Source: an uncultured Acidobacteriaceae bacterium (lineage in GTDB: Bacteria; Acidobacteriota; Terriglobia; Terriglobales; Acidobacteriaceae). Taken from it: a DNA stretch of 64,000 bases. The DNA lies in assembly GCA_963780105.1 (NCBI GenBank), contig CAWABC010000055.1, positions 3,015-67,014 on the forward strand, read 5' to 3'. Shown here piece after piece: positions 1 to 64,000 of this stretch. Below the pieces are notes generated by a model that did no database searches, was not told where the DNA came from, and saw nothing but the letters and a program-made list of their open reading frames with translations. How positions within the stretch are numbered: position 1 is the stretch's first letter; the number at the start of each line of letters is the position of its first letter. Position numbers and translations under genes: made by a program.

Positions 1-2436
1 CGGGTCGAAGATGGGATAGCTGTAATACGTCGGCGGCGGCAGATTCACATCGCGCGCCCGGATCATGTCCACCCCATGCACATAAAGGTAGGACACCGTC
101 CCGGTGAAGCCGCCGGTCAGTTCCCGCTCCAGGCTCAGACTCCCCTGCTGCACCCGCGGCGTCTTAAACCCCGGGGCAAACGCCGACACTTCGTTGGTCG
201 CATACTGCTTCCAGGCATCGGGCAGAGTGCACGACACCGAACCCCGCGGACAGTTCACCGCCGCATTGGGATAGGTCGGGAAAACCTGTTGCTGGTAGTA
301 ATCGGTTCTATCCAACTCCAGAAAAGTGTCGGTCAGACCGTTGTTATTGGCCACCGCCGACTCATAAATCTGCGGAATGCGGGTATAGAAGATTCCGAAT
401 CCGGCCCGCACCATCAGGGGACGATCGTCGCCGAGCGCATACCCGATTCCCACCCGCGGCGCGAAATTCGTCTCTCGCAGAGGCATCTTCCCCGCCTGTG
501 ACCACAGCGGATTGCTGACCATTCCCGACTTTGAAAACGTCTGCAAATCGTAGCGCGCTCCCATGCTCAGGGTGAAATGTGGCGTCAGACGCGCCGTGTC
601 CTGTACGAACCCGGCGTAGTCGTTGCTGTCGGGATGCGATACGGGATTGCCGAAATTCTGGATGTAATAGCGCGCCAGGTTGTCGGTCGGCCCAGTCCAG
701 CTGCCAGCATCCCAATTCCAGTTCGGCATTATCGTGTGCGCGTACGCCCGCAGCGGCGTCAGCGATACACCCCCGTGCATGGGCACAAACGTAAGCGGAT
801 TCACCACTATGTTGCCGAACAAATACTCGCCCCCATACAGCGACGGAAAGTAGTTGTAGTCCCAGGTGCGCATGGTGTCGCCGCCGAACTTCCACTGGTT
901 GCGCCCGCGGCTCAGGCTCAAAGTTTCGGCCAGGTGTAGCCGGTGTTCCCGCGTCTGCCGCGGCAAGATCGACGACTGCCCGAAATCCTGCAGCCAGTCG
1001 TAGATGCTGGTGCGCGTCCCGGTGGTGTTGGGAAACGACTGTTCCAGGTCGCGCGAAAATTGCGCCCGCAGATGGCTGGTCAGCCGCGGCGTTATCTCGC
1101 TCAGCAACGCGAGCGAGCCGCTTTCCGTCCTTACATCCTCCTCCCCATTTCCGCTGATCGCATCATTTGTAATCGGACTCGCCGGATCGAGGAAGACATT
1201 GTTCGTCCCGTAATACCGGGACGTATTTAGCCGCGCCGAAAGATGCTGATGCGGTGTCAGTACCCGGTCCAGCTTCAAGAATCCAGTGTCCCCCAGCAAC
1301 TTCGCAGGAAATGTTCCGCCCATGGTAGAAAGCTGCGCCGCCGCCGCTTTGACCAGCGTCTCATCACAGGCCGTCCCCCCAATATGCGGATCGCAGACCT
1401 CGTAGTCCAAAATACTGGGGTAGGCGCCCAACTGCGGCACCGCCACCGTCGAACCGTTCTCGAACTCGACCACCGCGGGCACATGAAAAATTTCCTGATC
1501 GTAGCCCGCGAATAGGAATGTCTTGTCGCGCTGGATCGGCCCACCAATGGTCGCGCCAAACTGGTTTTGCTGCTCGCTGGGATTGGAGCCCACAAAGGCG
1601 GGCGCCGCGCCTCCCAGCGAACTGTCGCGCAGATAATAGAACGTGCTCCCGTGCCAGGTGTTCGTACCCGACTTGGTCACCACATTCACCACCGCGCCGC
1701 CGGCCCGCCCCGACTCGGTTCCATACCCGCTCGACTGCACCTGGAACTCCTGCACCACCTCGTCGGAAAACTGGTAAGGCGCGCGATACCGTCCCATCGC
1801 CTGCGCAAAAAAGCCGTTATTGTTGTCGTTGCCGTCGACCAGAAAGCTGTTGTTGTATCCCCGAATCCCGCCATAAGAGAGGTCGCCGTTCGATCCCGAC
1901 GTTAGGCCTCGCGGATCCTGCGTCACTCCCGGCACCAGCAGCAATAGATCCGTGTACCGGCGCCCATTCAGCGGCAAGTCCTTGATCGCCCGCTGTTCCA
2001 GCAGCGCCGACACCGAACTCGGATTCTCATCCAAGATTCGCGGCGCCTCGGTCACGCTGATCGTTTCCTTCGGCCCCGCCACCCTTAGCTTGAACGTCAA
2101 CTCCGTCGCCGCTCCGACCTCAACCTGCATCAAGGGGGAAATCTGAGGCGACATTCCTTCCGCCTCCGCCCGCGCCGAATAGCGCCCCGGAGGCAGCAGG
2201 TCCACTGTGAATCGTCCCGCCGAATCCGTGGCCGAGTGATAGCGAATCCCCGTATCCACCCGGATCGCCACAATGTCCGCGTTGGTAATCGCCGCGCCCT
2301 GCGCGTCCAAGACAACACCCCGCAGCGCGCCTGTGGACGCATCCTGCCCCCAAAGGCCGGTGGCCCATAAACAGAAGATGACGATAGAAAAAAAGAGGTT
2401 GGTAATCGTAACCAGGAATGACCGACGGCGGCGCAT
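1..2436 (-). CDS. TonB-dependent receptor with N-terminal carboxypeptidase-regulatory-like domain (3' end runs off the window)
   Basis: Own minus-strand translation from the ATG at 2436-2434. It gives MRRRRSFLVTITNLFFSIVIFCLWATGLWGQD (signal-like), then GALRGVVLDAQGAAITNADIVAIRVDTGIRYHSATDSAGRFTVDLLPPGRYSARAEAEGM (CarboxypepD_reg-like), then plug-like LEQRAIKDLPLNGRRYTDLLLLVPGV and VNVVTKSGTN. The frame stays open for all 812 codons to position 1. It is absent from the ORF track because there is no stop inside the window. Confidence 0.85.
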   Translation of the reverse strand, partial: MRRRRSFLVTITNLFFSIVIFCLWATGLWGQDASTGALRGVVLDAQGAAITNADIVAIRVDTGIRYHSATDSAGRFTVDLLPPGRYSARAEAEGMSPQISPLMQVEVGAATELTFKLRVAGPKETISVTEAPRILDENPSSVSALLEQRAIKDLPLNGRRYTDLLLLVPGVTQDPRGLTSGSNGDLSYGGIRGYNNSFLVDGNDNNNGFFAQAMGRYRAPYQFSDEVVQEFQVQSSGYGTESGRAGGAVVNVVTKSGTNTWHGSTFYYLRDSSLGGAAPAFVGSNPSEQQNQFGATIGGPIQRDKTFLFAGYDQEIFHVPAVVEFENGSTVAVPQLGAYPSILDYEVCDPHIGGTACDETLVKAAAAQLSTMGGTFPAKLLGDTGFLKLDRVLTPHQHLSARLNTSRYYGTNNVFLDPASPITNDAISGNGEEDVRTESGSLALLSEITPRLTSHLRAQFSRDLEQSFPNTTGTRTSIYDWLQDFGQSSILPRQTREHRLHLAETLSLSRGRNQWKFGGDTMRTWDYNYFPSLYGGEYLFGNIVVNPLTFVPMHGGVSLTPLRAYAHTIMPNWNWDAGSWTGPTDNLARYYIQNFGNPVSHPDSNDYAGFVQDTARLTPHFTLSMGARYDLQTFSKSGMVSNPLWSQAGKMPLRETNFAPRVGIGYALGDDRPLMVRAGFGIFYTRIPQIYESAVANNNGLTDTFLELDRTDYYQQQVFPTYPNAAVNCPRGSVSCTLPDAWKQYATNEVSAFAPGFKTPRVQQGSLSLERELTGGFTGTVSYLYVHGVDMIRARDVNLPPPTYYSYPIFDP

Positions 2437-2624
2437 ACGAATCCCCTCGCATCAGAGACTTTGGAATTGGAGGGGGATTCCAGAAACCCTACGAATCTGT
2501 ATAGCAAAGGGCATCTCGCCGGAATGTGACGCACGTACCGGCAATATGTTCAGTTTCTTGTTTGGCTGTGGTGAATCACACGGTGGAGGGGCGCGCAGCG
2601 TTTCCCGCCTGCTACAATCGCGGC

Positions 2625-3164
2625 ATGCGAGGATTCACGCACACCGGAGAGGCGATCATCAGCATCGTCATACTCAGCCTCTCCGCCGCCAATGCACAGA
2701 AAGAGTCTCGACCCAACGTCCCAAATGCGATTCAAGCACGCCCCGGCGAAGAAGTTGTGCTGCTCGCACATGCCTTAGGATCGCAGATCTATACCTGCCA
2801 GGCGAGCGCGGACGGCAAGTTCATCTGGACCCTCAAGGCACCCGAGGCCGAACTGAAGGATGGAAATGGCAAGGTCCTTGGAAGCCATTCCGCCGGTCCC
2901 GCGTGGAAACTGAAAGATGGCAGCGAAGTCGCGGGCAAAACCTCGGCTCACGTGGACTCCGAGGATCCCGACTCCATCCCATGGTTGCTGGTAAATGCCG
3001 TGGGGCATTCCGGAAAGGGGTTGCTCACGAACGTGACCACCATACAGCGTATCCACACCCACGGCGGTAAGCCACCCGCCCAGGGATGCGATGAATCGCA
3101 CCGTGGCGCCGAAACAAAAAGCAGTTATACCGCGGACTATTATTTCTACGCACCGGCCAAGTGA
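2625..3164 (+). CDS. secreted DUF3455-like protein
   Basis: ORF 2526..3164. The internal ATG at 2625 gives a signal-like start, MRGFTHTGEAIISIVILSLSAANA. The mature part shows the IYTC / WTLKAPEAEL / GSHSAGPAW / IPWLL / IQRIHTHGG / YTADYYFY pattern I associate with DUF3455. Confidence 0.55.
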   Translation: MRGFTHTGEAIISIVILSLSAANAQKESRPNVPNAIQARPGEEVVLLAHALGSQIYTCQASADGKFIWTLKAPEAELKDGNGKVLGSHSAGPAWKLKDGSEVAGKTSAHVDSEDPDSIPWLLVNAVGHSGKGLLTNVTTIQRIHTHGGKPPAQGCDESHRGAETKSSYTADYYFYAPAK

Positions 3165-3314
3165 ACCGTGCGTCGTTGCAGATACTCTCTTGCGGCGGCC
3201 GCGTCATTCGGAAAAATGGCACAGGAGTGCGGCCGCGAAATGCCGGGCGTTGTCACTCGTCTCATAAATGAAGCGGGCAGGGTTGCTGCGGTAAAGTGGC
3301 GATTCTCTGCAACT

Positions 3315-3668
3315 TCACCCGCGCTTCGGAGCACGCTTTTTCTTGGTCCCCGCATTCTTTTCCACGCGCAACTTCCACGCCGCGCGCAGCGCGCCGGTCA
3401 GCACGTCCTGGCTCGCTTGCGAGAGGCGGATGTGGGTCGCGCCCATCCTTCCCCATCCGCCGTGAATGGGTAGGAAAACTTTCGGCAACTCCCGCACAAA
3501 TTCCGTCTGCAACTCCGGCGTGAGCATCAGGTTACCGTAGCCCTGGTCTTCGGAGGCCAACGTGGCGAAGATCCTGCCTCCCACACGGAAGTCGGGCGCC
3601 CCCATGTGCGAGCTTTCCTCTGCCCCCTCGAAGGTCAGAGCAATCCGTCGGAAATCTGCTGCTTTCAT
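3315..3668 (-). CDS. MmcQ/YjbR family protein
   Basis: ORF 3315..3869. The first 67 codons look non-coding. The ATG at 3668 gives MKAADFRRIALTFEGAEESSHMGAPDFRVGGRIFATL..., typical of the MmcQ/YjbR family. Confidence 0.65.
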   Translation of the reverse strand: MKAADFRRIALTFEGAEESSHMGAPDFRVGGRIFATLASEDQGYGNLMLTPELQTEFVRELPKVFLPIHGGWGRMGATHIRLSQASQDVLTGALRAAWKLRVEKNAGTKKKRAPKRG

Positions 3669-3873
3669 CGTCACTCCCTCCGATTCATCATCGAGGATGC
3701 CGCACCCGCCGCCTTTCCTAAGGCCGATTTTACAGCGCGAAAAAGACGGTGTCAGGCCTTGGGCCTCAGCAAGCCCGCTGGCCGCTGGGACTGAGACCGG
3801 ACTGAGACCTAGGACTTGAGGCCCGCTAACAGACTGCCATTCATGGTATGTTGTCCCTTCGTTTGGCAATCCT

Positions 3874-4395
3874 ATGATCCGCTCCTACCAAGGCGTCACT
3901 CCCCAGTTCCCCGACACCTGCTACATCGACGACTCCGCCCAGCTCATCGGCGACGTCATCGTCGGCGAACACTCCAGCGTCTGGATGAACTCCGTCCTTC
4001 GCGGCGACGTTCACCAGATCCGCGTCGGCCACTACTCCAACATTCAGGACAACTGCGTCCTCCACGGGATGAAAGAACAATACGGCGTCTACCTTGGCGA
4101 CTACGTCAGCGTGGGCCACTCCGCCATTCTGCACGGCTGCACCATTGAAGCCCGCTGCCTGATCGGCATGGGTTCCATCATCCTCAACGGCGCCGTCATC
4201 GGAAGCGGCTCCATCATCGCTGCCGGCACGCTGATTCCCGAAAAGGCGATCGTGGAGCCGAACTCCCTCTGGATGGGCTCCCCGGGAAAATTCCGCCGCC
4301 ACCTGGATGAAAAAGACCAGGCGATGATTCTGCGCTACGCCGAAAATTATCTGGGATACAAAGAATCGTACTTGAGGGAGCGAAAGAGCTCGTAG
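3874..4395 (+). CDS. gamma-class carbonic anhydrase family / hexapeptide-repeat (LbH) protein
   Basis: 173 aa. VWMNSVLRGDVHQIRVGHYSNIQDNCVLHG ... VGHSAILHGCTIE plus repeated [LIV]G hexapeptides. This matches the YrdA/PaaY-like family signature. Confidence 0.85.
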   Translation: MIRSYQGVTPQFPDTCYIDDSAQLIGDVIVGEHSSVWMNSVLRGDVHQIRVGHYSNIQDNCVLHGMKEQYGVYLGDYVSVGHSAILHGCTIEARCLIGMGSIILNGAVIGSGSIIAAGTLIPEKAIVEPNSLWMGSPGKFRRHLDEKDQAMILRYAENYLGYKESYLRERKSS

Positions 4396-4475
4396 CTGTG
4401 GGCACGGGCAGGCTGCGGCAAGACTCGGGTTCGTATCAGGGCATCAGTTCAGCGATGTCGCCAGTTCTTTGAAAG

Positions 4476-4541
4476 AAAACTGCCCGGCCCGCCGCTTGGG
4501 TGGCGGCTGTGTGGGGTCGTGGGGTGAGGCCGGGCAATTTT
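4476..4541 (+). terminator. long hairpin after the gamma-CA gene
   Basis: AAAACTGCCCGGCC (4476-4489) pairs with GGCCGGGCAATTTT (4528-4541) with 1 mismatch. An inner CCGCC/GGCGG hairpin lies between the arms, and the structure ends in a T run. Confidence 0.4.
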
Positions 4542-4729
4542 GTGCTTCCATTCAGGATTGCAATTGCTAATTTTATACCGCACCAGGGGCGAGCTTGTGT
4601 GTGACCATGATCACTGATCTATGTACGCAGACCACACCCGGCTGTGATGTAGATCACCGCCAAGACCGGTTGCACTGGCTAAGGTAAAAAGCGAAACTAC
4701 TCCAGCAAACACCTTTAGGAGAAGCAATC

Positions 4730-4987
4730 ATGGCCTATGTAATCACCGACACCTGCATTAAAGACGAGCTTTGCGTCGAAGTCTGCCCGACCGACTGCAT
4801 CCATCCCAAGAAAGACGAGCCGGAGTTTGAGGCCGCGACGCAGATGTATGTCGACCCCGAAGGGTGCATCGACTGCGGCGCCTGCATTCCAGCTTGCACC
4901 TCGGATTCGATCTTCGTGGCCGACGAACTGCCCGAGGACAAGAAAGAGTTTCTGGAAAAAAACGCGGCGTATTACGTGAAAAAGTAG
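4730..4987 (+). CDS. 7Fe-type ferredoxin (3Fe-4S + 4Fe-4S)
   Basis: 85 aa. Contains CIKDELCVEVCP (Cx5Cx3CP, lacking the second Cys, so 3Fe-4S-like) and CIDCGACIPAC (CxxCxxCxxxC). An AGGAGA RBS lies 7 nt upstream. Confidence 0.9.
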   Translation: MAYVITDTCIKDELCVEVCPTDCIHPKKDEPEFEAATQMYVDPEGCIDCGACIPACTSDSIFVADELPEDKKEFLEKNAAYYVKK

Positions 4988-5329
4988 CGTTCCTGTTGTT
5001 TCGGCCGGGCGGTTGGCCCGGCCTTCGCCTCCATCCCGACCTCATCGGGTTGGCCCGTCCAAGCGCCGCTTCGGCGGGGCTACCAGGTTCAGGGACTACG
5101 AGCGTGTGGTGAAACTCGAATTCGCGTTCATGCTAACGCGCTTGCGGCATGCCTGAAGCCAAGCCCTAATACGCCCCCCTACATCGCCGCCTAGCAAGCG
5201 TTTTGTCTCCTGCCTGGTGATCGGCGATAGAGCAACCCGCACGAGTAACTTGTGATCTCCGTCCTTTGCACCAACTGAAAACTCGTGCATACTTCGGACG
5301 CTCTTCCATACAGGAGGCTCTTGTAGGCC

Positions 5330-7693
5330 ATGGCTTCTCGTATCTTCTATGGCGCCGCCATTCTGCTGGCATCTTTTTTCCTTTACGCTGCCGACAATCC
5401 TCCCGCTGGCCCTAACTCCGACCCTACTTACCAGCAACTTCGCAACCTGACGCTGTCAGGCGAAGCGGTGAGCGTCAATAACTTTGTGTTGAAGCGCGAC
5501 GCTGGCACTTTCCATCTGCACTCGGGAACGGCGTGCTTTCTGACTGCGGTGCAGGGCAAGGTCACGGGCGCGGTGTTCACGGGAGACGGACATTTTGTCC
5601 TCGATCCGCCGCTCGAATCCGAGTGCCAGAGTTTGAAGCTGCTCACGAAAGAGAATGAGTTCAGCGAGAGCTTCAGTCAGGCCGTCCTGCGCTTCACCGA
5701 CTCGACTTATGACGACCTCAAGAAAGGCAGCAGCGCCGCCTCTAGCGGTTGCGATGCGGGCCTGCTGAAAGACAGCCAGAATACGACGCGCCACAAACTG
5801 AAGGACAACCTGGAAGCGCGCATTTTGCAGGACATCATGAGCGGTGAGCCGGGAGGGCTGTTCGTCGCCTTCATCCACGGCAAGCATTACAACGGCAAGG
5901 AGCTTTACCGGATCGATCCCGACTCAGGTTCGGAGCAGGTTAACTTCACCACCTACGACGAAAACAAGATGGGGCAATGGGCCTCCTTCAATATTTCCGG
6001 GGACCGTCCACAAGGCTCGGTGGGCAAGCGCTTCCACATTGAGCACCAGCAACTGGATGCGACGTTCGAAAAGAGCGGCAAGCTACTGGGCAAAGCCTCT
6101 ACGGACCTTACTGTGCGACGCAAGGGAGTCCGGGTCGTGGGTTTCGACCTATTCCGCCCCCTGCGGGTGCAGAGCGTGACCGCAAACGGGCAGCCCGTAT
6201 CCTTTATTCAGGAGGATAAGAACGACGACGGCGATTTCTTTGTCATCCTGCCCAAAGTTCTTGCTACAGGCGAGAAGTTCTCGGTCACGACCGCCTATGA
6301 AGGGAAAGACGCGGTCGTTAACACGGGCGGCGGAAACTACTTTCCGGTCGCGCGCGAAGATTGGTACCCCAACGATCCGGAGGGCAGTTTGGGAGAGTAC
6401 GCGCTGTATGACATGACTCTGCGTATTCCGAAGGGGATGAAGATGGCCGCCACCGGTGTGCTCGTTTCCGAAAGCAATGAGGGCGGCCAGAATGTAACGG
6501 TGTGGAAGAGCGAGAACCCGCAGACGGTGGCGGGATTCAGCTTCGGCCGCTTCAAGGAAGAACAAGCCAAACTCACGAAGCCCGAGTATTTCATCCAGTC
6601 CTATGCTAACGAGGAGTCTCCAGACTGGGTGGAGGCGCTGAAGGGCGGGCCGGCGATGGGCATGATGAGCACGACTTCCCTGAATAAGAAGGCGCTGGCC
6701 GAAGGCGAGATGGCGGTACAACTCTACACCGAGTATTTTGGCCCATCGCTCTTCAAGCACCTGCAATTGACACAGCAAACGGCGTGCAGCTTTGGCCAGT
6801 CGTGGCCGGAGCTGGTGTGGATTCCGATCTGCTATTACTTTGACACCACCGTTCGCCATCAACTTGGTCTGGACTGGGGGGACCGGGGATATTGGAAAGT
6901 GGTGACGGCGCACGAAGTCGCCCACCAGTGGTGGGGGCACACGGTCGGCTTCGCTTCCGGCCGGGATCAGTGGATGAGCGAAGGCTTTGCCGACATGTCC
7001 GCGTCCCTCTACATCAGTATGATCGAAAAGAATCCGAAGAAGTTTATCGAGTTCTGGAACGACGAGCGTGCTTTGTTGCTGGAGCGAAACGCCCAGGGTT
7101 TTCGCGCCATCGACGTTGGCCCTCTGACCATGGGTTACCGGGCCAACAACTCGCGGACCGGGTACGGCGTGACTCGGCGGCTTATCTATCCCAAGGGCGC
7201 CTACGTTCTCCACATGATTCGTATGATGATGTGGGACCAGAAGACCGGCGATCAGAATTTCAAGGCCGCCATGCAGGATTTTGTGAGAACTTACTCCGGC
7301 AAAGCGGCCACCACCGAAGATTTCAAGGCGATGATGGAAAAACACATGACGCCGGAGATGGACCTCGAGGGCAATCATCGCCTGGACTGGTTCTTTAACG
7401 AATACGTCTACGGCACCGCCCTGCCCACCTACAAAATCGACTCCACGTTCGAAAAAGACGCGAACGGCGATGTCGTATTCGGCTTCAAGGTCACGCAGTC
7501 CGGCGTGGACAATAAGTTCCGCATGCTCGTCCCCATCTACCTGGAGCTTGCCGACGGCCGCACTGTACACCTGGGCCGCGCGCGCCTGACTGGAAACTTT
7601 TCGGTAGATCAGAAGGTTCCGCTGAAGGGGTTGAAGGATGCACCCAAACGCGCGCTCGTGAATTACAACGACGATGTGCTGGCTTCGAATTAG
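5330..7693 (+). CDS. M1-family aminopeptidase (gluzincin), secreted
   Basis: 787 aa. Carries HEVAHQWWGH followed by WMSEGFADM (HExxH-x18-E). The N-terminal hydrophobic signal is MASRIFYGAAILLASFFLYA. Confidence 0.85.
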   Translation: MASRIFYGAAILLASFFLYAADNPPAGPNSDPTYQQLRNLTLSGEAVSVNNFVLKRDAGTFHLHSGTACFLTAVQGKVTGAVFTGDGHFVLDPPLESECQSLKLLTKENEFSESFSQAVLRFTDSTYDDLKKGSSAASSGCDAGLLKDSQNTTRHKLKDNLEARILQDIMSGEPGGLFVAFIHGKHYNGKELYRIDPDSGSEQVNFTTYDENKMGQWASFNISGDRPQGSVGKRFHIEHQQLDATFEKSGKLLGKASTDLTVRRKGVRVVGFDLFRPLRVQSVTANGQPVSFIQEDKNDDGDFFVILPKVLATGEKFSVTTAYEGKDAVVNTGGGNYFPVAREDWYPNDPEGSLGEYALYDMTLRIPKGMKMAATGVLVSESNEGGQNVTVWKSENPQTVAGFSFGRFKEEQAKLTKPEYFIQSYANEESPDWVEALKGGPAMGMMSTTSLNKKALAEGEMAVQLYTEYFGPSLFKHLQLTQQTACSFGQSWPELVWIPICYYFDTTVRHQLGLDWGDRGYWKVVTAHEVAHQWWGHTVGFASGRDQWMSEGFADMSASLYISMIEKNPKKFIEFWNDERALLLERNAQGFRAIDVGPLTMGYRANNSRTGYGVTRRLIYPKGAYVLHMIRMMMWDQKTGDQNFKAAMQDFVRTYSGKAATTEDFKAMMEKHMTPEMDLEGNHRLDWFFNEYVYGTALPTYKIDSTFEKDANGDVVFGFKVTQSGVDNKFRMLVPIYLELADGRTVHLGRARLTGNFSVDQKVPLKGLKDAPKRALVNYNDDVLASN

Positions 7694-7852
7694 AGTCTGC
7701 CAACACGAAGAGCAACGGGCTTCAACCGTGCTGTGGTGTTGCTGCTCGGCGTTTGGGCCTTCCGGCGGCTGTAAATCGATCCGCTGACCGCTCCACGGCA
7801 CGAGTGAGGTTTGGACTCGTTTCCAGTATTTGCTGCCGCTCCTTCGGCCCCG

Positions 7853-8362
7853 CTAGTTTACCGGATAGCAAGAGTGGCCAGTCATGTTGTACCGGGTGAA
7901 GTTGTCAACCATCACCTGCGCGAAATCTTCTTTGGTCGCTACCCGGTAGAGCGCGTCGTTAGGGTCAAAGTACTCCAACTGATGGGGATTCTTCAGGTTC
8001 GCTGCAACGACGTGGCTGGCCCCACCCGGCATTGTCACATTGATGAAGACTATCTGACCGGCGAGGGTCAGCAGCAGCGTGCCGGCGAGAACAGCTGCGC
8101 CGTGGGCCGCGCGTGTGGCTGCCCCCGCAGTCAGTCCATGCAGTCCGAAGATGCGATCCCGGGAAGGGTAGTAATCCTTCCCGCCCAGGCGGAACAGCGC
8201 TTGCGCGGCGGTGCCGTTCGATTGGATTGTGCTGGCATCTGTCTGAACGCAAGCCCTATCCTTACTAATCTTGGCGTAAAATGTGCACTGCCCGAAACAA
8301 ACTCCAAGTCCGGCGTTCTTAAGGGTCGCAATACTATTGTCGCCATAAAAGACTACGGCCAT
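7853..8362 (-). CDS. hypothetical protein, possibly a papain-fold (C39-like) cysteine peptidase domain
   Basis: 169 aa. There is a strong RBS (GGAGGGTGAGAAG before the ATG on the minus strand). The Cys ... His ... Asp order (GVCFGQCTFYAKI ; GGASHVVAANL ; EYFDPND) resembles C39-like peptidases, but no firm family assignment is possible. The overlapping plus-strand ORF 7811..8416 is judged a shadow. Confidence 0.45.
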   Translation of the reverse strand: MAVVFYGDNSIATLKNAGLGVCFGQCTFYAKISKDRACVQTDASTIQSNGTAAQALFRLGGKDYYPSRDRIFGLHGLTAGAATRAAHGAAVLAGTLLLTLAGQIVFINVTMPGGASHVVAANLKNPHQLEYFDPNDALYRVATKEDFAQVMVDNFTRYNMTGHSCYPVN

Positions 8363-8419
8363 CTTCTCACCCTCCTATCCGATAACGGGGAATCTGCATT
8401 CCCACTTCTGGGTTAGTAT

Positions 8420-8828
8420 TTCGGGAAGGCAGGCATCTGCTTTACGCAGGTTGCCACACATGCAGTCCGGCCCGCCGGATTTGGATCCACGCGACTGCAA
8501 GAGGTGCGCATTCCCTAAGTCAAGCAGATACGGACCTTCGGGAATTTCAATTTTGCCGTCTCAGAATACACCAAGCTGCCAGGTTTTGGCGCGGTCCGAG
8601 GTGCACTTTTCCCTTCGGAAGCCGCGTCGCCCTCGCAAGGCGCAGCTATCGCGCCAAGAAACAGGTGGCAAGGACGGCGGACCTAAGTGCGCTTTGCAGC
8701 AGCGGGGCGATAGGCAGGTAGGCCTTTAAGAGATGGAACCCAAACTGAAGCGCGTCCGTAACTCCATCTCGAAGAGATGACGGGAACCACGGTTGTTCGT
8801 GGACCTCGATAAACTGTACGCGACTCAT
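8420..8828 (-). pseudogene. decayed remnant of a SAM-dependent methyltransferase-like gene
   Basis: The ATG at 8828 gives MSRVQFIEVHEQPWFPSSLRDGVTDALQFGFHLLKAYLPIAPLLQSAL, then a stop at 8646. Downstream, other frames still read KVHLGPRQNLAAW and DGKIEIPEGPYLLDLG. The N-terminal block resembles a methyltransferase family I recall from memory only. Confidence 0.3.
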
Positions 8829-8917
8829 GGCGATTTGGCATGGTGGGTACTGCGTGAACATTCTCGTCGATATCCGCAAAAAAATCGATTCGACGTTAAA
8901 CTAATCAAGACGACGAA

Positions 8918-10213
8918 ATGATCAAATCTCCCCGAGGAACCCGCGATCTTCTTCCGCCCGACACGGCGCTCTGGAACTTTGTTGAAGCCGCTGTGCGCGA
9001 CGTTTTCCGCGCGTACAACTTCCACGAAATCCGCACACCGATTTTCGAATCCACCGAACTGTTCGCGCGCGGCGTCGGGGAGGAAACCGACATTGTCGCG
9101 AAAGAGATGTTCACGTGGGAAGATCGCGGCCGCGCCGCAAGCGATCGAGGACAGTCGCTCACTCTCCGCCCCGAAAACACCGCCGGCATCGTCCGCGCCT
9201 ACATCGAGCACAAACTCTGGGAGCGTGGCCTGAACAAATTCTTCTCGATCGGCCCTATGTTTCGGCGCGAGCGCCCGCAAAAAGGACGCTACCGCCAGTT
9301 CTACCAGATCGACGCCGAGGTCATCGGCCCCGCCGCCTCCGGCAGCCAGTCTCCCGTGCGCGACGCGGAAATTCTCGAACTGCTGGCCACGCTGCTCGAC
9401 CGCGTCGGTATCACCGGCTGGACGCTCGAACTGAACTCCGTAGGCTGCCCCTCCGACCGCGCAAAATTCAACGAAGCTCTTCGCCGAGCGCTCGCACCCG
9501 TGGTCGGAAAAATGTGCGCCGACTGTCAGCGCCGCGCCGTCACCAACCCGCTAAGAGTCTTTGACTGCAAGGTTCCCGAAGACCAGCCCATCATCGAAAC
9601 TCTTCCCTCCATCCGCCAGTTTCTGGATGAAGCTTGCCGCACCCACTACGAAGAAGTAAAACAGATTCTGAACGCCGTCCAGATTCCATACCATGAAAAC
9701 CCGCGCCTGGTGCGAGGCCTGGATTACTACCAGAAGACCACTTTTGAATTTACGCATGGGGCGCTCGGTGCGCAGAATGCGATTCTTGGCGGCGGGCGAT
9801 ACGACGGTCTGTCAGAAGCTCTCGGCGGGCCGGCGGCTCCGGGCATTGGCTTTGCCATCGGAGAAGACCGGCTGGTGCTTTCACTGATGGAGACCGCGAC
9901 GGCGGAGTCGGTGATCCGTAAGCCCGACGTTTATATTGCTCCGCTTGGCGCCGGGATGAATCGCGAGGCGGCTCGCCTGGCGCGCGAATTGCGGCGGCAC
10001 GATCTGGTGGCCGATCTGGTGATTGAACTTGGCGACGAATCGTTCCGCCTAAAGAAGTCGTTCGAGGCGGCCGACAAGATGGGAGCGCGATATATCCTCA
10101 TCGTCGGCGAAGACGAGGTGGCGGCCGACGCCTTCGCGCTCAAGCATCTGGCCTCTGGCTTACAAGTCACGGTCCCGCGCCGCGAGTTGGCGCAACGGAT
10201 TCTGCGGAAGTAG
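8918..10213 (+). CDS. hisS: histidine--tRNA ligase
   Basis: 431 aa. Starts MIKSPRGTRDLLPPDTALW...FRAYNFHEIRTPIFESTELF...EMFTWEDRG and contains RYRQFYQIDAEV. This is canonical class II HisRS. Confidence 0.95.
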   Translation: MIKSPRGTRDLLPPDTALWNFVEAAVRDVFRAYNFHEIRTPIFESTELFARGVGEETDIVAKEMFTWEDRGRAASDRGQSLTLRPENTAGIVRAYIEHKLWERGLNKFFSIGPMFRRERPQKGRYRQFYQIDAEVIGPAASGSQSPVRDAEILELLATLLDRVGITGWTLELNSVGCPSDRAKFNEALRRALAPVVGKMCADCQRRAVTNPLRVFDCKVPEDQPIIETLPSIRQFLDEACRTHYEEVKQILNAVQIPYHENPRLVRGLDYYQKTTFEFTHGALGAQNAILGGGRYDGLSEALGGPAAPGIGFAIGEDRLVLSLMETATAESVIRKPDVYIAPLGAGMNREAARLARELRRHDLVADLVIELGDESFRLKKSFEAADKMGARYILIVGEDEVAADAFALKHLASGLQVTVPRRELAQRILRK

Positions 10214-10227
10214 CTGGAAAGCTCTTG

Positions 10228-10255
10228 GCTTTTAGCTTTTAGCTTTTAGCTTTCT
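10228..10255. repeat. tandem heptamer GCTTTTA x3 plus one degenerate unit
   Basis: GCTTTTA GCTTTTA GCTTTTA GCTTTCT, directly after the hisS stop. Confidence 0.8.
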
Positions 10256-10285
10256 TTCAGTTCTTCGCTTTTGGCTTCTGACCGT

Positions 10286-10314
10286 CCTCTGTGAGCCCCT
10301 GTGACCTCTGTGGT
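10286..10314. repeat. three 9-10 nt near-repeats C(T/C)CTGTG(A/G)
   Basis: CTCTGTGAG / CCCTGTGAC / CTCTGTGGT in tandem. Confidence 0.6.
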
Positions 10315-10430
10315 TTTGCGCCGGATTCGGGACCCGTTGTTCCGGCGAGCAGTGTGGCAGAGAGTCCTCGCCATGTGGGAGGGTAGTCCTAAGCGAATGA
10401 AAGCCGCGGGTTGCGGCACAAAGTAGAATC

Positions 10431-10901
10431 ATGTCTCAGGAGGCAAAACAAATGCGTCCCACTTCCCTGCTGTGCGCAACCATCCTCTTTTTTGCAGCTC
10501 TGGGGTTGGCTCAGACTTCCAAGCCCGTCTCCGCCTTCGACCAGCAACTCATCGATCGACAGAAGCAGTTCCTGCAAGCGACCCAGAGCAAAGATGCAAC
10601 CGCGGTCGACCGCTCCATCGCAGACGACTTCCAGGGCATCGCCATTAACGGCGACTTCTACGACAAGGGTGAACTCGTCGAATCCGCACAGACGGGAATA
10701 TCCAAGGACACGCGCGCTTACGATTTCCACGTCGTCAAACTGAACGACGACTCCGCCGTCGTCGCCTACAACCTGATCGTCCCCGGAGAACATCCCCGCT
10801 ATCGCCACATGGCCGACGCCTGGGCAAGAGTCCACGGCCAATGGAAACTGAAATTCCGCCAGATCACCCTCAACCTGTGGAGCGCCAACGATCTGGACTA
10901 A
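10431..10901 (+). CDS. secreted NTF2-like / DUF4440 (SnoaL-like) protein
   Basis: 156 aa. Has a signal-like N-terminus. The Q.FL.A...KDA.A.D..IADDF and W..VHGQWKL pattern is typical of DUF4440. Confidence 0.6.
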   Translation: MSQEAKQMRPTSLLCATILFFAALGLAQTSKPVSAFDQQLIDRQKQFLQATQSKDATAVDRSIADDFQGIAINGDFYDKGELVESAQTGISKDTRAYDFHVVKLNDDSAVVAYNLIVPGEHPRYRHMADAWARVHGQWKLKFRQITLNLWSANDLD

Positions 10902-10977
10902 CTTTATTGACATTTGTTGCCCTACCGGGGTAAGGTTCCGACCGCACGTAACGCAAGAAAATTCTGGGGGGACAAGA

Positions 10978-11757
10978 ATGAATAGAAGAGTGTGGGGGAT
11001 TTTTGCAGTTGTGTGCGCGGTCGCGATGATGGCCGCCGGGGCCGCACCGGCGCTCGCGCAAGACGAACCGAAGGAAAAACCGCCTATGTACAGTTACGTC
11101 GGGAATTGGAGCATTCCCCGCGCACAATGGGCGGAGATGGAAAAAGCCGACTCCACCAATCAGAAGGTTCTGGACAAGGCGATGGCCGATGGAACGATTG
11201 TGGGCTACGGCAACGACGTGAACCTGGTGCATACGCCGGACGGGGACACGCATGACGGCTGGTGGTCGGCGATGTCCATGGCCGGGATACTGAACGTGCT
11301 GGACAAGTTCTACAAGTCCGGCTCGGCGACTTCACCCGTCCTGACCAGCGCCACGAAGCACTCGGACAACATATTTGTCAGCCGGTTTTACAACTGGCAT
11401 TCGGGCTCGTTTAAAGGCGCCTACACGCGCGTAGCGGAGTACAAACTGAAGCCCGACGCGCCCAATCATGCGGTGGAGACGCTCAGCAAGAATCTGTTCG
11501 TGCCGCTGATGGAGAAGTTGCTGGCCGACGGCACGATTCTCGAGTATGAGGTCGACACTGAAGCGATCCATACCGAAGCTCCCGGAACCTTCTGGGTTGT
11601 CTTCATCACGCCCAACGCGGACGGCCTGGACAAGTTCAATGCCGCACTGCAGGAAGGGAGTAAGAAGAACCCTCTGATCGGTCCGGCATTCGGCTCGATG
11701 GTGGACTTCACCGTGCACCGCGATGAACTGGCCAGCTCAACCGTAACTTACAAATAG
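10978..11757 (+). CDS. secreted hypothetical protein with internal two-fold domain duplication
   Basis: 259 aa. Signal is MNRRVWGIFAVVCAVAMMAAGAAPALA. The two halves share Y..V....(18-19 residues)ADGTI..Y..D....HT. Confidence 0.6.
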   Translation: MNRRVWGIFAVVCAVAMMAAGAAPALAQDEPKEKPPMYSYVGNWSIPRAQWAEMEKADSTNQKVLDKAMADGTIVGYGNDVNLVHTPDGDTHDGWWSAMSMAGILNVLDKFYKSGSATSPVLTSATKHSDNIFVSRFYNWHSGSFKGAYTRVAEYKLKPDAPNHAVETLSKNLFVPLMEKLLADGTILEYEVDTEAIHTEAPGTFWVVFITPNADGLDKFNAALQEGSKKNPLIGPAFGSMVDFTVHRDELASSTVTYK

Positions 11758-11791
11758 TTCCCATCGTTCGAACGGCCGGTGGCTGGAGGTT

Positions 11792-11824
11792 GCCCCGCCC
11801 AAGCTCGGCTTGGGTGGGGCTTTT
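11792..11824 (+). terminator. intrinsic terminator
   Basis: GCCCCGCCCAAGC-TCG-GCTTGGGTGGGGC followed by TTTT. Confidence 0.75.
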
Positions 11825-11949
11825 AGTCACAGACTCCCCTGCTGTTGCCAACTCCCGAAACCCTCAACTCCCGTTCCATTTATAATCTTCCATTCGGCTC
11901 ACCACCGCAGTTCCAACTAGGCAGATTTCAGCAAGACAAGGCAAAAAAC

Positions 11950-13770
<1,821 letters not shown>

Positions 13771-13783
13771 GGCAGTCGGGTGG

Positions 13784-13814
13784 CCCGCTCCTTGCGCTTT
13801 TTGCAAGGGGCGGG
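13784..13814 (+). terminator. hairpin after aspS
   Basis: CCCGCTCCTTGC-GCTTTTT-GCAAGGGGCGGG (one G.U pair). There is no T tract after the stem. Confidence 0.45.
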
Positions 13815-14003
13815 TGCCAACTCCACCGGTGCACATTTAGGTGTACTTCCGTGTCTTGCGTTGGTGAGGACGGAGGGCCAAACTGGGGTTACGAGAGACC
13901 AACACCTTTCGTAATGCTGAATGGGCCCGTACCTCAGAAGGAGCGCGATCAGGTGGGCGAACTCTTTTGCCGGAGGCTGCCAACCTTGTATCGCCGGAGA
14001 GGG

Positions 14004-14049
14004 CCGGATTCTAATCCGAAAGTCGCAGGTTCGAGTCCTGCCGGGCTCC
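14004..14049 (+). pseudogene. tRNA-like 3' fragment (Arg-UCU-like anticodon arm remnant, perfect T arm, acceptor 3' strand)
   Basis: CCGGATTCTAATCCG AAAGTC GCAGG-TTCGAGT-CCTGC CGGGCTC C. The T arm is canonical. The anticodon arm has only a 6-nt loop. The 5' half (from about 13973) has no D arm, and the acceptor pairs with one G.G mismatch. It is not a functional tRNA by eye. Confidence 0.5.
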
Positions 14050-14181
14050 TTCAAACAAGATAGACGAACGCTAGCTCGCTCACCAAAATCGTTTGTGCAT
14101 GAAAGCGGCGGGTGGGCCACTTTAACGGGAAAGTATAACTCGGGTCTGTCTTTTGACATTGACCGAAATAACTGGGGGTGC

Positions 14182-14210
14182 GCCACTTCTCGCGCTTTTC
14201 GAGAAGTGGC
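14182..14210 (-). terminator. hairpin downstream of the serine protease gene
   Basis: GCCACTTCTCG-CGCTTTT-CGAGAAGTGGC, a perfect 11-bp stem. Confidence 0.55.
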
Positions 14211-14245
14211 CTGCCGAACAGTAGATATGACCCGCCCGCTGTTGT

Positions 14246-15115
14246 TTACTTGACCAGTTCCAAGACAAAGTCCATGGGCGTAGCGATCGAGTATCCGGAG
14301 TTGCTTGCCATTTGCATTAGGAAAGTCTTAGAGCCCCCCGTATCGACAAACGGTACATACTGACTTATTACGCCAATAATCCTAAGGTTCGTTTTGCATG
14401 TCTCCCTGTCGAGTTCTAGGACTGGACCGCCGCTGTTACCGAAATATGACGGGCAGTCGAGGATTATCGACCGTTTCTCGGGATTTGTCCCGGCCACAAT
14501 TCCTTTGCGAAGCAGAGGGCGGTGGATATCGAGTTTTGGGAGCTGCTGAAGGCCAAGGGAAATCGGGTATCCGAACACCATCACGTCGTTCCCCGTGAGA
14601 ACTTGGTCAAAGGGCTTGACGGTATCCAAGGCTACGCCGAGCACGCCACCCTTCGACTGCTCTTTAGCTGTGACGCCGGGTATGGGTGAGCCCATTAGGG
14701 TGCCCACCGTCGAACTATTTAGTGTAAAAACCTTGACAACCACGACATCTTCAGATGGGTGGGGCTTGATGTTGCCGCCATTTTGTAGAACTGAAAGGTC
14801 TAGTGCTAGTAGATTGTGGGTAGAGTCCGCCGGGTCCTTCGAATAGGACAATAGATCAGCTGCCACATCAAGTAGCCTTTGAGTGGCAGGATCGAAGAGC
14901 ACGTGCTTTGCGGTGACGAGATAGATCGCTGTGCTGGTGTTCAGATAGAACCCAGAGCCTGCGCTTCCATTCTTTAGTGTTATCAAGACGGGATACGCAA
15001 GATTGTCGTCAGGGATCGCACGTTGTGCTTCGGCCACTCTGCCTATGGGAAGCATGCCGATCATAACCGCCAACAGGAGAGTGCGGAAAAACCAAGGGCG
15101 CGAGACCGAAGCCAT
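14246..15115 (-). CDS. secreted trypsin-like (S1 family) serine protease
   Basis: 289 aa. Has a signal peptide, VTAKHVL (His), and YFGNSGGPVLE (the GxSGG catalytic Ser motif). It lies in a visibly lower-G+C stretch. Confidence 0.75.
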   Translation of the reverse strand: MASVSRPWFFRTLLLAVMIGMLPIGRVAEAQRAIPDDNLAYPVLITLKNGSAGSGFYLNTSTAIYLVTAKHVLFDPATQRLLDVAADLLSYSKDPADSTHNLLALDLSVLQNGGNIKPHPSEDVVVVKVFTLNSSTVGTLMGSPIPGVTAKEQSKGGVLGVALDTVKPFDQVLTGNDVMVFGYPISLGLQQLPKLDIHRPLLRKGIVAGTNPEKRSIILDCPSYFGNSGGPVLELDRETCKTNLRIIGVISQYVPFVDTGGSKTFLMQMASNSGYSIATPMDFVLELVK

Positions 15116-15242
15116 TGTCTAAAATGCCTCACTTTAGATTGTACCATAATCTTCGCCCTGTGTTCGCCTCACGGACATCCCCTAATCCATGTGATGAATA
15201 GGGCCTCTCCGACCTGCGCTAGAATAGCCGCGTGAGGTGGTC

Positions 15243-15488
15243 ATGGCAGAGATGACGCCGCGAGTTTCGGAGGTGCTGGAAAAAGCACTGGCGCTTTCCA
15301 CGCAAGAGCGCGGTCTGTTAATCGATCACTTGATTGAGAGCCTCGATGAAGGGCCCGCGGAAGAAAGAGTTGAGGAGGCGTGGGACCACGAGATTAAGCG
15401 CCGGGTTGACGATATTCGAGCTGGCAAGGTCAAGATGATCCCAGGCGAGCAAGTGCTCCAGGAACTCGCTAAAAGAGCTCCCCGATGA
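15243..15488 (+). CDS. putative addiction-module antitoxin component (Unstab_antitox-like)
   Basis: MAEMTPRVSEVLEKALALSTQERGLLIDHLIESLD...EEAWDHEIKRRVDDIRAGK matches the LS..ER..L...L..SL ... W..E...R pattern of that antitoxin family. GAGGTGG lies upstream of the ATG at 15243. Confidence 0.6.
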   Translation: MAEMTPRVSEVLEKALALSTQERGLLIDHLIESLDEGPAEERVEEAWDHEIKRRVDDIRAGKVKMIPGEQVLQELAKRAPR

Positions 15489-15556
15489 GAGGTAAGCGGT
15501 TCCGGTTTCACCCTGAGGCGAAGCGGAAGCCCGGATACTGGAAGGCGCGACTCTAG
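15485..15556 (+). pseudogene. truncated RelE/ParE-type toxin remnant (23 codons)
   Basis: ATGA overlap with the antitoxin stop. MRGKRFRFHPEAKRKPGYWKARL* retains the F.FHPEA start of ParE/RelE toxins and is then cut off at the cmk 3' end. Confidence 0.4.
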
Positions 15557-16242
15557 CGCCTCGCCACCAGCCGCTGCTCCACCAACTCCTCGATTCGATT
15601 GAGGACTTCATCTTCGCTCATAGTCGTCGAGTCGAGCACCACGGCATCTTCCGCGGCTACCAGCGGAGAGGCGGCGCGGGTGCGGTCGCGCCGGTCGCGT
15701 TCCCGAAGTTCCGCCGCGATTGCCTTGGCCGGAGCGCCCTTCACTTTCTGCTGGTCAAGCCGCCGCTGCTCGCGAATTACGGGATCGGCGTCGAGAAAAA
15801 TCTTTAGATCGGCATCGGGAAACACTTTGGTTCCAATGTCGCGGCCCTCCATGACGACGCCGCCGCCGATGCCCATCTCGCGCTGCCGCTCGACCATCCA
15901 CTCCCGCACTTTGGGATGCACGGAGACGCGCGACGCCCCTTCCGACACATCGCGCTCGCGGATGCGCTGGGAAACGTCTTTCCCGTTGACCAGGACACGA
16001 TTGCCGCCGATGGAGCGATCCAGAGTGATGCGCGAATCCTGCGCCATCTTCAGTAGCGCATCCTCGTCGTCGAATGACGCGTCCCACTCGATCGCGCGCA
16101 GTGCCAGGGCGCGGTACATCGCCCCGCTCTCCAGGTTCACGTAGCCGAGTTTGCGGGCGAGGCGGGAGGCGATGGTGCTCTTGCCGGCTCCGGCGGGGCC
16201 GTCAATGGCGATGATGAGTTTGCGTGGAGAAGAATCGGTCAT
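15553..16242 (-). CDS. cmk: (d)CMP kinase
   Basis: 229 aa. IIAIDGPAGAGKSTIASRLARKLGYVNLESGAMYRALAL is a canonical Cmk N-terminus. Confidence 0.95.
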   Translation of the reverse strand: MTDSSPRKLIIAIDGPAGAGKSTIASRLARKLGYVNLESGAMYRALALRAIEWDASFDDEDALLKMAQDSRITLDRSIGGNRVLVNGKDVSQRIRERDVSEGASRVSVHPKVREWMVERQREMGIGGGVVMEGRDIGTKVFPDADLKIFLDADPVIREQRRLDQQKVKGAPAKAIAAELRERDRRDRTRAASPLVAAEDAVVLDSTTMSEDEVLNRIEELVEQRLVARR

Positions 16243-16316
16243 CGTGGCGAACGTGTGATTTTACACGGCTGGCGCGTGGAAAACTACAGGTACTACAGAA
16301 CGCTAGGAGTTTGATT

Positions 16317-16377
16317 GTGTGGGGACGGGCGCCCTCGCCCGTCCAGGCCGAGCGAAGCTCGGCAGCGCTGTTGGCTG
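16317..16377. repeat. REP-like double-hairpin element, family 2 (copy 1)
   Basis: GTGTGGGGACGGGCGCCCTCGCCCGTCCAGGCCGAGCGAAGCTCGGCAGCG. It contains two adjacent hairpins, GACGGGCG/CGCCCGTC and GCCGAGC/GCTCGGC. A near-identical copy lies at 45643..45694. Confidence 0.8.
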
Positions 16378-16408
16378 CCAACGATTCCACTCCCCGGTTC
16401 AACACGCT

Positions 16409-17287
16409 TTAGCCCACGCGCTCGGGGCGCGGTTTGGGGACGTATGCTTGTTTTGGCGGAGTCACCTGCAGCAGCGATTTACTCCCGACATGGACAAAGC
16501 TCAATTCTCGCGCCGAGAGCAAGGCATGGATGGCTTCCTTCACGCGCGTGCGCGGAACAAAGTTGGCAAGAAAGTTCTCGACGTCTCCCTCATCCACCGC
16601 CACCACGCAACCCAAATATTTCGAAACCAGCGCCGAGAGTGCTTCGGGCACCGAAATTCCGACGCCTTCGCGCACAACATCGGGAGCCCAGCGCGACAAT
16701 TCGTCCCACACCGAGCCTTGCTCTACTGTGTAATCGACGCGCGTGATGCGCAGTTTGGCCCACAGTTCGCCGAGCGCGCGATCGAGGCCGGCGTTCGAAA
16801 CCGCGCCGCCCAGCAGCTCGCCCAGCTTCGATTTCGAAATCGGTCCACGGCGCCGGATGATTTCGAAAGCGTCACAGGCCAGCGGTGAATAGGGAGACCG
16901 CGGCCCCGTTGCAGGCGGCTGCTTCGGATTACGCTCGCCCACCAGCGAATAGAAATAAGGAAACACCGAGGCCGCCAGCAGGAAAGCGTTGTTCTCGTCA
17001 AACAACAGGGCCTCGTAGGCTGCCTGGTCGCGCAGGGCGCGCACCATCAATTCCGTCGCCTCTTTCGCTCGCGGATCGTTATAAGCGTGCTGGCGCGACG
17101 GCAGCTTGTCATCGGCTCCCACCCAGGCTCCCATGAAAGTCGGCAGCAGCAACGCAGGCCTCATCGGATACATCAGACAAAATCCGACCGACTCGAGGAA
17201 GGCGTGCGCTTCATCGAGAGTGCGCACCGGCTGGCCGTCGAGACGCCACTTTTGCGCACGAGCCTGCAGGAGTTCCGGGTCGGTCAT
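16409..17287 (-). CDS. hypothetical protein with a winged-helix-like segment
   Basis: ORF 16409..17413. The ATG at 17287 (MTDPELLQARAQKWRLDG...) avoids overlap with the divergent gene. FEIIRRRGPISKSKLGELLG looks like an HTH. The family is not recognised. Confidence 0.5.
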   Translation of the reverse strand: MTDPELLQARAQKWRLDGQPVRTLDEAHAFLESVGFCLMYPMRPALLLPTFMGAWVGADDKLPSRQHAYNDPRAKEATELMVRALRDQAAYEALLFDENNAFLLAASVFPYFYSLVGERNPKQPPATGPRSPYSPLACDAFEIIRRRGPISKSKLGELLGGAVSNAGLDRALGELWAKLRITRVDYTVEQGSVWDELSRWAPDVVREGVGISVPEALSALVSKYLGCVVAVDEGDVENFLANFVPRTRVKEAIHALLSARELSFVHVGSKSLLQVTPPKQAYVPKPRPERVG

Positions 17288-17359
17288 GTCTTGATTAGAC
17301 CATAACCGCCCGCGCCCGGACGAAATCTGCCAGCGCTGCGGGGACATATACTGCTTGCT

Positions 17360-17818
17360 ATGAAGACAGCGCTTGCGTTGCTGCTCCTGACAGTTTGCCC
17401 CGCTCTTTCGCAAAGCAAGAATTCGGAAAATGAGGTTCGCCAGACTCTCTCGGAGTTCGTGCAGGCCTTTGACAACCTGGAATGGGAACGCTTTGCAGGA
17501 TTCTTTGCAGACGATGCGACCCTATTCCAGCCGCGGAAATTTCCGCGACGCGCCGAAAACAAAACGGAAATCGAAGCTGAGTTTCGGCAGGTCTTCGAAA
17601 TCATTCGCGGAAACCAGTCCAAGCCGCCGTATATGGACTCGCAACCGCGTGACCTTCGCATCCAGATGCTCACGGGTGACGTCGCCATTGCGACGTTTCA
17701 TCTCGACGACCGACCCGGCATGCTCAACCGGCGCACGATCGTGTTGCAACACTTCAAGCCGGGATGGAAGATTGTGCACATCCATGCTTCGGAACTCGCG
17801 GTGCCAGCGGCCAACTGA
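17360..17818 (+). CDS. secreted NTF2-like / DUF4440 protein
   Basis: 152 aa. Has a signal peptide; EVRQTLSEFVQAFDNLEWERFAGFFADDATLF ... KPGWKIVHIHAS. Confidence 0.6.
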   Translation: MKTALALLLLTVCPALSQSKNSENEVRQTLSEFVQAFDNLEWERFAGFFADDATLFQPRKFPRRAENKTEIEAEFRQVFEIIRGNQSKPPYMDSQPRDLRIQMLTGDVAIATFHLDDRPGMLNRRTIVLQHFKPGWKIVHIHASELAVPAAN

Positions 17819-17837
17819 TCGGGAACAAAAGACAATC

Positions 17838-19913
17838 CTAGATCCTCTTGAACGCCTTCTGAATATCCTGCATGGAATAGCGCAGCACCACCGGGCGGCC
17901 GTGCGGGCATGTCATGGGATGCTCGGTTTTCGCCAGTTCGGCGAGCAACCATTCCATCTTGTGCTGGTCGAGGGGCATATTGACCTTGATGGCGGCGCGG
18001 CACGCAATCGATGCGGCGATGCGCGTTCTCACTGCTTCCAGATTGATGGCTTGATCTTCGCGGGTGAGTTGTTCGAAGATTTCGTTCAGCATGGGCTCGA
18101 TCTGGGCTGCGTCCACACCGGCGGGTGCGACCTTCACGGCCACGCTGCGCGCGCCGAAGGGTTCCGCCTCAAAACCGTTGTGTGCAAGCTCTTCGGCAAT
18201 GTCGCTGAAGATGGCTTGCTGTGCTGGAGTCAGTTCGATGACCAGGGGCATGAGCAAACGCTGGCTCTCCACTCGTTGCGCTGAGCGTTGCCGCAGAACT
18301 CGCTCGAACAGCACGCGTTCGTGGGCCACATGTTGATCGATGATCCAGAGGCCATCTTCATTGACGGCGAGAATGAATGAATTTCGAATCTGGCCTAACG
18401 GTCGCAGGGTTCGCAACGACTCGAGGGTTGGAGCAGTTTGCGGCTCTTGCACGATCGGCGGCGCACAGCCGTGATCGGGAATTGGCCGAGGATCGATCGT
18501 CGGATCGAACGTCGGATGACCGCTTGTCCGATCAGCACCCGTTGCCTCCGGCGCGCGTGCGAGCGATACCGCCGCGTCGGCCTCGACTGTAATGCCTCCT
18601 TCAAATTCGAGGTGCGCCGTGGCCGGGGGAACTGCCGCCGCCAGCAGCGCAAAGCCGCCCGCTGCTGCCGGTTCCTGCAAGTCGCGCCACGGGGCGCGTT
18701 CGAAACCGCCGCTGTTCGCTCCCTGGTTAAGCGCGGGACTGGTGAGGCCGGCACTTGCCGATGGCTGCGCGCGAATCTCCGTCAAGAACTGCGGTACCGG
18801 ACGTGCCTTCATCAGCGCCGCTCGCACCGACTCGCGGACAAAATCATGGACCACGGACTGCTGCCGGAAGCGTACTTCGGTCTTCGACGGGTGCACATTC
18901 ACATCCACTTCGGCGGTTGGCATCTCGATAAAAAGCAGGACCACAGGAAAGACCGTCGGCGCCAGGATGTTCCGATAGGCCTCGGTAATTCCATGCTGAA
19001 TGAGGCGGTCGCGAATCAGCCGTCCATTTACGAAAATGAAAATCGAATTGCGATTGAGCTTCTGAATTTCCGGCTTGGAAACAAAGCCATGGAGACGCAC
19101 CTCGCCGAAATCGTGGGGCGCGGGTATTCCTGACTGCGAAGCCTCATCTTCCACATCGGCGGATTCGCGGGCAGTCTCGGCGGCCCGCCGCCACGGCGGA
19201 GCCTGCGGCAGACCGATCCGCTCCAAGGGTTGCACTGCCGCCAGCGGAATCAACTGGTCGAGGATCTCGCGGCCAAACACCTGGTAGACGCGCTCGCGAT
19301 GGCCGGCCACGGGCGGGGCCACCAGCAAGGCATTGGTCGCCGAGTGCAACTCGAAATGTTTTTCAGGGTGCGCCAGCGCGTAGTGGGTTACGAGCGAAAC
19401 GATGTGGGAGAGCTCGGTCGATTCCGATCTTAGAAACTTCTTGCGCGCCGGGGTATTGAAGAAGAGATCGCGAATCGTGATCGAAGTCCCAAGGGGCAAT
19501 CCCGCCTCGTCCACACGGATGATTTTGCCGCCGTTAATTTCGAGGACGGTCCCGGCGGCTTCTTCTTCGGCTCGGGTTTCCAGATGCAGCCGGGTAACCG
19601 AAGCGATGGAGGGCAGCGCCTCGCCGCGAAATCCGAGGGTCGAAATACTCAGCAGGTCGTCGGTGTCTTTGATTTTCGAAGTGGCATGGCGCTCGAAGGC
19701 GAGCATGGCATCGTCGCGCACCATGCCACATCCGTTGTCGGCGATCTGGATCAGCTTCTTGCCGCCCGCCTCGACCTGAATGCGGATGCGGGTGGAACCG
19801 GCGTCCAGAGCGTTCTCAAGCAACTCCTTGACCACCGACGCGGGACGCTCAACCACTTCGCCGGCAGCGATCTGGTTGGCTACTCTTTCGGGAAGGACGT
19901 GAATTTTGCCCAT
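17838..19913 (-). CDS. mutL: DNA mismatch repair protein MutL
   Basis: ORF 17838..20093. The ATG at 19913 gives MGKIHVLPERVANQIAAGEVVERPASVVKELLENALDAG, a canonical GHKL N-terminus. Confidence 0.95.
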   Translation of the reverse strand: MGKIHVLPERVANQIAAGEVVERPASVVKELLENALDAGSTRIRIQVEAGGKKLIQIADNGCGMVRDDAMLAFERHATSKIKDTDDLLSISTLGFRGEALPSIASVTRLHLETRAEEEAAGTVLEINGGKIIRVDEAGLPLGTSITIRDLFFNTPARKKFLRSESTELSHIVSLVTHYALAHPEKHFELHSATNALLVAPPVAGHRERVYQVFGREILDQLIPLAAVQPLERIGLPQAPPWRRAAETARESADVEDEASQSGIPAPHDFGEVRLHGFVSKPEIQKLNRNSIFIFVNGRLIRDRLIQHGITEAYRNILAPTVFPVVLLFIEMPTAEVDVNVHPSKTEVRFRQQSVVHDFVRESVRAALMKARPVPQFLTEIRAQPSASAGLTSPALNQGANSGGFERAPWRDLQEPAAAGGFALLAAAVPPATAHLEFEGGITVEADAAVSLARAPEATGADRTSGHPTFDPTIDPRPIPDHGCAPPIVQEPQTAPTLESLRTLRPLGQIRNSFILAVNEDGLWIIDQHVAHERVLFERVLRQRSAQRVESQRLLMPLVIELTPAQQAIFSDIAEELAHNGFEAEPFGARSVAVKVAPAGVDAAQIEPMLNEIFEQLTREDQAINLEAVRTRIAASIACRAAIKVNMPLDQHKMEWLLAELAKTEHPMTCPHGRPVVLRYSMQDIQKAFKRI

Positions 19914-19916
19914 GGA

Positions 19917-19951
19917 CCTGTGGCCTGTGGTCAGTGGCCAGTGGTCAGTGT
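19917..19951. repeat. tandem heptamer (C/T)C(T/A)GTGG x5
   Basis: CCTGTGG CCTGTGG TCAGTGG CCAGTGG TCAGTGT, immediately upstream of the mutL start. Confidence 0.75.
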
Positions 19952-20043
19952 GACAGATTCTTGGGCGCAGCGTAAAGACGGGTGAGGTCAGCGGGACGGC
20001 ACGGAAAATGAAGCTGTCGTATAGTTTTCCCGGGAGTGCTGAG

Positions 20044-20922
20044 ATGAAACATGCAATTTTAGGAACTGGAGCCATTGGAGGTTTGGTCGGCACGGTGCTG
20101 GCGTCGCTTGGCGAGGACGTGAAAGTGGTAGTTCGACCGGAAAAGTTGGCGAGCTATCCCGCCAGCTTGGTGCTGGAACGTCCGTCGGGCTCGCTCACGG
20201 CACCGGCAAAAGCCGTCGCAACATTGACGGAGCCTGTTGACGTGCTGTGGATCGCAACCAAGACTTATCAACTGCAGACTGCGTTGGAAGCAGCGCAGGT
20301 GCCGCCGGGCTGCGTGGTTCCCCTGCTGAATGGAGTGGACCACGTCGCGGTGCTGCGGGCGCGATTTGGGCTTGAGCGCGTGCTTCCGGCGACGATCGCG
20401 GTGGAAGCGGAGAGGACTGCTCCGGGACGATTCGTGCAGCGATCCCCGTTTGTTCGCTTCAACCTCGCTAGCAGCGGCGAGCCTCTCTTGGGGGCCATCA
20501 TTCGACAGTTGGGCGATCTTGGATTCACCTGCCAGTTCATTCCGAATGAGCAGACTTTGCTGTGGAGCAAGCTGTGTTTCCTGGCACCGCTGGCGCTGGT
20601 GTCATCCTCATCCGGTATGAGCGTGGGAGAGTTTTCCGCGGACGCTGAGTGGAAACGGAAACTGATCTCGGCACTCGCCGAAACGTGCTCCGTGGCGAAG
20701 GCGAGCGGCGCGCAGGTTGACGCGCGGCAGATTCAGGCGGTTTTCGACAGCGCACCGCCGGGGATGCGCAGCTCCATGCAGAAAGACCTTGCGGCTGGGC
20801 GGCAGCTTGAATTAGACGCCATTGGCGGCCCGATTGTGCGCGGTGGCGAACGCTACGGAATCGATGTCTCGACCACAGTGAAGCTGATGGCGGACATTCG
20901 CGCGAAGGACGCCGCCCGATGA
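20044..20922 (+). CDS. panE: 2-dehydropantoate 2-reductase
   Basis: The ATG at 20044 gives MKHAILGTGAIGGLVGTVLA (Rossmann). The C-terminal SSMQKDLAAGRQLELDAIGG is the ApbA/PanE signature. Confidence 0.85.
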   Translation: MKHAILGTGAIGGLVGTVLASLGEDVKVVVRPEKLASYPASLVLERPSGSLTAPAKAVATLTEPVDVLWIATKTYQLQTALEAAQVPPGCVVPLLNGVDHVAVLRARFGLERVLPATIAVEAERTAPGRFVQRSPFVRFNLASSGEPLLGAIIRQLGDLGFTCQFIPNEQTLLWSKLCFLAPLALVSSSSGMSVGEFSADAEWKRKLISALAETCSVAKASGAQVDARQIQAVFDSAPPGMRSSMQKDLAAGRQLELDAIGGPIVRGGERYGIDVSTTVKLMADIRAKDAAR

Positions 20923-21021
20923 CGATAGCGAGCCCAGCAAGGAGCGCCTGAATTCGAAGCTTACGGTGTCGCTGAAGCGATACCCTGATACGAATCCATA
21001 GTTTCTTCCGCAGCCTGCCCA

Positions 21022-21483
21022 TCACTTGCCGGCTTTCGGGTCGGGACTGGAATTCCCCATGTCAACGACCACCTTCCACTGGCCGTCCTTCTGCTTCTTC
21101 CAGATCGAGGTGTACTTGCCGTAATTGGCGACGAGCTTGCCCTCTTTGTTTTTGGCGGTGTAGATGTAATTGCCGTAGGTGTAGCCGAGATCGCCGGATT
21201 CGGCCATATCGGCTTTGACGGGTGTCCAGGTGAGGGACGTGCCTTCGGGCCAGGGGGGCTGCTTGCGGATGGCGTCTTTGGTGTCGAAGCCGCCGCCGTC
21301 CACGACTTCTACGCCATCTTCGGCAAAGTGGGTGACAAAGGCAGCGTGGCCGTGCTGGGCGACATCCGCAACGAATTCGGCTTCGAGTTGCATGAGGAGG
21401 TCGGGACCCTTTGCAACTTTCTGTTTCGTGGCGAAGGAAAGGGCAACGAAGAAAAGCAGAAATGCTACGGTGATTCTTTTCAT
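21022..21483 (-). CDS. secreted NTF2-like / DUF4440 protein
   Basis: 153 aa. Has a signal peptide; ...GKYTSIWKKQKDGQWKVVVDMGN is a typical C-terminal strand pattern. Confidence 0.6.
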   Translation of the reverse strand: MKRITVAFLLFFVALSFATKQKVAKGPDLLMQLEAEFVADVAQHGHAAFVTHFAEDGVEVVDGGGFDTKDAIRKQPPWPEGTSLTWTPVKADMAESGDLGYTYGNYIYTAKNKEGKLVANYGKYTSIWKKQKDGQWKVVVDMGNSSPDPKAGK

Positions 21484-21638
21484 CGGGAGTTCTCGGGCCG
21501 CAGCGGCGGCGGGTTGTGCGGATCGGTCCGGCGACTAAAGTTATCATGCGGGAAGATTGGGCGTCGCGGGCGGAGTCGGCAGAGGCTGTGGAGTGTGTCT
21601 GAAACTGGATCGTCCCGGGGCTGAGCATCGTAATTTTT

Positions 21639-22547
21639 TCAGCGGCTCGGTGGAGGAGAGCTCGCACGGCTCTGGCGGAGGAGTTGGTCTTTGATTTTAT
21701 CTGGGAGACGCGAGCTGGCGAGTAATTCGTCGAGGAGAGGACCGGGGATCTCGCGGCTGAATTCCAGGGCGCGGGCTAGCGAGAGATGCTCGGTCCGCAA
21801 AAGGGCGGCGCGGATTTCCCGGCGCGGAGACCACTTCGCGTGCTGGGCGACTGCGTGCACCAAGGCCGCGCTGGCGTTGGGACGAAGCACGGAGTTGATG
21901 ACGAGAGCTTCTGTCAGGCGCGGATTTTCGAGCGCGGTCCGCAGGACTCGGGTCTCGCGAGCCAGGGTTCGAGCATCGATGATTTTGCTGTCTCCGACCT
22001 TCCCGTCCACGTTTTCCACATCCAACAGCAAAGCGGCGGCTACTCTGCCCGAGGCACGGCGGGCCAGCGTTAGGCGTTCGCCGACGGTGACCGATTCCAA
22101 GCGCGCGATGAGGACGTTGTCGACGGCGACCTTCACGTCCGCGGGAACGCCGGGGGAGAGCGTAACCTTCATCAGATCGAACGTGTAGAACTGGCGCGCC
22201 AGGGGCACGGACACATGGCGGGGGGTGTGTGGATGGCTGGCCAGCGCGATCTTCACCTTGCGGCTCTTGAGTGCGTTGGCATTCCTGGCGAGTTGCTCGA
22301 GGACTTCAGCGGGCAGGTCGGCGCGCTTGAGGAGGGCTAGGGCCAAGTCCTCGGTAAGAGCGGGATCGGCGGCGGTGCGCAGCAGATCGGCGGGCTCAGG
22401 TGCGGTTGGGCTTGCCGATGCCGTTGCGAGCTGAACGCTTTCGCCTTCGGGATTTGTATCTTCGGACACTTCGCCCTCGGCGGCTGAAGCCGCACTCTGA
22501 CCATTGCAACTACCGCAGCGCTGAAGCGCATCGCCACCCAAAAACAA
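21639..22547 (-). CDS. hypothetical helical-repeat protein
   Basis: 302 aa. Repeated Leu/Ala-rich helical segments (ALASHPHTPRHVSVPLARQ ; ALLRTEHLSLARALEFSRE). No recognised motif. Confidence 0.45.
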   Translation of the reverse strand: MFLGGDALQRCGSCNGQSAASAAEGEVSEDTNPEGESVQLATASASPTAPEPADLLRTAADPALTEDLALALLKRADLPAEVLEQLARNANALKSRKVKIALASHPHTPRHVSVPLARQFYTFDLMKVTLSPGVPADVKVAVDNVLIARLESVTVGERLTLARRASGRVAAALLLDVENVDGKVGDSKIIDARTLARETRVLRTALENPRLTEALVINSVLRPNASAALVHAVAQHAKWSPRREIRAALLRTEHLSLARALEFSREIPGPLLDELLASSRLPDKIKDQLLRQSRASSPPPSR

Positions 22548-22577
22548 ACCAGATCTCCCGCGCGGCGGCAGCCGTCT

Positions 22578-23507
22578 CTACATTCGTCTGGCTCTGGCCA
22601 GCGCGCCTTCGACCGGATCGGCTAGCTCTTGGCGGACGCCGATGCCGGGAAAGCTCGTCTGCAGGGTATTGTAGAAAACCTGGCGCACATCGGGAGACTG
22701 ACGAAAGACACTGCCCGTCATGGCCACGGGGAGCATGTTCATGGGAGCCGTTTCCACAGGCCGGGGCGCCAGGCGGCGGACGACGATGGCCGCGAGGTTC
22801 GCCAACCGGGCTCCGGCGTCGGCGAGGAGGGCGCGGGCAATGGAGTCGGCCTCGTCGGCGGCGCGGAGGACAATGGGAAACAGGCGCGGGAAATCGGGCG
22901 GTGGCGTCGAGTTGGCTTGCTGCACAAGGTCGTCGATGGTCGAGAGTTTCCAGGCTTCGAGGACCATGGCGGTGAGCGCGGTTTCGAGGCCCTGATCGCG
23001 GGCGTGAACAATCGCGGAGACGGCGCGGCGGCCGATCCAGTGGCCGGAGCCTTCATCAGAGATGGCGAACCCCCAGCCTCCGGCACGCGCGGTGCGACCG
23101 GCAGCATCGCGTCCATAAACCATGGAACCGGTGCCGGCAATCGCGATTACGCCGGGGCCCGCGCCAAAAACGGCTTCGAGGGCAGTTACGTTGTCGCCGA
23201 CAACCTCGATTTTGGCGAGACTGATGGCGGGCGTCAGCTCGGCGAGAATGCCGCGAATCTTGGCAGCGATCTCGGGGATGGAAGCGCCGGCGACGCCGAT
23301 GCAGATGGCGCGGATCCGATCGGGAGAAATCCCGGCGGTGTCGCAGACATGGCGGACGGCGGTGTGAAGAGATTCTCTTGCCTGCATCTCGCCCAGGCGA
23401 ATTATGTTGCTGCCGCCGGTCATTGCCGTAGCGAGCACCGTGGTTTCGTCGCCGAGAAGGCATCGAGTTTTGGTGCCGCCGCCGTCGATTCCGAGATAGT
23501 GGGCCAT
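22578..23507 (-). CDS. BadF/BadG/BcrA/BcrD-type ATPase (N-acetylglucosamine kinase-like)
   Basis: The ATG at 23507 gives MAHYLGIDGGGTKTRCLLGD. Later motifs are IAGTGSMVYG and GWGFAISDEGSGHWIG. Confidence 0.8.
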   Translation of the reverse strand: MAHYLGIDGGGTKTRCLLGDETTVLATAMTGGSNIIRLGEMQARESLHTAVRHVCDTAGISPDRIRAICIGVAGASIPEIAAKIRGILAELTPAISLAKIEVVGDNVTALEAVFGAGPGVIAIAGTGSMVYGRDAAGRTARAGGWGFAISDEGSGHWIGRRAVSAIVHARDQGLETALTAMVLEAWKLSTIDDLVQQANSTPPPDFPRLFPIVLRAADEADSIARALLADAGARLANLAAIVVRRLAPRPVETAPMNMLPVAMTGSVFRQSPDVRQVFYNTLQTSFPGIGVRQELADPVEGALARARRM

Positions 23508-23632
23508 CGCGTTAGTTCTAACACAGGTTCCGCGGCGTTTCGGCACACGAACATGCCTGTACAATGCGGCGAACGTGTTGCTGAGGGCTTGAGACGCGGC
23601 TAGCCGCGTCTCTCCCTGAAATTTGGAAGGGA

Positions 23633-25108
23633 TTGCGCTTGGGATTGAATCGGATCGATCTGCTGATCATTGCGGCGTATCTGGCGGGGATCACGCTGTT
23701 CGGGCTGCGATTTCGCAAGCGGCAGCGGACGGTGCGAGACTACTTTCTCGCGGACCGCAACATTCCGTGGTGGGCGATTTCGCTGTCGGTTGTGGCGGCG
23801 GAGACCAGTACGCTGACCATCATCAGCATTCCCGGCCTGGCCTACGATTCGAATCTTACTTTTCTGCAAGTGGTAATGGGATATGTGATCGGGCGCGTCA
23901 TCATCAGTTTTGTGCTGCTGCCGCAATATTTTCGCGGCGAGCTCTACACGGCCTATCAACTGATCGAACGGCGGTTTGGTCCGGAGCTGCGCACCGTGAC
24001 GGCAGGCCTGTTTCTGCTGACGAGGGCGGCGGCGGAGGGAGTGCGCGTGTATGCCGTGTCGATCGTGGTATCGATTGCGCTGGGCACGGGCGAGGTCACT
24101 TCGATCGCAATCATCACGTTGCTGACTTTGATCTATACCTTTGAGGGCGGACTGGCGGCCGTGATCTGGACCGATGTGGTGCAGACGTTCATTTATGTCG
24201 GCGGGACGCTAGTGGGGCTGGTCACGATTCTGCACCTCGTGCCGGGAGGATGGGCGTCGGTGCAGGCGATCGCGGTGGGGATGAACAAGTTCCAGGTGTT
24301 CGACCTTCATTTTGTCGATTCTACGATTTCGCACTGGCCGCATTTGAATTTTGCGAAACCGTACACGCTTTGGGCGGGGATCATCGGTGGCGCGTTCTTG
24401 ACTACGGCCAGCCATGGCACCGACCAGCTCATCGTGCAGAGATTGCTGGCGGCGCGGAATCAACGGCAATCGGTGCTGGCATTGCTGTCGAGCGGGGTAG
24501 CTGTCTTTTTTCAGTTTGGGTTGTTTCTTCTGGTGGGAGTGATGCTGTTCGCCTACTACCGGGTTCCGTCGGCCACGTTCGGAAGGGCGGACAGGATCTA
24601 TCCGACGTTCATCGTGAGCCGGATGCCGCACGGGATTTCAGGGCTGTTGATCGCGGCCATTCTGGCGGCGGCGATGTCGAACTTGAGCGCGGCGCTGAAT
24701 TCGCTGTCGTCGAGTTCGATTATGGATTTCTACGTTCGTTTTCGGCCGGCGGTCAGCGAGGCGGGGCGGTTGCGGCTGGCGCGATTGGCGACCGTCGGGT
24801 GGGCGCTGGTGCTATTCGGGCTGGCCGTGCTGGCGCTGCATCGGGTGGGGCGCGTGGTGGAGGTCGGGTTGCAAATCGCGTCGGTTGCTTACGGAGCGTT
24901 GCTCGGAGTGTTTTTGCTGGGAGTGCTGACCAAACGCGCGAACCAGCGCGGGGCAATCGCCGGTATGGTTTGCGGATTGGCGATGGAACTGTATTTGTGG
25001 GGATGGTCGCAGGTGGCTTTCACCTGGTGGGTGATGATCGGGACTTGCGTGACGTTTGCGGTGGGATACGCGGCTAGTGCCCTGCTCCGAGATGAATCAG
25101 AAGTTTGA
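23633..25108 (+). CDS. sodium:solute symporter (SSS) family transporter
   Basis: 491 aa with a TTG start. Multi-TM, with YFLADRNIPWWAISLSVVAAETSTLT and GTDQLIVQRLLAAR. Confidence 0.8.
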   Translation: MRLGLNRIDLLIIAAYLAGITLFGLRFRKRQRTVRDYFLADRNIPWWAISLSVVAAETSTLTIISIPGLAYDSNLTFLQVVMGYVIGRVIISFVLLPQYFRGELYTAYQLIERRFGPELRTVTAGLFLLTRAAAEGVRVYAVSIVVSIALGTGEVTSIAIITLLTLIYTFEGGLAAVIWTDVVQTFIYVGGTLVGLVTILHLVPGGWASVQAIAVGMNKFQVFDLHFVDSTISHWPHLNFAKPYTLWAGIIGGAFLTTASHGTDQLIVQRLLAARNQRQSVLALLSSGVAVFFQFGLFLLVGVMLFAYYRVPSATFGRADRIYPTFIVSRMPHGISGLLIAAILAAAMSNLSAALNSLSSSSIMDFYVRFRPAVSEAGRLRLARLATVGWALVLFGLAVLALHRVGRVVEVGLQIASVAYGALLGVFLLGVLTKRANQRGAIAGMVCGLAMELYLWGWSQVAFTWWVMIGTCVTFAVGYAASALLRDESEV

Positions 25109-25153
25109 AACGCAGAGATCGCTGAGGAGGGCCGCGGAAGACGCAGAGCGAAC

Positions 25154-26555
25154 ATGAGCAAACGCGCAACGAACAATCATCTGCGCCCGGAACTGGCGCG
25201 CGACCTGGGGTTGTCCCATGCGGGCGCCATCGTGGTGGGAACGATCATCGGGAGCGGAATTTTCCTGGTTCCGACCGAGATGATGCGGGCAGTGGGGTCG
25301 GCTCGACTGGTGTATCTCGCCTGGATGGTCGGTGGATTGCTCTCTTTTTTCGGCGCGCTTACGTATGCCGAACTGGGCGCGATGAAGCCGCAGGCGGGCG
25401 GCGAGTATGTGTATGTGCGCGACGCCTATGGGCCGCTGGCTGGATTTCTGTATTCATGGACCTGGTTTCTGATCGCCAAGCCGGCTTCGATTGCCACCGT
25501 TACGACCGGGCTGGTGCGGATCCTGGGAACTTTCCCGGTGTTTTCTTTCTTCTCGCGTGACTGCTTCTCGTATGGCTGGAGTTCGCATCCATTCTCCATC
25601 AACTACGGGCAACTGGTGGCGATCGCAGCTACCGTCCTGGTCTCGTGGCTGAACTACATTGGGGTGCGGCGGGCGGGGGAATTTCAGTTACTGTTCACCC
25701 TGCTGAAGGTTGCCATCATCCTTGGGATTGTGGCGGTGGGTTTTTCCTATCGCGGAGGGACGTGGGCAAATTTTGCAACAGAATTCACTGGGGCGAAAGG
25801 CGGCGTCGCTGGATTTTTCGCGGCGCTGGTGGCGGCGCTTTGGGCTTACGACGGCTGGAACGATCTGACCATGGTGGCGGGGGAGATACGGAATCCTCAG
25901 CGCAACATTCCGCTGTCTTTGATCTGGGGCGTGGCGACGGTCGGAGCGCTCTACATCCTGGTCAACGCGGCGGTGCAGTATGTACTGCCGGCGGCGGTGG
26001 TGGCAGGCTCGGAGCGTCCGGCATCGGACGCGGTGGCGCTGGTGCTGGGGCGCGCGGGCGCCAGCCTGGTGTCGGCGGGCATGGCGGTTTCGATGCTGGT
26101 GACTTTGAACGGCACCATCATGAGCGGAGCGCGCGTGCCGTTTGCGACGGCGCGCGATGGCTATTTTTTCAAGGCAATTGCGGAGGTTCATCCCCGCTTC
26201 CGCACGCCGTCGGTGTCGATTGTGGTGCAGTGCGGGCTGGCTGTCGTTCTGCTGCTGCTGGGAGGCAGTTTCCGGCAATTCTTTTCGCTGGCGATTTTCG
26301 CCGAGTGGATGTTCTACATGATCGCGGGCAGCACGGTATTCGTATTCCGCCGACGGGAACCGCAACGCGGAACGGCCGTATCACGTGTGGGGATATCCGG
26401 TGGTTCCGGCGTTGTTTGTGCTGGCTTCGGCGGCACTCCTTTACTACACATTCACCGACAATCTGAAGAGTTCGGCCGCCGGATGCCTGGCCATACTGGC
26501 GGGCGTTCCGGTGTTTTACTTTTTTGCGCGGCGACGGGTGATGGCTCCGAAGTAA
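25154..26555 (+). pseudogene. APC-family amino acid permease, one +1 frame disruption near 26369
   Basis: ORF 25154..26635 reads normally to ...FVFRRREPQR. The native C-terminus ERPYHVWGYPVVPALFVLASAALLYYTFTDNLKSSAAGCLAILAGVPVFYFFARRRVMAPK* continues in the next frame and stops at 26553-26555. Confidence 0.8.
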
Positions 26556-26690
26556 CCGGCCGAACCCCAAAGGCGGTTACCAAAGGACACGCGCAAGCGA
26601 CACGTTTACCCCCTGCCCAAACTCCCCTAAGGTAAAGACTCCAACCCTGAGCTCTCTCCCCAGCTTTGGGCCCACTTTCTGGAGTGACGG

Positions 26691-27740
26691 ATGCCTACGT
26701 ACGATCGCGGTTTTCAGCTCGGCTTGCTGCCTGAAAGGAAGTGGAACTGGCGGACTTTTGCGGCGAGTTACGGGATTCTGGTGTGCCTGATCCTGCTCCT
26801 GATTGTCGTCGGGATCATGGTGCCCGATACACTGCTCATCACCGCGAACTATCACGTCACGGAGCTGATTCCGCGTCCTGCGCTCAGGCCGGAACCGCTG
26901 CCCAAACCAAAGCCGTTGCCCTTACATGCCAAGTTGCTGCCGCCGCCGCCCGTATTTGAAACGCCGAAACTGATTGTCCCGCGCGAGATGCGGGCGCCCA
27001 AGCCGCAGCCGCAGGAAATTGAGCCGCCCAAGGTGGCCATGAACAACTTCGCACCTGCCGTGCTCAGGCAGACCAGCGGAGCGCGTCCGATGCTGATTCA
27101 TACCGGGGAGTTCCAGGGAAGTTCGGCGGTGCCGACCGTGAATGCTCCGATTGAGAAGGTGCAGACAGGCGGGTTCGGCGATCCGAATGGGCTGAAACCA
27201 AGTGCCAACAGCAAGCCGAACGGCAAGCTGATCGCATCGGTGGCGGGTGGGTTCGACATGCCGGTGGGACCGGGACAAGGGAACGGGTCGGGCGGCGCGA
27301 AAGGAATTAAAGGAACGGTTGCCAGCGCCGATTTTGGCAATGGGGTGGCAACACCGGGACAAGGCGACGGGCGCAGAAGCGGGCGCGGAAATGTGCAGGC
27401 CTCGGGCTTCGGCACGCAGCAGATCGCGCAGGGCACGCCACACGTTCAGCGCGTAGAGAGCGGCCCGCCGCCAACGTCGGTTGAGATCACCTACAAACCG
27501 AACCCAGCTTATACGGACGAAGCAAGAAGTCTAAAAATCGAAGGCGAGGTTCTACTTGAAGTGGAGTTCCTGGCGAGCGGGCAGTTACACGTGAATCGCG
27601 TGGTCCGGGGTCTGGGGCATGGGCTCGATGAGACCGCGGTAGCGGCCGCCAACAAGATGCGCTTCAAGCCCGCCACGCGAAACGGGCAGGCAATGGATTC
27701 GACGGCAATTGTACACGTGGTCTTTCAACTGGCGTATTGA
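26691..27740 (+). CDS. energy transducer TonB family protein
   Basis: 349 aa. One N-terminal TM segment, a Pro-rich spacer (PEPLPKPKPLP, PKPQPQEIEPP) and a TonB_C-like end (YTDEARSLKIEGEVLLEVEFLASG...VVRGLGHGLDETAVAAANKMRFKPA). Confidence 0.85.
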   Translation: MPTYDRGFQLGLLPERKWNWRTFAASYGILVCLILLLIVVGIMVPDTLLITANYHVTELIPRPALRPEPLPKPKPLPLHAKLLPPPPVFETPKLIVPREMRAPKPQPQEIEPPKVAMNNFAPAVLRQTSGARPMLIHTGEFQGSSAVPTVNAPIEKVQTGGFGDPNGLKPSANSKPNGKLIASVAGGFDMPVGPGQGNGSGGAKGIKGTVASADFGNGVATPGQGDGRRSGRGNVQASGFGTQQIAQGTPHVQRVESGPPPTSVEITYKPNPAYTDEARSLKIEGEVLLEVEFLASGQLHVNRVVRGLGHGLDETAVAAANKMRFKPATRNGQAMDSTAIVHVVFQLAY

Positions 27741-27759
27741 AACTTTGGAGATGAGGGTT

Positions 27760-29565
27760 ATGGGGAGATTTATGCGTAACACGAACTGGTTGGTTTTCGC
27801 CCTGCTGGCGGTGACGTTGACGGCGGTGGCACAGCAAGCGGCGTCCGCGCCGCAGAATTCACAGCCGGTTGCGGCGACGCAGGCGGTGCAGACGGCGGCT
27901 CAGCCGAACCAGACTCAGACAAATCTGGCGGCGCCGACCACCATGGATCAGGTCGTGGACCGCGTGATCGTGCGAGAGAAGGACCTGATCAAGTTCTTGT
28001 CGCCGCGCACTCCCATCGTGGAGACTTATCTGCAGAACCTGACGCAGGATCCGCAGCTGGGGCCGATTCCGCAGGACGATCATTACTTCCTGGGCCGCAT
28101 GGACCTGAGCGAATCGATCGACCGGAGCGACTTCCTTCAGGACAAGGGCAAGGACAAAGACGAAGGCATGGAGAAGCATCTTCTGGGCGGACTGACGAAG
28201 AAGTTCAAGTTCCAGTACCAGCCGCTGGGTTTTTCCTGGATGATCTTCGCCGACCGCAACGACTTTGACCGGCAGCACTACGATTTTCACTACGCGCGGC
28301 GCGAGTTTCTGGGCGACGTGCGCTGCCTGGTGTTCGACCTGACGCCGAAGAAAGACGCCGGACGCGGACGTTTTCTCGGCCGCATCTGGGTCGAGGATCA
28401 GGACTTCAACATCGTGCGGCTGAACGGCACGTATGCGCATCCTTCGCGCAACAATTATTACTTCCACATGGACGCTTGGCGGCTGAATCTGGTCCCGGGT
28501 TATTGGGTGCCAGCTTACATCTACAGCGAGGAAGGCGACTTCACGGCGGGCGCCAAGAACAAGATCGCGTTCAAAGCGCAGACCCGCATGTGGGGCTATA
28601 ACCTGAAAACAAGTACGGCGAACGACGAACTTACCAGTATCCGCGTGGACAGCGTAAAAGACGATACGCCGGCCGCACAGGATGCCACGCCGCTGGCGGC
28701 TGAGCGCGAATGGCAACAGCAGGCGGAAGACAACGTGCTGGAACGGCTGGAACGCGCCGGGCTGATGGCGCCGGAAGGCGACGTGGACAAGATTTTGCAA
28801 ACCGTTGTCAACAACCTGGAGATCACTAATAACATCGAACTGCCGCGGCCGGTCCGGACGCGGGTGCTGACGACGTCTCCGCTAGAGACTTTCAGCGTCG
28901 GAAACACGATTGTGGTAAGCCGCGGGCTGATCGACGTGCTTCCCGATGAAGGCAGCCTGGCCATGGTGCTGGCGCACGAACTGGCGCACATTGTTCTGGG
29001 ACACAACCTGGGCAGCCAGTACGCGTTCAACGACCGCATGTTGTTCTCGGACGAGGGGACTTACCAGAACCTCGGGTTCAAACACATTCCGGAAGAGGAA
29101 GCGGCGGCCGACAAGAAAGCCATCGAGATGCTGAAGGGCTCGCCTTACGCGCAGAAATTGGAAACTGCCGGACTCTTCATCAAGGCATTGCAGGCGCGCG
29201 CTCCTCAATTGAGCGCTCTGCTGCAAGCCCACCTCGGCAACAACATCGCGGAGAACGGGACGGTGACGCGCATGGCGGCGCTGGCCACCTCGGCTCCGGC
29301 GCTGGACTGGAACAAACTGGACCAGATCGCCGCGTTACCTCTCGGCGGGCGCGTCAAGCTGAACCCATGGGATAACAAAGTGGAGATCGTGAAAGCGCAG
29401 CCGGTTGCCATAACTTCGGCTCGCGACAAAATGATGTTCGAGGTGACGCCATTCTACCCGCGACTTTCGCGGTACGGCACGGCGAGCGCGCCCGCGGTCA
29501 CGACGGCGGCAGCGCCCACGACCACCGCAACCACTGCCAACGCCAGCCCCGCTCCAGTCAACTGA
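27760..29565 (+). CDS. M48-family zinc metallopeptidase, secreted
   Basis: ORF 27709..29565. A start at 27751/27760 follows the tonB stop. Has a signal peptide. LAMVLAHELAHIVLGHN carries the HExxH motif. Confidence 0.7.
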   Translation: MGRFMRNTNWLVFALLAVTLTAVAQQAASAPQNSQPVAATQAVQTAAQPNQTQTNLAAPTTMDQVVDRVIVREKDLIKFLSPRTPIVETYLQNLTQDPQLGPIPQDDHYFLGRMDLSESIDRSDFLQDKGKDKDEGMEKHLLGGLTKKFKFQYQPLGFSWMIFADRNDFDRQHYDFHYARREFLGDVRCLVFDLTPKKDAGRGRFLGRIWVEDQDFNIVRLNGTYAHPSRNNYYFHMDAWRLNLVPGYWVPAYIYSEEGDFTAGAKNKIAFKAQTRMWGYNLKTSTANDELTSIRVDSVKDDTPAAQDATPLAAEREWQQQAEDNVLERLERAGLMAPEGDVDKILQTVVNNLEITNNIELPRPVRTRVLTTSPLETFSVGNTIVVSRGLIDVLPDEGSLAMVLAHELAHIVLGHNLGSQYAFNDRMLFSDEGTYQNLGFKHIPEEEAAADKKAIEMLKGSPYAQKLETAGLFIKALQARAPQLSALLQAHLGNNIAENGTVTRMAALATSAPALDWNKLDQIAALPLGGRVKLNPWDNKVEIVKAQPVAITSARDKMMFEVTPFYPRLSRYGTASAPAVTTAAAPTTTATTANASPAPVN

Positions 29566-29592
29566 GCCGGGGTTCCAAGTTGAACGAAGCGC

Positions 29593-29639
29593 AGGCCGGG
29601 ACCGGAAGAAATTCCGGGTTCCCGGCCTTGCGTCTTTTT
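29593..29639 (+). terminator. intrinsic terminator
   Basis: AGGCCGGGACCGG ... CCGGGTTCCCGGCCT stem (2-nt bulge) followed by GCGTCTTTTT. Confidence 0.7.
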
Positions 29640-29671
29640 GGGGCAACGCTCGGGGCTAGCCCGGGGCTAGT

Positions 29672-30376
29672 CTAGAAGTGTTTTCTGAGATCGGCGAAAC
29701 GATCTACCACCAGCAGCCGCTGCGATGGCGGGACGGCCGCGACTTCCTCGTGCTCGAGAATCCAGGTGTTGTCGTGCGGGATGAAGACGGCGTGCAGGCC
29801 GGCGGCCAGGGCGGGGTTGATATCGGATTTGGGACTATTGCCGACCATCCAGGTGGTGTCGGCCGGCAGCGCGTACTTGGCGATGGCGGAGCGGTAGGTG
29901 GATTCGTCCTTTTCGGCCACGATTTCGACGGCTGAAAAATATTCTTTCAATCCTGAGCGTTCGACTTTGCCGGATTGCTCGGCGGGGTTTCCCTTGGTCA
30001 TCAGGATGAGGTGGTGGCTTTCGCCGAGATACTGCAGAGTCTCGGGCACGCCGGGAAGAACTTCGATGGGATGGTCGGCGATCTGGTGGGCGAAGCTGCG
30101 AATGCGTTCGTGCAATTCGGGCGTGACCGGATCGACGGAAAGCTTCTCAAAGGTTTCCACCAGCGAATGGGCGAAGCTGTGCAGGCCGTAGCCGTGCTTC
30201 ACGATGGAATCCCGCTCCACATCGTTCAGCACCAGGCGAACCGCCTCGGGCGAATGCTCGCGATGGTCGAGGAACGTAATGAACTTCGCGATCGCCCGCT
30301 CGAAATAAATGTTGTTTTCCCAGAGCGTGTCATCGGCATCGATGAGCAGGGACTGGGCCCCGTTCTCTCCCCGCAT
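29672..30376 (-). CDS. HAD-superfamily hydrolase
   Basis: 234 aa. LLIDADDTLWEN is the DxDxT motif I. Also MTKGNPAEQ and GNSPKSD. Confidence 0.8.
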   Translation of the reverse strand: MRGENGAQSLLIDADDTLWENNIYFERAIAKFITFLDHREHSPEAVRLVLNDVERDSIVKHGYGLHSFAHSLVETFEKLSVDPVTPELHERIRSFAHQIADHPIEVLPGVPETLQYLGESHHLILMTKGNPAEQSGKVERSGLKEYFSAVEIVAEKDESTYRSAIAKYALPADTTWMVGNSPKSDINPALAAGLHAVFIPHDNTWILEHEEVAAVPPSQRLLVVDRFADLRKHF

Positions 30377-30432
30377 GTATTTATGATAACGGCTCCGGAG
30401 CGGATTCGCGGCTTTGATAGACTTGTATTCGT

Positions 30433-32169
30433 ATGAAGAGATTCTGTTGGACGCACTATGGGACTGTTCTATTTTTCATTCTCCTGATGGCAACCTTCAG
30501 CGCGGCGCAACCAAAAAAGACCCGGGCGATGACGGGCTCGGCCGCGAAGAGCGGAGCGCCGGCGAATTTGAAAGTGGCGGCCGACCTGGGGCAACGCCTG
30601 GCGAAATTCCAGCGCGTCCGAATGCCCTTCCAGACGGCAGGCTTGAGCGCTCGCGAGCAGCAGATGGTGCGCAAGCTGGTGGAGGCGTGCGGCTACCTGG
30701 AAAGTATCTACTGGCGGCAGAGCGATCCGGAGGGCCTGACGCTGTACCAGTCGCTGGCCTCGAGCCGGAATCTGCGCGATGTCAAACTGCGGACCTACCT
30801 GTGGATCAACGCCTCGCGCTTCGACCTGATTGACGAGGATAGGCCGTTTGTCGGGACCGAGGCCGTGCCGCCTGGGCGAGGGTTCTATCCGGCAAAGCTG
30901 ACGCGCGATCAGGTGGAACAATACGTCAAGCAGCATCCGGAGCAGAAGGCGGCAATCTACGATCAATTCACGATCGTGCGGTGGAATCAGGGAAAGCTTG
31001 AAACGGTTCCCTACCGGGTTGCGTTTCGCGCTTTTCTGGAGCCGGCGGCGGAAGCTCTGCGGGCAGCGGCTGATCTTAGTGATGACGAGGCCTTCGCCAA
31101 GTTTCTTCGGATGCGGGCCGACGCGCTGCTGAGCGACGATTACTTTCCGAGCGACCTGGCCTGGCTGGAGTTGAAGAATCCGAAATTCGATATCATCTTT
31201 GCGCCCTATGAAACCTATCTGGACGGACTGTTGGGCGTGAAAGGTTCCTACGGCGCGGCGGTGATGCTGCGTAACGAGCGCGAGAGCAAGAAGCTGGAAC
31301 TGTTCCAGAAATACGTGCCACAAATTCAAGACGCGTTGCCGCTGGCGGCGGAAGATCGGCCATCGAAACAAGGACTCGAGACGCCGATGGAAGTGATGGA
31401 CGCTCCGTTTCGAGCGGGAGACCTGACGCACGGCTACCAGGCGGTGGCCGATAATTTGCCGAACGATCCGCGAGTGCATGAGCAGAAGGGCAGCAAGAAA
31501 CTTTTCTTCAAGAATTTCATGGACGCGCGCGTGAACTACGTCATCTTGCCGGTCGCACGCAAGCTGATGGAGCCGAAGCAGGCTGCGAAAGTTTCGGGCG
31601 AAGGCTATTTGCTGGGCACGATCATGCACGAAATCTGTCACGGGCTGGGTCCGGCATTCGCGCGGACTTCGTCTGGTTCGGCGCCGGGCAAGGTCAGTAT
31701 TCGGGAAGCGATTGGTCCGGGCTTTAGCGGTCTGGAAGAGGCGAAGGCCGACGTCACCGGGATGTTCGGCTTGAAATGGCTGGTCGATCACGACGCGCTT
31801 CCCAAAGAGAAGCTGCAAGAGTATTACGCGTCGTACGTGGGTGGACTGTTCCGCACGGTACGCTTCGGAACCGCCGAGGCGCACGGCCAAGCGGAAATGA
31901 TGGAATTCAACTATCTCTCGGAGCGCGGCGCCATCCGGCGGAACGCGAACGGGCGGTATGCCGTTGACTATGAGAAGATGCCGGGCGCGATCGCCGATCT
32001 AGCCAAAGAGCTGTTGGAGACCGAGGCCACGGGAGATCGGGTGCGCGCGGAAAACTGGTTCAAGAAATACGACACGATGCCAGAGGAATTGAAGGCGTCG
32101 CTGAAGGCGGTTTCGAACGTTCCGGTGGATATTGATCCGGTGTTTTCGTTTGCGCAGAGGGTGAGATAG
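30433..32169 (+). CDS. secreted zinc metallopeptidase, DPP III (M49)-like
   Basis: 578 aa. Has a signal peptide. IMHEICHGLGP carries HExxH, and GLEEAKADVTG is an EExxAD-like second zinc motif. Confidence 0.55.
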   Translation: MKRFCWTHYGTVLFFILLMATFSAAQPKKTRAMTGSAAKSGAPANLKVAADLGQRLAKFQRVRMPFQTAGLSAREQQMVRKLVEACGYLESIYWRQSDPEGLTLYQSLASSRNLRDVKLRTYLWINASRFDLIDEDRPFVGTEAVPPGRGFYPAKLTRDQVEQYVKQHPEQKAAIYDQFTIVRWNQGKLETVPYRVAFRAFLEPAAEALRAAADLSDDEAFAKFLRMRADALLSDDYFPSDLAWLELKNPKFDIIFAPYETYLDGLLGVKGSYGAAVMLRNERESKKLELFQKYVPQIQDALPLAAEDRPSKQGLETPMEVMDAPFRAGDLTHGYQAVADNLPNDPRVHEQKGSKKLFFKNFMDARVNYVILPVARKLMEPKQAAKVSGEGYLLGTIMHEICHGLGPAFARTSSGSAPGKVSIREAIGPGFSGLEEAKADVTGMFGLKWLVDHDALPKEKLQEYYASYVGGLFRTVRFGTAEAHGQAEMMEFNYLSERGAIRRNANGRYAVDYEKMPGAIADLAKELLETEATGDRVRAENWFKKYDTMPEELKASLKAVSNVPVDIDPVFSFAQRVR

Positions 32170-32172
32170 AGG

Positions 32173-32250
32173 GCTGCGAGCTACGAGCTTCGGGCTACGA
32201 GCAAGCAAAAGCTGTTTCATCTCTCTCGCTCGTAGCTCGCAGCTCGTAGC
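32173..32250. repeat. nested palindrome between convergent genes (probable bidirectional terminator)
   Basis: GCTGCGAGCTACGAGC (32173-32188) is the perfect reverse complement of GCTCGTAGCTCGCAGC (32228-32243). A second GCTACGA/TCGTAGC pair lies at 32195-32201 / 32244-32250. Confidence 0.75.
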
Positions 32251-32254
32251 GCTC

Positions 32255-33103
32255 TTACACCCACTCCACGCGCGGCTTCTTCGGAATGATGCCTGCCTTG
32301 TGCCCCATGTCAAGCAACCGCTTCACGGCTTCGCGACCGTCGTCGCCGTAGTCAAGCGTGCGCTCGTTGACGTACATGCCGACGAATTTATCGGCGAGTT
32401 GGGCGTCGAGATCGCGGGCAAACTGCATGGCGTAGGCTAACGCTTCTTCGCGATGGTCGATGGCGTACTGGATGCTCTCGCGCAGCGCCTGGGTGACGCT
32501 GGCCATCGTTTCCTTGCCGAGCGAGCGGCGGATAGCGTTGCCGCCAAGCGGCAGCGGTAGTCCGGTGACTTTCAGCCACCATTTGCCGAGATCGACTACG
32601 CGGTGCAGTCCGGACTTGTCATAAGTCAGCTGGCCTTCGTGAATGATGAGGCCGGCCTCGTGTTTGCCTTCTAGAATCTGCGGGATAATTTGATCGAAGG
32701 GGACAACCTCCACTTCAATGCCGGGTGCGAATAGTTCGAGCGCCAGGTAGGCGGTGGTGAGCTTGCCGGGGACGGCGATCTTCTTTTGCTTGATTTCGTC
32801 CGGCGTAAAGGGCCGCGTGGAAACTAGCATCGGACCGTAACCGTCACCCACGCTGCCGCCGCACGACATCAGCGTGTATTTTTCCTGAATGTAGGGAAAG
32901 GCGTGGAACGAGATCGCGGTTACGTCGTAGACACCTTCTTGCGCCTGGCGGTTCAGCGTCTCGATATCGCAAAGGGTGTGGGTGAACTTCAGTCCGGGCA
33001 CGCGAACTTTGTTTGTGGCCAGGCCGTAAAACATGAAGGCGTCGTCGGAGTCTGGGCTGTGGGCCACGGTGATTTCGCGAACTGAAGAAGATACTGCACT
33101 CAT
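32255..33103 (-). CDS. mqnD: 1,4-dihydroxy-6-naphthoate synthase (futalosine pathway)
   Basis: 282 aa. ITVAHSPDSDDAFMFYGL and ...GLIIHEGQLTY match the MqnD/VitK2_biosynth family pattern. Confidence 0.75.
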   Translation of the reverse strand: MSAVSSSVREITVAHSPDSDDAFMFYGLATNKVRVPGLKFTHTLCDIETLNRQAQEGVYDVTAISFHAFPYIQEKYTLMSCGGSVGDGYGPMLVSTRPFTPDEIKQKKIAVPGKLTTAYLALELFAPGIEVEVVPFDQIIPQILEGKHEAGLIIHEGQLTYDKSGLHRVVDLGKWWLKVTGLPLPLGGNAIRRSLGKETMASVTQALRESIQYAIDHREEALAYAMQFARDLDAQLADKFVGMYVNERTLDYGDDGREAVKRLLDMGHKAGIIPKKPRVEWV

Positions 33104-33180
33104 AAGATTCCGTAATCCTGTTCTATAAATAGCGGCGTTGGTAAGGTTCCTGCAAACTCGTTGAAGAAACCCCCGACTTT

Positions 33181-33258
33181 GTCATCCTGAGCGAAGCGAA
33201 GGACCTGCTTTCTGGTGCACAGACAAGAAAGCAGGTCCTTCGCTTCGCTCAGGATGAC
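33181..33258. repeat. REP-like palindrome, family 1 (copy A)
   Basis: GTCATCCTGAGCGAAGCGAAGGACCTGCTTTCT (33181-33213) is the perfect inverted repeat of 33226-33258. The loop is 12 nt. Confidence 0.9.
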
Positions 33259-33301
33259 AACTCCCGTCTTCAAATGCTCCACCAAGAATGCCTCGTTCCG
33301 T

Positions 33302-33895
33302 TCAGGGCTGCGCAGAACGTTGTTGGTGCCAGCGAGCGGCGACGGCGGCGGCCATCAGCACCTTGATGACTTCCGCAAAAACGAACCAGTAGAGGCCATA
33401 TCGGAGGGCCAGAGAAACAGAGTGCGTGAGCACGGCGAGCCAACTGAGCCCGCCCGTGAAGAGCACCAGTTCCGCAGCCACGGACGACAGCGCGGCCCAG
33501 GCGAAACGGCGTGAACCTTCTTTCGAACTCTGCTCGTAGATCCAGCCCGCGACGAAGGCCACCAGCGGATATGCCATGAGGAATCCGCCGGTCGGGCCGA
33601 GTAGCTGGGCGATTCCGCCGCCTAGAATCGATGGGCTGAATACGGGCATGCCGAACGCGCCTTCGATCAGATAGAGCGAGAGCGCAGCGAAACCACGGCG
33701 CGAACCAAGGAGCAAACCCACGGCGAGGACTCCGAAATTCTGCATCGTCAGCGGAACTGGCGTGAACGGCAGAGGCACGGTCACGCGCGCGCACAGAGCG
33801 ACGAAGAGGCTGGCCGAAATCACGACGGCTGCCTGCTTCGCATATTCCATCGACCGGGTCGGCTGGCGGAAGACTTGGGTCGCTGCTTTCGACAT
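33302..33895 (-). CDS. bioY: biotin transporter BioY
   Basis: ORF 33302..33949. The ATG at 33895 gives MSKAATQVF... Also VTVPLPFTPVPLTMQNFGVLAVGLLLGSRRGF and GPTGGFLMAYP. Confidence 0.85.
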   Translation of the reverse strand: MSKAATQVFRQPTRSMEYAKQAAVVISASLFVALCARVTVPLPFTPVPLTMQNFGVLAVGLLLGSRRGFAALSLYLIEGAFGMPVFSPSILGGGIAQLLGPTGGFLMAYPLVAFVAGWIYEQSSKEGSRRFAWAALSSVAAELVLFTGGLSWLAVLTHSVSLALRYGLYWFVFAEVIKVLMAAAVAARWHQQRSAQP

Positions 33896-33913
33896 GACTA
33901 TCCTCTCCTCTTC

Positions 33914-33980
33914 GTGGATCAAACCGGGTAAATCAAACCGGCGGATCAAATCTGCGGATCAAACTCCTGGCGGGGATCAG
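33914..33980. repeat. four to five tandem 13-14 nt units with core GGATCAAA, just upstream of bioY
   Basis: GTGGATCAAACCGG / GTAAATCAAACCGG / CGGATCAAATCTG / CGGATCAAACTCCTGG / CGGGGATCAGG. Confidence 0.8.
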
Positions 33981-34129
33981 GCTTCCGGCGGCGAGTGGTC
34001 GAGGCCGCCCGGTTCCGGTGTGTGGGCCGCCGCGCGCTTCAATTGCCGCCGGACCCGCATGTAGAGCGTAAGGGCAACTGACACCACCACCGCGGCACTG
34101 ACTCCCAGTATGAGAAACCACCAGAGCAT
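33977..34129 (-). CDS. possible small single-TM protein (50 aa)
   Basis: Own translation: MLWWFLILGVSAAVVVSVALTLYMRVRRQLKRAAAHTPEPGGLDHSPPEA*. It is below the ORF-track size cutoff, and its 3' end overlaps the tandem repeats. Confidence 0.3.
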   Translation of the reverse strand: MLWWFLILGVSAAVVVSVALTLYMRVRRQLKRAAAHTPEPGGLDHSPPEA

Positions 34130-34219
34130 CCGCACAGCACATTTAGGATAGCAGATGGGCGGCCGCGCAAATGTGCCTAGAACACAGTAATGAAGATAAA
34201 GAAGGGCGCTCGGCTGCGG

Positions 34220-34684
34220 TCAGGCCTTCTTGGCAGGCTTGGCCATGGCTTTGAGGCGATTTTGAATGTTCTTCGAGACGCGCTCCAGGCGCTTGCGGGC
34301 GGTCTTCGATCCGGTGGCCACTTTCTCGATGTTGCCGAAGGCATCGGGATTGTTGGTCTTCGCACGAAATTCCTTAAGGAACGGATAGACCTTGGCGAAA
34401 ATGAAGAACATTTCGCCGCTACAGCCGGGCTGCAGAAAGAGTTCCTCGTTGAGCGCGCCTTGCAGCACGAAGGACGCCGCCATATCCCAATAGCCGCCCA
34501 CCTGTCGAATCCAGGCGTTTTCCTGGCTGGGGAACGAACTCGCAACCTTGATTAGCTCGTCGGCACTCCGCGGCCAGAATTCTGCCGTGAACCAGTTTCT
34601 TGCTTTGCGCATCTCCGCTTCGCGGCGAAGGTCGTAGAGTTTCAGAATCAGCCCTGCATCGTGAACGGTCGGTTTCTTTGCCAT
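34220..34684 (-). CDS. hypothetical cytoplasmic protein
   Basis: 154 aa. MAKKPTVHDAGLILKLYDLRREAEMRKARNWF... Protein-like composition; the family is not recognised. Confidence 0.55.
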   Translation of the reverse strand: MAKKPTVHDAGLILKLYDLRREAEMRKARNWFTAEFWPRSADELIKVASSFPSQENAWIRQVGGYWDMAASFVLQGALNEELFLQPGCSGEMFFIFAKVYPFLKEFRAKTNNPDAFGNIEKVATGSKTARKRLERVSKNIQNRLKAMAKPAKKA

Positions 34685-34739
34685 AGTTTCGCCTCGTCAG
34701 TCATGTTTTGAAATTTCGTTCCGAGAACCGCGTCTATTG

Positions 34740-37253
34740 TCAGGCTTTCGCAGCGCCCGCGGCTCCGCCTTCAAACGGGCGCTCGTAATCGCATTCTTTA
34801 TTCGGACAGGCGATCACCGGTCCTTCTTTGCGGACTCGTTCCACCAGGTATTCATGTCCGCAATCGGGACATTTCTCGGCAACGGGTTTCCCCGCGGACG
34901 TGAACTTGCACTTCGGGTAATTCCCGCAGCCGTAAAACGTATTGCCCTTGCGCGCGCGTTTTTCGACGAGCTCGCCTTCCTTGCACTGGGGGCACTTCAC
35001 TCCGATGAAATTCTGCTTCACATATTTGCAGTCGGGATATCCACTGCACGAAGTGAACTCGCCGTAACGGCCGTGCCGCAGGATCAAGTTGCGCTTGCAC
35101 AGCGGGCAAGTTTCGTCGAGTGGAATGTCAGGCACTTTCTTGCCCTGATCGAGCCGCCGCGTCGTCTTGCAATCGGGATAGCCGGTGCAGGCCATGAATT
35201 GACCGAAGCGTCCGCGCTTTAGAACCATGACGCGGCCGCAGTTTTCGCAGTATTCCTCTTGCGCCGTCTCCTGCAGATCGGCCGAGTCGAGGTCGGGCAA
35301 GTTGATGGGATTCTCTTTGGTGAACTTGCAGGTGTCGGGGTTTTCCTTGTCGTAGGTGCTGCACGCGTAGAACGAACCGTGCTTTCCCCACTTGATGACC
35401 AGCGGCGCGCCGCAGAGTTCACACTTTTCGTCGGTGGGTTTCTCCATACGCTTGATGTTTTCCATGTGCTTTTCGGCGTATCGGAGATCCTTCGCAAATT
35501 TCTTATAGAACTCGGTGAGCGCGTCGTTCCCCGTCTGCTTACCTTCTTCAATGTCGTCGAGCTCTTCTTCCAGGCGCGCGGTGTATTGGAAGTCGAAAAT
35601 ATCCTTAAAGTTCTCCACCAGCAAATCGGTGACCACCAGGCCAATTTCGGTGGGCGTGAACTTGCCGCCGACTTTTTGCGCGTACATGCGCTCCTGAATG
35701 GTGCTCAAGATGGTCGCGTAGGTGGAAGGCCGGCCGATGCCGCGCTCCTCGAGTTCCTTCACCAACGAAGCTTCGTTGAAGCGCGGAGGCGGTTCGGTGA
35801 AATGCTGCTCCGGGAGAAGCGACTTCAGCGTCAGTTTCTGTCCGGCTTCGAGCGGCGGGAGTTTGTGCTTCAATTCCTCGTCTTCTTCGTCCTTGCTGTC
35901 TTTGGACTCTTCATAGACCTTGAGGAAGCCGTCGAACTTCATGACCGATCCGGTGACTCGGAACCAGAAAATGTCGTTTCCAGATTTGGCGTCAATGTCG
36001 ACCGAGGTCTGGTCGAAGACGGCGGGGTTCATCTGCGAGGCGATGAATCGCTGCCAGATCAGTTTGTAAACTTTGAATTCGTCTTCATGCAGATATTTCT
36101 TGATCTGGTCGGGATGGCGCATCGCCGAAGTTGGACGAATGGCCTCGTGAGCCGCTTGCGCTTCTTTCTTCTCCTTATATGTATTGGGCGACTCGGGCAA
36201 ATACTGGGCGCCGTACTCGCTGGTAATGTAGTCGCGGACCTCGGCGATCGCCTCGGCCGAAACACGAGTCGAATCGGTGCGCATGTAGGTGATCAGGCCG
36301 ACCAGTCCCTCGTCGCCGAGTTCGACACCTTCATAAAGGCGCTGCGCGATCATCATGGTGCGCTTCACGCTGAAGCGCAGCTTGCGGGAGGAATCCTGCT
36401 GCAGCTTGCTGGTGGTGAACGGCGGAGTGGCATTGCGACGCCGCTCTTTCTTATCCGCGGAGCGGACGACCCAATCGGCCTTTTCAAGCGCCAGGCGGAT
36501 TTTTTCCGCTTCCTCGCCGTTCGGGATTTCGATTTTCTCTTCGCCCTTGCCCAGGAAGCGGGCGTCGAATGCCGGAGGCTTATTGGCGGCAAGATGGGCG
36601 TCAATCGTCCAGTATTCTTTTTTCTCGAAGGCTTTGATTTCGCGTTCGCGATCGACGATCAAACGGAGCGCGACGGTCTGCACCCGTCCGGCGGAAAGGC
36701 CGCGGCGAACTTTGTCCCACAAAAGAGGAGAGACCTGGTAGCCCACGAGGCGATCGAGCACGCGGCGGGTCTGCTGCGCGTCCACCAGTTTGCGGTCGAT
36801 GTCGCGGGGATGCTCAAAAGCGGCCTTGACGGCGCGTTGCGTGATCTCGTTGAAGGTCACGCGGCGGATGCGTGCGTCGTCGCCGACGTCGTCCGTCTTC
36901 TTCTTGGCAGTCTTCTTCCCCTTCTTTTTCTTGCCTGGGGCTTCGCCGAGTTCGTCGGCAAGATGGGCGGCGATGGCTTCGCCTTCGCGATCCGGATCAG
37001 GCGCGAGGTAGATGTGATCGGCCGAGAGCGCCAGTTTCTTCAGCTTGGCCAGGACTTTTTCTTTTCCCGGGATGACGACGTATTCGGTTTCGAAGTCATT
37101 TTCGACGTCGACACCGAGGCTACTCTTGGGCAAGTCCTTCACGTGGCCGTAAGAAGCATCGACCGTGAATCCCTTGCCCAGATATTTCTGGATAGTTTTC
37201 GCCTTCGCGGGCGATTCGACAATGACTAGACCTTTGGACAATGTTCTCCCCAA
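34740..37253 (-). CDS. topA: DNA topoisomerase I with multiple C-terminal zinc ribbons
   Basis: 837 aa. Toprim start LVIVESPAKAKTIQKYLG. Also YITYMRTDS-like LITYMRTDSTR, and several CPxCG...C..YP.C repeats at the C-terminus. Confidence 0.95.
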   Translation of the reverse strand: MGRTLSKGLVIVESPAKAKTIQKYLGKGFTVDASYGHVKDLPKSSLGVDVENDFETEYVVIPGKEKVLAKLKKLALSADHIYLAPDPDREGEAIAAHLADELGEAPGKKKKGKKTAKKKTDDVGDDARIRRVTFNEITQRAVKAAFEHPRDIDRKLVDAQQTRRVLDRLVGYQVSPLLWDKVRRGLSAGRVQTVALRLIVDREREIKAFEKKEYWTIDAHLAANKPPAFDARFLGKGEEKIEIPNGEEAEKIRLALEKADWVVRSADKKERRRNATPPFTTSKLQQDSSRKLRFSVKRTMMIAQRLYEGVELGDEGLVGLITYMRTDSTRVSAEAIAEVRDYITSEYGAQYLPESPNTYKEKKEAQAAHEAIRPTSAMRHPDQIKKYLHEDEFKVYKLIWQRFIASQMNPAVFDQTSVDIDAKSGNDIFWFRVTGSVMKFDGFLKVYEESKDSKDEEDEELKHKLPPLEAGQKLTLKSLLPEQHFTEPPPRFNEASLVKELEERGIGRPSTYATILSTIQERMYAQKVGGKFTPTEIGLVVTDLLVENFKDIFDFQYTARLEEELDDIEEGKQTGNDALTEFYKKFAKDLRYAEKHMENIKRMEKPTDEKCELCGAPLVIKWGKHGSFYACSTYDKENPDTCKFTKENPINLPDLDSADLQETAQEEYCENCGRVMVLKRGRFGQFMACTGYPDCKTTRRLDQGKKVPDIPLDETCPLCKRNLILRHGRYGEFTSCSGYPDCKYVKQNFIGVKCPQCKEGELVEKRARKGNTFYGCGNYPKCKFTSAGKPVAEKCPDCGHEYLVERVRKEGPVIACPNKECDYERPFEGGAAGAAKA

Positions 37254-37293
37254 TTTCGCGGTAATGGAATTGAAGCTAGCACGAATAGCGGTC

Positions 37294-37316
37294 AGCTGTC
37301 AGCTCTCAGCTCTCAG
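37294..37316. repeat. left inverted repeat of the four-helix-bundle gene cassette
   Basis: AGCTGTCAGCTCTCAGCTCTCAG. Its reverse complement matches 37697..37719 at 22 of 23 positions. Confidence 0.85.
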
Positions 37317-37672
37317 TTAGAGACCTTCACCTTTTGCATCAGAGACGACAGCATCTTCTTCACCTCAACCACCTGCGCTGCAAGGCGCTCGTACTCTGGA
37401 TTGTGCAAATATTCCAGATCATGAGCGAGCAGAAATTGGTACTCAAGTTCGCTGGCTGATCCCATGGCAATCTGCAGAAACCGGACCATTTCCGCGTCGC
37501 CCTTTCGACAGCAACCCTCGGCGATATTCATTCCTATCGATGCGGAAGATCGCCTCATCTGACTTGTCAGCCCGAACATCTCATCCCGAGGGAGAGCTTT
37601 GCTCGTTGCATAAACATCCAGAGTCAGATGGTGTGACTTCTCCCAGACCCGAAGATTACGAAAACTCTGCAT
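37313..37672 (-). CDS. four-helix-bundle protein (23S rRNA intervening-sequence protein family)
   Basis: 119 aa. FRNLRVWEKSHHLTLDVY...LTSQMRRSSASIGMNIAEG...F..IAMGSASELEYQFLLA is the family signature. Confidence 0.85.
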   Translation of the reverse strand: MQSFRNLRVWEKSHHLTLDVYATSKALPRDEMFGLTSQMRRSSASIGMNIAEGCCRKGDAEMVRFLQIAMGSASELEYQFLLAHDLEYLHNPEYERLAAQVVEVKKMLSSLMQKVKVSN

Positions 37673-37696
37673 ACGCCCCTCCGGTTTTACTGAAAG

Positions 37697-37719
37697 CTGA
37701 TAGCTGAGAGCTGACAGCT
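37697..37719. repeat. right inverted repeat of the cassette (overlaps the dprA stop)
   Basis: CTGATAGCTGAGAGCTGACAGCT. Confidence 0.85.
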
Positions 37720-38935
37720 AAAAGCTTTTCACAAAATTCTTCCCCGGCAACTGCCTCACTTTCCCGCTGAGCTCCAATTCGAACAGGGCGGCGAAGATTT
37801 CGGAGGACGACATTTCTGCTTCCAGCAATTCGACCAGTTGATCAATGTGGGTGGATTCATCGGCCTTCAACAACTTGAGAATCTTTCTTTCATGGGGCGA
37901 GGTTGCCTCGTCCGGGAATAGAGATGCGGTTTCCGGCACGGGGGATTCATTCTGCATGGCGCTGAGCGCGGACTGTATGTCTGGCGGGAGCTCTTCCCAT
38001 ACGTCTTCCCAGGTGGCGACAAGCTTCGCGCCCTGCTTGATCAGCGTGTTCGGACCCCAGGAATTCTTGTTGGTCACATTGCCCGGGACGGCGTAGACGT
38101 CGCGGTTTTGTTCGAGCGCACAGCGCGAAGTGATGCGCGTGCCGCTGTATTCCGCGGCTTCGACCACCAGCACGCCGGCCGACATGCCGCTGATGATCCG
38201 ATTCCGAATGGGAAAATTTTGCGGCGTGGGAGAAGTTCCGACCGGAAACTCGGTGATCAGCGCGCCGCCGAGAGCCACGATTTGTTCGGCGAGCCGCGTG
38301 TTTTCCCTGGGATACATCACGTCAATTCCTGTGCCGAGGACGGCGACGGTTTTTCCCTTGGCTGCGACCGCGCCGCGATGCGACGCGGTATCGACGCCGC
38401 GCGCTAATCCGCTGATGATCACGAGGCCCCGCGACGCGAGGTCGGTGGAGAGGCGTTCGGCCATGCCGCTGCCGTAGGGAGTCGGATGACGCGTCCCGAC
38501 CATTGCAATGCCGGGCTGCGCCAGCACTTCGACGCTTCCTTTCACGAACAGAATTACCGGCGGGTCGTAAATTTCTTTCAGCCGTGACGGATATTCGGGA
38601 TCGCTCAGCGAAATAATTTTGGCGCGCGCCTCGGAAGCCTTCCCACATTCTTGTTGCGCCAGTTCGAGCGACTTTCCGGTCGCGATCGATTGCGCGGAAA
38701 CGGCGCGCATGCCCTGGGCTTCGAGTTCGGTCAGGCTGGCCTGGAAGACGCGGTCGGCGGTGCCATAGTGCTCGATCAGTTTCTTGATGCGCGTGGGGCC
38801 TAGTCCTGGAGTCAAAGCTAGCGCGAGCCAGTAGATGCCCTGGTAAGAAGCTGGATTGGGGACGGCAACTGCGACGTTAGCCATATCGCGTGACCCTAGC
38901 CTGCGGCGGAAAACCCTGTCAAGGATGGCGCGCAC
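37718..38935 (-). CDS. dprA: DNA processing protein DprA
   Basis: 405 aa (alternative start at 38884). GIAMVGTRHPTPYG, ISGLARGVDTASHRGA and the C-terminal winged helix are present. It sits in the classical position upstream of topA. Confidence 0.9.
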   Translation of the reverse strand: MRAILDRVFRRRLGSRDMANVAVAVPNPASYQGIYWLALALTPGLGPTRIKKLIEHYGTADRVFQASLTELEAQGMRAVSAQSIATGKSLELAQQECGKASEARAKIISLSDPEYPSRLKEIYDPPVILFVKGSVEVLAQPGIAMVGTRHPTPYGSGMAERLSTDLASRGLVIISGLARGVDTASHRGAVAAKGKTVAVLGTGIDVMYPRENTRLAEQIVALGGALITEFPVGTSPTPQNFPIRNRIISGMSAGVLVVEAAEYSGTRITSRCALEQNRDVYAVPGNVTNKNSWGPNTLIKQGAKLVATWEDVWEELPPDIQSALSAMQNESPVPETASLFPDEATSPHERKILKLLKADESTHIDQLVELLEAEMSSSEIFAALFELELSGKVRQLPGKNFVKSF

Positions 38936-38962
38936 ATCACTTTTGGTAGAATTCGTAACTTG

Positions 38963-39790
38963 ATGAGCCGGTTAAAGATTTCGGCCATTTCCTACCTGAA
39001 CACGGCGCCTCTCCTGTGGGATTTTGAGCACGGTCAGGCGGCCGTGAGCATTGATTTTGACATTTCCTACACCATCCCTTCGGCCTGCGCCGAGGCTCTA
39101 GGTGCGGGAACGGCGGATATTGGCATCATTCCGGCGGCGGCTTATGCGACGGTTCCCGATCTCGTCATCATTCCCGATGTGGCGATTGCGGCGCGGCGGG
39201 CGGTGCGGTCGATCCTGCTGGTGAGTAAAGTCCCCTTAGATAAGTGGAGAGAGCAGGTGCGCACCGTGGCGCTCGATACTTCTTCGATGACGTCGGTCGC
39301 GCTCGCGAAGATTTTGTTCGCCAAATGGCTGGGCGGAGCGCGCGACTATAAGCCAATGGCTCCCGATCTCGATGCCATGCTCGGCGCTTGCGATGCGGCC
39401 TTGCTCATCGGAGACCCCGCGCTGCAAGTCGATCGGACGCGCTACTTCACGCTCGACCTAGCGGAAGAGTGGGCGGCGCGCACGGGAAAGTCATTCGTCT
39501 TCGCTTTCTGGGCCATTCGCAAGCACGCGCTTGCCGGACGCAATGCAGCAACAATTGCGGAGGCCTTCAAGAAGTCACGGGATCATGGGCTGTCGCCGAA
39601 GAACCTTGAAGCCATCGCGCAGGAGTGGGCGCCGCGCCTCGGCCTTACCGTCGAGGTCATTCGCGTCTACCTGACGCACAACATCCATTATTATCTCGAC
39701 CCTCCGTGTCTGGAGGGGCTTGAGCTGTACTATCGCATGGGCGTGGAGGTTGGGGCTCTGCCGCAGGCGCCCGGGCTTCGGTTTGTTTAG
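38963..39790 (+). CDS. mqnA: chorismate dehydratase (futalosine pathway)
   Basis: MSRLKISAISYLNTAPLLWDF..., GDPALQ, FVFAFWAIR. This matches the MqnA pattern. Confidence 0.8.
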   Translation: MSRLKISAISYLNTAPLLWDFEHGQAAVSIDFDISYTIPSACAEALGAGTADIGIIPAAAYATVPDLVIIPDVAIAARRAVRSILLVSKVPLDKWREQVRTVALDTSSMTSVALAKILFAKWLGGARDYKPMAPDLDAMLGACDAALLIGDPALQVDRTRYFTLDLAEEWAARTGKSFVFAFWAIRKHALAGRNAATIAEAFKKSRDHGLSPKNLEAIAQEWAPRLGLTVEVIRVYLTHNIHYYLDPPCLEGLELYYRMGVEVGALPQAPGLRFV

Positions 39791-39910
39791 GCCCTGAATC
39801 ATCCTGTTGAGCGCAAGCTGTTGGCACGTCGGGAGCCTCGGCGTATTCTAGCGGCGATAACGCTATTCAAGATCGGGAGACAAGTTCAGTCGCCCGTGGA
39901 AGATGAAATC

Positions 39911-40897
39911 ATGATGAAAATACGAAACTTAGCCTCCAGAGCAATGCTCGCCGCAGTGATCACGAGCTCCTTCCTCGTTCTGTCGTGCGAATCCAAGCGC
40001 GTGGTCAATATGCCAAGGAAGGCCAAGCTCACAACCTACCTAGCGTCTCCGGCCGATGACCGCATTGACCGTTCACCTGGCGAAGGGACTGATAGTCACG
40101 CGGTCTTGAAACTCGTTGCAGAGCAAACGGAAACCACCACGGAAATTCGCAAGATCGTGCGGAACGGATCTCTGGAACTATTGGTCAGTGACGTCGGGAA
40201 AGCGGCTGGCAAGGTTCGCGCTATCGCCGAGGGCATGAAAGGATTCGTCGAGAAATCAGCACAGACCAATATCGGCGGCCATACCGCCGTGATAACGGTG
40301 CGCGTTCCAGCTAGCAGTTTGGACCAAGCCATATCAGAGATCGAGCACTTGGCGTTAAGTGTCGACCGGGAGAACGTAGAAGCCCGTGATGTCACCCGTG
40401 ATTACGTAGACCTTGATGCTCGCCTGCGGAATGCTCAGGCCGAAGAGGCACGATATCTGGAAATCCTGAAGCGCGCCGCGACGGTGAAGGACACGCTCGA
40501 TGGTGCGGAGAAACTGAGCGGCGTCCGAGGTCAAATCGAACAACTCCAGGGCGAGATGAAATACCTTACGACCCAAATCGACATGTCATCTTTGGAAATC
40601 ACGCTTCGAGGTGAAGCGGGTGCCACGGTTCTAGGCTTCCAGTGGCGCCCGCTGCGTCAAGCCAAGGTCGCGCTGGGTGAAATGATTTCAGGACTCGCAG
40701 ACTGGGTCGATTCGGTTATCGCGTTCTTCATCAATCTACCCCTGATTATGGTTTGGTTGGTAACGGTGATTGCTCTTGTAGCGGTGGCCGTGCGTGTATT
40801 CCGGTTCTGTTGGAAGAGGCTAGGGCCCAAGACCGGTTGGCGGCTACCTTGGCTGCGTTCCCGCCCCATCGATCAACCATCTCAGACAGGCAAGTGA
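39911..40897 (+). CDS. DUF4349 domain lipoprotein
   Basis: The ATG at 39911 gives MMKIRNLASRAMLAAVITSSFLVLSC (lipobox-like). Also SLELLVSDV...VTRDYVDLDARLRNAQAEEARYLEIL...L..QIDMSSLEITL, and C-terminal TM helices. Confidence 0.7.
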   Translation: MMKIRNLASRAMLAAVITSSFLVLSCESKRVVNMPRKAKLTTYLASPADDRIDRSPGEGTDSHAVLKLVAEQTETTTEIRKIVRNGSLELLVSDVGKAAGKVRAIAEGMKGFVEKSAQTNIGGHTAVITVRVPASSLDQAISEIEHLALSVDRENVEARDVTRDYVDLDARLRNAQAEEARYLEILKRAATVKDTLDGAEKLSGVRGQIEQLQGEMKYLTTQIDMSSLEITLRGEAGATVLGFQWRPLRQAKVALGEMISGLADWVDSVIAFFINLPLIMVWLVTVIALVAVAVRVFRFCWKRLGPKTGWRLPWLRSRPIDQPSQTGK

Positions 40898-41037
40898 TCG
40901 GCGGTGGTTCCGGCGCAGGTGATTGTTATTTCTGCATTTGCAGCAGGCGCGCGAAACGCCCTTCGCCCATCTTTCCGCGAAACTCGCCTCTACCCCCTCC
41001 CACCAGCTAAAATAGCCATTACTGTGGGGTGGAGAGG

Positions 41038-42090
41038 ATGTCCCTGACCAAACAGCAGGCTTTGGAGATGTTCCGGTCCGACGATCTGATCGGGATTGGC
41101 ATGGAGGCGGACGCGGTTCGCCGCAAGCTGCATCCCGAGGGCACCGTGACTTACATCATCGACCGCAACATTAACTACACCAACTTCTGCACGGAATATT
41201 GCACGTTCTGCGCGTTTTATCGTCCGTTGAAGGGGCCGGCGGCTAGGGTCAACGAGGGATACATCCTCGACCTCGACACCATCTACGAGAAGATTCGCGA
41301 GACCGTGGAACTTGGCGGCACGGGCGTGCTGATGCAGGGCGGCCTGCATCCCGATCTCAAGATCGACTGGCACGAGCGCATGTTGAGTGGCATCAAGCAG
41401 CGCTTCCCGAAGGTTCACCTGCACTGCTACTCGGCTTCGGAGATTCTTGCGATTGCTGAGTACAGCAACCTCAGCGTGCGTGACACGATTGCGCGGCTGC
41501 GCGACGCGGGACTCGATTCGATTCCGGGCGGCGGGGCTGAGATTCTTGACGATGAAGTCCGCTACAAAATCGCGCGCCTGAAATGCCTGACCGCGGATTG
41601 GCTAAAGGTGCATCGCACCGCGCACCAACTCGGCATGAGAACCACTGCGACCATGATGTTTGGCGTCGGCGAGAGCGTCGAACACCGCATTAACCACTTC
41701 CAGTGTCTGTACGATTTGCAGGAGGAGACTGGCGGCTTCACCGCGTTCATCCCGTGGACCTTTCAGCCCGCAAACACAGCCCTCGGCGGACGCCACTGGT
41801 ATGAGGCTACGGCGGTTGAATATTTGAAGGTGCTGGCTATTTCGCGGCTCTACCTTTCGAATTTCGTGAACGTGCAGTCCAGCTGGGTGACGCAGGGATT
41901 GAAAGTTTGCCAGATGGGCTTGCGCTTCGGCGGCAACGATGTTGGTTCGGTGATGCTGGAGGAGAACGTCGTCCGCGCCGCCGGCGTCACCAACTGCACA
42001 ACCGAAGAAGAATTGCGGCGCATCATACGCGATGCGGGCTTCCGTCCGGCGCAGCGGGATACGTTGTACCGGCAATATTTTCTGAATTGA
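41038..42090 (+). CDS. mqnC: radical SAM cyclic dehypoxanthinyl futalosine synthase
   Basis: IIDRNINYTNFCTEYCTFCAFYR is the CxxxCxxC radical SAM motif. GGTGVLMQGGLHP favours MqnC over MqnE. An alternative GTG start lies at 41029. Confidence 0.7.
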   Translation: MSLTKQQALEMFRSDDLIGIGMEADAVRRKLHPEGTVTYIIDRNINYTNFCTEYCTFCAFYRPLKGPAARVNEGYILDLDTIYEKIRETVELGGTGVLMQGGLHPDLKIDWHERMLSGIKQRFPKVHLHCYSASEILAIAEYSNLSVRDTIARLRDAGLDSIPGGGAEILDDEVRYKIARLKCLTADWLKVHRTAHQLGMRTTATMMFGVGESVEHRINHFQCLYDLQEETGGFTAFIPWTFQPANTALGGRHWYEATAVEYLKVLAISRLYLSNFVNVQSSWVTQGLKVCQMGLRFGGNDVGSVMLEENVVRAAGVTNCTTEEELRRIIRDAGFRPAQRDTLYRQYFLN

Positions 42091-42135
42091 ATCGCGGGTC
42101 TCGCTTCCCGTTAATTCGCAAGCTATATTTGGTTT

Positions 42136-42212
42136 GTCATCTTGAGCGAAGCGAAAGACCTGCTGATATTGGCGCCGCGAAGAGCAGGTCCTTCGCTTCG
42201 CTCAGGATGACA
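42136..42212. repeat. REP-like palindrome, family 1 (copy B)
   Basis: GTCATCTTGAGCGAAGCGAAAGACCTGCT ... AGCAGGTCCTTCGCTTCGCTCAGGATGAC (2 mismatches). Confidence 0.85.
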
Positions 42213-42249
42213 ATTTGGATTGAGGTCTCTCAGTCTCCATTGACATCTA

Positions 42250-43920
42250 ATGACGCGCTCACTTGCCATCGCCTGTTTCCTTCTCAGCGCCTGGTTGCTG
42301 GCTAGCGCCCAGGACTCCCCGCCCCCGGCGAACGCGCCCTCCATCGCGGGCACGGTGGTGCAGGAACCGGGCAGTCAGCCGATTAAGAAGGTGCTGGTGC
42401 AAATCATCGCGGAGGTTCAGGGTGAGAACTACACTGCCTCGACCGACGCTGAAGGCCATTTCCGCGTCGACAATGTTGTGCCCGGGCGTTACCGCATCTT
42501 CTTCGAGAGAACCGGATTCGTCGGAGTGAATGGGCACGGACTTAAGTCTGATGTCAACGTGCTCACCGTTCAAGCCGGACAGCCGGTGAAAGACCTTCTG
42601 TTTCGAATGTTGCCCACAGCGGTGATCAGCGGCCGCATCACGGACGAAGATGGCGACCCGATGCCCGAGGTCAGAGTGTTCGCGCAAAAGAAAAGGCCAG
42701 GGAAGACAACACGAGAGGGCGTCGGGAGCGCAGGGACTAACGACCTGGGCGAATATCGTCTCTCCGGCTTGTTCCCCGGTCAGTACTGGATTGTGGCTAC
42801 GCCGGCTCCGGACATGCGCGATTACGAAAAACAGCCGGAGAAATCTCCGCCGGGCGATAACCAGGGCGAGGCTCGGCCCGACACCCGATACGTCACCACC
42901 TACTTTCCGGGGACTTACGATGGCTTGCAGGCCTCGGCAGTAACGCTGAAGGCGGGCGACGAAATGCCGGTCAACTTCACGTTGGTGCCGGCGAGAACGT
43001 ATCGGGTTCGCGGAATCGTTACTGGCATCATGGCCGGCCAGAAGGGCAACGTGGAGTTGGTCTCTAAGGCGGGCGATTCGATCCGTGCAAATGAGGTGGG
43101 GCCGGACGGCCAGTTCGAGTTGCGTGGGGTCGCTCCAGGATCGTATGTGGTGAGGGCATCGGCCGGCACGGAATCACAGTCGCTCGCGGCGCACCAGGAT
43201 ATCAGCGTTGTAGCCGCTGACGTGGATGGGGTGAAGCTGGCTCCCGCACCTTCTTTCGCGATCTCCGGCCATTTTCACGCGGATGGAGGCGCGTCCGCAG
43301 ATTTCACTCAGTACGTAGTGAACCTCCGCCAAGCCGAGTTGCCGGAAGATCCGGGTTTCTTCATGTCCCCCGACTTCTTTGGAACCAATGCGACCGTGGA
43401 CCGGCTGGGCAACTTCGAGTGGAAAAACGTCAATCGCGGCAACTACATCGTGGAGGTGTATGGGTCCGACCCTCAGAGCAGCTTCTACCTGAAATCCGTG
43501 ACCCTTGGCGGGCGAGATGTCGCCACCGGATTCACGGCAAGCGGGCCGGCCACGCTTGATGTGCTGATCAGTTCCAAGGGAGGAAGAGTCGAGGGAACGG
43601 TCGTCGAAAAGGAAGAAGATGTGGACGATACTCATCCCGTGGCCAACGTCACCGTCGTAGCCGTGCCCGAAGAAAAATACCGGAAGATTCCCGATCGCTT
43701 TGTAAGCGGAACGACCGACCAGCATGGACGCTTTACGATTCGCGGCCTCGCTCCGGGCAGCTACACGCTCTATGCCTGGCAGGATCTGGAAGACGGTGTC
43801 TGGCGCGACCCGGACTTTCTGAAGTCCCAGGAAGCGAATGGCACGGCAGTGAAAGTGGAGGAAGGTTCTCATCAGCAGGTCGCGCTGAAGCTTAGCCCGG
43901 CGGGCGAGGAGTGGCGGTAA
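42250..43920 (+). CDS. secreted protein with multiple carboxypeptidase-regulatory-like (CarboxypepD_reg) domains
   Basis: 556 aa. Has a signal peptide. G.V......P...V.V.......T...G.F.....PG.Y motifs recur (GHFRVDNVVPGRYRI, GEYRLSGLFPGQYWI, GQFELRGVAPGSYVV, GRFTIRGLAPGSYTL). Confidence 0.75.
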   Translation: MTRSLAIACFLLSAWLLASAQDSPPPANAPSIAGTVVQEPGSQPIKKVLVQIIAEVQGENYTASTDAEGHFRVDNVVPGRYRIFFERTGFVGVNGHGLKSDVNVLTVQAGQPVKDLLFRMLPTAVISGRITDEDGDPMPEVRVFAQKKRPGKTTREGVGSAGTNDLGEYRLSGLFPGQYWIVATPAPDMRDYEKQPEKSPPGDNQGEARPDTRYVTTYFPGTYDGLQASAVTLKAGDEMPVNFTLVPARTYRVRGIVTGIMAGQKGNVELVSKAGDSIRANEVGPDGQFELRGVAPGSYVVRASAGTESQSLAAHQDISVVAADVDGVKLAPAPSFAISGHFHADGGASADFTQYVVNLRQAELPEDPGFFMSPDFFGTNATVDRLGNFEWKNVNRGNYIVEVYGSDPQSSFYLKSVTLGGRDVATGFTASGPATLDVLISSKGGRVEGTVVEKEEDVDDTHPVANVTVVAVPEEKYRKIPDRFVSGTTDQHGRFTIRGLAPGSYTLYAWQDLEDGVWRDPDFLKSQEANGTAVKVEEGSHQQVALKLSPAGEEWR

Positions 43921-43992
43921 CCGGCCGCTGGCCGATCAGGTACAATGCTAGTTCCGCGGTCTTTCCTTTTGATCCATGGTGCTGTTCCGCAC

Positions 43993-45639
43993 ATGTCTTT
44001 GACCCTCACTTCGTCCCCGCTGGCCCGGCTGGCCTTGGTCGTTATTCTTGCTTCCAAGGGCTTGATGCCGTACCTTCGCCATCATTTTCTGGACAAGACT
44101 TTTCAGGGACTCTACCAGGTCAACGGATTCGATCTGGCGCTGCTGATTCCCTATTTCGTCGTGCTGATCATCCTGGCGGCCTACGGCGGGCACCGGTATT
44201 GGCTGGTCTATCTCTATTACAAGCACAAAGCGAACAAGACGACGGAACCCGCGGCGCACTTCCAATTCGGCGACCTGCCGCGTGTCACCGTGCAGTTGCC
44301 GATCTTCAACGAGCAATACGTGGTGGACCGGCTGCTCGACGCCGTCTGCCGGCTCGACTATCCGCGTGAAAAGCTCGACATCCAACTATTGGACGACTCG
44401 ACCGACGAAACCGTTGAAGTCGCCGGCATTTTGGTGGAGCGCTACGCCTCCTTGGGACATCCGGTCAAGTACCTGCACCGCGACAATCGCGAGGGCTTCA
44501 AGGCAGGCGCCTTGGCGGAGGGATTGAAGACGGCCAAGGGAGAATTCGTCGCCATCTTCGACGCCGATTTTGTTCCGCCCTCCGACTTTCTACTGAATTG
44601 CATCCATCACTTCACCGATCCCAAAGTCGGCATGGTGCAGACGCGCTGGACGCACATCAACCGCAACTACTCGGTGCTGACCGAGGTGGAAGCGATTCTG
44701 CTCGACGGCCATTTCGTGCTGGAACACTCGGGACGGTCGCGCAGCGGCGTTTTCTTTAACTTCAACGGCACGGCCGGAATGTGGCGGCGCTGCGCGATCG
44801 ACGAAGCGGGCGGCTGGGAGCACGACACGCTCACCGAAGACACCGATCTTTCCTATCGCGCCCAGCTAAAGGGATGGAAGTTCGTTTATCTGCAGGACGT
44901 CGAATGTCCGGCCGAGTTGCCGGTGGAGATGACCGCATTCAAGACGCAGCAGGCACGCTGGGCCAAGGGGCTGATCCAGGTCTCCAAGAAAATACTGCCC
45001 AAGGTTTTCGCCAGCGACGCCTCACGACACCAGAAAATCGAAGCCTGGTATCACCTGACGGCCAACCTCAGCTATCCGCTGATGATCGTGCTCTCCGTGC
45101 TGCTGATGCCCGCCATGATTATTCGTTTTTATCAGGGATGGTTCCAGATGCTCTACATCGACTTGCCCCTGTTCATGGCTTCGACGTTTTCGATTTCCAG
45201 CTTCTACCTGGTTTCGCAGAAGGAACTGTTTCCGAAAAGTTGGCTGAGATCGCTGCTCTACCTGCCGCTGTTGATGGCTCTGGGGATCGGGTTGACGGTC
45301 ACCAACACGATTGCCGTGCTGGAAGCGCTGGTGGGCAAGCAGACTGCCTTCGCGCGCACTCCCAAGTACCGCGTCGAATCAAGGAAGGACAAGGTCGGCG
45401 CAAAAAAATACCGCAAGCGTCTGGGATGGGTTCCGTGGATTGAACTGCTGATCGGCACTTATTTCGCGCTGGCGATCATTTATGCCATCGACAACGAAAA
45501 TTACTTCACCGTTCCCTTCCTGGTGTTGTTCGTCATCGGCTACTGGGTCACGGGGCTGATGTCGCTGCTGCAGGGGCGATTCGCCGGACTGTCGGTGGGT
45601 TCGGAAACGCACACCAAGCCCTTCCCGGTCGGGGTGTAG
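43993..45639 (+). CDS. processive family-2 glycosyltransferase (cellulose-synthase-like)
   Basis: ORF 43945..45639. Motifs are LLDDSTDET, FDADFVPP, LTEDTDLSYR and QQARWAKG (D, DxD, TED, QxxRW). TM helices flank the catalytic domain. Confidence 0.85.
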   Translation: MSLTLTSSPLARLALVVILASKGLMPYLRHHFLDKTFQGLYQVNGFDLALLIPYFVVLIILAAYGGHRYWLVYLYYKHKANKTTEPAAHFQFGDLPRVTVQLPIFNEQYVVDRLLDAVCRLDYPREKLDIQLLDDSTDETVEVAGILVERYASLGHPVKYLHRDNREGFKAGALAEGLKTAKGEFVAIFDADFVPPSDFLLNCIHHFTDPKVGMVQTRWTHINRNYSVLTEVEAILLDGHFVLEHSGRSRSGVFFNFNGTAGMWRRCAIDEAGGWEHDTLTEDTDLSYRAQLKGWKFVYLQDVECPAELPVEMTAFKTQQARWAKGLIQVSKKILPKVFASDASRHQKIEAWYHLTANLSYPLMIVLSVLLMPAMIIRFYQGWFQMLYIDLPLFMASTFSISSFYLVSQKELFPKSWLRSLLYLPLLMALGIGLTVTNTIAVLEALVGKQTAFARTPKYRVESRKDKVGAKKYRKRLGWVPWIELLIGTYFALAIIYAIDNENYFTVPFLVLFVIGYWVTGLMSLLQGRFAGLSVGSETHTKPFPVGV

Positions 45640-45642
45640 ATC

Positions 45643-45694
45643 GTGTGGGGACGGGCGCCCTCGCCCGTCCAAGCCGAGCGCAAGCTCGGCAGCG
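45643..45694. repeat. REP-like double-hairpin element, family 2 (copy 2)
   Basis: GTGTGGGGACGGGCGCCCTCGCCCGTCCAAGCCGAGCGCAAGCTCGGCAGCG, with 2 differences from copy 1. Confidence 0.8.
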
Positions 45695-45762
45695 GCGCGA
45701 AGTCGTGAGATCGCCAGATGGCCCGATGACCCGATTCCCTGCTGCACCAAACTAACTAACAA

Positions 45763-47073
45763 TTGAGCCTCTGGCCGATGCTACGCTGGTACCGCTCTGG
45801 TTTTCTCGCAGGCGCCTCCGCAAGAGGATTGCAGGGAACCAATCTCAAGAAGCTGTTAAGAACAGTCGAAGCGCTGGCGGATTTGGGGCCCGAACTTACG
45901 GCAGACCGCGACTTCCGCCAAACCGCTCATGCCATGCTGTCCGCCGTGATGGAAGCGGCCGACGCGCACGAGGCCGTGCTGTTTTCGTTCGGGGAACGGC
46001 CCTCCTTGCTGACCTCGGTCGATGCGCAAGGATTCGCGCTGCTGCCGGAACCGTCGCTGATTCCCCTGCTTCCCCGCCACGTCCACACCTTGACCTCGGC
46101 CTCCGGCCCGGTGCTGCTCAATAGTTCCACGTATGACGTCTTTCTGAGTTCGAACGGCAATGTCGCGCCGGAACTGTTCAAGTGTATTTGCCCGCTGAAA
46201 GTCCGGGGAAAGCTCGCTGGGGTAATCGCCCTGGGACGACGGCCCGGCGAAGCGGTGTATGAAGAAGACGCCCTCGACGCGTTTGAAATGCTAAGTCACT
46301 ACGTGGCGCTGGCCATTCAGAACCACACTCTGGGCCAGACGCTGGCGCAACGGGTCTCTGAAAACCTGCGGCTGCTGGCCTCGCTGCACGGGTTCTACGA
46401 CAACGCGCTCGAGGCTTTCGCCGCCGCCATCGACGTCAAGCACGTCAACATTCATGGCCACTCGCTGCGAGTGGGCCGTTACTCACAGGCAATCGGCGAA
46501 GCGATGGGGATGGACCCGAACGCGGTCGCGTCCTTGCGGTCGGCGGCCTATCTGCACGACATCGGCATGGTTGCCGTCGATAAGCGGCTGCTGGGAAAAG
46601 CTGCGCGGCTCGACGCGGAGGAATCCCGCGAGATGCGGGACCACACTGTGGTCGGGCATCAGATCGTCAGCCAGGTGCAGTTTCCCTGGCCGCAGATTCC
46701 AGAAATCGTGCGCTGGCACCATGAACGGGCAGACGGGTCGGGATACCCGGACGGCTTGCATGGGGACGAAATACCGCAAGCGGTGCGCATCGTGGCCCTG
46801 GCCGAAACCTTTGACGCCATGATCAGCGAGCGTCCCTACCGCGAGCGCATGTCGGTGGGTGCGGCGCTGCAAGACTTGATCCGCATGACTCCGCAAAAAT
46901 ACGATCCCCAGGCGCTGCAGGCCTTACTGATCCAGGTGCGGCGGGATGCTGTCGGCAGCAATCGCATCCCGATGCTTGAGCCTGAAGTAATGCACCTTTC
47001 CGCCGGGGATGTGGACCAATTGGCGTCGACCTTGCAACACCGGATCAGCCAAGACAAACTCTTTCTCACCTGA
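45763..47073 (+). CDS. GAF-domain HD-GYP phosphodiesterase-type signalling protein
   Basis: 436 aa (TTG start; alternative ATG at 45778). HSLRVGRY...AAYLHDIGMVAV...HHERADGSGYPDGL is the HD-GYP motif. The N-terminal half looks like a GAF domain. Confidence 0.8.
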   Translation: MSLWPMLRWYRSGFLAGASARGLQGTNLKKLLRTVEALADLGPELTADRDFRQTAHAMLSAVMEAADAHEAVLFSFGERPSLLTSVDAQGFALLPEPSLIPLLPRHVHTLTSASGPVLLNSSTYDVFLSSNGNVAPELFKCICPLKVRGKLAGVIALGRRPGEAVYEEDALDAFEMLSHYVALAIQNHTLGQTLAQRVSENLRLLASLHGFYDNALEAFAAAIDVKHVNIHGHSLRVGRYSQAIGEAMGMDPNAVASLRSAAYLHDIGMVAVDKRLLGKAARLDAEESREMRDHTVVGHQIVSQVQFPWPQIPEIVRWHHERADGSGYPDGLHGDEIPQAVRIVALAETFDAMISERPYRERMSVGAALQDLIRMTPQKYDPQALQALLIQVRRDAVGSNRIPMLEPEVMHLSAGDVDQLASTLQHRISQDKLFLT

Positions 47074-47287
47074 AATTCTCTAGCCGAGAAACGGGGCATT
47101 GCCCCATAAACGCTAACTCAAAAATTAGTTCCGGTTTGCGCGTGACACGATCAGAATAATCGAAACTCCGCGATACGTTCCCTATTGGAATGGGCGATCA
47201 GACGGCAAGAGCCGCTCTGCGAGGGGAGTGAGGTCGGGCGGCGCTGCCCCATGAAGCCCCGGCCAGCTCGGCAGTTGCAGCGCCTTG

Positions 47288-47677
47288 TCAGACCGCAGGG
47301 AGCGCACTGATCGTAACGTAATATCCGTCCGGATCTCGGAGCGAGAACTCCTTGGTTTGAGTGTTCGGATTCACGTGTGGCTCCTCTTCGAGCCGAGTGA
47401 CGAGTGGGCGTGCCCTCTGAAGCGCCAGGTCGAAATCATCGACACGGAAGAACAACAGGAGCCCGTTGCCGGGTGTCCCGTGATCGGGGCTCATCAATGA
47501 GGGATGCTCGTGGGCGCCCCACTCGTGGAGGCAGAGCAAAACAGTTCCATCTGAATCGAGGATTTGCCCAAAGTAATCATGGGTGGGAAGGGTAGCCGGC
47601 TGACCCAACAGCGCCTGGTACCATTTGAAGCTGCCTGGCACGTCGCCTACCCCTATGATCGTCCACGTGCGCTTCAT
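47288..47677 (-). CDS. VOC (glyoxalase/bleomycin-resistance) family protein
   Basis: 129 aa. WYQALLG ... FFRVDDFD ... FSLRDPDGYYV. Confidence 0.75.
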   Translation of the reverse strand: MKRTWTIIGVGDVPGSFKWYQALLGQPATLPTHDYFGQILDSDGTVLLCLHEWGAHEHPSLMSPDHGTPGNGLLLFFRVDDFDLALQRARPLVTRLEEEPHVNPNTQTKEFSLRDPDGYYVTISALPAV

Positions 47678-48163
47678 CGGGTCCCCCTCTGCGGACTAAT
47701 TCTTGTTTAGACCGACCCGGATACAACCGGTCTTCCCAGAACTTGTCGTACTGTTTTATGCCGACAGGCGGGTCAGGCTAACCCTGCCATCGCCTAGAGA
47801 TAGATTCTCTCAGACTGGCGAATCGTCGGCAAACCGGAAGGTACCGCCCAGAAACCGGGAGGGGGAGGGGTCAACTTCTAACCCTTCCTGCTTAAGTTAG
47901 CGCTTGAGAGGGCACTGGCCCACGTCTCTTTGCACCCGGCGAACGAGAAGAAGCAAGCCGCGTCTCTACCGGAAGTCGGATACCCCTGGCTAAATTCTTC
48001 CCAGTGTAAAATTAGAAGTTCGTCCTAGCGTGCCTCATCGGGGTTCTCGAATCGCACGTAAACTAGGGGCGCGTTTGTATCAATATTGGCGGGAACATCA
48101 TCTAAGGGTCTAGACCGGGGATTTCAAGGGGCCATTGCAAGTCGATTTGCGAGGAGAGAATTG

Positions 48164-48913
48164 ATGGCTGTCAGTGACCAGTCTGTCGCCACCGGGGCCG
48201 AACTCGACCAGTTGTGTGTTAATACGATTCGCACGCTTGCAATGGACGCGGTGCAGAAGGCGAACTCGGGACATCCGGGAGCGCCGATGGGGTTGGCTCC
48301 GGTCGCCTATTGTCTGTGGCAGCAGTTTCTGCGCTATGACCCGGAAAATCCGATTTGGCCGAACCGCGACCGCTTCGTGCTTTCCAATGGGCACGCCTCC
48401 ATGCTGCTCTATTCCCTGCTGTATCTGGCGGGCGTGCGAGAAGTGAGTCCGGACGGCGGCGTTCTTTCGACGCCGGCCGTGTCGCTCGACGAGATCAAGA
48501 ATTTCCGGCAAATTGGCAGCAAGACGCCAGGGCATCCCGAATACCGATTGACCTCGGGTGTAGAGACCACCACCGGCCCGCTTGGTCAGGGCGTCGCCAA
48601 CAGCGTGGGTATGGCCATCGCCGGGCGCTGGCTGGCGGAGCACTTTAATCGTCCGGGATTCGAGCTGTTCAACTACAACGTCTGGGCGATTTGCGGCGAC
48701 GGCGACATGATGGAAGGAATTTCCTCGGAAGCCGCGTCGGTCGCCGGGCATCTTAAGCTTTCGAACCTGTGCTGGATTTACGACAACAACCACATCACCA
48801 TCGAGGGCAAAAAACGGCCGGTGGATCACCGCTTCCATCCTGACACGAGTCGACTTGCCCGCCTACACCGTGGAGGGCTACACGATGCGCGCGATCGTTT
48901 ATGGCTTCGGTGA
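48164..48913 (+). pseudogene. tkt: transketolase, N-terminal fragment only (homology ends near 48810)
   Basis: [43 protein letters not shown]...[14 protein letters not shown]...[12 protein letters not shown]...[12 protein letters not shown]. After that, no frame continues as transketolase, and the ORF tail to 48913 is non-homologous. Confidence 0.8.
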
Positions 48914-49074
48914 CCTGCCGATGGAGGAGAACGTCGGTTCCGCTGCCCAAAATGGCTCCCGGCGAGGGAGTCATTCAGGAAGTCGCCCTGAAGGAAAAGG
49001 CCCCCCAGCGTATCCGCGTGGATGTGCTGCGGCCCAGCGGATTTTCCGCGGCCACGGCGTGGTGGAAACCCTGA
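48885..49074 (+). pseudogene. short N-terminal stub resembling a medium-chain dehydrogenase/reductase (MDR)
   Basis: [17 protein letters not shown], then after a +1 shift VPLPKMAPGEGVIQ. This resembles the MRA.V....G.L..EEVP.P...PGEVLI start of Zn-ADH-like enzymes. Nothing recognisable follows. Confidence 0.3.
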
Positions 49075-49155
49075 GGACTGCACGCTTCGCCGGCCCGCCA
49101 ACCGTGATAGTATTTGGGTTCGGCATCAATCCTTCATTTGCGAGGTGACTTCTTC

Positions 49156-50173
49156 ATGGCTCAGTCCAGGTTCGTTGCCGTTGCCTCCGCCTTCGCTGCG
49201 GTTCTTCTCTTCAGCTCGTGTCTCGCCGCCGCAGAATCGGTGGATGTAAAGCGCACCGATCATCAAATCGCCGTCGTCATCGGAGGCAAGCCCTTCACGA
49301 CCTTTTATTTCGATCCCAAGGTTCCCAAACCCTACATATCGCCGCTGCGCAGCGCGGAAGGGATCGTGGTGACGCGTGGCTTTCCCATGCGCAAGGACAT
49401 TCCCGGCGAGAGCACGGACCACCCACATCATCGCGCGATGTACTTCGCCCACGGGGACGTCAACGGCGTGGATTTCTGGAGCGAGGCGGAGTTTGAGGAG
49501 AAGGCCCCCGTCGAGGTTGGCGGCAAGACCTATCAAGCGTCCGAGCATCTGCCCACGGGCGGACGGTGTTCACCGAAGCTCGGAGGACACGCACAGCGGC
49601 GCGGATTCCGGAAGTCTGCGCGCCGACTTCAACCTGGTCGGCCCGGACGGCAAGATCATCGCGGAGGAGACGCAAGGCTACACGTTTCGCGGCGACGCCA
49701 CGACGCGCACCATCGATTGCGAGTTCACCATCCACGCGCTCGGCACGCCGGTGAAGATGGGCGACACGAAGGAAGGAACGTTCGCCATTCGCGTGGTCAA
49801 AGCGCTGGAAGACACGTCCGGAATGAAGATGACCGACTCCGAGGGCCGCGTGGGCGAGAAACAGATCTGGGGGAAGCGCGCCAGTTGGGTCGATTACTCC
49901 GGCACCGTCCGGGGCAAAAAGCTCGGCATCACGATCTTCGATAATCCGTCAAACCCCAAGCATCCCACTTACTGGCACGCGCGTGGTTACGGGCTGTTCG
50001 CCGTCAATCCCTTCGGCGAGCACGATTTCTACAACGACCCGAAACGCGACGGCAGCATCACCATCCCGCCCGGCGGAAATCTGACTTTCCACTATCGCGT
50101 GCTCATCCACGACGGCGACGCCAGCCAGGCGAAGGTCGCCGAAGCCTATGCCGACTACGCGGCTGGGAAGTAG
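49156..50173 (+). pseudogene. PmoA-family (DUF6807-like) secreted protein, one +1 disruption near 49561
   Basis: Frame of ORF 49114..49944 to ...YQASEHLPTG, then frame of ORF 49376..50173 from DGVHRSSEDTHSGADSGSLRADFNLVGPDGKII... Also DHPHHRAMYFAHGDVNGVDFW, GDTKEGTFAIRV and WGKRASWVDYSG. Confidence 0.65.
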
Positions 50174-50247
50174 CCTCAATCCTCGCCCGCGAGCCCCAAG
50201 CACGTCGCATGTGCAGCTCTGCCGCACGTGCTGCACGGATTGGAGTC

Positions 50248-50266
50248 ATTTCGCGCAGCGCGAAAT
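50248..50266. repeat. perfect 19-bp palindrome ATTTCGCG-CAG-CGCGAAAT in the 485-bp gap upstream of the hdr cluster
   Basis: Read directly from the sequence. Confidence 0.8.
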
Positions 50267-50658
50267 CGCATCCTTCCCAGCGAATGCGCCCGGGCCAAGC
50301 CTCGCGGTCCTTGCGAACCCCCAAGCGCTCGAAATCAAGCCGCCGCAGAATTCAACAAGATTTGTCGGCAGCTGTCGCGAGTCTCAACAGTCTCGGGGCA
50401 TGCACGAGTACAGAAATACTCAGAACCCGATGCCTTGCTCGTCCACGACTGGGCATAGCTCCGGGCGTGTTGTGCTGGCGCTCGGCAAGCTTTCAAGCGC
50501 GAATGATGGCCCGCGCCGTGCTGTTTGCCCGTCATGAGGAAGTGTCCCAAAGCGGGGGGCAGGATGTCCGAGTTGCCCCGTGCTCGGGGATGGCTTCCAG
50601 CACTCTTACGAGTGATCGTCATTCCTGGGAATGCCGCAGGAAGAGGGGAGGCAAAGGG

Positions 50659-51337
50659 ATGGCGCGGCCCGCTTTTTTCCAGAAGGTCAAGTACGAAAAA
50701 GAGCTGAAGACGTGATCTTGCCGCCGAGGTCGTCGCCACGCCCGGCGGCGAGAAGATCTTTTCCTGTCTGCAGTGCGGGACGTGCGGCAGCGCCTGCCCG
50801 CTCTCCGTGTACATGGATTACACGCCGCGGAGACTGATCGGCATGGTCCGCGAGGGCTTCAAAGAGGAAGTCGTCACCAGTTTCGCCATCTGGTCTGTGC
50901 GCTCCTGCTACGAGTGCACGGTGCGCTGCCCGGCGGGCATCAAGGTCACCGACGTCATGTATGCGCTCAAGCGGATCGCCATTCGCGAGGGGATTTACCC
51001 GCGTCATTTTCCGGTGCCGGTGCTGGCCAAGGAATTCATGGAAATGCTGAAAGGTACGGGCCGCAACAACGAGTTCTGGCTCGTCCTGAAAGTGTTGCTG
51101 AAGACCGCGCCGATGAAGTTGCTGACCTCGTGGCCGCTGGGACTGCGGCTGTGGCGGCGAGGCCGCATGTGCCTGACATCCAGCCGGATTCCCAGGGCGG
51201 CGAACGAGGATTTGCTCCGCATTCTGGACTCCATGGAGTCGAGCGGCTCCGCGAAGCGCGAAGTGATCGCCCCGGTGGCACCTTCCGCCTCCGGGGAACA
51301 ACAGGCAACCTGCTGCCCACCGGCCAAGGCTGCCTGA
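50659..51337 (+). pseudogene. hdrC: HdrC-like 4Fe-4S dicluster protein, one +1 disruption near 50713
   Basis: MARPAFFQKVKYEKELKT (the last 18 codons of ORF 50209..50715) joins DLAAEVVATPGGEKIFSCLQCGTCGSACP...SCYECTVRCPAGIKVTDVMYALKR (frame of ORF 50807..51337, read from 50716). Confidence 0.7.
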
Positions 51338-51362
51338 ACGACGGCGAGGGAGGGTCCCGACT

Positions 51363-52256
51363 ATGGCTTACACGTACTTTCCCGGCTGTTGCATGCATGG
51401 CTTCGCGCGCCACTGCCAGGACTCGCTCTATGCGGTGTTCGAGGCGCTGGGTCTGGAACTTCGGGAATTGCAAGGATTGGAATTGCTGCGGAGCCACCAC
51501 CTACATCTCGGTGGATGAATATCAGGCGTTTGCGCTTGGAGCGCGCAATCTGGCCATGGCCGAAAAGGCAGGACTGGAATTCGTGGCCCCTTGCACGGCC
51601 TGCTACATGATTCTCAAGAAGACCAAGGATTATCTGGCTCGCTACGCGGATCTGCGCGAGAAGATCGACACGGCGCTGGCCACCATAGGGCTCCACTACG
51701 AGGGCAAAATCGAAATCCTGCACCCCCTCGAGATCATTCTGCGTGATGTGGGCGTGAAAGGCCTGAAGGCCAAAGTCAAGAGACCGCTCCGGGGCTGGAA
51801 CGTCGCGCCTTATTACGGCTGCCTGATCGCACGTCCCTACGCTTTGAGCGAGGGGTTCTCACTCGAAGCCTTCGATGCGTTCATCCCGGCGTTGGGCGCG
51901 AACCTGGTGGACTTCGAGCTGAAGGCCCGCTGCTGTGGCGGCTCGCTCACGGGCACCATTGAAGAGGTTGGCCATCGGCTGGTTTACATCCTGCTCAGCC
52001 AAGCCAAGCTCGCCAGGGCGCACTGCTCTGGTTACCGTCTGCCCGCTCTGCCAGCTCAATCTGGAAGCGCATCAGGGCAAGATCAAGCGCCAGTATCACG
52101 ATGACGTCACGATTCCGATTCCGTACTTCACGCAGCTGATCGGCATGGCGCTGGGGCTATCCGGAAAAAGCCCTGGGGCTCGAGAAGCTGCTCGTGCCAC
52201 TCGACTGGGAGGTAGGGGAAAAGGCTCTTGCGGCGCGCGAGCCCGCGGCGGCCTGA
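51363..52256 (+). pseudogene. hdrB: HdrB-like protein with two CCG domains; +1 disruptions near 51469, 52015, 52160
   Basis: MAYTYFPGCCMHG...ELQ | DWNCCGATTYISVDEY...APYYGCLIARP...KARCCGGSL... | ALVTVCPLCQLNLEAHQ...IPYFTQLIGMALGL | PEKALGLEKLLVPLDWEVGEKALAAREPAAA*. GAGGGAGG lies upstream of the ATG. Confidence 0.75.
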
Positions 52257-52284
52257 GGGCCGGGGCCGTGGAAAGGAGTTGACG

Positions 52285-53494
52285 ATGGGCACAGCTCCGT
52301 ATCCGGGGACGCCCGAAGCCACGGCGGTTTTCCCCGAGATCGCCAATCTCGCCGGACCTCTTTCGCACTTGCATCCAGTGTGGGGTGTGCAGCGGATCGT
52401 GTCCGATGGGCGAGGCGATGGATTTCTCACCGCGCAAAGCGGTGAAGATGTTTCTGACGGCCGGGTTGAGGAGGTCGTGGACAGCAACACCCCGTGGCTC
52501 TGTGTTTCGTGCCACACCTGCGCGGTGCGATGCCCCAGTCAACTGCTTATTTCCGATGGGCTTGTTCCCCGCTCTGCGTCCGCGGTGATGGCGGAGGGCA
52601 AGGACGCTCGAGCAGGATCTGCAGAAGGCTCTCCAGAACACTTACCTCTACGGCAATCCGATGGGGATACTCGCCGCAAGCAAGCGGACGGAGTGGACCA
52701 AGACGGCCGGAGTGCCCGTCCCCATCATCTCGCAACTGAAGCGGCCGGTGGATGTCCTTTGGATCGTGGAGTGTTACCCCTCCTTCGAGCCGCGCGGACC
52801 AGGAGATCTCCCGCAACTGCTGGCGCGCATTCTGAACGCGCTGGGCGTGGACTTCGCCATTCTTGGGCACGAGGAGCGATGCCTGGGCGACTGCGAGTGG
52901 CTGGCCGGGGAGCGCGGCCTCTTCGAGATGCTCATTGAGCGAAACATCGAGATCCTGAAGAAGTACCAGTTCAAAGAAATTCTCATGACGGACCCGCACT
53001 CTTACCGCACGCTGTTGAATATCTACCCGAAGCTGGGCGGCAAGTTCGTGGTGAAGCACTTCACGGCCTTTCTGGCCGAGCGGCTCGAGCAGCTCAAGCC
53101 TCTTCTCAAGAAACGGGTCAACGGCACGGTGACCTATCACGATTCCTGCTGCGTGGGGAGGAAGACGGGCCATTACGACGAACCGCGCGCCGTGCTCCAG
53201 GCGATCCCCGGTTTGAAACTCGTCGAGATGATTCAGAACCGGGAGTCGAGCCTGTGCTGCGGCGGCGGTGCCAGCACGATCTATCTCGACCGTTACATCC
53301 AGGAGCGCGTCAAGGATCGCCTGGCGGACCGGCGGGTGATGCAGGCAGCGGCGACGGGCGCGGAGACACTTGCGGTAGCGTGCCCCTTCGAGACCGCGCG
53401 CTTCGAAGACGCCGTCAAGCTGACCGGGAACGAGGAAAAGCTCGTCGTTCGCGACATCATCGAACTGTTGGCCGAGTCCATGGAAGTCGCCTGA
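52285..53494 (+). pseudogene. soluble HdrD/GlpC-like fusion (4Fe-4S dicluster + CCG domains); disruptions near 52352 (+1), 52465 (-1), 52601 (+1), possibly a compensated pair near 52545/52580
   Basis: MGTAPYPGTPEATAVFPEIANLA | PDLFRTCIQCGVCSGSCPMGEAMDFSPRKAVKMFLTAG | EEVVDSNTPWLCVSCHTCAVRCPSQ ... AVMAEGK | TLEQDLQKALQNTYLYGNPMG...TYHDSCCVGRK...SSLCCGGG...ACPFETARFEDA (ORF 52661..53494). GGAAAGGAG RBS. Confidence 0.7.
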
Positions 53495-53508
53495 GGGAGG
53501 ACGGGGCC

Positions 53509-54279
53509 ATGAATATCGCGGTGCTGACCAAGCAGGTTCCCGACCTTGTCGAGGGTGTGGAGATCGATTCCACCGGCAAGGCCGTCGATCCCGATTCCAT
53601 TCGCTACATCCTCAGCGAATCGGACGACCACGCCCTCGAAGAAGCCGTACTCATCAAGGAGCGGACGCAGGCCCGCGTAGAAGTGTTCTCCCTCGATACC
53701 GGTGAGGTGCGCGACACGCTGTGCACGGCGCTCGCCAAGGGGGCTGACCGCGTCGTCCTGATCCGCACGGGGCTGGAGACCCCGCCGAGCAATCACACCG
53801 TGGCGAAAATCTTCGCCTCCGTGCTCCAGGGACTTTCCTTCGACCTGATCTTGACCGGAGTCCGCGCCATCGATGACCTGGACGGCTCGCTCGGCGGGCT
53901 GCTCGCCGGATATCTCAACCTGCCTTACGTCGGCTTGGTGCGCAAGATTGAAATGGCGGACGGCACATCGATGGCGGTCGTCCAGAAGGAATACCCGGGC
54001 GGCTACGCGGCGGAACTGGAAGTGAAGCTCCCGGCAGTGCTGGGCATCCAGGCGGCAGAGCAGCCGCCGCGCTACGTCCCCGTCAGCCGTCTGCGCCAGG
54101 TGATGAAGACGGCAAACATCGAGGAGAAGGAAACCACCGCGCCCGAGCCGGAATCTGTCGCCGTCGAGCGCATGTTCAAGCCCGAGGAAGGCATGGGAGC
54201 CACGATGTTCTCCGGGACCCCCGAAGAGATCGCCAGCCAGATCGTCGGCCTGTTCTCAGAACGACGGCTCGTGAGGTGA
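53509..54279 (+). CDS. etfB: electron transfer flavoprotein beta subunit (intact)
   Basis: MNIAVLTKQVPDLVEGVEIDSTGKAVDPDSIRYILSESDDHALEEAVLIKER...DLILTGVRAIDDLDG. GGGAGGA RBS. Confidence 0.9.
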   Translation: MNIAVLTKQVPDLVEGVEIDSTGKAVDPDSIRYILSESDDHALEEAVLIKERTQARVEVFSLDTGEVRDTLCTALAKGADRVVLIRTGLETPPSNHTVAKIFASVLQGLSFDLILTGVRAIDDLDGSLGGLLAGYLNLPYVGLVRKIEMADGTSMAVVQKEYPGGYAAELEVKLPAVLGIQAAEQPPRYVPVSRLRQVMKTANIEEKETTAPEPESVAVERMFKPEEGMGATMFSGTPEEIASQIVGLFSERRLVR

Positions 54280-54282
54280 CGT

Positions 54283-55269
54283 ATGGGCAAGGACATTTGG
54301 GTTGTCGCCGAGCACTTCCAGGGACGCCTGAACGACATCACCCTGGAGCTGGTTGCGAAAGGGCGCGAGCTGGCTCAGGCCACGGAGTCGAAACTCGCTG
54401 TGGTCTTGCTGGGCAGCAAGGTGAAGGGCCTGGCGAGTGAGCTCGCCGCGGATATCGTTTACCTCGCGGATCGCCCGGAGTTCCTCGAGTTTACCCCGGA
54501 GGCTTACGGTGCGGCGCTAGAGGCCGCATTAAAGGATGTCCAACCGCGTGCGGTTCTGCTGGGCAGCACCTCGGTGGGACTTGACCTGCTCAGCATGCTT
54601 TCGGCACGGACGGGCATTCCCTGCATTGACAACTGCACACGCCTGGAAGTCCGTGGTGGCCACTTCTTCGCCACCAGCCAGATCTATGGCGGAAAGCTCT
54701 CGGCCGAAGTGGCGGTGCCGGAAGCGACAGCTCTTATCGCCGTGGTTCCCGGTTCGTTCCCCAAGCCTGAGACCGCGGCGGCCGGGCGGCCGGAGGTTCA
54801 GGACATCCCGCTGCCGGCGACACTCCCCGAACTGCGGGTCAAGTTCCGCAAACTGATCGAACCACCTCCCGGCGACGTGGACATCACTCTAGCACCCGTG
54901 CTGGTCGCCGTTGGCCGGGGCATTCAGAACGCCGACAACCTGCCCATGGCCGAGGAGCTGGCTGAAGCGTTGGGTGGCGCGGTCTGTGCCTCGCGTCCCG
55001 TCATCGATCAGGGGTGGCTGCCGCTCACCCGCCAAGTCGGCAAATCGGGCATGACCGTCAAGCCGAAGCTCTATCTTGCCTTCGGCATCAGCGGCGCTCC
55101 GGAACACTTGGAGGGCATGAAGAATTCCGAGTTGATTGTCGCCGTCAACACCGACCCGAGTGCGCCAATCTTCGCCGGCGCGCACTATGGCGCGGTCGTC
55201 GACGCGCTCGATCTCCTGCCCTTGCTGACCGAGGAGGTCCGCAAGGAGAACATGAAGAAGGCAAGCTGA
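54283..55269 (+). CDS. etfA: electron transfer flavoprotein alpha subunit (intact)
   Basis: 328 aa. ...LVAVGRGI...AEALGGAVCASRPVIDQGWLPLTRQVGKSGMTVKPKLYLAFGISGAPEHLEGMKNSELIVAVNTDPSAPIF is the FAD-binding signature. Confidence 0.9.
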   Translation: MGKDIWVVAEHFQGRLNDITLELVAKGRELAQATESKLAVVLLGSKVKGLASELAADIVYLADRPEFLEFTPEAYGAALEAALKDVQPRAVLLGSTSVGLDLLSMLSARTGIPCIDNCTRLEVRGGHFFATSQIYGGKLSAEVAVPEATALIAVVPGSFPKPETAAAGRPEVQDIPLPATLPELRVKFRKLIEPPPGDVDITLAPVLVAVGRGIQNADNLPMAEELAEALGGAVCASRPVIDQGWLPLTRQVGKSGMTVKPKLYLAFGISGAPEHLEGMKNSELIVAVNTDPSAPIFAGAHYGAVVDALDLLPLLTEEVRKENMKKAS

Positions 55270-57323
55270 TGATCCCGACCACCGCGAAACTCGGGCCGAT
55301 TCCCGCGTGGGTGCTCCTTTGGGCGGTTTTTCTCACCGCGCTCGGACTCTTTGCGTGGCGGGTGGTCTTCCTGATCCGGCTGCTTCGCCTCGGCCGGCGG
55401 GACAGGCGCTGGGACCAGATCCCCCGGAGGATCAGGAAGGTTCTCATCTACGTCCTCGGCCAGCGTCGCTTGCTCGATGAGCCGCTGGTGGGCATTCCCC
55501 ACGTTCTCATCTTCTACGGCTTTCTGGTCTTCGTGATGGCCACCAGCGGAATGCTGCTCCAAGGACTTTTCCCCGGCGTTCATATCCCCGGCGTGGAAGA
55601 GAATCGTTATCTCGCTCCAGTTGTGGATATCTTCGCCGTGGTGGTGCTGGGAGGCTTGGCTGTTTCTTCCTTCCGACGCTTCGTGATCCGCCCGGCGGGC
55701 CTGCAACTGACTTGGGACGCGACTTTCGTGAACATCCTGATCGCGTCGCTCATGGTGACGTATCTCGCCGCGGAGGGGTTCGGCCTCGTGGCGTGGCCGG
55801 GGGAACACGCGGTGTGGCTCCCCTTCGGCTCCGGCCTGGCGGCTTGGTTCGGGCGCTCGGCAACACTGCACGCGAGTGCCCCTGCGCTCTACCAAGGTTT
55901 CTGGTGGGCGCATTTGAGCATCGTGCTGTTCTTCCTGGCTTACCTCCCTTACTCGAAGCATATGCACCTGATGGCTGCGCCCTTCAGCGTGTTTTTCAGC
56001 CGGCTCGACCCTCCGGGACGCCTGCCTACTCCCCTGCCGGAAGCCAGCAGTCTGGGCGCCGAGCGCCTCGAGGAGTTCACTTGGCGACAACTGCTCTCTG
56101 CTTTCGCCTGCGCGGAGTGCGGGCGTTGCGAACGCGCCTGCCCGAGCTTCCAGGTCGGCGAACCCTGCTCACCGCGTGAACTCGTCCACAACCTCAAGCT
56201 GCAGTTGCTCCAGCACGGCCCCGCGCTACTTAAGAAGATGGAATCCGCGAGCAACGTCGGGGAACCCACGTTGATTGGCGGCCTGATCGCACCCGAGGAA
56301 CTCTGGGGTTGCACGACCTGCCTTTCCTGCGTCGAGCACTGCCCCGTCCTGAACGAGCACCTCTCGATCATGGTGGACCTGCGCCGACGGCTGGTGGAGC
56401 GCGGGGAAGTGGACGCGCGTCTTCAGGAAGCGTTCAGCAACCTCCAGCGCTACGGCAATTCCTTCGGCCAGTCGGAGCGGAAGCGCGCGGTGTGGACGCA
56501 AGGGCTGGACTTCAAGCCGACGGACGCGCGTAAGCAGCCGGTCGAGTGGCTTTGGTTCCTGGGAGAGTACGCCTGCTACCACCCGGCACTTCAGGAAACT
56601 ACTCGCACGCTCGCCCGCGTGCTGCACGCGGCCGACGTGGATTACGGAATCCTCTACGAGGCGGAGCGCAACACCGGCAACGACGCGCGCCGCGCCGGCG
56701 AAGAGGGCTTGTTCGAGCTGCTGCGCGAGAAAAACATGGCGACGCTCCAGAAAGTCCAGCTTCAACAACTTGTTCTCCACCGATCCGCACGTCTTTAACA
56801 CGCTGAAGAATGAATATCCGGATCTCAATCACGGACGGCATCAGGTCCATCATTACACGGAGTTGCTGGCCGGGCTCTCTGGAGCGCGGGCGGCTCAAAG
56901 TCGCGCACAAGCTGCCCTACCGGGTGACCTATCACGACCCGTGCTACCTGGGCCGCTACAACGGCGTCTACGACGCCCCGCGCCAAGTGCTCAGGGCGTT
57001 GGGAGTGGACTTGAAGGAAATGCCGCGCTCGCGCCGCGACAGCTTCTGCTGCGGCGGAGGCGGCGGGCGCGTGTGGATGGAAGAAATCGGCGAGGCGCAC
57101 TCGCGCCCCGGCGAAAGCCGGGTGCGTGAGGCGGCCAGCGCTGCAGGGAGTCCAGATCCTGGTGGTGGCCTGTCCGAAGGATTACGTGATGTTCGCGGAC
57201 GCGCTCAAGACCACCGGCCTGGAAGGCCATTTGGTCGTCAAGGATTTGACCGAGTTGGTGGCGGAAGCCGTGGGGCTGACCGATCAGGCCGCAAAATCCG
57301 CCTCCGAGGCGAAGGCCGCATGA
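55269..57323 (+). pseudogene. membrane-anchored FeS oxidoreductase (N-terminal multi-TM domain fused to an HdrD-like dicluster + CCG domains; Etf-associated DUF224 type); +1 disruptions near 56760, 56878, 57140
   Basis: The ATG overlaps the etfA stop (TGATG). There are 5-6 TM helices ending in LPYSKHMHLMAAP. Then CAECGRCERACP and CTTCLSCVEHCP. The sequence continues | [39 protein letters not shown] | [35 protein letters not shown]...[16 protein letters not shown]...RVREAAS | [23 protein letters not shown]...*. Confidence 0.75.
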
Positions 57324-57327
57324 GCTT

Positions 57328-57463
57328 GTCACCCTGAGCGCCGCGAAGTCTCTGCAGTTGCTTGGGGGAGGACTAGAAGCAGGTTCTTCGCGGAGTTTAC
57401 CCTGAGCGGGAACCACAGATTCTTCGCTCCGCTCAGAATGACAAGCGAAGGGCTCAGAATGAC
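57328..57463. repeat. degenerate, nested copies of REP family 1 inside the cluster
   Basis: GTCACCCTGAGCGCCGCGAAG..., ...TTACCCTGAGCGGG...GCTCCGCTCAGAATGAC and AAGGGCTCAGAATGAC. These are related to the GTCATCCTGAGCGAAGCGAAGGACC arms of copies A and B. Confidence 0.6.
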
Positions 57464-57517
57464 AGTGAAGAAAGGGAAGAGCAGAGCGGGCTAACTGCAC
57501 GGAGAGAGGACACAGCC

Positions 57518-59515
57518 ATGAACGGCAACGGGAACCACAACGCGAGGATCGGAGTTTACGTTTGCCATTGCGGAACGAACATCGCCGGCAAGGTGGACGT
57601 GAAGGCCGTGGCGGAGGCGGCCGCCAAGCTTCCCGGCGTGGTCGTTTCGCGCGAGTACAAGTACATGTGCTCGGACCCGGGACAGGATCTCATCGTCAAG
57701 GACGTCAAGGAACACCAGCTGAATCGCGTGGTGGTAGCCTCCTGCTCGCCGCACCTGCACGAGCTGACGTTCCGCAAGACGACGGCGAATGCCGGGCATA
57801 AACCCTTACCTCTTCCACATGGTGAACATTCGCGAGCACGTCTCCTGGGTGAGCGACGACACGGTGGCGGCCACGAAGAAATCCAAGGCCCTGGTCAAGG
57901 CCGCGGTGACCCGCGCGTTCTGGCTTCAGGAACTGGAGCCTCGGCGCTTCCCGGTGAATCCCAACGTGCTCATCGTGGGCGGCGGGATCGCGGGCATCCA
58001 TGCCGCGCTGACCCTGGCCAACGCCGAGCAAGCAGGTTTACCTCGTCGAGCGCCAGCCGTCGATCGGCGGCCATATGGCGCAGTTCGACAAGACGTTTCC
58101 CACGCTCGACTGCGCGGCCTGCATCCTCACGCCCAAGATGACCGCCGTGAAGCAGCATCCCAACATCCATCTCATGACGCTCTCCGAGGTCAGCGAGGTG
58201 AGCGGCTTTGTGGGGAACTTCAAAGTCAAGGTGAAAAGATACCCGCGCTACATCGACGAGGCCAAATGCGTGGGCTGCGGCGAGTGCATCGAGATGTGCG
58301 TCTACAAGGAGGGAAAGTATCCGAACGAATTTGATCTGGGGCTGGGCAAACGCAAGCCCATTTACATGCCTTTCCCGCAGGCGGTGCCCCCCGTGCCGCT
58401 GATCGACCCCGCCACCTGCATCGAGTTCAAGTCGCACAAGTGCCCGAAGGGGTGCGTGGAGGTCTGCGGCGATCGCGATGCCATCGACTTCTCGCAGAAG
58501 GTGCAGGAGGTCGAATTGGAAGTCGGCACCATCATCATGGCGACCGGCTTCAAGACCTTCGATCCGCACCGCTTGCCGCAATACGGCTACGGGAAGTTTT
58601 CCAACGTTTACACGAGCCTGGAGGTCGAGCGCTTGGTCAATGCCTGCGGGCCCGACGCTCGGTCAGGTCGTGATGCGCGACGGCAAGAAGCCGCGAGTCC
58701 ATCGGCGTCCTGCACTGCATCGGCTCACGCGACGAGAACACCAACAAATACTGCTCGCGCGTCTGCTGCATGTATTCGCTGAAGCTCGCGCACCTGCTCA
58801 AGGAAAAGACCGGCGCGCACCTCTACAACTTCTATATCGACATGCGCACGCCCGGGAAAGGCTTCGAGGAATTCTACAAGCGCGTGCTCGAGGAAGGTGT
58901 TTCGATGATCCGCGGCAAGGTGGCGGAAGTGAGCGGCTGGGCGCAGTCGCCCGCGGAGGAAGGCAAGCTCGTCCTGCGCGTGGAAGACACGCTGCTCGGC
59001 GTCGTGCGGCGCATTCCGGTGGACATGGTGGTGCTCTCGGTCGCGCATGGAACCGCAGGCGGACGTCGCAGGAAGTGCGGCGCCTGTTCAACCTCGGCTG
59101 CTCGACCGAGGGGTGGTTCCTGGAGCGCCATCCCAAGCTCGCGCCCGTGGATACGTTCACGGACGGCATCTTCCTGGCCGGATGCAACCAGGGGCCCAAG
59201 GACATTCCCGACACGGTGGCCCAGGCGGGCGCCGCCGCGGCGCAGTGCATGGCGCTCATCGACAAGGGCTTCGTCGAAATGGAGCCCAACACCGCCTGGA
59301 TCGATGAGGAACTCTGCTCCGGCTGCCACGTCTGCGTCGCGATGTGCCCGTACACCGCCATTCATTTCGATAGCGAGAAGAAAGTCGCCGTTCTGAACGA
59401 AGCGCTCTGCAAAGGTTGCGGAACGTGCGTCGCCGCCTGCCCCTCGGGCGCCGCGCAGCAGAATCTCTTCCGGGATGAGCAGCTCTTCGCCGAAGTGGAA
59501 GGAGTGCTGGTATGA
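57518..59515 (+). pseudogene. hdrA: heterodisulfide reductase subunit A-like flavoprotein; six +1 disruptions near 57796, 58027, 58654, 58694, 59046, 59072
   Basis: [17 protein letters not shown]...[18 protein letters not shown]...NAG | [17 protein letters not shown]...[20 protein letters not shown] | [37 protein letters not shown]...CVGCGECIEMC...ERLVNACGP | TLGQVVMRDGKKP | ESIGVLHCIGSRDENTNKYCSRVCCMYSLK...VVLSVA | MEPQADVA | EVRRLFNLG...GIFLAGCNQGPKDIPDTVAQ...CSGCHVCVAMCPY...CKGCGTCVAACPSG. Confidence 0.85.
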
Positions 59516-59950
59516 ACACGAAATTCAACCCCTCCATCGTCGGTTTCTTCTGCAACTGGTGCACCTACCTCGCCGCCGATCTCGCGGGCACCTCGCGCAT
59601 GAAGTACGCGCCCAACGTGCGCGTCGTGCGCACCATGTGCTCGGGACGCGTGGACCCGCAGATGGTCCTGTGGGCCTTTCGCAACGGCGCCGACGGCGTG
59701 CTGATCGGCGGCTGCCATCCCGGCGATTGCCATTATCAGGAAGGAAACTACAAGGCGCTGCGGCGCACGCGCCTGCTCCGCAAGATGCTGCCGCAGTTCG
59801 GCATCGAGCCGGAGCGCCTGCGGCTGGAATGGATTTCCGCCTCCGAGGGCGAGCGCCTGCGCGACGTTGTCAATGAATTCACGGAGCAGATTCGCCGCCT
59901 CGGGCCGCTGCCGTGCGGAGCCGGCGAAGGAAGAGGCGATTGCCGCGTAA
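59512..59950 (+). pseudogene. mvhD: MvhD/FlpD-type hydrogenase delta subunit; probable +1 disruption near 59913
   Basis: ATGA overlap with the hdrA stop. IVGFFCNWCTYLAADLAG...RTMCSGRVDPQMVLWAFRNGADGVLIGGCHPGDCHY. The proposed end ...LGPLP | AEPAKEEAIAA* (stop 59948-59950) is less certain. As sequenced, the frame reads through into mvhG. Confidence 0.7.
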
Positions 59951-60042
59951 CGATTTCAGCCTGTAGCGGGGGTCTCCGACCGCCGCCACGGCCCGGCGCT
60001 CAGAGAGCGCCGCTACAGAGCAAGGGAAGGAGCCAAGGAACC

Positions 60043-61019
60043 ATGGCCAAACCCAAAGTGGCGTTTTACTGGTGCGCAAGCTGCGGCGGCTGCGAAGAGG
60101 CCGTCGTCGATCTCGCCGAAGGACATCCTGAAGGTCGTGGAGGCCGTGGACATCGTCTTCTGGCCGGTGGCGCTCGACTTCAAGCGCTCCGATGTCGAGG
60201 CGATGGCCGGACGGCGAAATCGCCGTCGCTTTCATCAACGGCGCGGTTCGCATCGAGCGAGCAGGAAGCGATGGCCAAGCTGCTGCGCCGGAAGTCGGGA
60301 CTGGTCATTGCCTACGGCGCCTGCGCCTACCTAGGGGGGCATTCCCGGCCTCGCCAACCTGACGGACAAGGAGGCGATCCTGGAATTACGTCTACCACCT
60401 CTCGCCCTCGACAACCAACGGCACCGGCGTGCGCCCGCAGACGCACTTCCAGGTTCCCGAGGGCGAACTGGAGTTGCCGGAGTTCTACGAGACCGTCAAG
60501 ACGCTCGATCAGGTCATCGACGTCGACTACTACCTTCCCGGCTGCCCGCCTACGCCGAAGATCACGCTTGCAGGCGATCGAGGCCATTCTGAGCGGGAAG
60601 CTGCCTGAAAAGGGCTCGGTGCTCGCGGGCGACCGCGCGCTCTGCTACGAGTGCGACTTGAACTCCACCAAGCCCGAGAAGCTGCTGGTCACGGAATTGA
60701 AGCGGCCGCACCAGGTGCTTGATCGACCGCGAGAAATGCCTGCTGGCGCAGGGGATTCTCTGCCTGGGCCCCGTCACGCGCGGCGGCTGCGAGGCGCTGT
60801 GCGTCAAGGGCGGCATGCCCTGCACCGGCTGCTTCGGGCCGCTCGAACGCGTGCGCGACTACGGCGGCAAGGCGCTTTCGGCCATCGCCTCCATCGTGGA
60901 TTCCACCGACGAGACAGGTCATCGCCAAGGTTTTCGAAGCCGTCCCCGATCCGGCGGGGACGTTCTATCGGTACAGCGTGCCGGCATCGTTGCTGGCCGG
61001 AAAGCGCAAAGCTGCATAG
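60043..61019 (+). pseudogene. mvhG: [NiFe] hydrogenase small subunit (MvhG-like); eight +1 disruptions near 60120, 60209, 60258, 60338, 60383, 60570, 60717, 60914
   Basis: AAGGGAAGGAG RBS. MAKPKVAFYWCASCGGCEEAVVDLAE | DILKVVEAVDIVFWPVALDFKRSDVEAMA | DGEIAVAFINGAVRIE | EQEAMAKLLRRKSGLVIAYGACAYLGG | IPGLANLTDKEAIL | NYVYHLSP...DYYLPGCPPTPKITL | QAIEAILSGKLPEKG...KRPHQV | LIDREKCLLAQGILCLGPVTRGGCEALCVKGGMPCTGCFGP...STDE | QVIAKVFEAVPDPAGTFYRYSVPASLLAGKRKAA*. Confidence 0.8.
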
Positions 61020-61028
61020 AGGTGCGTC

Positions 61029-62501
61029 ATGGCTCAGAGAATCACGATTGATCCCATCACCCGGCTGGAAGGCCACGGCAAGATCGAGATCTTTCTCGAC
61101 GACAGCTGGCAAGGTGAGCCGCGCCTACTTCCAGGTGCCGGAGTTGCGCGGCTTCGAGCAGTTCGTCGTCGGACGGCCCGCCGAGGAGATGCCGCAGATC
61201 ACCTCGCGCATCTGCGGCGTTTGTCCCACGGCGCATCACATGGCGAGCCACCAAGGCGCTGGACGATCTTTACCAGGTCGATCCGCCGCCCGTCGCCAAG
61301 AAGCTGCGGGAGATGATCTACAGCATCTTCATGCTCGAAGACCACGCGCTGCACTTCTACTTCCTGGGCGGGCCGGATTTCGTCGTCGGGCCCAAGGCCC
61401 CCAAGGCCGAGCGCAACATCCTGGGCGTGCTCGGCAAGGTCGGCGTGGAAGTGGGCAAGCGGGTCATCGGCATGCGCAAAGAATTGCGCGACCTGATCAG
61501 CCTGCCTGGGCGGCAAGGTGATTCACCCGGTGTTCGGCTTGCCGGGTGGCGTTGCCAAGCCCCTGGCACCGGCCGATCAGCCGAAGTTCATCGAGGCGGC
61601 CAAGCGCGGCGTGGATTTTGCCCTGTTCACGCTGACCGTTTTTGACCAGAGTCGTCCTGAAAAACAAGGAATACGTGGACGCGATCACCTCGGAGATGTA
61701 CACGCACCGCACCTATTACATGGGCTTGGTGGACGAGCAAGAACCGCGTCAACTTCTACGACGGCCGTATTCGCGTCGTCGACCCGCAGGGCAAGGAGTT
61801 TGGCGTCTTCACGGCGCGCGAGTATCTGGACTCGATCGCCGAGCACGTCGAGCCGTGGAGCTACATCAAGTTTCCGTATTTGAAGAAGATCGGCTGGAAG
61901 GGTTTCGTGGATGGGCGCGGATTCGGGCATCTTCAGCGTGGCGCCGCTGGCGCGACTGAACGCCGCGGACGGCATGGCCACCCGCGCGCCCACGAGGCCT
62001 ACGAGCAGCTCTTCGCCACGCTGGGCGGCAAGCCCGTGCACCACACGCTGGCCTTCCACTGGGCGCGGGTCGTGGAAATGATCTATGCGGCGGAGCGATT
62101 CCTCGAGCTCGCGAGCGATCCGGAGATCGTCGACCCGAACGTTCGCGACGCTGCCCACCGCGCGTTCCCAAGGTCGGCATGGGCGTGGTGGAAGCGCCGC
62201 GCGGCACGCTCTTCCATCACTACGAGACCGACGAGGCGGGCGTGATCACCGCGCGCCAACCTCATCGTCGCCACGCAGAACAACGCCGCGCGCATCGCCC
62301 TTTCCGTGGACAAGGCGGCGACGGGCGCTGATCAATGCCACGACGGCCAACGACGACGGCCTGCTCAACATGGTGGAGATGGCCTTCCGCGCCTACGACC
62401 CTTGCCACGGCTGCGGCACGCACTCGCTGCCCGGGTCGATGCCGCTCAAGATTTCGATTCGCGACGCAGAGGGCCGTCTGATTCGGGAGATCTCGAGGTA
62501 G
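61029..62501 (+). pseudogene. mvhA: [NiFe] hydrogenase large subunit (MvhA-like); about ten disruptions near 61107, 61249, 61504, 61650, 61741, 61919 (+1 each), 61982 (-1), 62140-62165 (net -1 or two +1), 62254, 62321 (+1 each)
   Basis: MAQRITIDPITRLEGHGKIEIFLDDS | GKVSRAYFQVPELRGFEQFVVGRPAEEMPQITSRICGVCPTAHHMAS | TKALDDLYQV...FMLEDHALHFYFLGGPDF... | LGGKVIHPVFGLPGGVAK... | VVLKNKEY... | NRVNFYDGRIRVVDPQGKEF... | DSGIFSVAPLARLNAADGMAT | PRAHEAYEQLF... VGMGVVEAPRGTLFHHYETDEAGVIT | ANLIVATQNNAARIA... | ALINAT...MVEMAFRAYDPCHGCGTHSLPG...*. Confidence 0.85.
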
Positions 62502-62565
62502 GGAGTAACGATTCCTTTTCTCCTTGAGGCCTGCCGGGGTAGGCCGCGACCGCGACGCAAAAGAC

Positions 62566-63051
62566 ATGCCTGAATCGACGCAGTCCATTCTCGTACTGGG
62601 ACTCGGCAACGACCTGCTGAAAGACGATGCCGTGGGGATTCGCGTCGCGGAGAGACTTCAGGGGACTTTCGGGGAAGACGTCGAGGTCCGTTCGACCTCG
62701 CTCTTTGGATTGTCGCTGCTGGATGAGTTGCTAGGCCGTGAGAAGGCGCTGTTAATCGACAGCTACCTTCCGGAGGAGTTTGTCGGGTCGGAGATTCAGG
62801 AGCGCAACCTTGATTCGGTCGGCGAAGCCTGCGGCGTCTCTCCCCACTTCGTCGGCTTGGGCGAAGTGCGCAACGTCATGCGAAAGCTTGGCCTCGGCTT
62901 TCCCCACGAGGTGCGCATCCTGGCCATCCCCGTCTCCGACCCGACGACTTTCTCCACCGAGATGACCCCTGCCGTCGCCGCCCTCGTCGACGAAGCCGCC
63001 GCCCGCGCCCGCCGGATCGTCGAGGCGTGGCTCCCCGTCAGCGCTCGCTAG
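62566..63051 (+). CDS. hydrogenase maturation endopeptidase (HycI/FrhD/HoxW type), intact
   Basis: The ATG at 62566 gives MPESTQSILVLGLGNDLLKDDAVGIRVAERL (GxGNxxxxDDxxG). A later motif is SPHFVGLGEV (His). Confidence 0.8.
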   Translation: MPESTQSILVLGLGNDLLKDDAVGIRVAERLQGTFGEDVEVRSTSLFGLSLLDELLGREKALLIDSYLPEEFVGSEIQERNLDSVGEACGVSPHFVGLGEVRNVMRKLGLGFPHEVRILAIPVSDPTTFSTEMTPAVAALVDEAAARARRIVEAWLPVSAR

Positions 63052-63107
63052 TGTAGTGCGTCATAAAGATATTGACTTATTCTCGGCCTTCGGGTATCCT
63101 GCTGTCC

Positions 63108-64000
63108 ATGAGCCGAAGAGCCGAACCAATTCTTCTTTCTGAACAGGAGCGTAGCACCTTGCGAGCGTGGGCCAGAGCCAGAAGCCAGCCGCAGCGCCTC
63201 GTTCAGCGGGCCCAGATCATCCTGCTGGCCGCCGAGGGAGTCGAGAACCAGGAGATCGCCCGCCGCGTGCATGCCTCGCGACCGACGGTGCAACTCTGGC
63301 GTGGGCGGTTTCTGGCCCTGCGCACCGCCGGTTTGGAGAAGGACGCTCCTCGTCCCGGCCGCATCCCGGCCATCAGCGACCGGAAGAGGGCGGCGATTGT
63401 GGAAGCGACGCTGCACCGCCAACCGTCCAACGCTACCCACTGGAGTAGCCGGTTGATGGCCAAAGCGCAAGGCGTCAGCGAAGCGACCGTGCGGCGAATC
63501 TGGAGGCAGCACAGCTTGAGGCCGCACCGCCTGTCGACGTTCAAGGTAAGTCGCGATCCCCGGTTCGTGGAAAAGCTCACCGAGGTCGTGGGCCTTTATC
63601 TCAACCCGCCCGATAAGGCGCTGGTGCTGTGCGTGGATGAAAAGAGCCAGATTCAAGCTCTCGACCGCACCCAACCGGGTCTGCCGCTGCGACCCGGCCG
63701 CTGCGGCACGATGACGCACGACTACACGCGCCACGGCACCACCACCTTGTTCGCAGCTCTCTCGACCCTCGATGGCGCCGTCATCGGGGACTGCATGCCG
63801 CAGCACCGGCATCAGGAATTCACCCGCTTCCTCAAGCGCATCGATCAGCAGACACCCAGCGGACTGGACTTGCACCTCATCGTGGATAACTACGCGACCC
63901 ACAAGCATCCTGGTGTCGAGCGTTGGTTGCGCCGCCACCCGCGCTTTCACCTGCACTTTACTCCCACGTCCTGTTCCTGGCTCAATTTGGTCGAACGCTG
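63108..64000 (+). mobile_element. IS630-family transposase gene (3' end runs off the window)
   Basis: Own translation from the ATG at 63108: MSRRAEPILLSEQERSTLRAWARARSQPQRLVQRAQIILLAAEGVENQEIARRV...THWSSRLMAKAQGVSEATVRRIWRQHSLRPHR...LVLCVDEKSQIQALDRTQP...HLIVDNYATHKHPGVERWLRRHPRFHLHFTPTSCSWLNLVER. It shows the HTH plus DDE pattern of IS630/Tc1-like transposases. It is absent from the ORF track because there is no stop in the window. Confidence 0.85.

Follow-up and report, generated by a model that had tools for sequence, protein, structure and literature searches.

Programmed frameshifting and slippage in bacteria, as in prfB, dnaX and the transposases of IS3 and IS1, use one site per gene and a slippery motif that is conserved among orthologues. 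Bacterial pseudogenes carry insertions and deletions in a ratio of ~0.76, and many of their indels are longer than 1 nt (PMC6054270). Gene-fragmenting indels are also a known property of long-read assemblies, where they are left over in stretches with little support for polishing (PMC12007338, PMC8812927, PMC8574707); residual errors in polished long-read assemblies are mostly linked to homopolymers and, in GC-rich genomes, are mostly deletions of G or C (PMC8574707). Here we examine an Hdr/Mvh gene cluster in a window of 64,000 nt (the whole stretch of DNA that was analysed) from an uncultured soil Acidobacteriaceae bacterium, in which the reading frames are disrupted at many places. These disruptions very probably are single-base insertion errors of consensus or assembly, with a few deletions, and not biology.

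Frameshift-aware protein-to-DNA alignment, with the intact orthologous proteins of a Terriglobia MAG (L004) as queries, placed 38 net frame changes between 48930 and 62321, 36 of them +1 and two −1 (at 52457 and 61980). A preliminary description of the sequence had listed 37 places, nearly all +1 and at least two −1. Every one of its entries proved real and was matched within a few bases, but it had overlooked two compensated +1/−1 pairs, at 50894/50902 (8 nt apart) and 52558/52579 (21 nt apart). It had also proposed an alignment to orthologous loci. Such an alignment, made with MAFFT from window positions 48813-63056 and five syntenic Terriglobia/Acidobacteriota loci (L002, L003, L004, L023 and L025), contains 35 insertions and five deletions of 1 nt that are private to the window, against 0-1 insertions and 0-2 deletions in each relative under the same treatment, and none of the window's frame-change sites is common to any of the five. 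The remaining private indels of the window are mostly multiples of 3 nt or intergenic. As a third, reference-free check, a codon-usage Viterbi frame tracker counted frame switches within a strand: 36 in 48-64 kb versus nine in 1-48 kb. Seven of these nine were resolved individually, six as gene borders (ORF ends or Pfam) and one as a frameshift. The three independent checks thus agree and confirm that the frame changes are real in the deposited sequence. The single event that had been reported for the first 48 kb was likewise recovered, as an isolated +1 at 26364-26366 (forward strand) in a gene for an APA-family amino-acid antiporter, where it is evident against five homologues with 92-94% identity over the first 404 residues; it is the sole event in the first 48.8 kb.

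The disrupted block spans 48813-63056, within the last ~18 kb of the 67,204-bp contig, and events are ~139 times as frequent in it as in the first 48.8 kb. It begins at an abrupt breakpoint (48809-48813, forward strand), where a truncated transketolase gene runs directly into a GH2 glycosidase gene of which only the 3′-terminal 86 codons are present. The transketolase N-terminal domain ends at the breakpoint after residue ~216 (...HITIEG), the Pfam Transketolase_N match ends at profile position 191 of 334, and tblastn with homologues, whose matches end at 48808-48811, found no continuation of the gene anywhere in the window. Homology to L002, L003 and L004 starts at 48813-48814 in blastn, so that synteny begins at the breakpoint; it stops at ~63056, where a frame-clean IS630-family element begins (63057-64000, forward strand; transposase from 63108, continuing past the window end). 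A mis-join, for example from a chimeric read, may have produced the junction at 48812/48813 as part of this probably poorly supported end of the contig. The block and the left 48.8 kb are not told apart by tetranucleotide composition, and their GC3 values of 0.73 and 0.83, respectively, differ in a way that is partly gene-specific in relatives too; a chimeric join is thus not demonstrated.

All genes in the block lie on the forward strand, and beyond the GH2 tail they follow the order DUF6807, hdrC, hdrB, fused hdrCB, etfBA, membrane Fe-S oxidoreductase, hdrA, mvhDGA and protease. The 3′ tail of the GH2 gene (48813-49074) carries one +1 at ~48930. The DUF6807 gene (49156-50173) has a messy spot at 49551-49582 with one −1 and two +1 changes (net +1), placed at 49555, 49575 and 49582 by the alignment to L004. 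In the gene for an HdrC-like 4Fe-4S protein (50659-51337), a +1 at 50710 is accompanied by the compensated pair 50894/50902, which turns WLCAS into WSVRS with loss of a conserved cluster-motif Cys; compensated pairs, one of them costing an Fe-S cysteine, are typical of local consensus mis-calling. The HdrB-like gene with CCG domains (51363-52256) has +1 changes at 51471, 52021 and 52160; the relative MAG L003 has a frameshift of its own in hdrB. The fused Fer4+CCG (HdrC/B-like) gene (52285-53494) has +1 changes at 52348 and 52603, the −1 at 52457 and the pair 52558/52579, and is clean downstream of 52661. As had been described, frame changes are absent from etfB (53509-54279), etfA (54283-55269), the protease, the transposase and 1.5 kb of the membrane gene; the alignment to L004 placed none in the first four. 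After approximately 1.5 kb of clean sequence, up to 56757, the gene for the membrane Fe-S/CCG oxidoreductase (55269-57323) takes an extra A at 56758 and an extra C at 56879 and has a further +1 at ~57137; the alignment to L004 put the first two at 56751-56758 and 56878. Six +1 changes fall in hdrA (57518-59515), at 57794, 58026, 58645, 58694, 59046 and 59071, and a single frame change close to the 3′ end of mvhD (FlpD; 59512-59950), at ~59911, can also be read as −2. There are eight +1 changes in mvhG, the small subunit (60043-61019; at 60124, 60209, 60252, 60334, 60386, 60573, 60718 and 60914), and ten in mvhA, the [NiFe] large subunit (61029-62501; at 61107, 61246, 61505, 61644, 61735, 61913, 62147, 62160, 62251 and 62321), which also holds the −1 at 61980. 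The frame-clean gene at 62566-63051 is assigned to a hydrogenase maturation protease from its position and its homology to ORFs of L003 and L004; its product has no Pfam match.

When the extra bases are deleted, every reading frame is restored, with catalytic and ligand motifs intact and no in-frame stop in any corrected gene; the preliminary description had already noted conserved peptides and no in-frame stops. The corrected MvhA is 487 aa long and carries RICGVCPTAHH and DPCHGCGTH, which fit the N-terminal RxCGxC and C-terminal DPCxxC motifs of such large subunits; its best database relatives are also of 487 aa and 92-93% identical. A chimeric-frame ORF of 669 aa in the sequence as deposited (59512-61521) forms a singleton cluster among ~15 billion proteins. 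Pfam matches across the cluster comprise NiFeSe_Hases, Oxidored_q6, FlpD, CCG, Fer4 and Pyr_redox_2, together with an HdrA-like FAD/Fe-S protein, and the relatives bear the source names "F420-non-reducing hydrogenase large/small subunit". The underlying genes are therefore predicted to be of the MvhADG-HdrABC type with a group 3c [NiFe]-hydrogenase, the subgroup being taken from these source names and not from phylogeny. Purifying selection is visible in the two patches of frame changes as it is in the clean part (position 3 >> 1 > 2), and the affected genes are not relaxed: at columns invariant in the relatives, private substitutions at codon positions 1/2/3 amount to 2.8/1.4/12.7% in the clean part, compared with 3.2/2.5/13.1% in patch 1 and 1.6/1.0/9.5% in patch 2.

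The spectrum of the frame changes is strongly one-sided, with 36 insertions to two deletions (binomial P = 5e-9), all of size 1. The preliminary description had placed some of the events in runs of G or C and others outside them; we find no preference for such runs, as the run length is 1 for 20 of the 32 inserted bases (background 55%) and at least 3 for two of them, no excess over background. No shared motif or slippery run was found at the frame-change sites. Homopolymer-length residual error was considered as an error type and rejected, the indels not being concentrated in runs. The distribution of events is highly non-random, and chance does not explain their patchiness: if the rate were uniform, a clean gap of 4155 bp would have P ~3e-4, and at the local rate the clean stretch of 62322-64000 has P ~9e-7. 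Borders between clean and disrupted sequence are sharp and independent of gene borders, as in the membrane gene, where 1.5 kb of clean sequence is followed by three events.

Two of the 38 sites could be compared with sequence of >99% identity, and for the others the closest relatives are 85-93% identical. The near-identical sequence is a 3815-bp short-read (Logan) contig, L001, which is 99.3% identical to window positions 53272-57088. It is without both of the extra bases in the stretch it covers, shown in brackets in GTCC[A]GCTTC (56758) and GCTCT[C]TGGAG (56879), and the ORF of its membrane protein continues unbroken. The differences between the window and L001 comprise 16 synonymous and seven non-synonymous changes, those within etfBA being all synonymous; synonymous differences also occur 3′ of the first insertion, in the corrected frame.

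We infer that the Hdr/Mvh cluster genes would be intact in the organism. The verdict of artefact, drawn from comparative and statistical evidence, is strong but falls short of proof. The preference for error over pseudogenisation, voiced before any comparison was made, is borne out by the private nature of the indels, the zero stops, the unrelaxed selection, the insertion-biased and context-free spectrum and the location at a contig end. Low read support probably accounts for the pattern: in the disrupted patches the consensus would come from a single noisy single-molecule read or a handful at most, and the clean stretches (52.6-56.75, 59.1-59.9 and 62.3-64 kb, the last including a multicopy IS) would have had added read support and been corrected. 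The profile, insertion-dominated, substitution-poor and independent of context, appears closest to raw noise of the PacBio-CLR type, although platform and mechanism remain a guess because the profile is unlike that of the usual residual long-read errors.

A related possibility, which is compatible with the artefact explanation as a sub-mechanism of it, is that the cause is not simply low depth but a mosaic consensus: it would combine co-occurring strains, or have been polished with a related strain's reads, and spurious indels would arise where the strains diverge. The divergence from L001 jumps at 56322, from 0.2% (all synonymous) over 53.3-56.3 kb to 2.5% over 56322-56994, and the first insertions lie 430 bp past this switch; identity to L002, the closest MAG, swings along the block from as low as 77% to as high as 95%. 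However, only one such boundary was examined, the swings in identity to L002 are out of line with the patch borders, and mixtures usually give substitutions or collapsed variants, not 1-nt insertions that outnumber deletions 36:2. We regard a strain mixture as unlikely.

That a burst of real 1-nt insertions very recently inactivated the DUF6807 gene together with the Hdr/Mvh genes and a portion of the membrane gene, with etfBA spared, is very improbable, although the frameshifts are truly present in the deposited sequence, the rearrangement-like breakpoint and the adjoining IS630 element can both accompany genome flux, and L003 is also frameshifted in hdrB. The ratio of substitutions to indels in bacteria is usually 5-10:1 in mutation-accumulation data, so that 38 real indels should be accompanied by ~190-380 substitutions, affecting 2-4% of sites and spread over the three codon positions, and by several nonsense codons. 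Against this expectation, private change at the second position is no higher in patch 2 (1.0%) than in the clean part (1.4%) and there is no nonsense codon. The 36:2 spectrum, all of 1 nt, is also far from the insertion:deletion ratio in bacterial pseudogenes (PMC6054270), the sites are without homopolymer or repeat context, the 99.3%-identical strain lacks the extra base at each of the two sites where it could be compared, and the sharp boundaries between clean and disrupted sequence ignore those of genes. The fallback offered in the preliminary description, in which the hydrogenase/Hdr half has only just been inactivated and etfBA retained, finds no support. It is extremely unlikely that a localised, context-independent +1 insertion process peppered ~10 kb of the Hdr/Mvh cluster very recently, for instance through an unusual error-prone repair or synthesis tract that may be tied to the 48813 rearrangement and the IS630 element; if true, the insertions would shut down hydrogen-linked electron bifurcation without touching etfBA. 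Decoding of the frame changes by programmed +1 ribosomal frameshifting, transcriptional slippage or RNA editing, such that the genes would function as written, has as its sole support the full conservation of the peptides between shifts and is effectively refuted, its probability being vanishingly small, since the 38 sites in 10 genes share no motif, slippery run or homopolymer, none is kept in the five relatives or the 99.3%-identical contig, and we know of no bacterial system of nucleotide-deletion editing.

Compared with known systems, the predicted gene content resembles that of MvhADG-HdrABC clusters in its NiFeSe_Hases, Oxidored_q6, FlpD, HdrA-like and CCG-domain proteins. The Terriglobia version differs in that etfBA and the membrane Fe-S/CCG protein gene lie between hdrCB and the hdrA-mvh genes, an arrangement kept in L002, L003 and L004 and, as far as the loci reach, in L023 and L025. 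The frame disruptions themselves resemble programmed frameshifting in that a conserved protein spans the frame change; unlike prfB, dnaX, IS3 and IS1, a single gene holds as many as 11 sites, with no motif and no conservation in relatives. Like the pseudogenes of decaying genomes, the cluster has several frameshifts per gene and neighbouring genes affected together. Real pseudogenes, however, show deletion bias, power-law indel sizes, nonsense codons and raised non-synonymous change (PMC6054270, PMC2817411), whereas here there is an excess of insertions, of size 1 only, with zero stops and the codon-position pattern unchanged. The likeness to the indel errors of long-read (PacBio/Nanopore) assemblies lies in assembly-private single-base indels that split conserved ORFs and give rise to apparent pseudogenes and chimeric-frame ORFs. 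Unlike the usual residual errors of such assemblies, 36 of the 38 changes are insertions in arbitrary contexts, gathered in patches in the last ~18 kb, and the error pattern looks like raw, unvoted single-molecule noise rather than systematic residual error.

The frame disruptions in the last part of the window appear not to be biological, and the combined evidence argues strongly for an artefact of consensus calling or assembly. They lie within a block (48813-63056) that is syntenic with loci of other Terriglobia and Acidobacteriota, retrieved using the membrane Fe-S protein as query (87% amino acid identity in the relative L002). Nucleotide homology to L002 and two further relatives, L003 and L004, starts sharply at 48813-48814 and ends at approximately 63051-63057. 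Read with the help of Pfam and of ORFs that are intact in L004 and L002, the block comprises the tail of a GH2 glycosidase gene (48813-49074), a DUF6807 gene (49156-50173), HdrC-like (50659-51337) and HdrB-like (51363-52256) genes, a fused Fer4+CCG protein (52285-53494), etfB (53509-54279), etfA (54283-55269), a membrane Fe-S/CCG oxidoreductase (55269-57323), hdrA (57518-59515), mvhD (59512-59950), mvhG (60043-61019), mvhA (61029-62501), and a maturation protease (62566-63051). An IS630-family transposase (HTH and DDE_3 domains) follows on the plus strand from 63108 and runs past the window end.

The order hdrC, hdrB, fused hdrCB, etfBA, membrane Fe-S/CCG protein, hdrA, mvhDGA, and protease (50659-63051) is common to several Terriglobia MAGs, the loci compared being L002, L003, L004, L023, and L025. 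MAGs of Nitrososphaerota and Chloroflexota carry homologs of the membrane protein at approximately 35% identity. A repeat of approximately 140 nt (GTCACCCTGAGCG ... CGCTCAGAATGACA) occupies 57327-57463, in the interval that separates the membrane gene from hdrA, and is present once in the window and twice in L003 (14619-14756 and 12051-12152), where one copy is inverted and located between mvhD and mvhG; this may be a miniature mobile element. The hdrB gene of L003 (JAIQGH010000030.1) is divided between two ORFs in different frames that overlap (5986-6552 and 6417-6980, with the split at approximately 6417-6552), while L002 and L004 each encode it as a single 303-aa ORF.

Private 1-nt indels were counted for each sequence in turn in a MAFFT alignment of the block and the five relatives, which yielded 35 insertions and 5 deletions for the window against 0-1 insertions and 0-2 deletions for each relative; the two deletions belong to L003. 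Among these sequences the extra bases are private to the window, a point that the preliminary description had proposed to check against related loci. Frame changes were placed with a frameshift-aware protein-to-DNA dynamic programme run against the L004 proteins, giving 38 net changes in coding sequence, of which 36 are +1 and two, at 52457 and 61980, are -1; at 59911, -2 is an equally good reading. Events at 49124 and 60039 were discarded because they lie in non-coding sequence upstream of start codons. All 37 disruptions listed in the preliminary description were recovered to within a few bases, its mostly +1 pattern with at least two -1 events was confirmed, and the regions it called clean (etfB, etfA, the first 1.5 kb of the membrane gene, the protease, and the transposase) contain no frame changes. 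Two compensated +1/-1 pairs, at 50894/50902 and 52558/52579 (spaced 8 and 21 nt), are additional to that list and look like local consensus mis-calls; in one, the conserved WLCAS becomes WSVRS, with loss of an Fe-S cysteine. A reference-free frame tracker (Viterbi, codon usage) reported 36 same-strand frame switches in 48-64 kb versus 9 in 1-48 kb. Six of those nine were checked against ORF ends and Pfam and are gene borders (e.g., VitK2_biosynth beside BioY at 33337), and one is a true +1.

This isolated +1, at 26364-26366, corresponds to the only event previously noted in the first 48 kb (at 26369) and falls in a gene for an APA-family amino-acid/polyamine antiporter, where it is borne out by five homologs that are 92-94% identical over the first 404 residues. 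The antiporter product as deposited is frame-extended to 493 aa, and these homologs measure 458-470 aa.

The frame changes are significantly patchy, with a first patch in 48.8-52.6 kb and a second in 56.75-62.3 kb. They begin at 48930, 117 bp inside the block, and occur at approximately 139 times the rate of the first 48.8 kb, yet they spare a 4155-bp gap (P about 3e-4) and the sequence from 62322 to 64000 (P about 9e-7, taking the local rate to be 8.3 events per kb). Some of the extra bases had been described as sitting in G or C runs, but no such association emerges: 20 of 32 are in runs of length 1 and only two are in runs of three or more, which is not above background. Inspection by eye revealed no motif, such as a methylation-type one, around the insertions.

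An exact-protein look-up of etfA identified a near-identical sequence, a 3815-bp Logan short-read contig (L001) from run ERR12035932, for which a paper search returned no match. L001 aligns to window positions 53272-57088 at 99.3% identity; the two sequences differ by 23 substitutions and by exactly two gaps, each of which marks a base that L001 lacks and the window has (56758, GTCC[A]GCTTC; 56879, GCTCT[C]TGGAG). These extra bases coincide with the first two disruptions of the second patch, and neither extends a homopolymer; in L001 the membrane-protein ORF is unbroken up to the contig end. Sixteen of the differences are synonymous and seven non-synonymous; some of those located past the first insertion count as synonymous only when the corrected frame is used. 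This comparison with a >99% identical relative covers just two of the 38 sites, since searches for closer sequences gave none beyond L001: an exact look-up of the protease with two candidate starts returned no record, homology searches found nothing above 93% for the corrected MvhA, 86% for a 145-aa MvhG segment, and 92% for the transketolase N-terminus at the block's left border, and the fused HdrCB protein shares only 83-87% identity with the members of its 90% cluster.

Divergence from L001 rises from 0.2% to 2.5% at 56322, 430 bp ahead of the first insertion of the second patch, with six substitutions (all synonymous) in approximately 3 kb followed by 17 in 670 bp (56322-56994). This jump in density suggests a recombination tract or a strain switch in the consensus just before the patch. 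It also hints at a variant of the artefact explanation in which the consensus is a mosaic over co-occurring strains, but identity to the MAG relatives does not clearly track the patch borders, and we consider this variant improbable.

The artefact reading is set against biological ones. Were the insertions real, they would imply an unknown insertion-biased mutational process, and the evidence is strongly against this. Removal of the stray bases allows all genes to read through without a stop, in agreement with the absence of in-frame stops reported earlier; the [NiFe] large subunit motifs RICGVC...H and DPCHGCGTH are then present, and the corrected MvhA, at 487 aa, is as long as the database relatives that share 92-93% identity with it. 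At alignment columns where the relatives do not vary, substitutions private to the window, split by codon position, amount to 1.6%, 1.0%, and 9.5% at positions 1, 2, and 3 in the second patch, 3.2%, 2.5%, and 13.1% in the first patch, and 2.8%, 1.4%, and 12.7% in the clean stretch; selection is still visible in the genes of the block. Bacterial mutation-accumulation data give a substitution:indel ratio of 5-10:1, so 38 neutral indels would be expected to come with approximately 190-380 additional substitutions (2-4% of sites) as well as several nonsense codons; the block shows neither. The indels comprise 36 insertions and 2 deletions (P = 5e-9), all of size 1 and in arbitrary contexts. Curated real bacterial pseudogenes contain 300 insertions and 396 deletions (ratio 0.76) with a power-law range of sizes (PMC6054270). 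The other private indels of the window are mostly multiples of three or intergenic, as expected of natural change. Decay into a pseudogene cluster, the alternative offered in the preliminary description, therefore fails on the absence of nonsense codons, the lack of relaxed selection, and the wrong indel spectrum, and the preference expressed there for consensus error is supported by these results together with L001 and the location of the events. Programmed frameshifting fails for want of any motif or conservation.

At the left border (48809-48813), a transketolase breaks off after residue ~216, midway through its N-terminal domain (position 191 of 334 in the Pfam profile), and the final 86 codons of the GH2 gene follow immediately. 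Transketolase homologs run on (...HITIEGNTALAF), their match stopping at 48808-48811, and no continuation is found elsewhere within the window; the GH2 gene is full-length in L002, L003, and L004, and synteny with these begins exactly at the junction. No IS end is present at 48812/48813, and microhomology is at most 2-3 bases. GC3 is 0.83 in the block versus 0.73 in the left part (P = 1.4e-5), which is weak evidence for a join of two genomes because the relatives show a similar gene-specific rise. By tetranucleotide correlation the block and the left part are not distinguished (0.895 vs. 0.909), and the transketolase matches indicate that the left part is likewise Terriglobia-like. The junction may reflect either a mis-join or a genuine rearrangement. 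On the right, synteny with relatives including L003 and L004 stops where the IS630-family element begins at 63057, immediately behind the protease gene. With a length of 67,204 bp (NCBI, ENA), the source contig ends at most 3.2 kb past the window, so the block lies in its last ~18 kb. N-terminal transketolase fragments of 210-260 aa are numerous on 47-138 kb contigs in ENA and NCBI, and the records suggest that long-read metagenome assemblies in the searched collection commonly contain frame-broken genes.

The main value of the finding is as a data-quality flag on this contig and its derived proteins. As deposited, the contig makes ten intact hydrogenase/heterodisulfide-reductase/Etf genes look like pseudogenes, and it would be misleading to infer from it a loss of hydrogen metabolism in this Terriglobia population or to use it for a pseudogene count of this MAG. 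At least one nonsense protein has entered public collections as a result: the 669-aa ORF at 59512-61521, present in NCBI and ENA, is artefactual, because it chains true-frame pieces of mvhD and mvhG with off-frame stretches and, out of about 15 billion proteins, is the sole member of its cluster. The junction adds a warning that the last ~18 kb may not adjoin the first 48.8 kb.

We propose that the artefact would originate in a weakly supported contig end, where the consensus may derive in places from one or very few noisy single-molecule reads; clean stretches would be those where further reads permitted correction, perhaps including, for the IS, reads from other copies. Insertions dominate the noise, substitutions are few, and the errors are independent of context, a profile that appears closer to raw PacBio-CLR-type error than to what is left in assemblies after polishing, where errors are tied to homopolymers and, in GC-rich genomes, are mostly G/C deletions (PMC8574707). 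Gene-fragmenting indels in long-read assemblies are a familiar problem (PMC12007338, PMC8812927), and the case described here belongs with them, although its error profile is unusual and its events are grouped in patches near the end of a contig.

Follow-up and report, generated by a model that had tools for sequence, protein, structure and literature searches.

A conserved gene cluster of Acidobacteriota joins an MvhADG-HdrABC-type hydrogenase set to an HdrB3-EtfAB-EMO module

Eleven genes, all on the forward strand, lie between positions 50659 and 63051 of the 64,000-nucleotide stretch of DNA from an uncultured Acidobacteriaceae bacterium that was analysed here (henceforth termed the window). 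Their order is hdrC-like, hdrB-like, B3, etfB, etfA, emo, hdrA, mvhD, mvhG, mvhA and an endopeptidase-like gene. This order, originally predicted from the sequence together with the gene identities, was confirmed by Pfam searches on stop-free segments and by NCBIfam and PDB searches on frame-corrected proteins, which also support the identities. The features are:

50659..51337, + strand: hdrC-like gene with two [4Fe-4S] motifs (Pfam Fer4_8; NCBIfam HdrC TIGR03290, E 2e-22)
51363..52256, + strand: hdrB-like gene with two complete CCG motifs (Pfam CCG; NCBIfam HdrB TIGR03288, E 2e-51)
52285..53494, + strand: B3, a soluble HdrC+HdrB fusion (sHdrB3/HdrD-like; Pfam Fer4 and CCG)
53509..54279, + strand: etfB, intact open reading frame (Pfam ETF)
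54283..55269, + strand: etfA, intact open reading frame (Pfam ETF and ETF_alpha)
55269..57323, + strand: emo/etfD-like gene for a membrane Fe-S oxidoreductase (mycobacterial EtfD, PDB 9OJN_A, E 8e-87)
57324..57517, no strand: emo-hdrA spacer of 194 nt with a 36-nt imperfect inverted repeat (57324-57359 / 57411-57446)
57518..59515, + strand: hdrA, full-length methanogen-type flavoprotein of 663 aa (NCBIfam HdrA2, 845 bits)
59512..59950, + strand: mvhD (FlpD), encoded beside hdrA (Pfam FlpD, E 3.6e-54; NCBIfam VhuD)
60043..61019, + strand: mvhG, hydrogenase small subunit (Pfam Oxidored_q6; NCBIfam VhuG, E 2e-57, 194 bits)
61029..62501, + strand: mvhA, group 3 [NiFe]-hydrogenase large subunit (NCBIfam VhuA, 399 bits)
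62566..63051, + strand: hydrogenase maturation endopeptidase-like gene, intact open reading frame (homology to the L106 gene)
63186..64000, + strand: IS630-type transposase (HTH and DDE_3), starting at about 63186 and running off the window

Both predicted overlaps were found, TGATG at 55267-55271 joining the etfA stop to the emo start and ATGA at 59512-59515 joining the hdrA stop to the mvhD start, and the genes are translationally coupled at these two points. The spacers had been described as short; most indeed range from -4 to 28 nt, the 28-nt gap between hdrB and B3 holding no gene, with emo-hdrA (194 nt), mvhD-mvhG (92 nt) and mvhA-protease (64 nt) as the three exceptions. The longest of these could part two transcription units and so speaks against a joint unit; relatives likewise have 75-200 nt between emo and hdrA. 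The adjoining IS element proved to be the IS630-type transposase, which flanks the cluster and is not a member of it.

The HdrB protein, 92% identical in amino-acid sequence to the intact gene of a relative (L001), matches methanogen HdrB over its full length (8RVU_b and 5ODC_B, E ~1e-37). HdrA carries the N-terminal, FAD, inserted-ferredoxin and C-terminal ferredoxin domains of the full-length type, and its residues 9-662 align to 8RVU_a 12-653 and 5ODC_A 4-649 (E ~1e-216); the short sHdrA 6TJR matches it only over residues 315-578. B3 combines two CxxCxxCxxxC motifs with CCG domains, shares 53% identity with its counterpart in the type II sHdr cluster of Sulfobacillus benefaciens (L010) and matches the soluble part of EtfD in the PDB search (E 3e-42). 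Genes for methanogenesis were not seen in the window.

EtfB appears to be of the non-bifurcating kind, its closest PDB chain being the beta subunit of the non-bifurcating M. methylotrophus ETF (1O94_C, E 8e-33); it scores 117 bits against this AMP-binding protein and at most 76 bits against bifurcating ETFs. For EtfA, which is identical in protein sequence on the Logan contig L021, bifurcating and non-bifurcating kinds score about equally, with CarE, LctC and others matching at E 1e-55. Neither fixCX nor bcd genes occur within the cluster. The emo product comprises an N-terminal multi-pass membrane domain, recognisable from its hydrophobic segments, followed by dicluster and CCG domains, and its residues 20-325 and 337-649 align to 9OJN_A 14-345 and 401-724, that is, to both the membrane and the soluble parts of EtfD. 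This homology supports the proposed assignment of the membrane protein to the Etf:menaquinone oxidoreductase type. Aligned with EtfD, the protein is short of one Cys in its first CCG region and has CPKD in place of CPxC as its last motif.

The frame-corrected MvhA retains the Ni-Fe ligand motifs RICGVC at residue 60 and DPCHGCGTH at residue 456. Other NCBIfam hydrogenase models reach at most 160 bits against it, compared with 399 for VhuA, and group 3 chains in the PDB match at E 1e-90 to 1e-113 (7T2R_D; MvhA 5ODC_F, E 2e-105; HoxH, E 2e-90), group 1 chains at E 1e-37 or weaker. These scores assign the predicted enzyme to group 3, as had been proposed, and not to an uptake, sensory or energy-converting type; we call it MvhA/VhuA-like or "group 3c-like". 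The PDB scores separate 3c (357-371 bits) from 3d (307 bits) by a modest margin. The endopeptidase-like gene has no Pfam match in this copy, yet is 34% identical (E 8e-24) to the L106 gene at the same position, whose product matches PF01750 HycI, and homologues follow mvhA in many loci.

The cluster is real and conserved across soil and peat Acidobacteriota. A close EMO homologue (at least 50% identity) occurs on 37 independent short-read contigs from metagenomes, and all 37 carry B3-etfB-etfA-emo-hdrA-mvhD-mvhG-mvhA-protease as far as each contig extends. Where contigs extend far enough, emo is followed by hdrA in 34 of 35, by mvhD in 21 of 21 and by mvhA in 13 of 13, and it is preceded by etfA in 26 of 26 and by B3 in 16 of 16. 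The architecture is therefore not an assembly join, nor is the synteny restricted to this contig, and the original claim that both modules sit in one string holds across relatives. The same synteny occurs in L001, L022-L024 and L106/L107, carriers include Terriglobia and a Ca. Sulfotelmatobacter MAG, and the arrangement outlasts rearrangements (L023, L039, L044, L057/58). It was found in none of 42 contigs of the distant, ordinary EMO clade, whose members lie beside divergent etfAB and share only 33-39% identity with the emo product described here. The position of hdrCB is variable: these genes adjoin the cluster in five of the 14 contigs with enough upstream sequence, which counts against a joint unit. 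Clustering of the flanking ORFs of 25 loci returned as conserved only hyp genes, a PmoA-like protein and an alcohol dehydrogenase-like protein; hyp maturation genes lie 3' of the cluster in a more distant clade.

The MvhADG-HdrABC complex of hydrogenotrophic methanogens (PDB 5ODC, 8RVU) is an H2:CoM-S-S-CoB, ferredoxin electron-bifurcating complex. All six of its subunit types are found here: HdrA aligns along its entire length, as does HdrB, which has both CCG motifs; MvhA, MvhG and MvhD best match Vhu/Mvh models; and an overlap of the mvhD start with the hdrA stop is shared. The host, in contrast, is bacterial with no CoM/CoB pathway in evidence, and four extra genes (B3, etfB, etfA, emo) part hdrCB from hdrA, hdrCB not being adjacent at all in many relatives. 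Because of these two differences, the high-potential acceptor is probably something other than a CoM-type heterodisulfide.

The closest described system is type II sHdr, with HdrA-MvhDGA here in place of sHdrA/sHdrH. Type II clusters, arranged as shdrC1B1AHB3-etfAB-emo (Justice 2014, PMC4378227; Tanabe 2024, PMC11094781), are proposed to route electrons through EtfAB/EMO to menaquinone (PMC4378227, PMC11094781), and the B3-kind HdrC-HdrB fusion is thought to dock on an HdrA-type flavoprotein (PMC11094781). The B3-etfAB-emo block, with hdrC/hdrB-type genes 5' of it, is common to both, and B3 and EtfAB are closest to type II members (46-54% identity; for example, B3 46-53% and EtfA 48-54% in comparison with loci such as L010 of S. 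benefaciens). Although the original prediction knew of no characterised example of this exact architecture, its B3-etfBA-emo half is thus already known from type II sHdr (PMC11094781, PMC4378227). The two differ in several respects. The short sHdrA (about 350-370 aa) and sHdrH, which in L010 are encoded by an A gene of 372 aa and an H gene of 236 aa, are missing between B1 and B3 here; emo is followed by the 663-aa HdrA, MvhDGA and the maturation protease; genes for a lipoate-binding protein or for sulfur transferases were not seen in the vicinity; and HdrB does not closely resemble the sHdrB1 proteins of those loci.

Two further systems bear on the Etf branch. EMO, or mycobacterial EtfD, is an EtfAB:(methyl)menaquinone oxidoreductase (PDB 9OJN; PMC13083937), considered here together with 'HdrF' of Desulfobacterium autotrophicum (PMC2702500). 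The membrane and HdrCB-like soluble domains both align and emo is coupled directly to etfA, whereas no beta-oxidation genes lie near the cluster. EtfABCX/FixABCX bifurcates from NADH to menaquinone plus ferredoxin (summarised in PMC9304861), the same logic overall, in which exergonic menaquinone reduction drives ferredoxin reduction; here, however, FixC/FixX genes are absent, EtfB resembles a non-bifurcating ETF, the candidate bifurcating flavin would be in HdrA and the donor would be H2.

We favour, at somewhat better than even confidence, the explanation that the cluster is a conserved operon-like unit of Terriglobia and related Acidobacteriota, in which the genes for a complete flavin-based electron-bifurcating hydrogenase set of the MvhADG-HdrABC type are linked to those for an HdrB3-EtfAB-EMO module, and whose frameshifts are consensus errors. 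H2 would be oxidised at MvhA and electrons passed via MvhG and MvhD to the HdrA flavin, where the pair would be split. The low-potential electron would reduce ferredoxin, and the high-potential electron would exit via the HdrC-like dicluster carrier, either through HdrB to a disulfide or through HdrB3, EtfAB and the membrane EMO/EtfD-like protein to menaquinone, Etf being assumed to act as a simple carrier since EtfB looks non-bifurcating. In reverse, by confurcation, Etf or menaquinol together with reduced ferredoxin could yield H2. The cluster thus probably serves flavin-based, H2-linked bifurcation or confurcation, with ferredoxin on one side and menaquinone (via B3-Etf-EMO) and/or a disulfide on the other. 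More tentatively, and with the balance leaning against it, MvhADG-HdrA-(HdrBC/HdrB3)-EtfAB-EMO may form a supercomplex or tightly coupled pathway, so far undescribed, that would bifurcate H2 electrons, with ferredoxin and the menaquinone of the membrane as acceptors, or confurcate them back to H2.

The genes could instead encode two separate systems merely kept adjacent, sharing regulation under anoxia and not an electron path: an ordinary bacterial MvhADG-HdrABC that reduces ferredoxin and a thiol/disulfide, and an EtfAB-EMO that, with its soluble HdrD-like partner, feeds the electrons of some dehydrogenase into menaquinone. The emo-hdrA spacer with its inverted repeat, the occurrence of hdrCBA alone in Bryobacteraceae (L025, L026) and the commonness of plain emo-etfAB pairs (42 loci) would all fit this arrangement. 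We nevertheless consider it unlikely, since the close EMO clade is never seen without hdrA-mvhDGA downstream and the arrangement persists despite rearrangements, the flanks hold no conserved Etf donor such as an acyl-CoA dehydrogenase, and B3 is the kind of fusion for which docking on an HdrA-type flavoprotein has been suggested (PMC11094781).

A sulfur-metabolising variant of type II sHdr would have B3/HdrB act on a protein-bound persulfide or (lipo)disulfide and the hydrogenase feed in or draw off electrons, as in a reduction of sulfane driven by H2 or an oxidation of sulfur that releases H2. Such a role would agree with the shared B3-etfBA-emo module (PMC11094781) and with the presence of the cluster in Ca. 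Sulfotelmatobacter, a lineage that carries dissimilatory sulfur genes (PMC6018796). It is improbable, however, in view of the missing short sHdrA and sHdrH that define those systems, the 663-aa methanogen-type HdrA, and a non-exhaustive search confined to the flanks of long loci, in which no LbpA, TusA or DsrE-like ORF was conserved.

The favoured reading as a functional unit also has to account for the state of the reading frames. About 37 frameshifts, almost exclusively single-base insertions, interrupt eight of the eleven genes in this record; only etfB, etfA and the protease gene are intact. Placed against intact homologues from L001 (hdrC, hdrB) and L050 (hdrA, mvhD, mvhG, mvhA), 1-nt insertions lie at ~50710 in the hdrC-like gene, with a second break possible near 51287, at ~51472, 52027 and 52163 in the hdrB-like gene and at 57796, 58027, 58654, 58693, 59044 and 59072 in hdrA; mvhD has one at ~59910, mvhG eight, and mvhA about ten along with one deletion. 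B3 contains about three frameshifts between 52348 and 52603, and emo has 1-nt insertions at ~56750-56760, 56870-56879 and 57135.

Repair of the frames left no in-frame stop in about 10 kb. Relative to the intact short-read contig L050, 28 insertions and one deletion were counted, each of 1 nt. The dN/dS of broken genes is 0.06-0.20, compared with 0.11-0.14 for the intact etf genes. L021, a short-read contig of 99.3% identity, is without both insertions within its span (the first two of emo), and frames are intact in the relatives L001, L029, L050, L055 and L106. Given this insertion bias, the absence of stops, the dN/dS values, L021 and the intact short-read relatives, the frameshifts most likely represent consensus errors of a long-read-type contig and not gene death. 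Similar local damage to the frames in the sister long-read contigs L022-L024 also favours an artefact. Against it, a uniform error model does not account for the stretch without errors at 52.8-56.75 kb or for the clean region at 1-48.8 kb. The error-rich block starts exactly at a junction at ~48.82 kb, which weakens the earlier link to the mqn genes of the same window. A pseudogene array decaying in this strain, inactivated beside the IS element with only etfBA kept, would match the broken frames of the public record, the truncated emo call in NCBI/ENA (P0170), the position of the damaged block between this junction and the transposase and the undamaged etfB and etfA, but is very improbable because a 28:1 excess of 1-nt insertions is not a natural mutation spectrum, nonsense codons are absent, dN/dS is not raised and the near-identical L021 is free of the insertions it covers.

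The frame damage in the public record should thus not be taken as gene loss. The cluster bears on the question of what bacterial Mvh-Hdr complexes reduce where CoM/CoB is lacking: the strict conservation of the neighbourhood suggests Etf, EMO and menaquinone as the high-potential outlet, a directly testable hypothesis. Were the coupled pathway to exist, bacterial 'orphan' Mvh-Hdr enzymes would have a quinone, and not a heterodisulfide, as their high-potential partner. The cluster also ties the type II sHdr module of sulfur oxidisers evolutionarily to hydrogenase-coupled Hdr. Its hosts are abundant peat and sediment Acidobacteriota, including Ca. Sulfotelmatobacter; if the system works as proposed, they would make reduced ferredoxin from low H2, and if it runs in reverse, quinol or Etf electrons would be disposed of as H2 under anoxia, with a bearing on wetland carbon and hydrogen cycling.

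Across 50.6-62.5 kb, an ORF listing of the plus strand shows many short frames, and only three of the eleven genes of the cluster (hdrC, hdrB, B3, etfB, etfA, emo, hdrA, mvhD, mvhG, mvhA and a protease gene; 50659-63051) are intact in the record, namely etfB, etfA and the gene for the hydrogenase maturation endopeptidase-like protease. Pfam searches of stop-free segments of the window recovered Fer4 dicluster, CCG, Fer4+CCG, ETF and ETF+ETF_alpha domains over the first half, followed in the second half by a hydrophobic domain with Fer4+CCG, an HdrA-like FAD/Fer4 protein, FlpD, Oxidored_q6 and NiFeSe_Hases, with profile coordinates running on across the frame changes. Proteins were rebuilt in two ways, with a codon-usage Viterbi decoder permitting ±1 shifts and with a frameshift-tolerant protein-to-DNA aligner. 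The frame-corrected HdrC matches TIGR03290, and HdrB matches TIGR03288 (E 2e-51) as well as the methanogen structures 8RVU_b and 5ODC_B over its full length. HdrA matches HdrA2 (845 bits) and aligns end to end with 8RVU_a and 5ODC_A (E ~1e-216), MvhD, MvhG and MvhA correspond to VhuD, VhuG and VhuA (399 bits for VhuA), and the membrane Fe-S oxidoreductase EMO matches mycobacterial EtfD (9OJN_A, E 8e-87) over both its membrane and soluble parts. MvhA retains RICGVC and DPCHGCGTH, and HdrB retains both CCG motifs. A GGAGG-like site precedes most gene starts of the cluster, and the two gene overlaps in the original prediction, TGATG (55267-71) and ATGA (59512-15), are present in the sequence. With the frames repaired and the expected domains found in order, the Pfam order and the family and structure matches confirm the predicted gene cluster.

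Structure alignments showed that the last CCG motif of EMO (55269-57323) and of B3, a soluble HdrC+HdrB fusion (52285-53494), ends in CP(K/F)(D/E) instead of CPxC, and that EMO has ERNTGND in its first CCG region in place of the ETCTGDS of EtfD. Both proteins may thus bind a different set of Fe-S clusters from EtfD and HdrB. Neither the Rfam nor the tRNA scan gave a match in the window, and a promoter/terminator scan gave no better signal than shuffled sequence. Within the emo-hdrA spacer, 57324-57446 holds an imperfect inverted repeat of 36 nt with 78 % complementarity and two short direct repeats, GCTCAGAATGACA and ACCCTGAGCG, each present twice, which give the region a REP-like appearance.

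The broken frames could reflect gene decay or errors in the consensus sequence. For the left half, we used as reference L001, a short-read Terriglobia MAG contig of 85 % nucleotide identity in which every gene is intact; relative to it, the window carries uncompensated single-base insertions in hdrC (50710), hdrB (~51472, 52027, 52163) and the B3-like gene. For the right half, the short-read contig L050 (88 % identity) provides intact ORFs for emo, hdrA, mvhD, mvhG, mvhA and the protease, and comparison over 56.3-63.05 kb revealed 28 single-base insertions and one deletion. The inserted base was G or C in 24 of the 28 insertions, and a same-base neighbour was present in only 10 of the 29 indel events. 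After frame correction, no in-frame stop was left in ~10 kb. The dN/dS values against L001 were 0.20 for hdrC, 0.056 for hdrB, 0.16 for B3 and 0.12 for emo among the broken genes, and 0.11 for etfB and 0.135 for etfA among the intact ones. The Logan short-read contig L021, which encodes an EtfA identical to that of the window and shares 99.3 % identity over 53272-57088, lacks the insertions at 56758 and 56879, the only two within its span. Because the spectrum is essentially insertion-only, nonsense codons are missing and selective constraint is unchanged, the frameshifts are very probably consensus errors and not gene decay; together with L021, these observations speak against the case, raised with the original prediction, in which all hdr/mvh genes are dead.

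Similar local frame damage, a further point in favour of artefact, occurs in the long-read-style contigs L022-L024, all of one ENA assembly series, and includes a compensated frameshift in hdrA; a quality problem is thus common to this series. Selenocysteine read-through was considered for the split hdrA of L023 and L024 and rejected, since L024 carries the compensated frameshift (11150-11300) and L023 a TAG (11294-11296) at a codon that is a conserved Glu in relatives. The seemingly intact mvhA ORF of L023 holds an out-of-frame stretch that makes it misleading as a frameshift reference, and L050 was used instead. The database protein P0170, a 509-aa emo fragment (99 % identical) encoded on a 67,204-nt NCBI/ENA contig and probably the truncated emo product of the record itself, ends where the emo ORF of the window ends, so the errors stand in the public record.

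The ~37 frameshifts are distributed unevenly along the window, more so than uniform error would predict. They fall within 48.9-52.8 kb and 56.75-62.4 kb, at highest density in mvhG and mvhA (~1 per 100 nt), and are missing from 1-48.8 kb and 52.8-56.75 kb; under a uniform error model, a clean 3.9-kb stretch (52813-56750) has a probability of ~4e-5. This clean stretch covers roughly the same part of the window as the short-read contig L021. The features surrounding the cluster are:

38960-39787, MqnA/D-family gene
41029-42087, MqnC/CofH radical-SAM gene
48158-48835, transketolase N-terminal fragment (Pfam profile positions 2-190 of 334)
49147-50173, PmoA-like (DUF6807-type) gene upstream of the cluster, syntenic with L001, L052 and L055
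63186-64000, IS630-type transposase

At ~48.82 kb (48813-48840), the transketolase fragment abuts the 3' end (86 codons) of a gene whose L001 version encodes 715 aa, and this junction is exactly where the L001/L055 synteny and the error-rich block both start. The contig may therefore join differently covered or polished sequence here; the junction may stem from a contig end that is chimeric or of low coverage, or from a real rearrangement. Tetranucleotide profiles of the left and right parts differ only mildly (0.94 vs 0.96-0.97), too little to tell a chimeric contig from a continuous one. Owing to this possible join, the proposal that the cluster shares a genome with a futalosine menaquinone pathway is weakened: MqnA/D-family and MqnC/CofH genes do occur in the window, but their link to the cluster is not secure from the window alone. 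The ~1.1 kb upstream of the transketolase fragment (47073-48158) contains a convincing ORF on neither strand and no Rfam or tRNA match. Indels at 48929, 49555 and 49580 show that the PmoA-like gene region is damaged as well. In relatives, a cNMP-binding (Crp/Fnr-like) regulator gene follows the protease (L022 14874-15329, L106 17622-18089, L107 15727-16194), a slot occupied in the window by the IS630-type transposase.

Conservation of the gene order was assessed in one metagenome-contig scan with the corrected EMO protein, which yielded 79 loci onto which all corrected proteins were mapped. Among the 37 loci with at least 50 % EMO identity (group 1), counted only where the contig extends far enough, etfA (26/26) and B3 (16/16) invariably lie upstream of emo, while hdrA (34/35), mvhD (21/21) and mvhA (13/13) lie downstream; the lone exception ends in an emo-hdrC variant. 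Four loci (L029, L055, L032 and L059) are full eleven-gene copies. The remaining 42 loci (EMO identity 28-39 %) carry an ordinary emo with divergent etfAB and none of the hdr/mvh genes. The order of the window recurs in L022, and related orders were found in L023 (hdrA-mvhD…A-hycI-etfBA-emo-B3-hdrA-mvhDGA), in the 4.37-Mb contig L024 (hycI-hdrCBA-x-B3-etfBA-emo-hdrA-mvhDGA), and in L106, a Ca. Sulfotelmatobacter MAG, and L107 (both B3-etfBA-emo-hdrA-mvhDGA-hycI, then the cNMP-binding gene). The cluster is thus real and conserved, which rules out confinement to one contig or an assembly join. Since hdrCB is variably located upstream, in the emo/hdrA gap, in the mvhG/mvhA gap, or not adjoining, the conserved core comprises nine genes, B3-etfBA-emo-hdrA-mvhDGA-protease. 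In a more distant clade, hyp maturation genes lie 3' of the cluster. In L023 (1-15200), L024 (1-14944) and L039 (4942-17709), the Etf module is flanked by a pair of hdrA-mvh sets or by an additional hdrCBA, and L032 and L043 contain a second, distant [NiFe] hydrogenase upstream. In line with the original prediction, which knew of no characterised example, the literature searched contained no description of the exact gene order; an earlier mention may exist.

A genome scan based on EtfA (43-54 % identity) recovered loci from Sulfobacillus, Calditrichota, Bacteroidota, Chloroflexota, Planctomycetota and others with the arrangement [dicluster-CCG]-etfB-etfA-[membrane dicluster-CCG] and an HdrA-like gene upstream. 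In Sulfobacillus benefaciens (L010), a 228-aa dicluster, a 399-aa CCG protein, a 372-aa flavoprotein, a 236-aa protein without Pfam match and a 427-aa dicluster+CCG protein precede etfB, etfA and emo. This order is that of the type II sHdr cluster already described, shdrC1B1AHB3-etfAB-emo, whose EtfAB and EMO form the proposed electron route to menaquinone (PMC4378227, PMC11094781). The B3-etfBA-emo block is common to this cluster and the window (B3 53 % identical). However, the window lacks the short sHdrA and sHdrH, encodes a 663-aa methanogen-type HdrA of which only residues 315-578 are matched by the sHdrA structure 6TJR, and additionally contains MvhDGA and the maturation protease. A comparison of locus flanks, which was not exhaustive, identified no conserved LbpA or sulfur-transferase genes. 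EMO/EtfD has been characterised biochemically and structurally (PMC13083937), a pairing of 'HdrF' with etfAB has been described for Desulfobacterium autotrophicum (PMC2702500), and the Sulfotelmatobacter paper goes no further than naming 'group 3 hydrogenases' that are up-regulated in anoxia (PMC6018796). A further Etf-Hdr linkage occurs in alkane-degrading archaea: in Ca. Methanolliviera (L017, L019), dicluster-CCG, etfB, etfA, hdrA, hdrC and hdrB lie in a row and mvh is absent. The system of the window joins Mvh-Hdr with the Etf/EMO module of type II sHdr, each of them a known kind.

The identity of the subunits, their cofactor motifs and their very close co-inheritance are established; we infer each step of the electron path. 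EtfB is closest to the non-bifurcating ETF of M. methylotrophus, making the FAD of HdrA the candidate bifurcating flavin. If the enzyme works like the solved Mvh-Hdr complex, electrons from H2 would pass through MvhA, MvhG and MvhD to this FAD, from which the low-potential electron would reduce ferredoxin. The high-potential electron, following the type II sHdr proposal, would exit via HdrC/HdrB to a disulfide, via B3, EtfAB and EMO to menaquinone, or by both routes. The functional idea of the original prediction, a single assembly linking H2, Etf, the quinone pool and a low-potential acceptor, is a reasonable hypothesis. With potentials estimated from textbook values, ~-74 mV for menaquinone and ~-450 to -500 mV for ferredoxin, the mean acceptor potential is near -280 mV, so that H2 bifurcation, or the reverse confurcation that forms H2 when its pressure is low, would be thermodynamically plausible.
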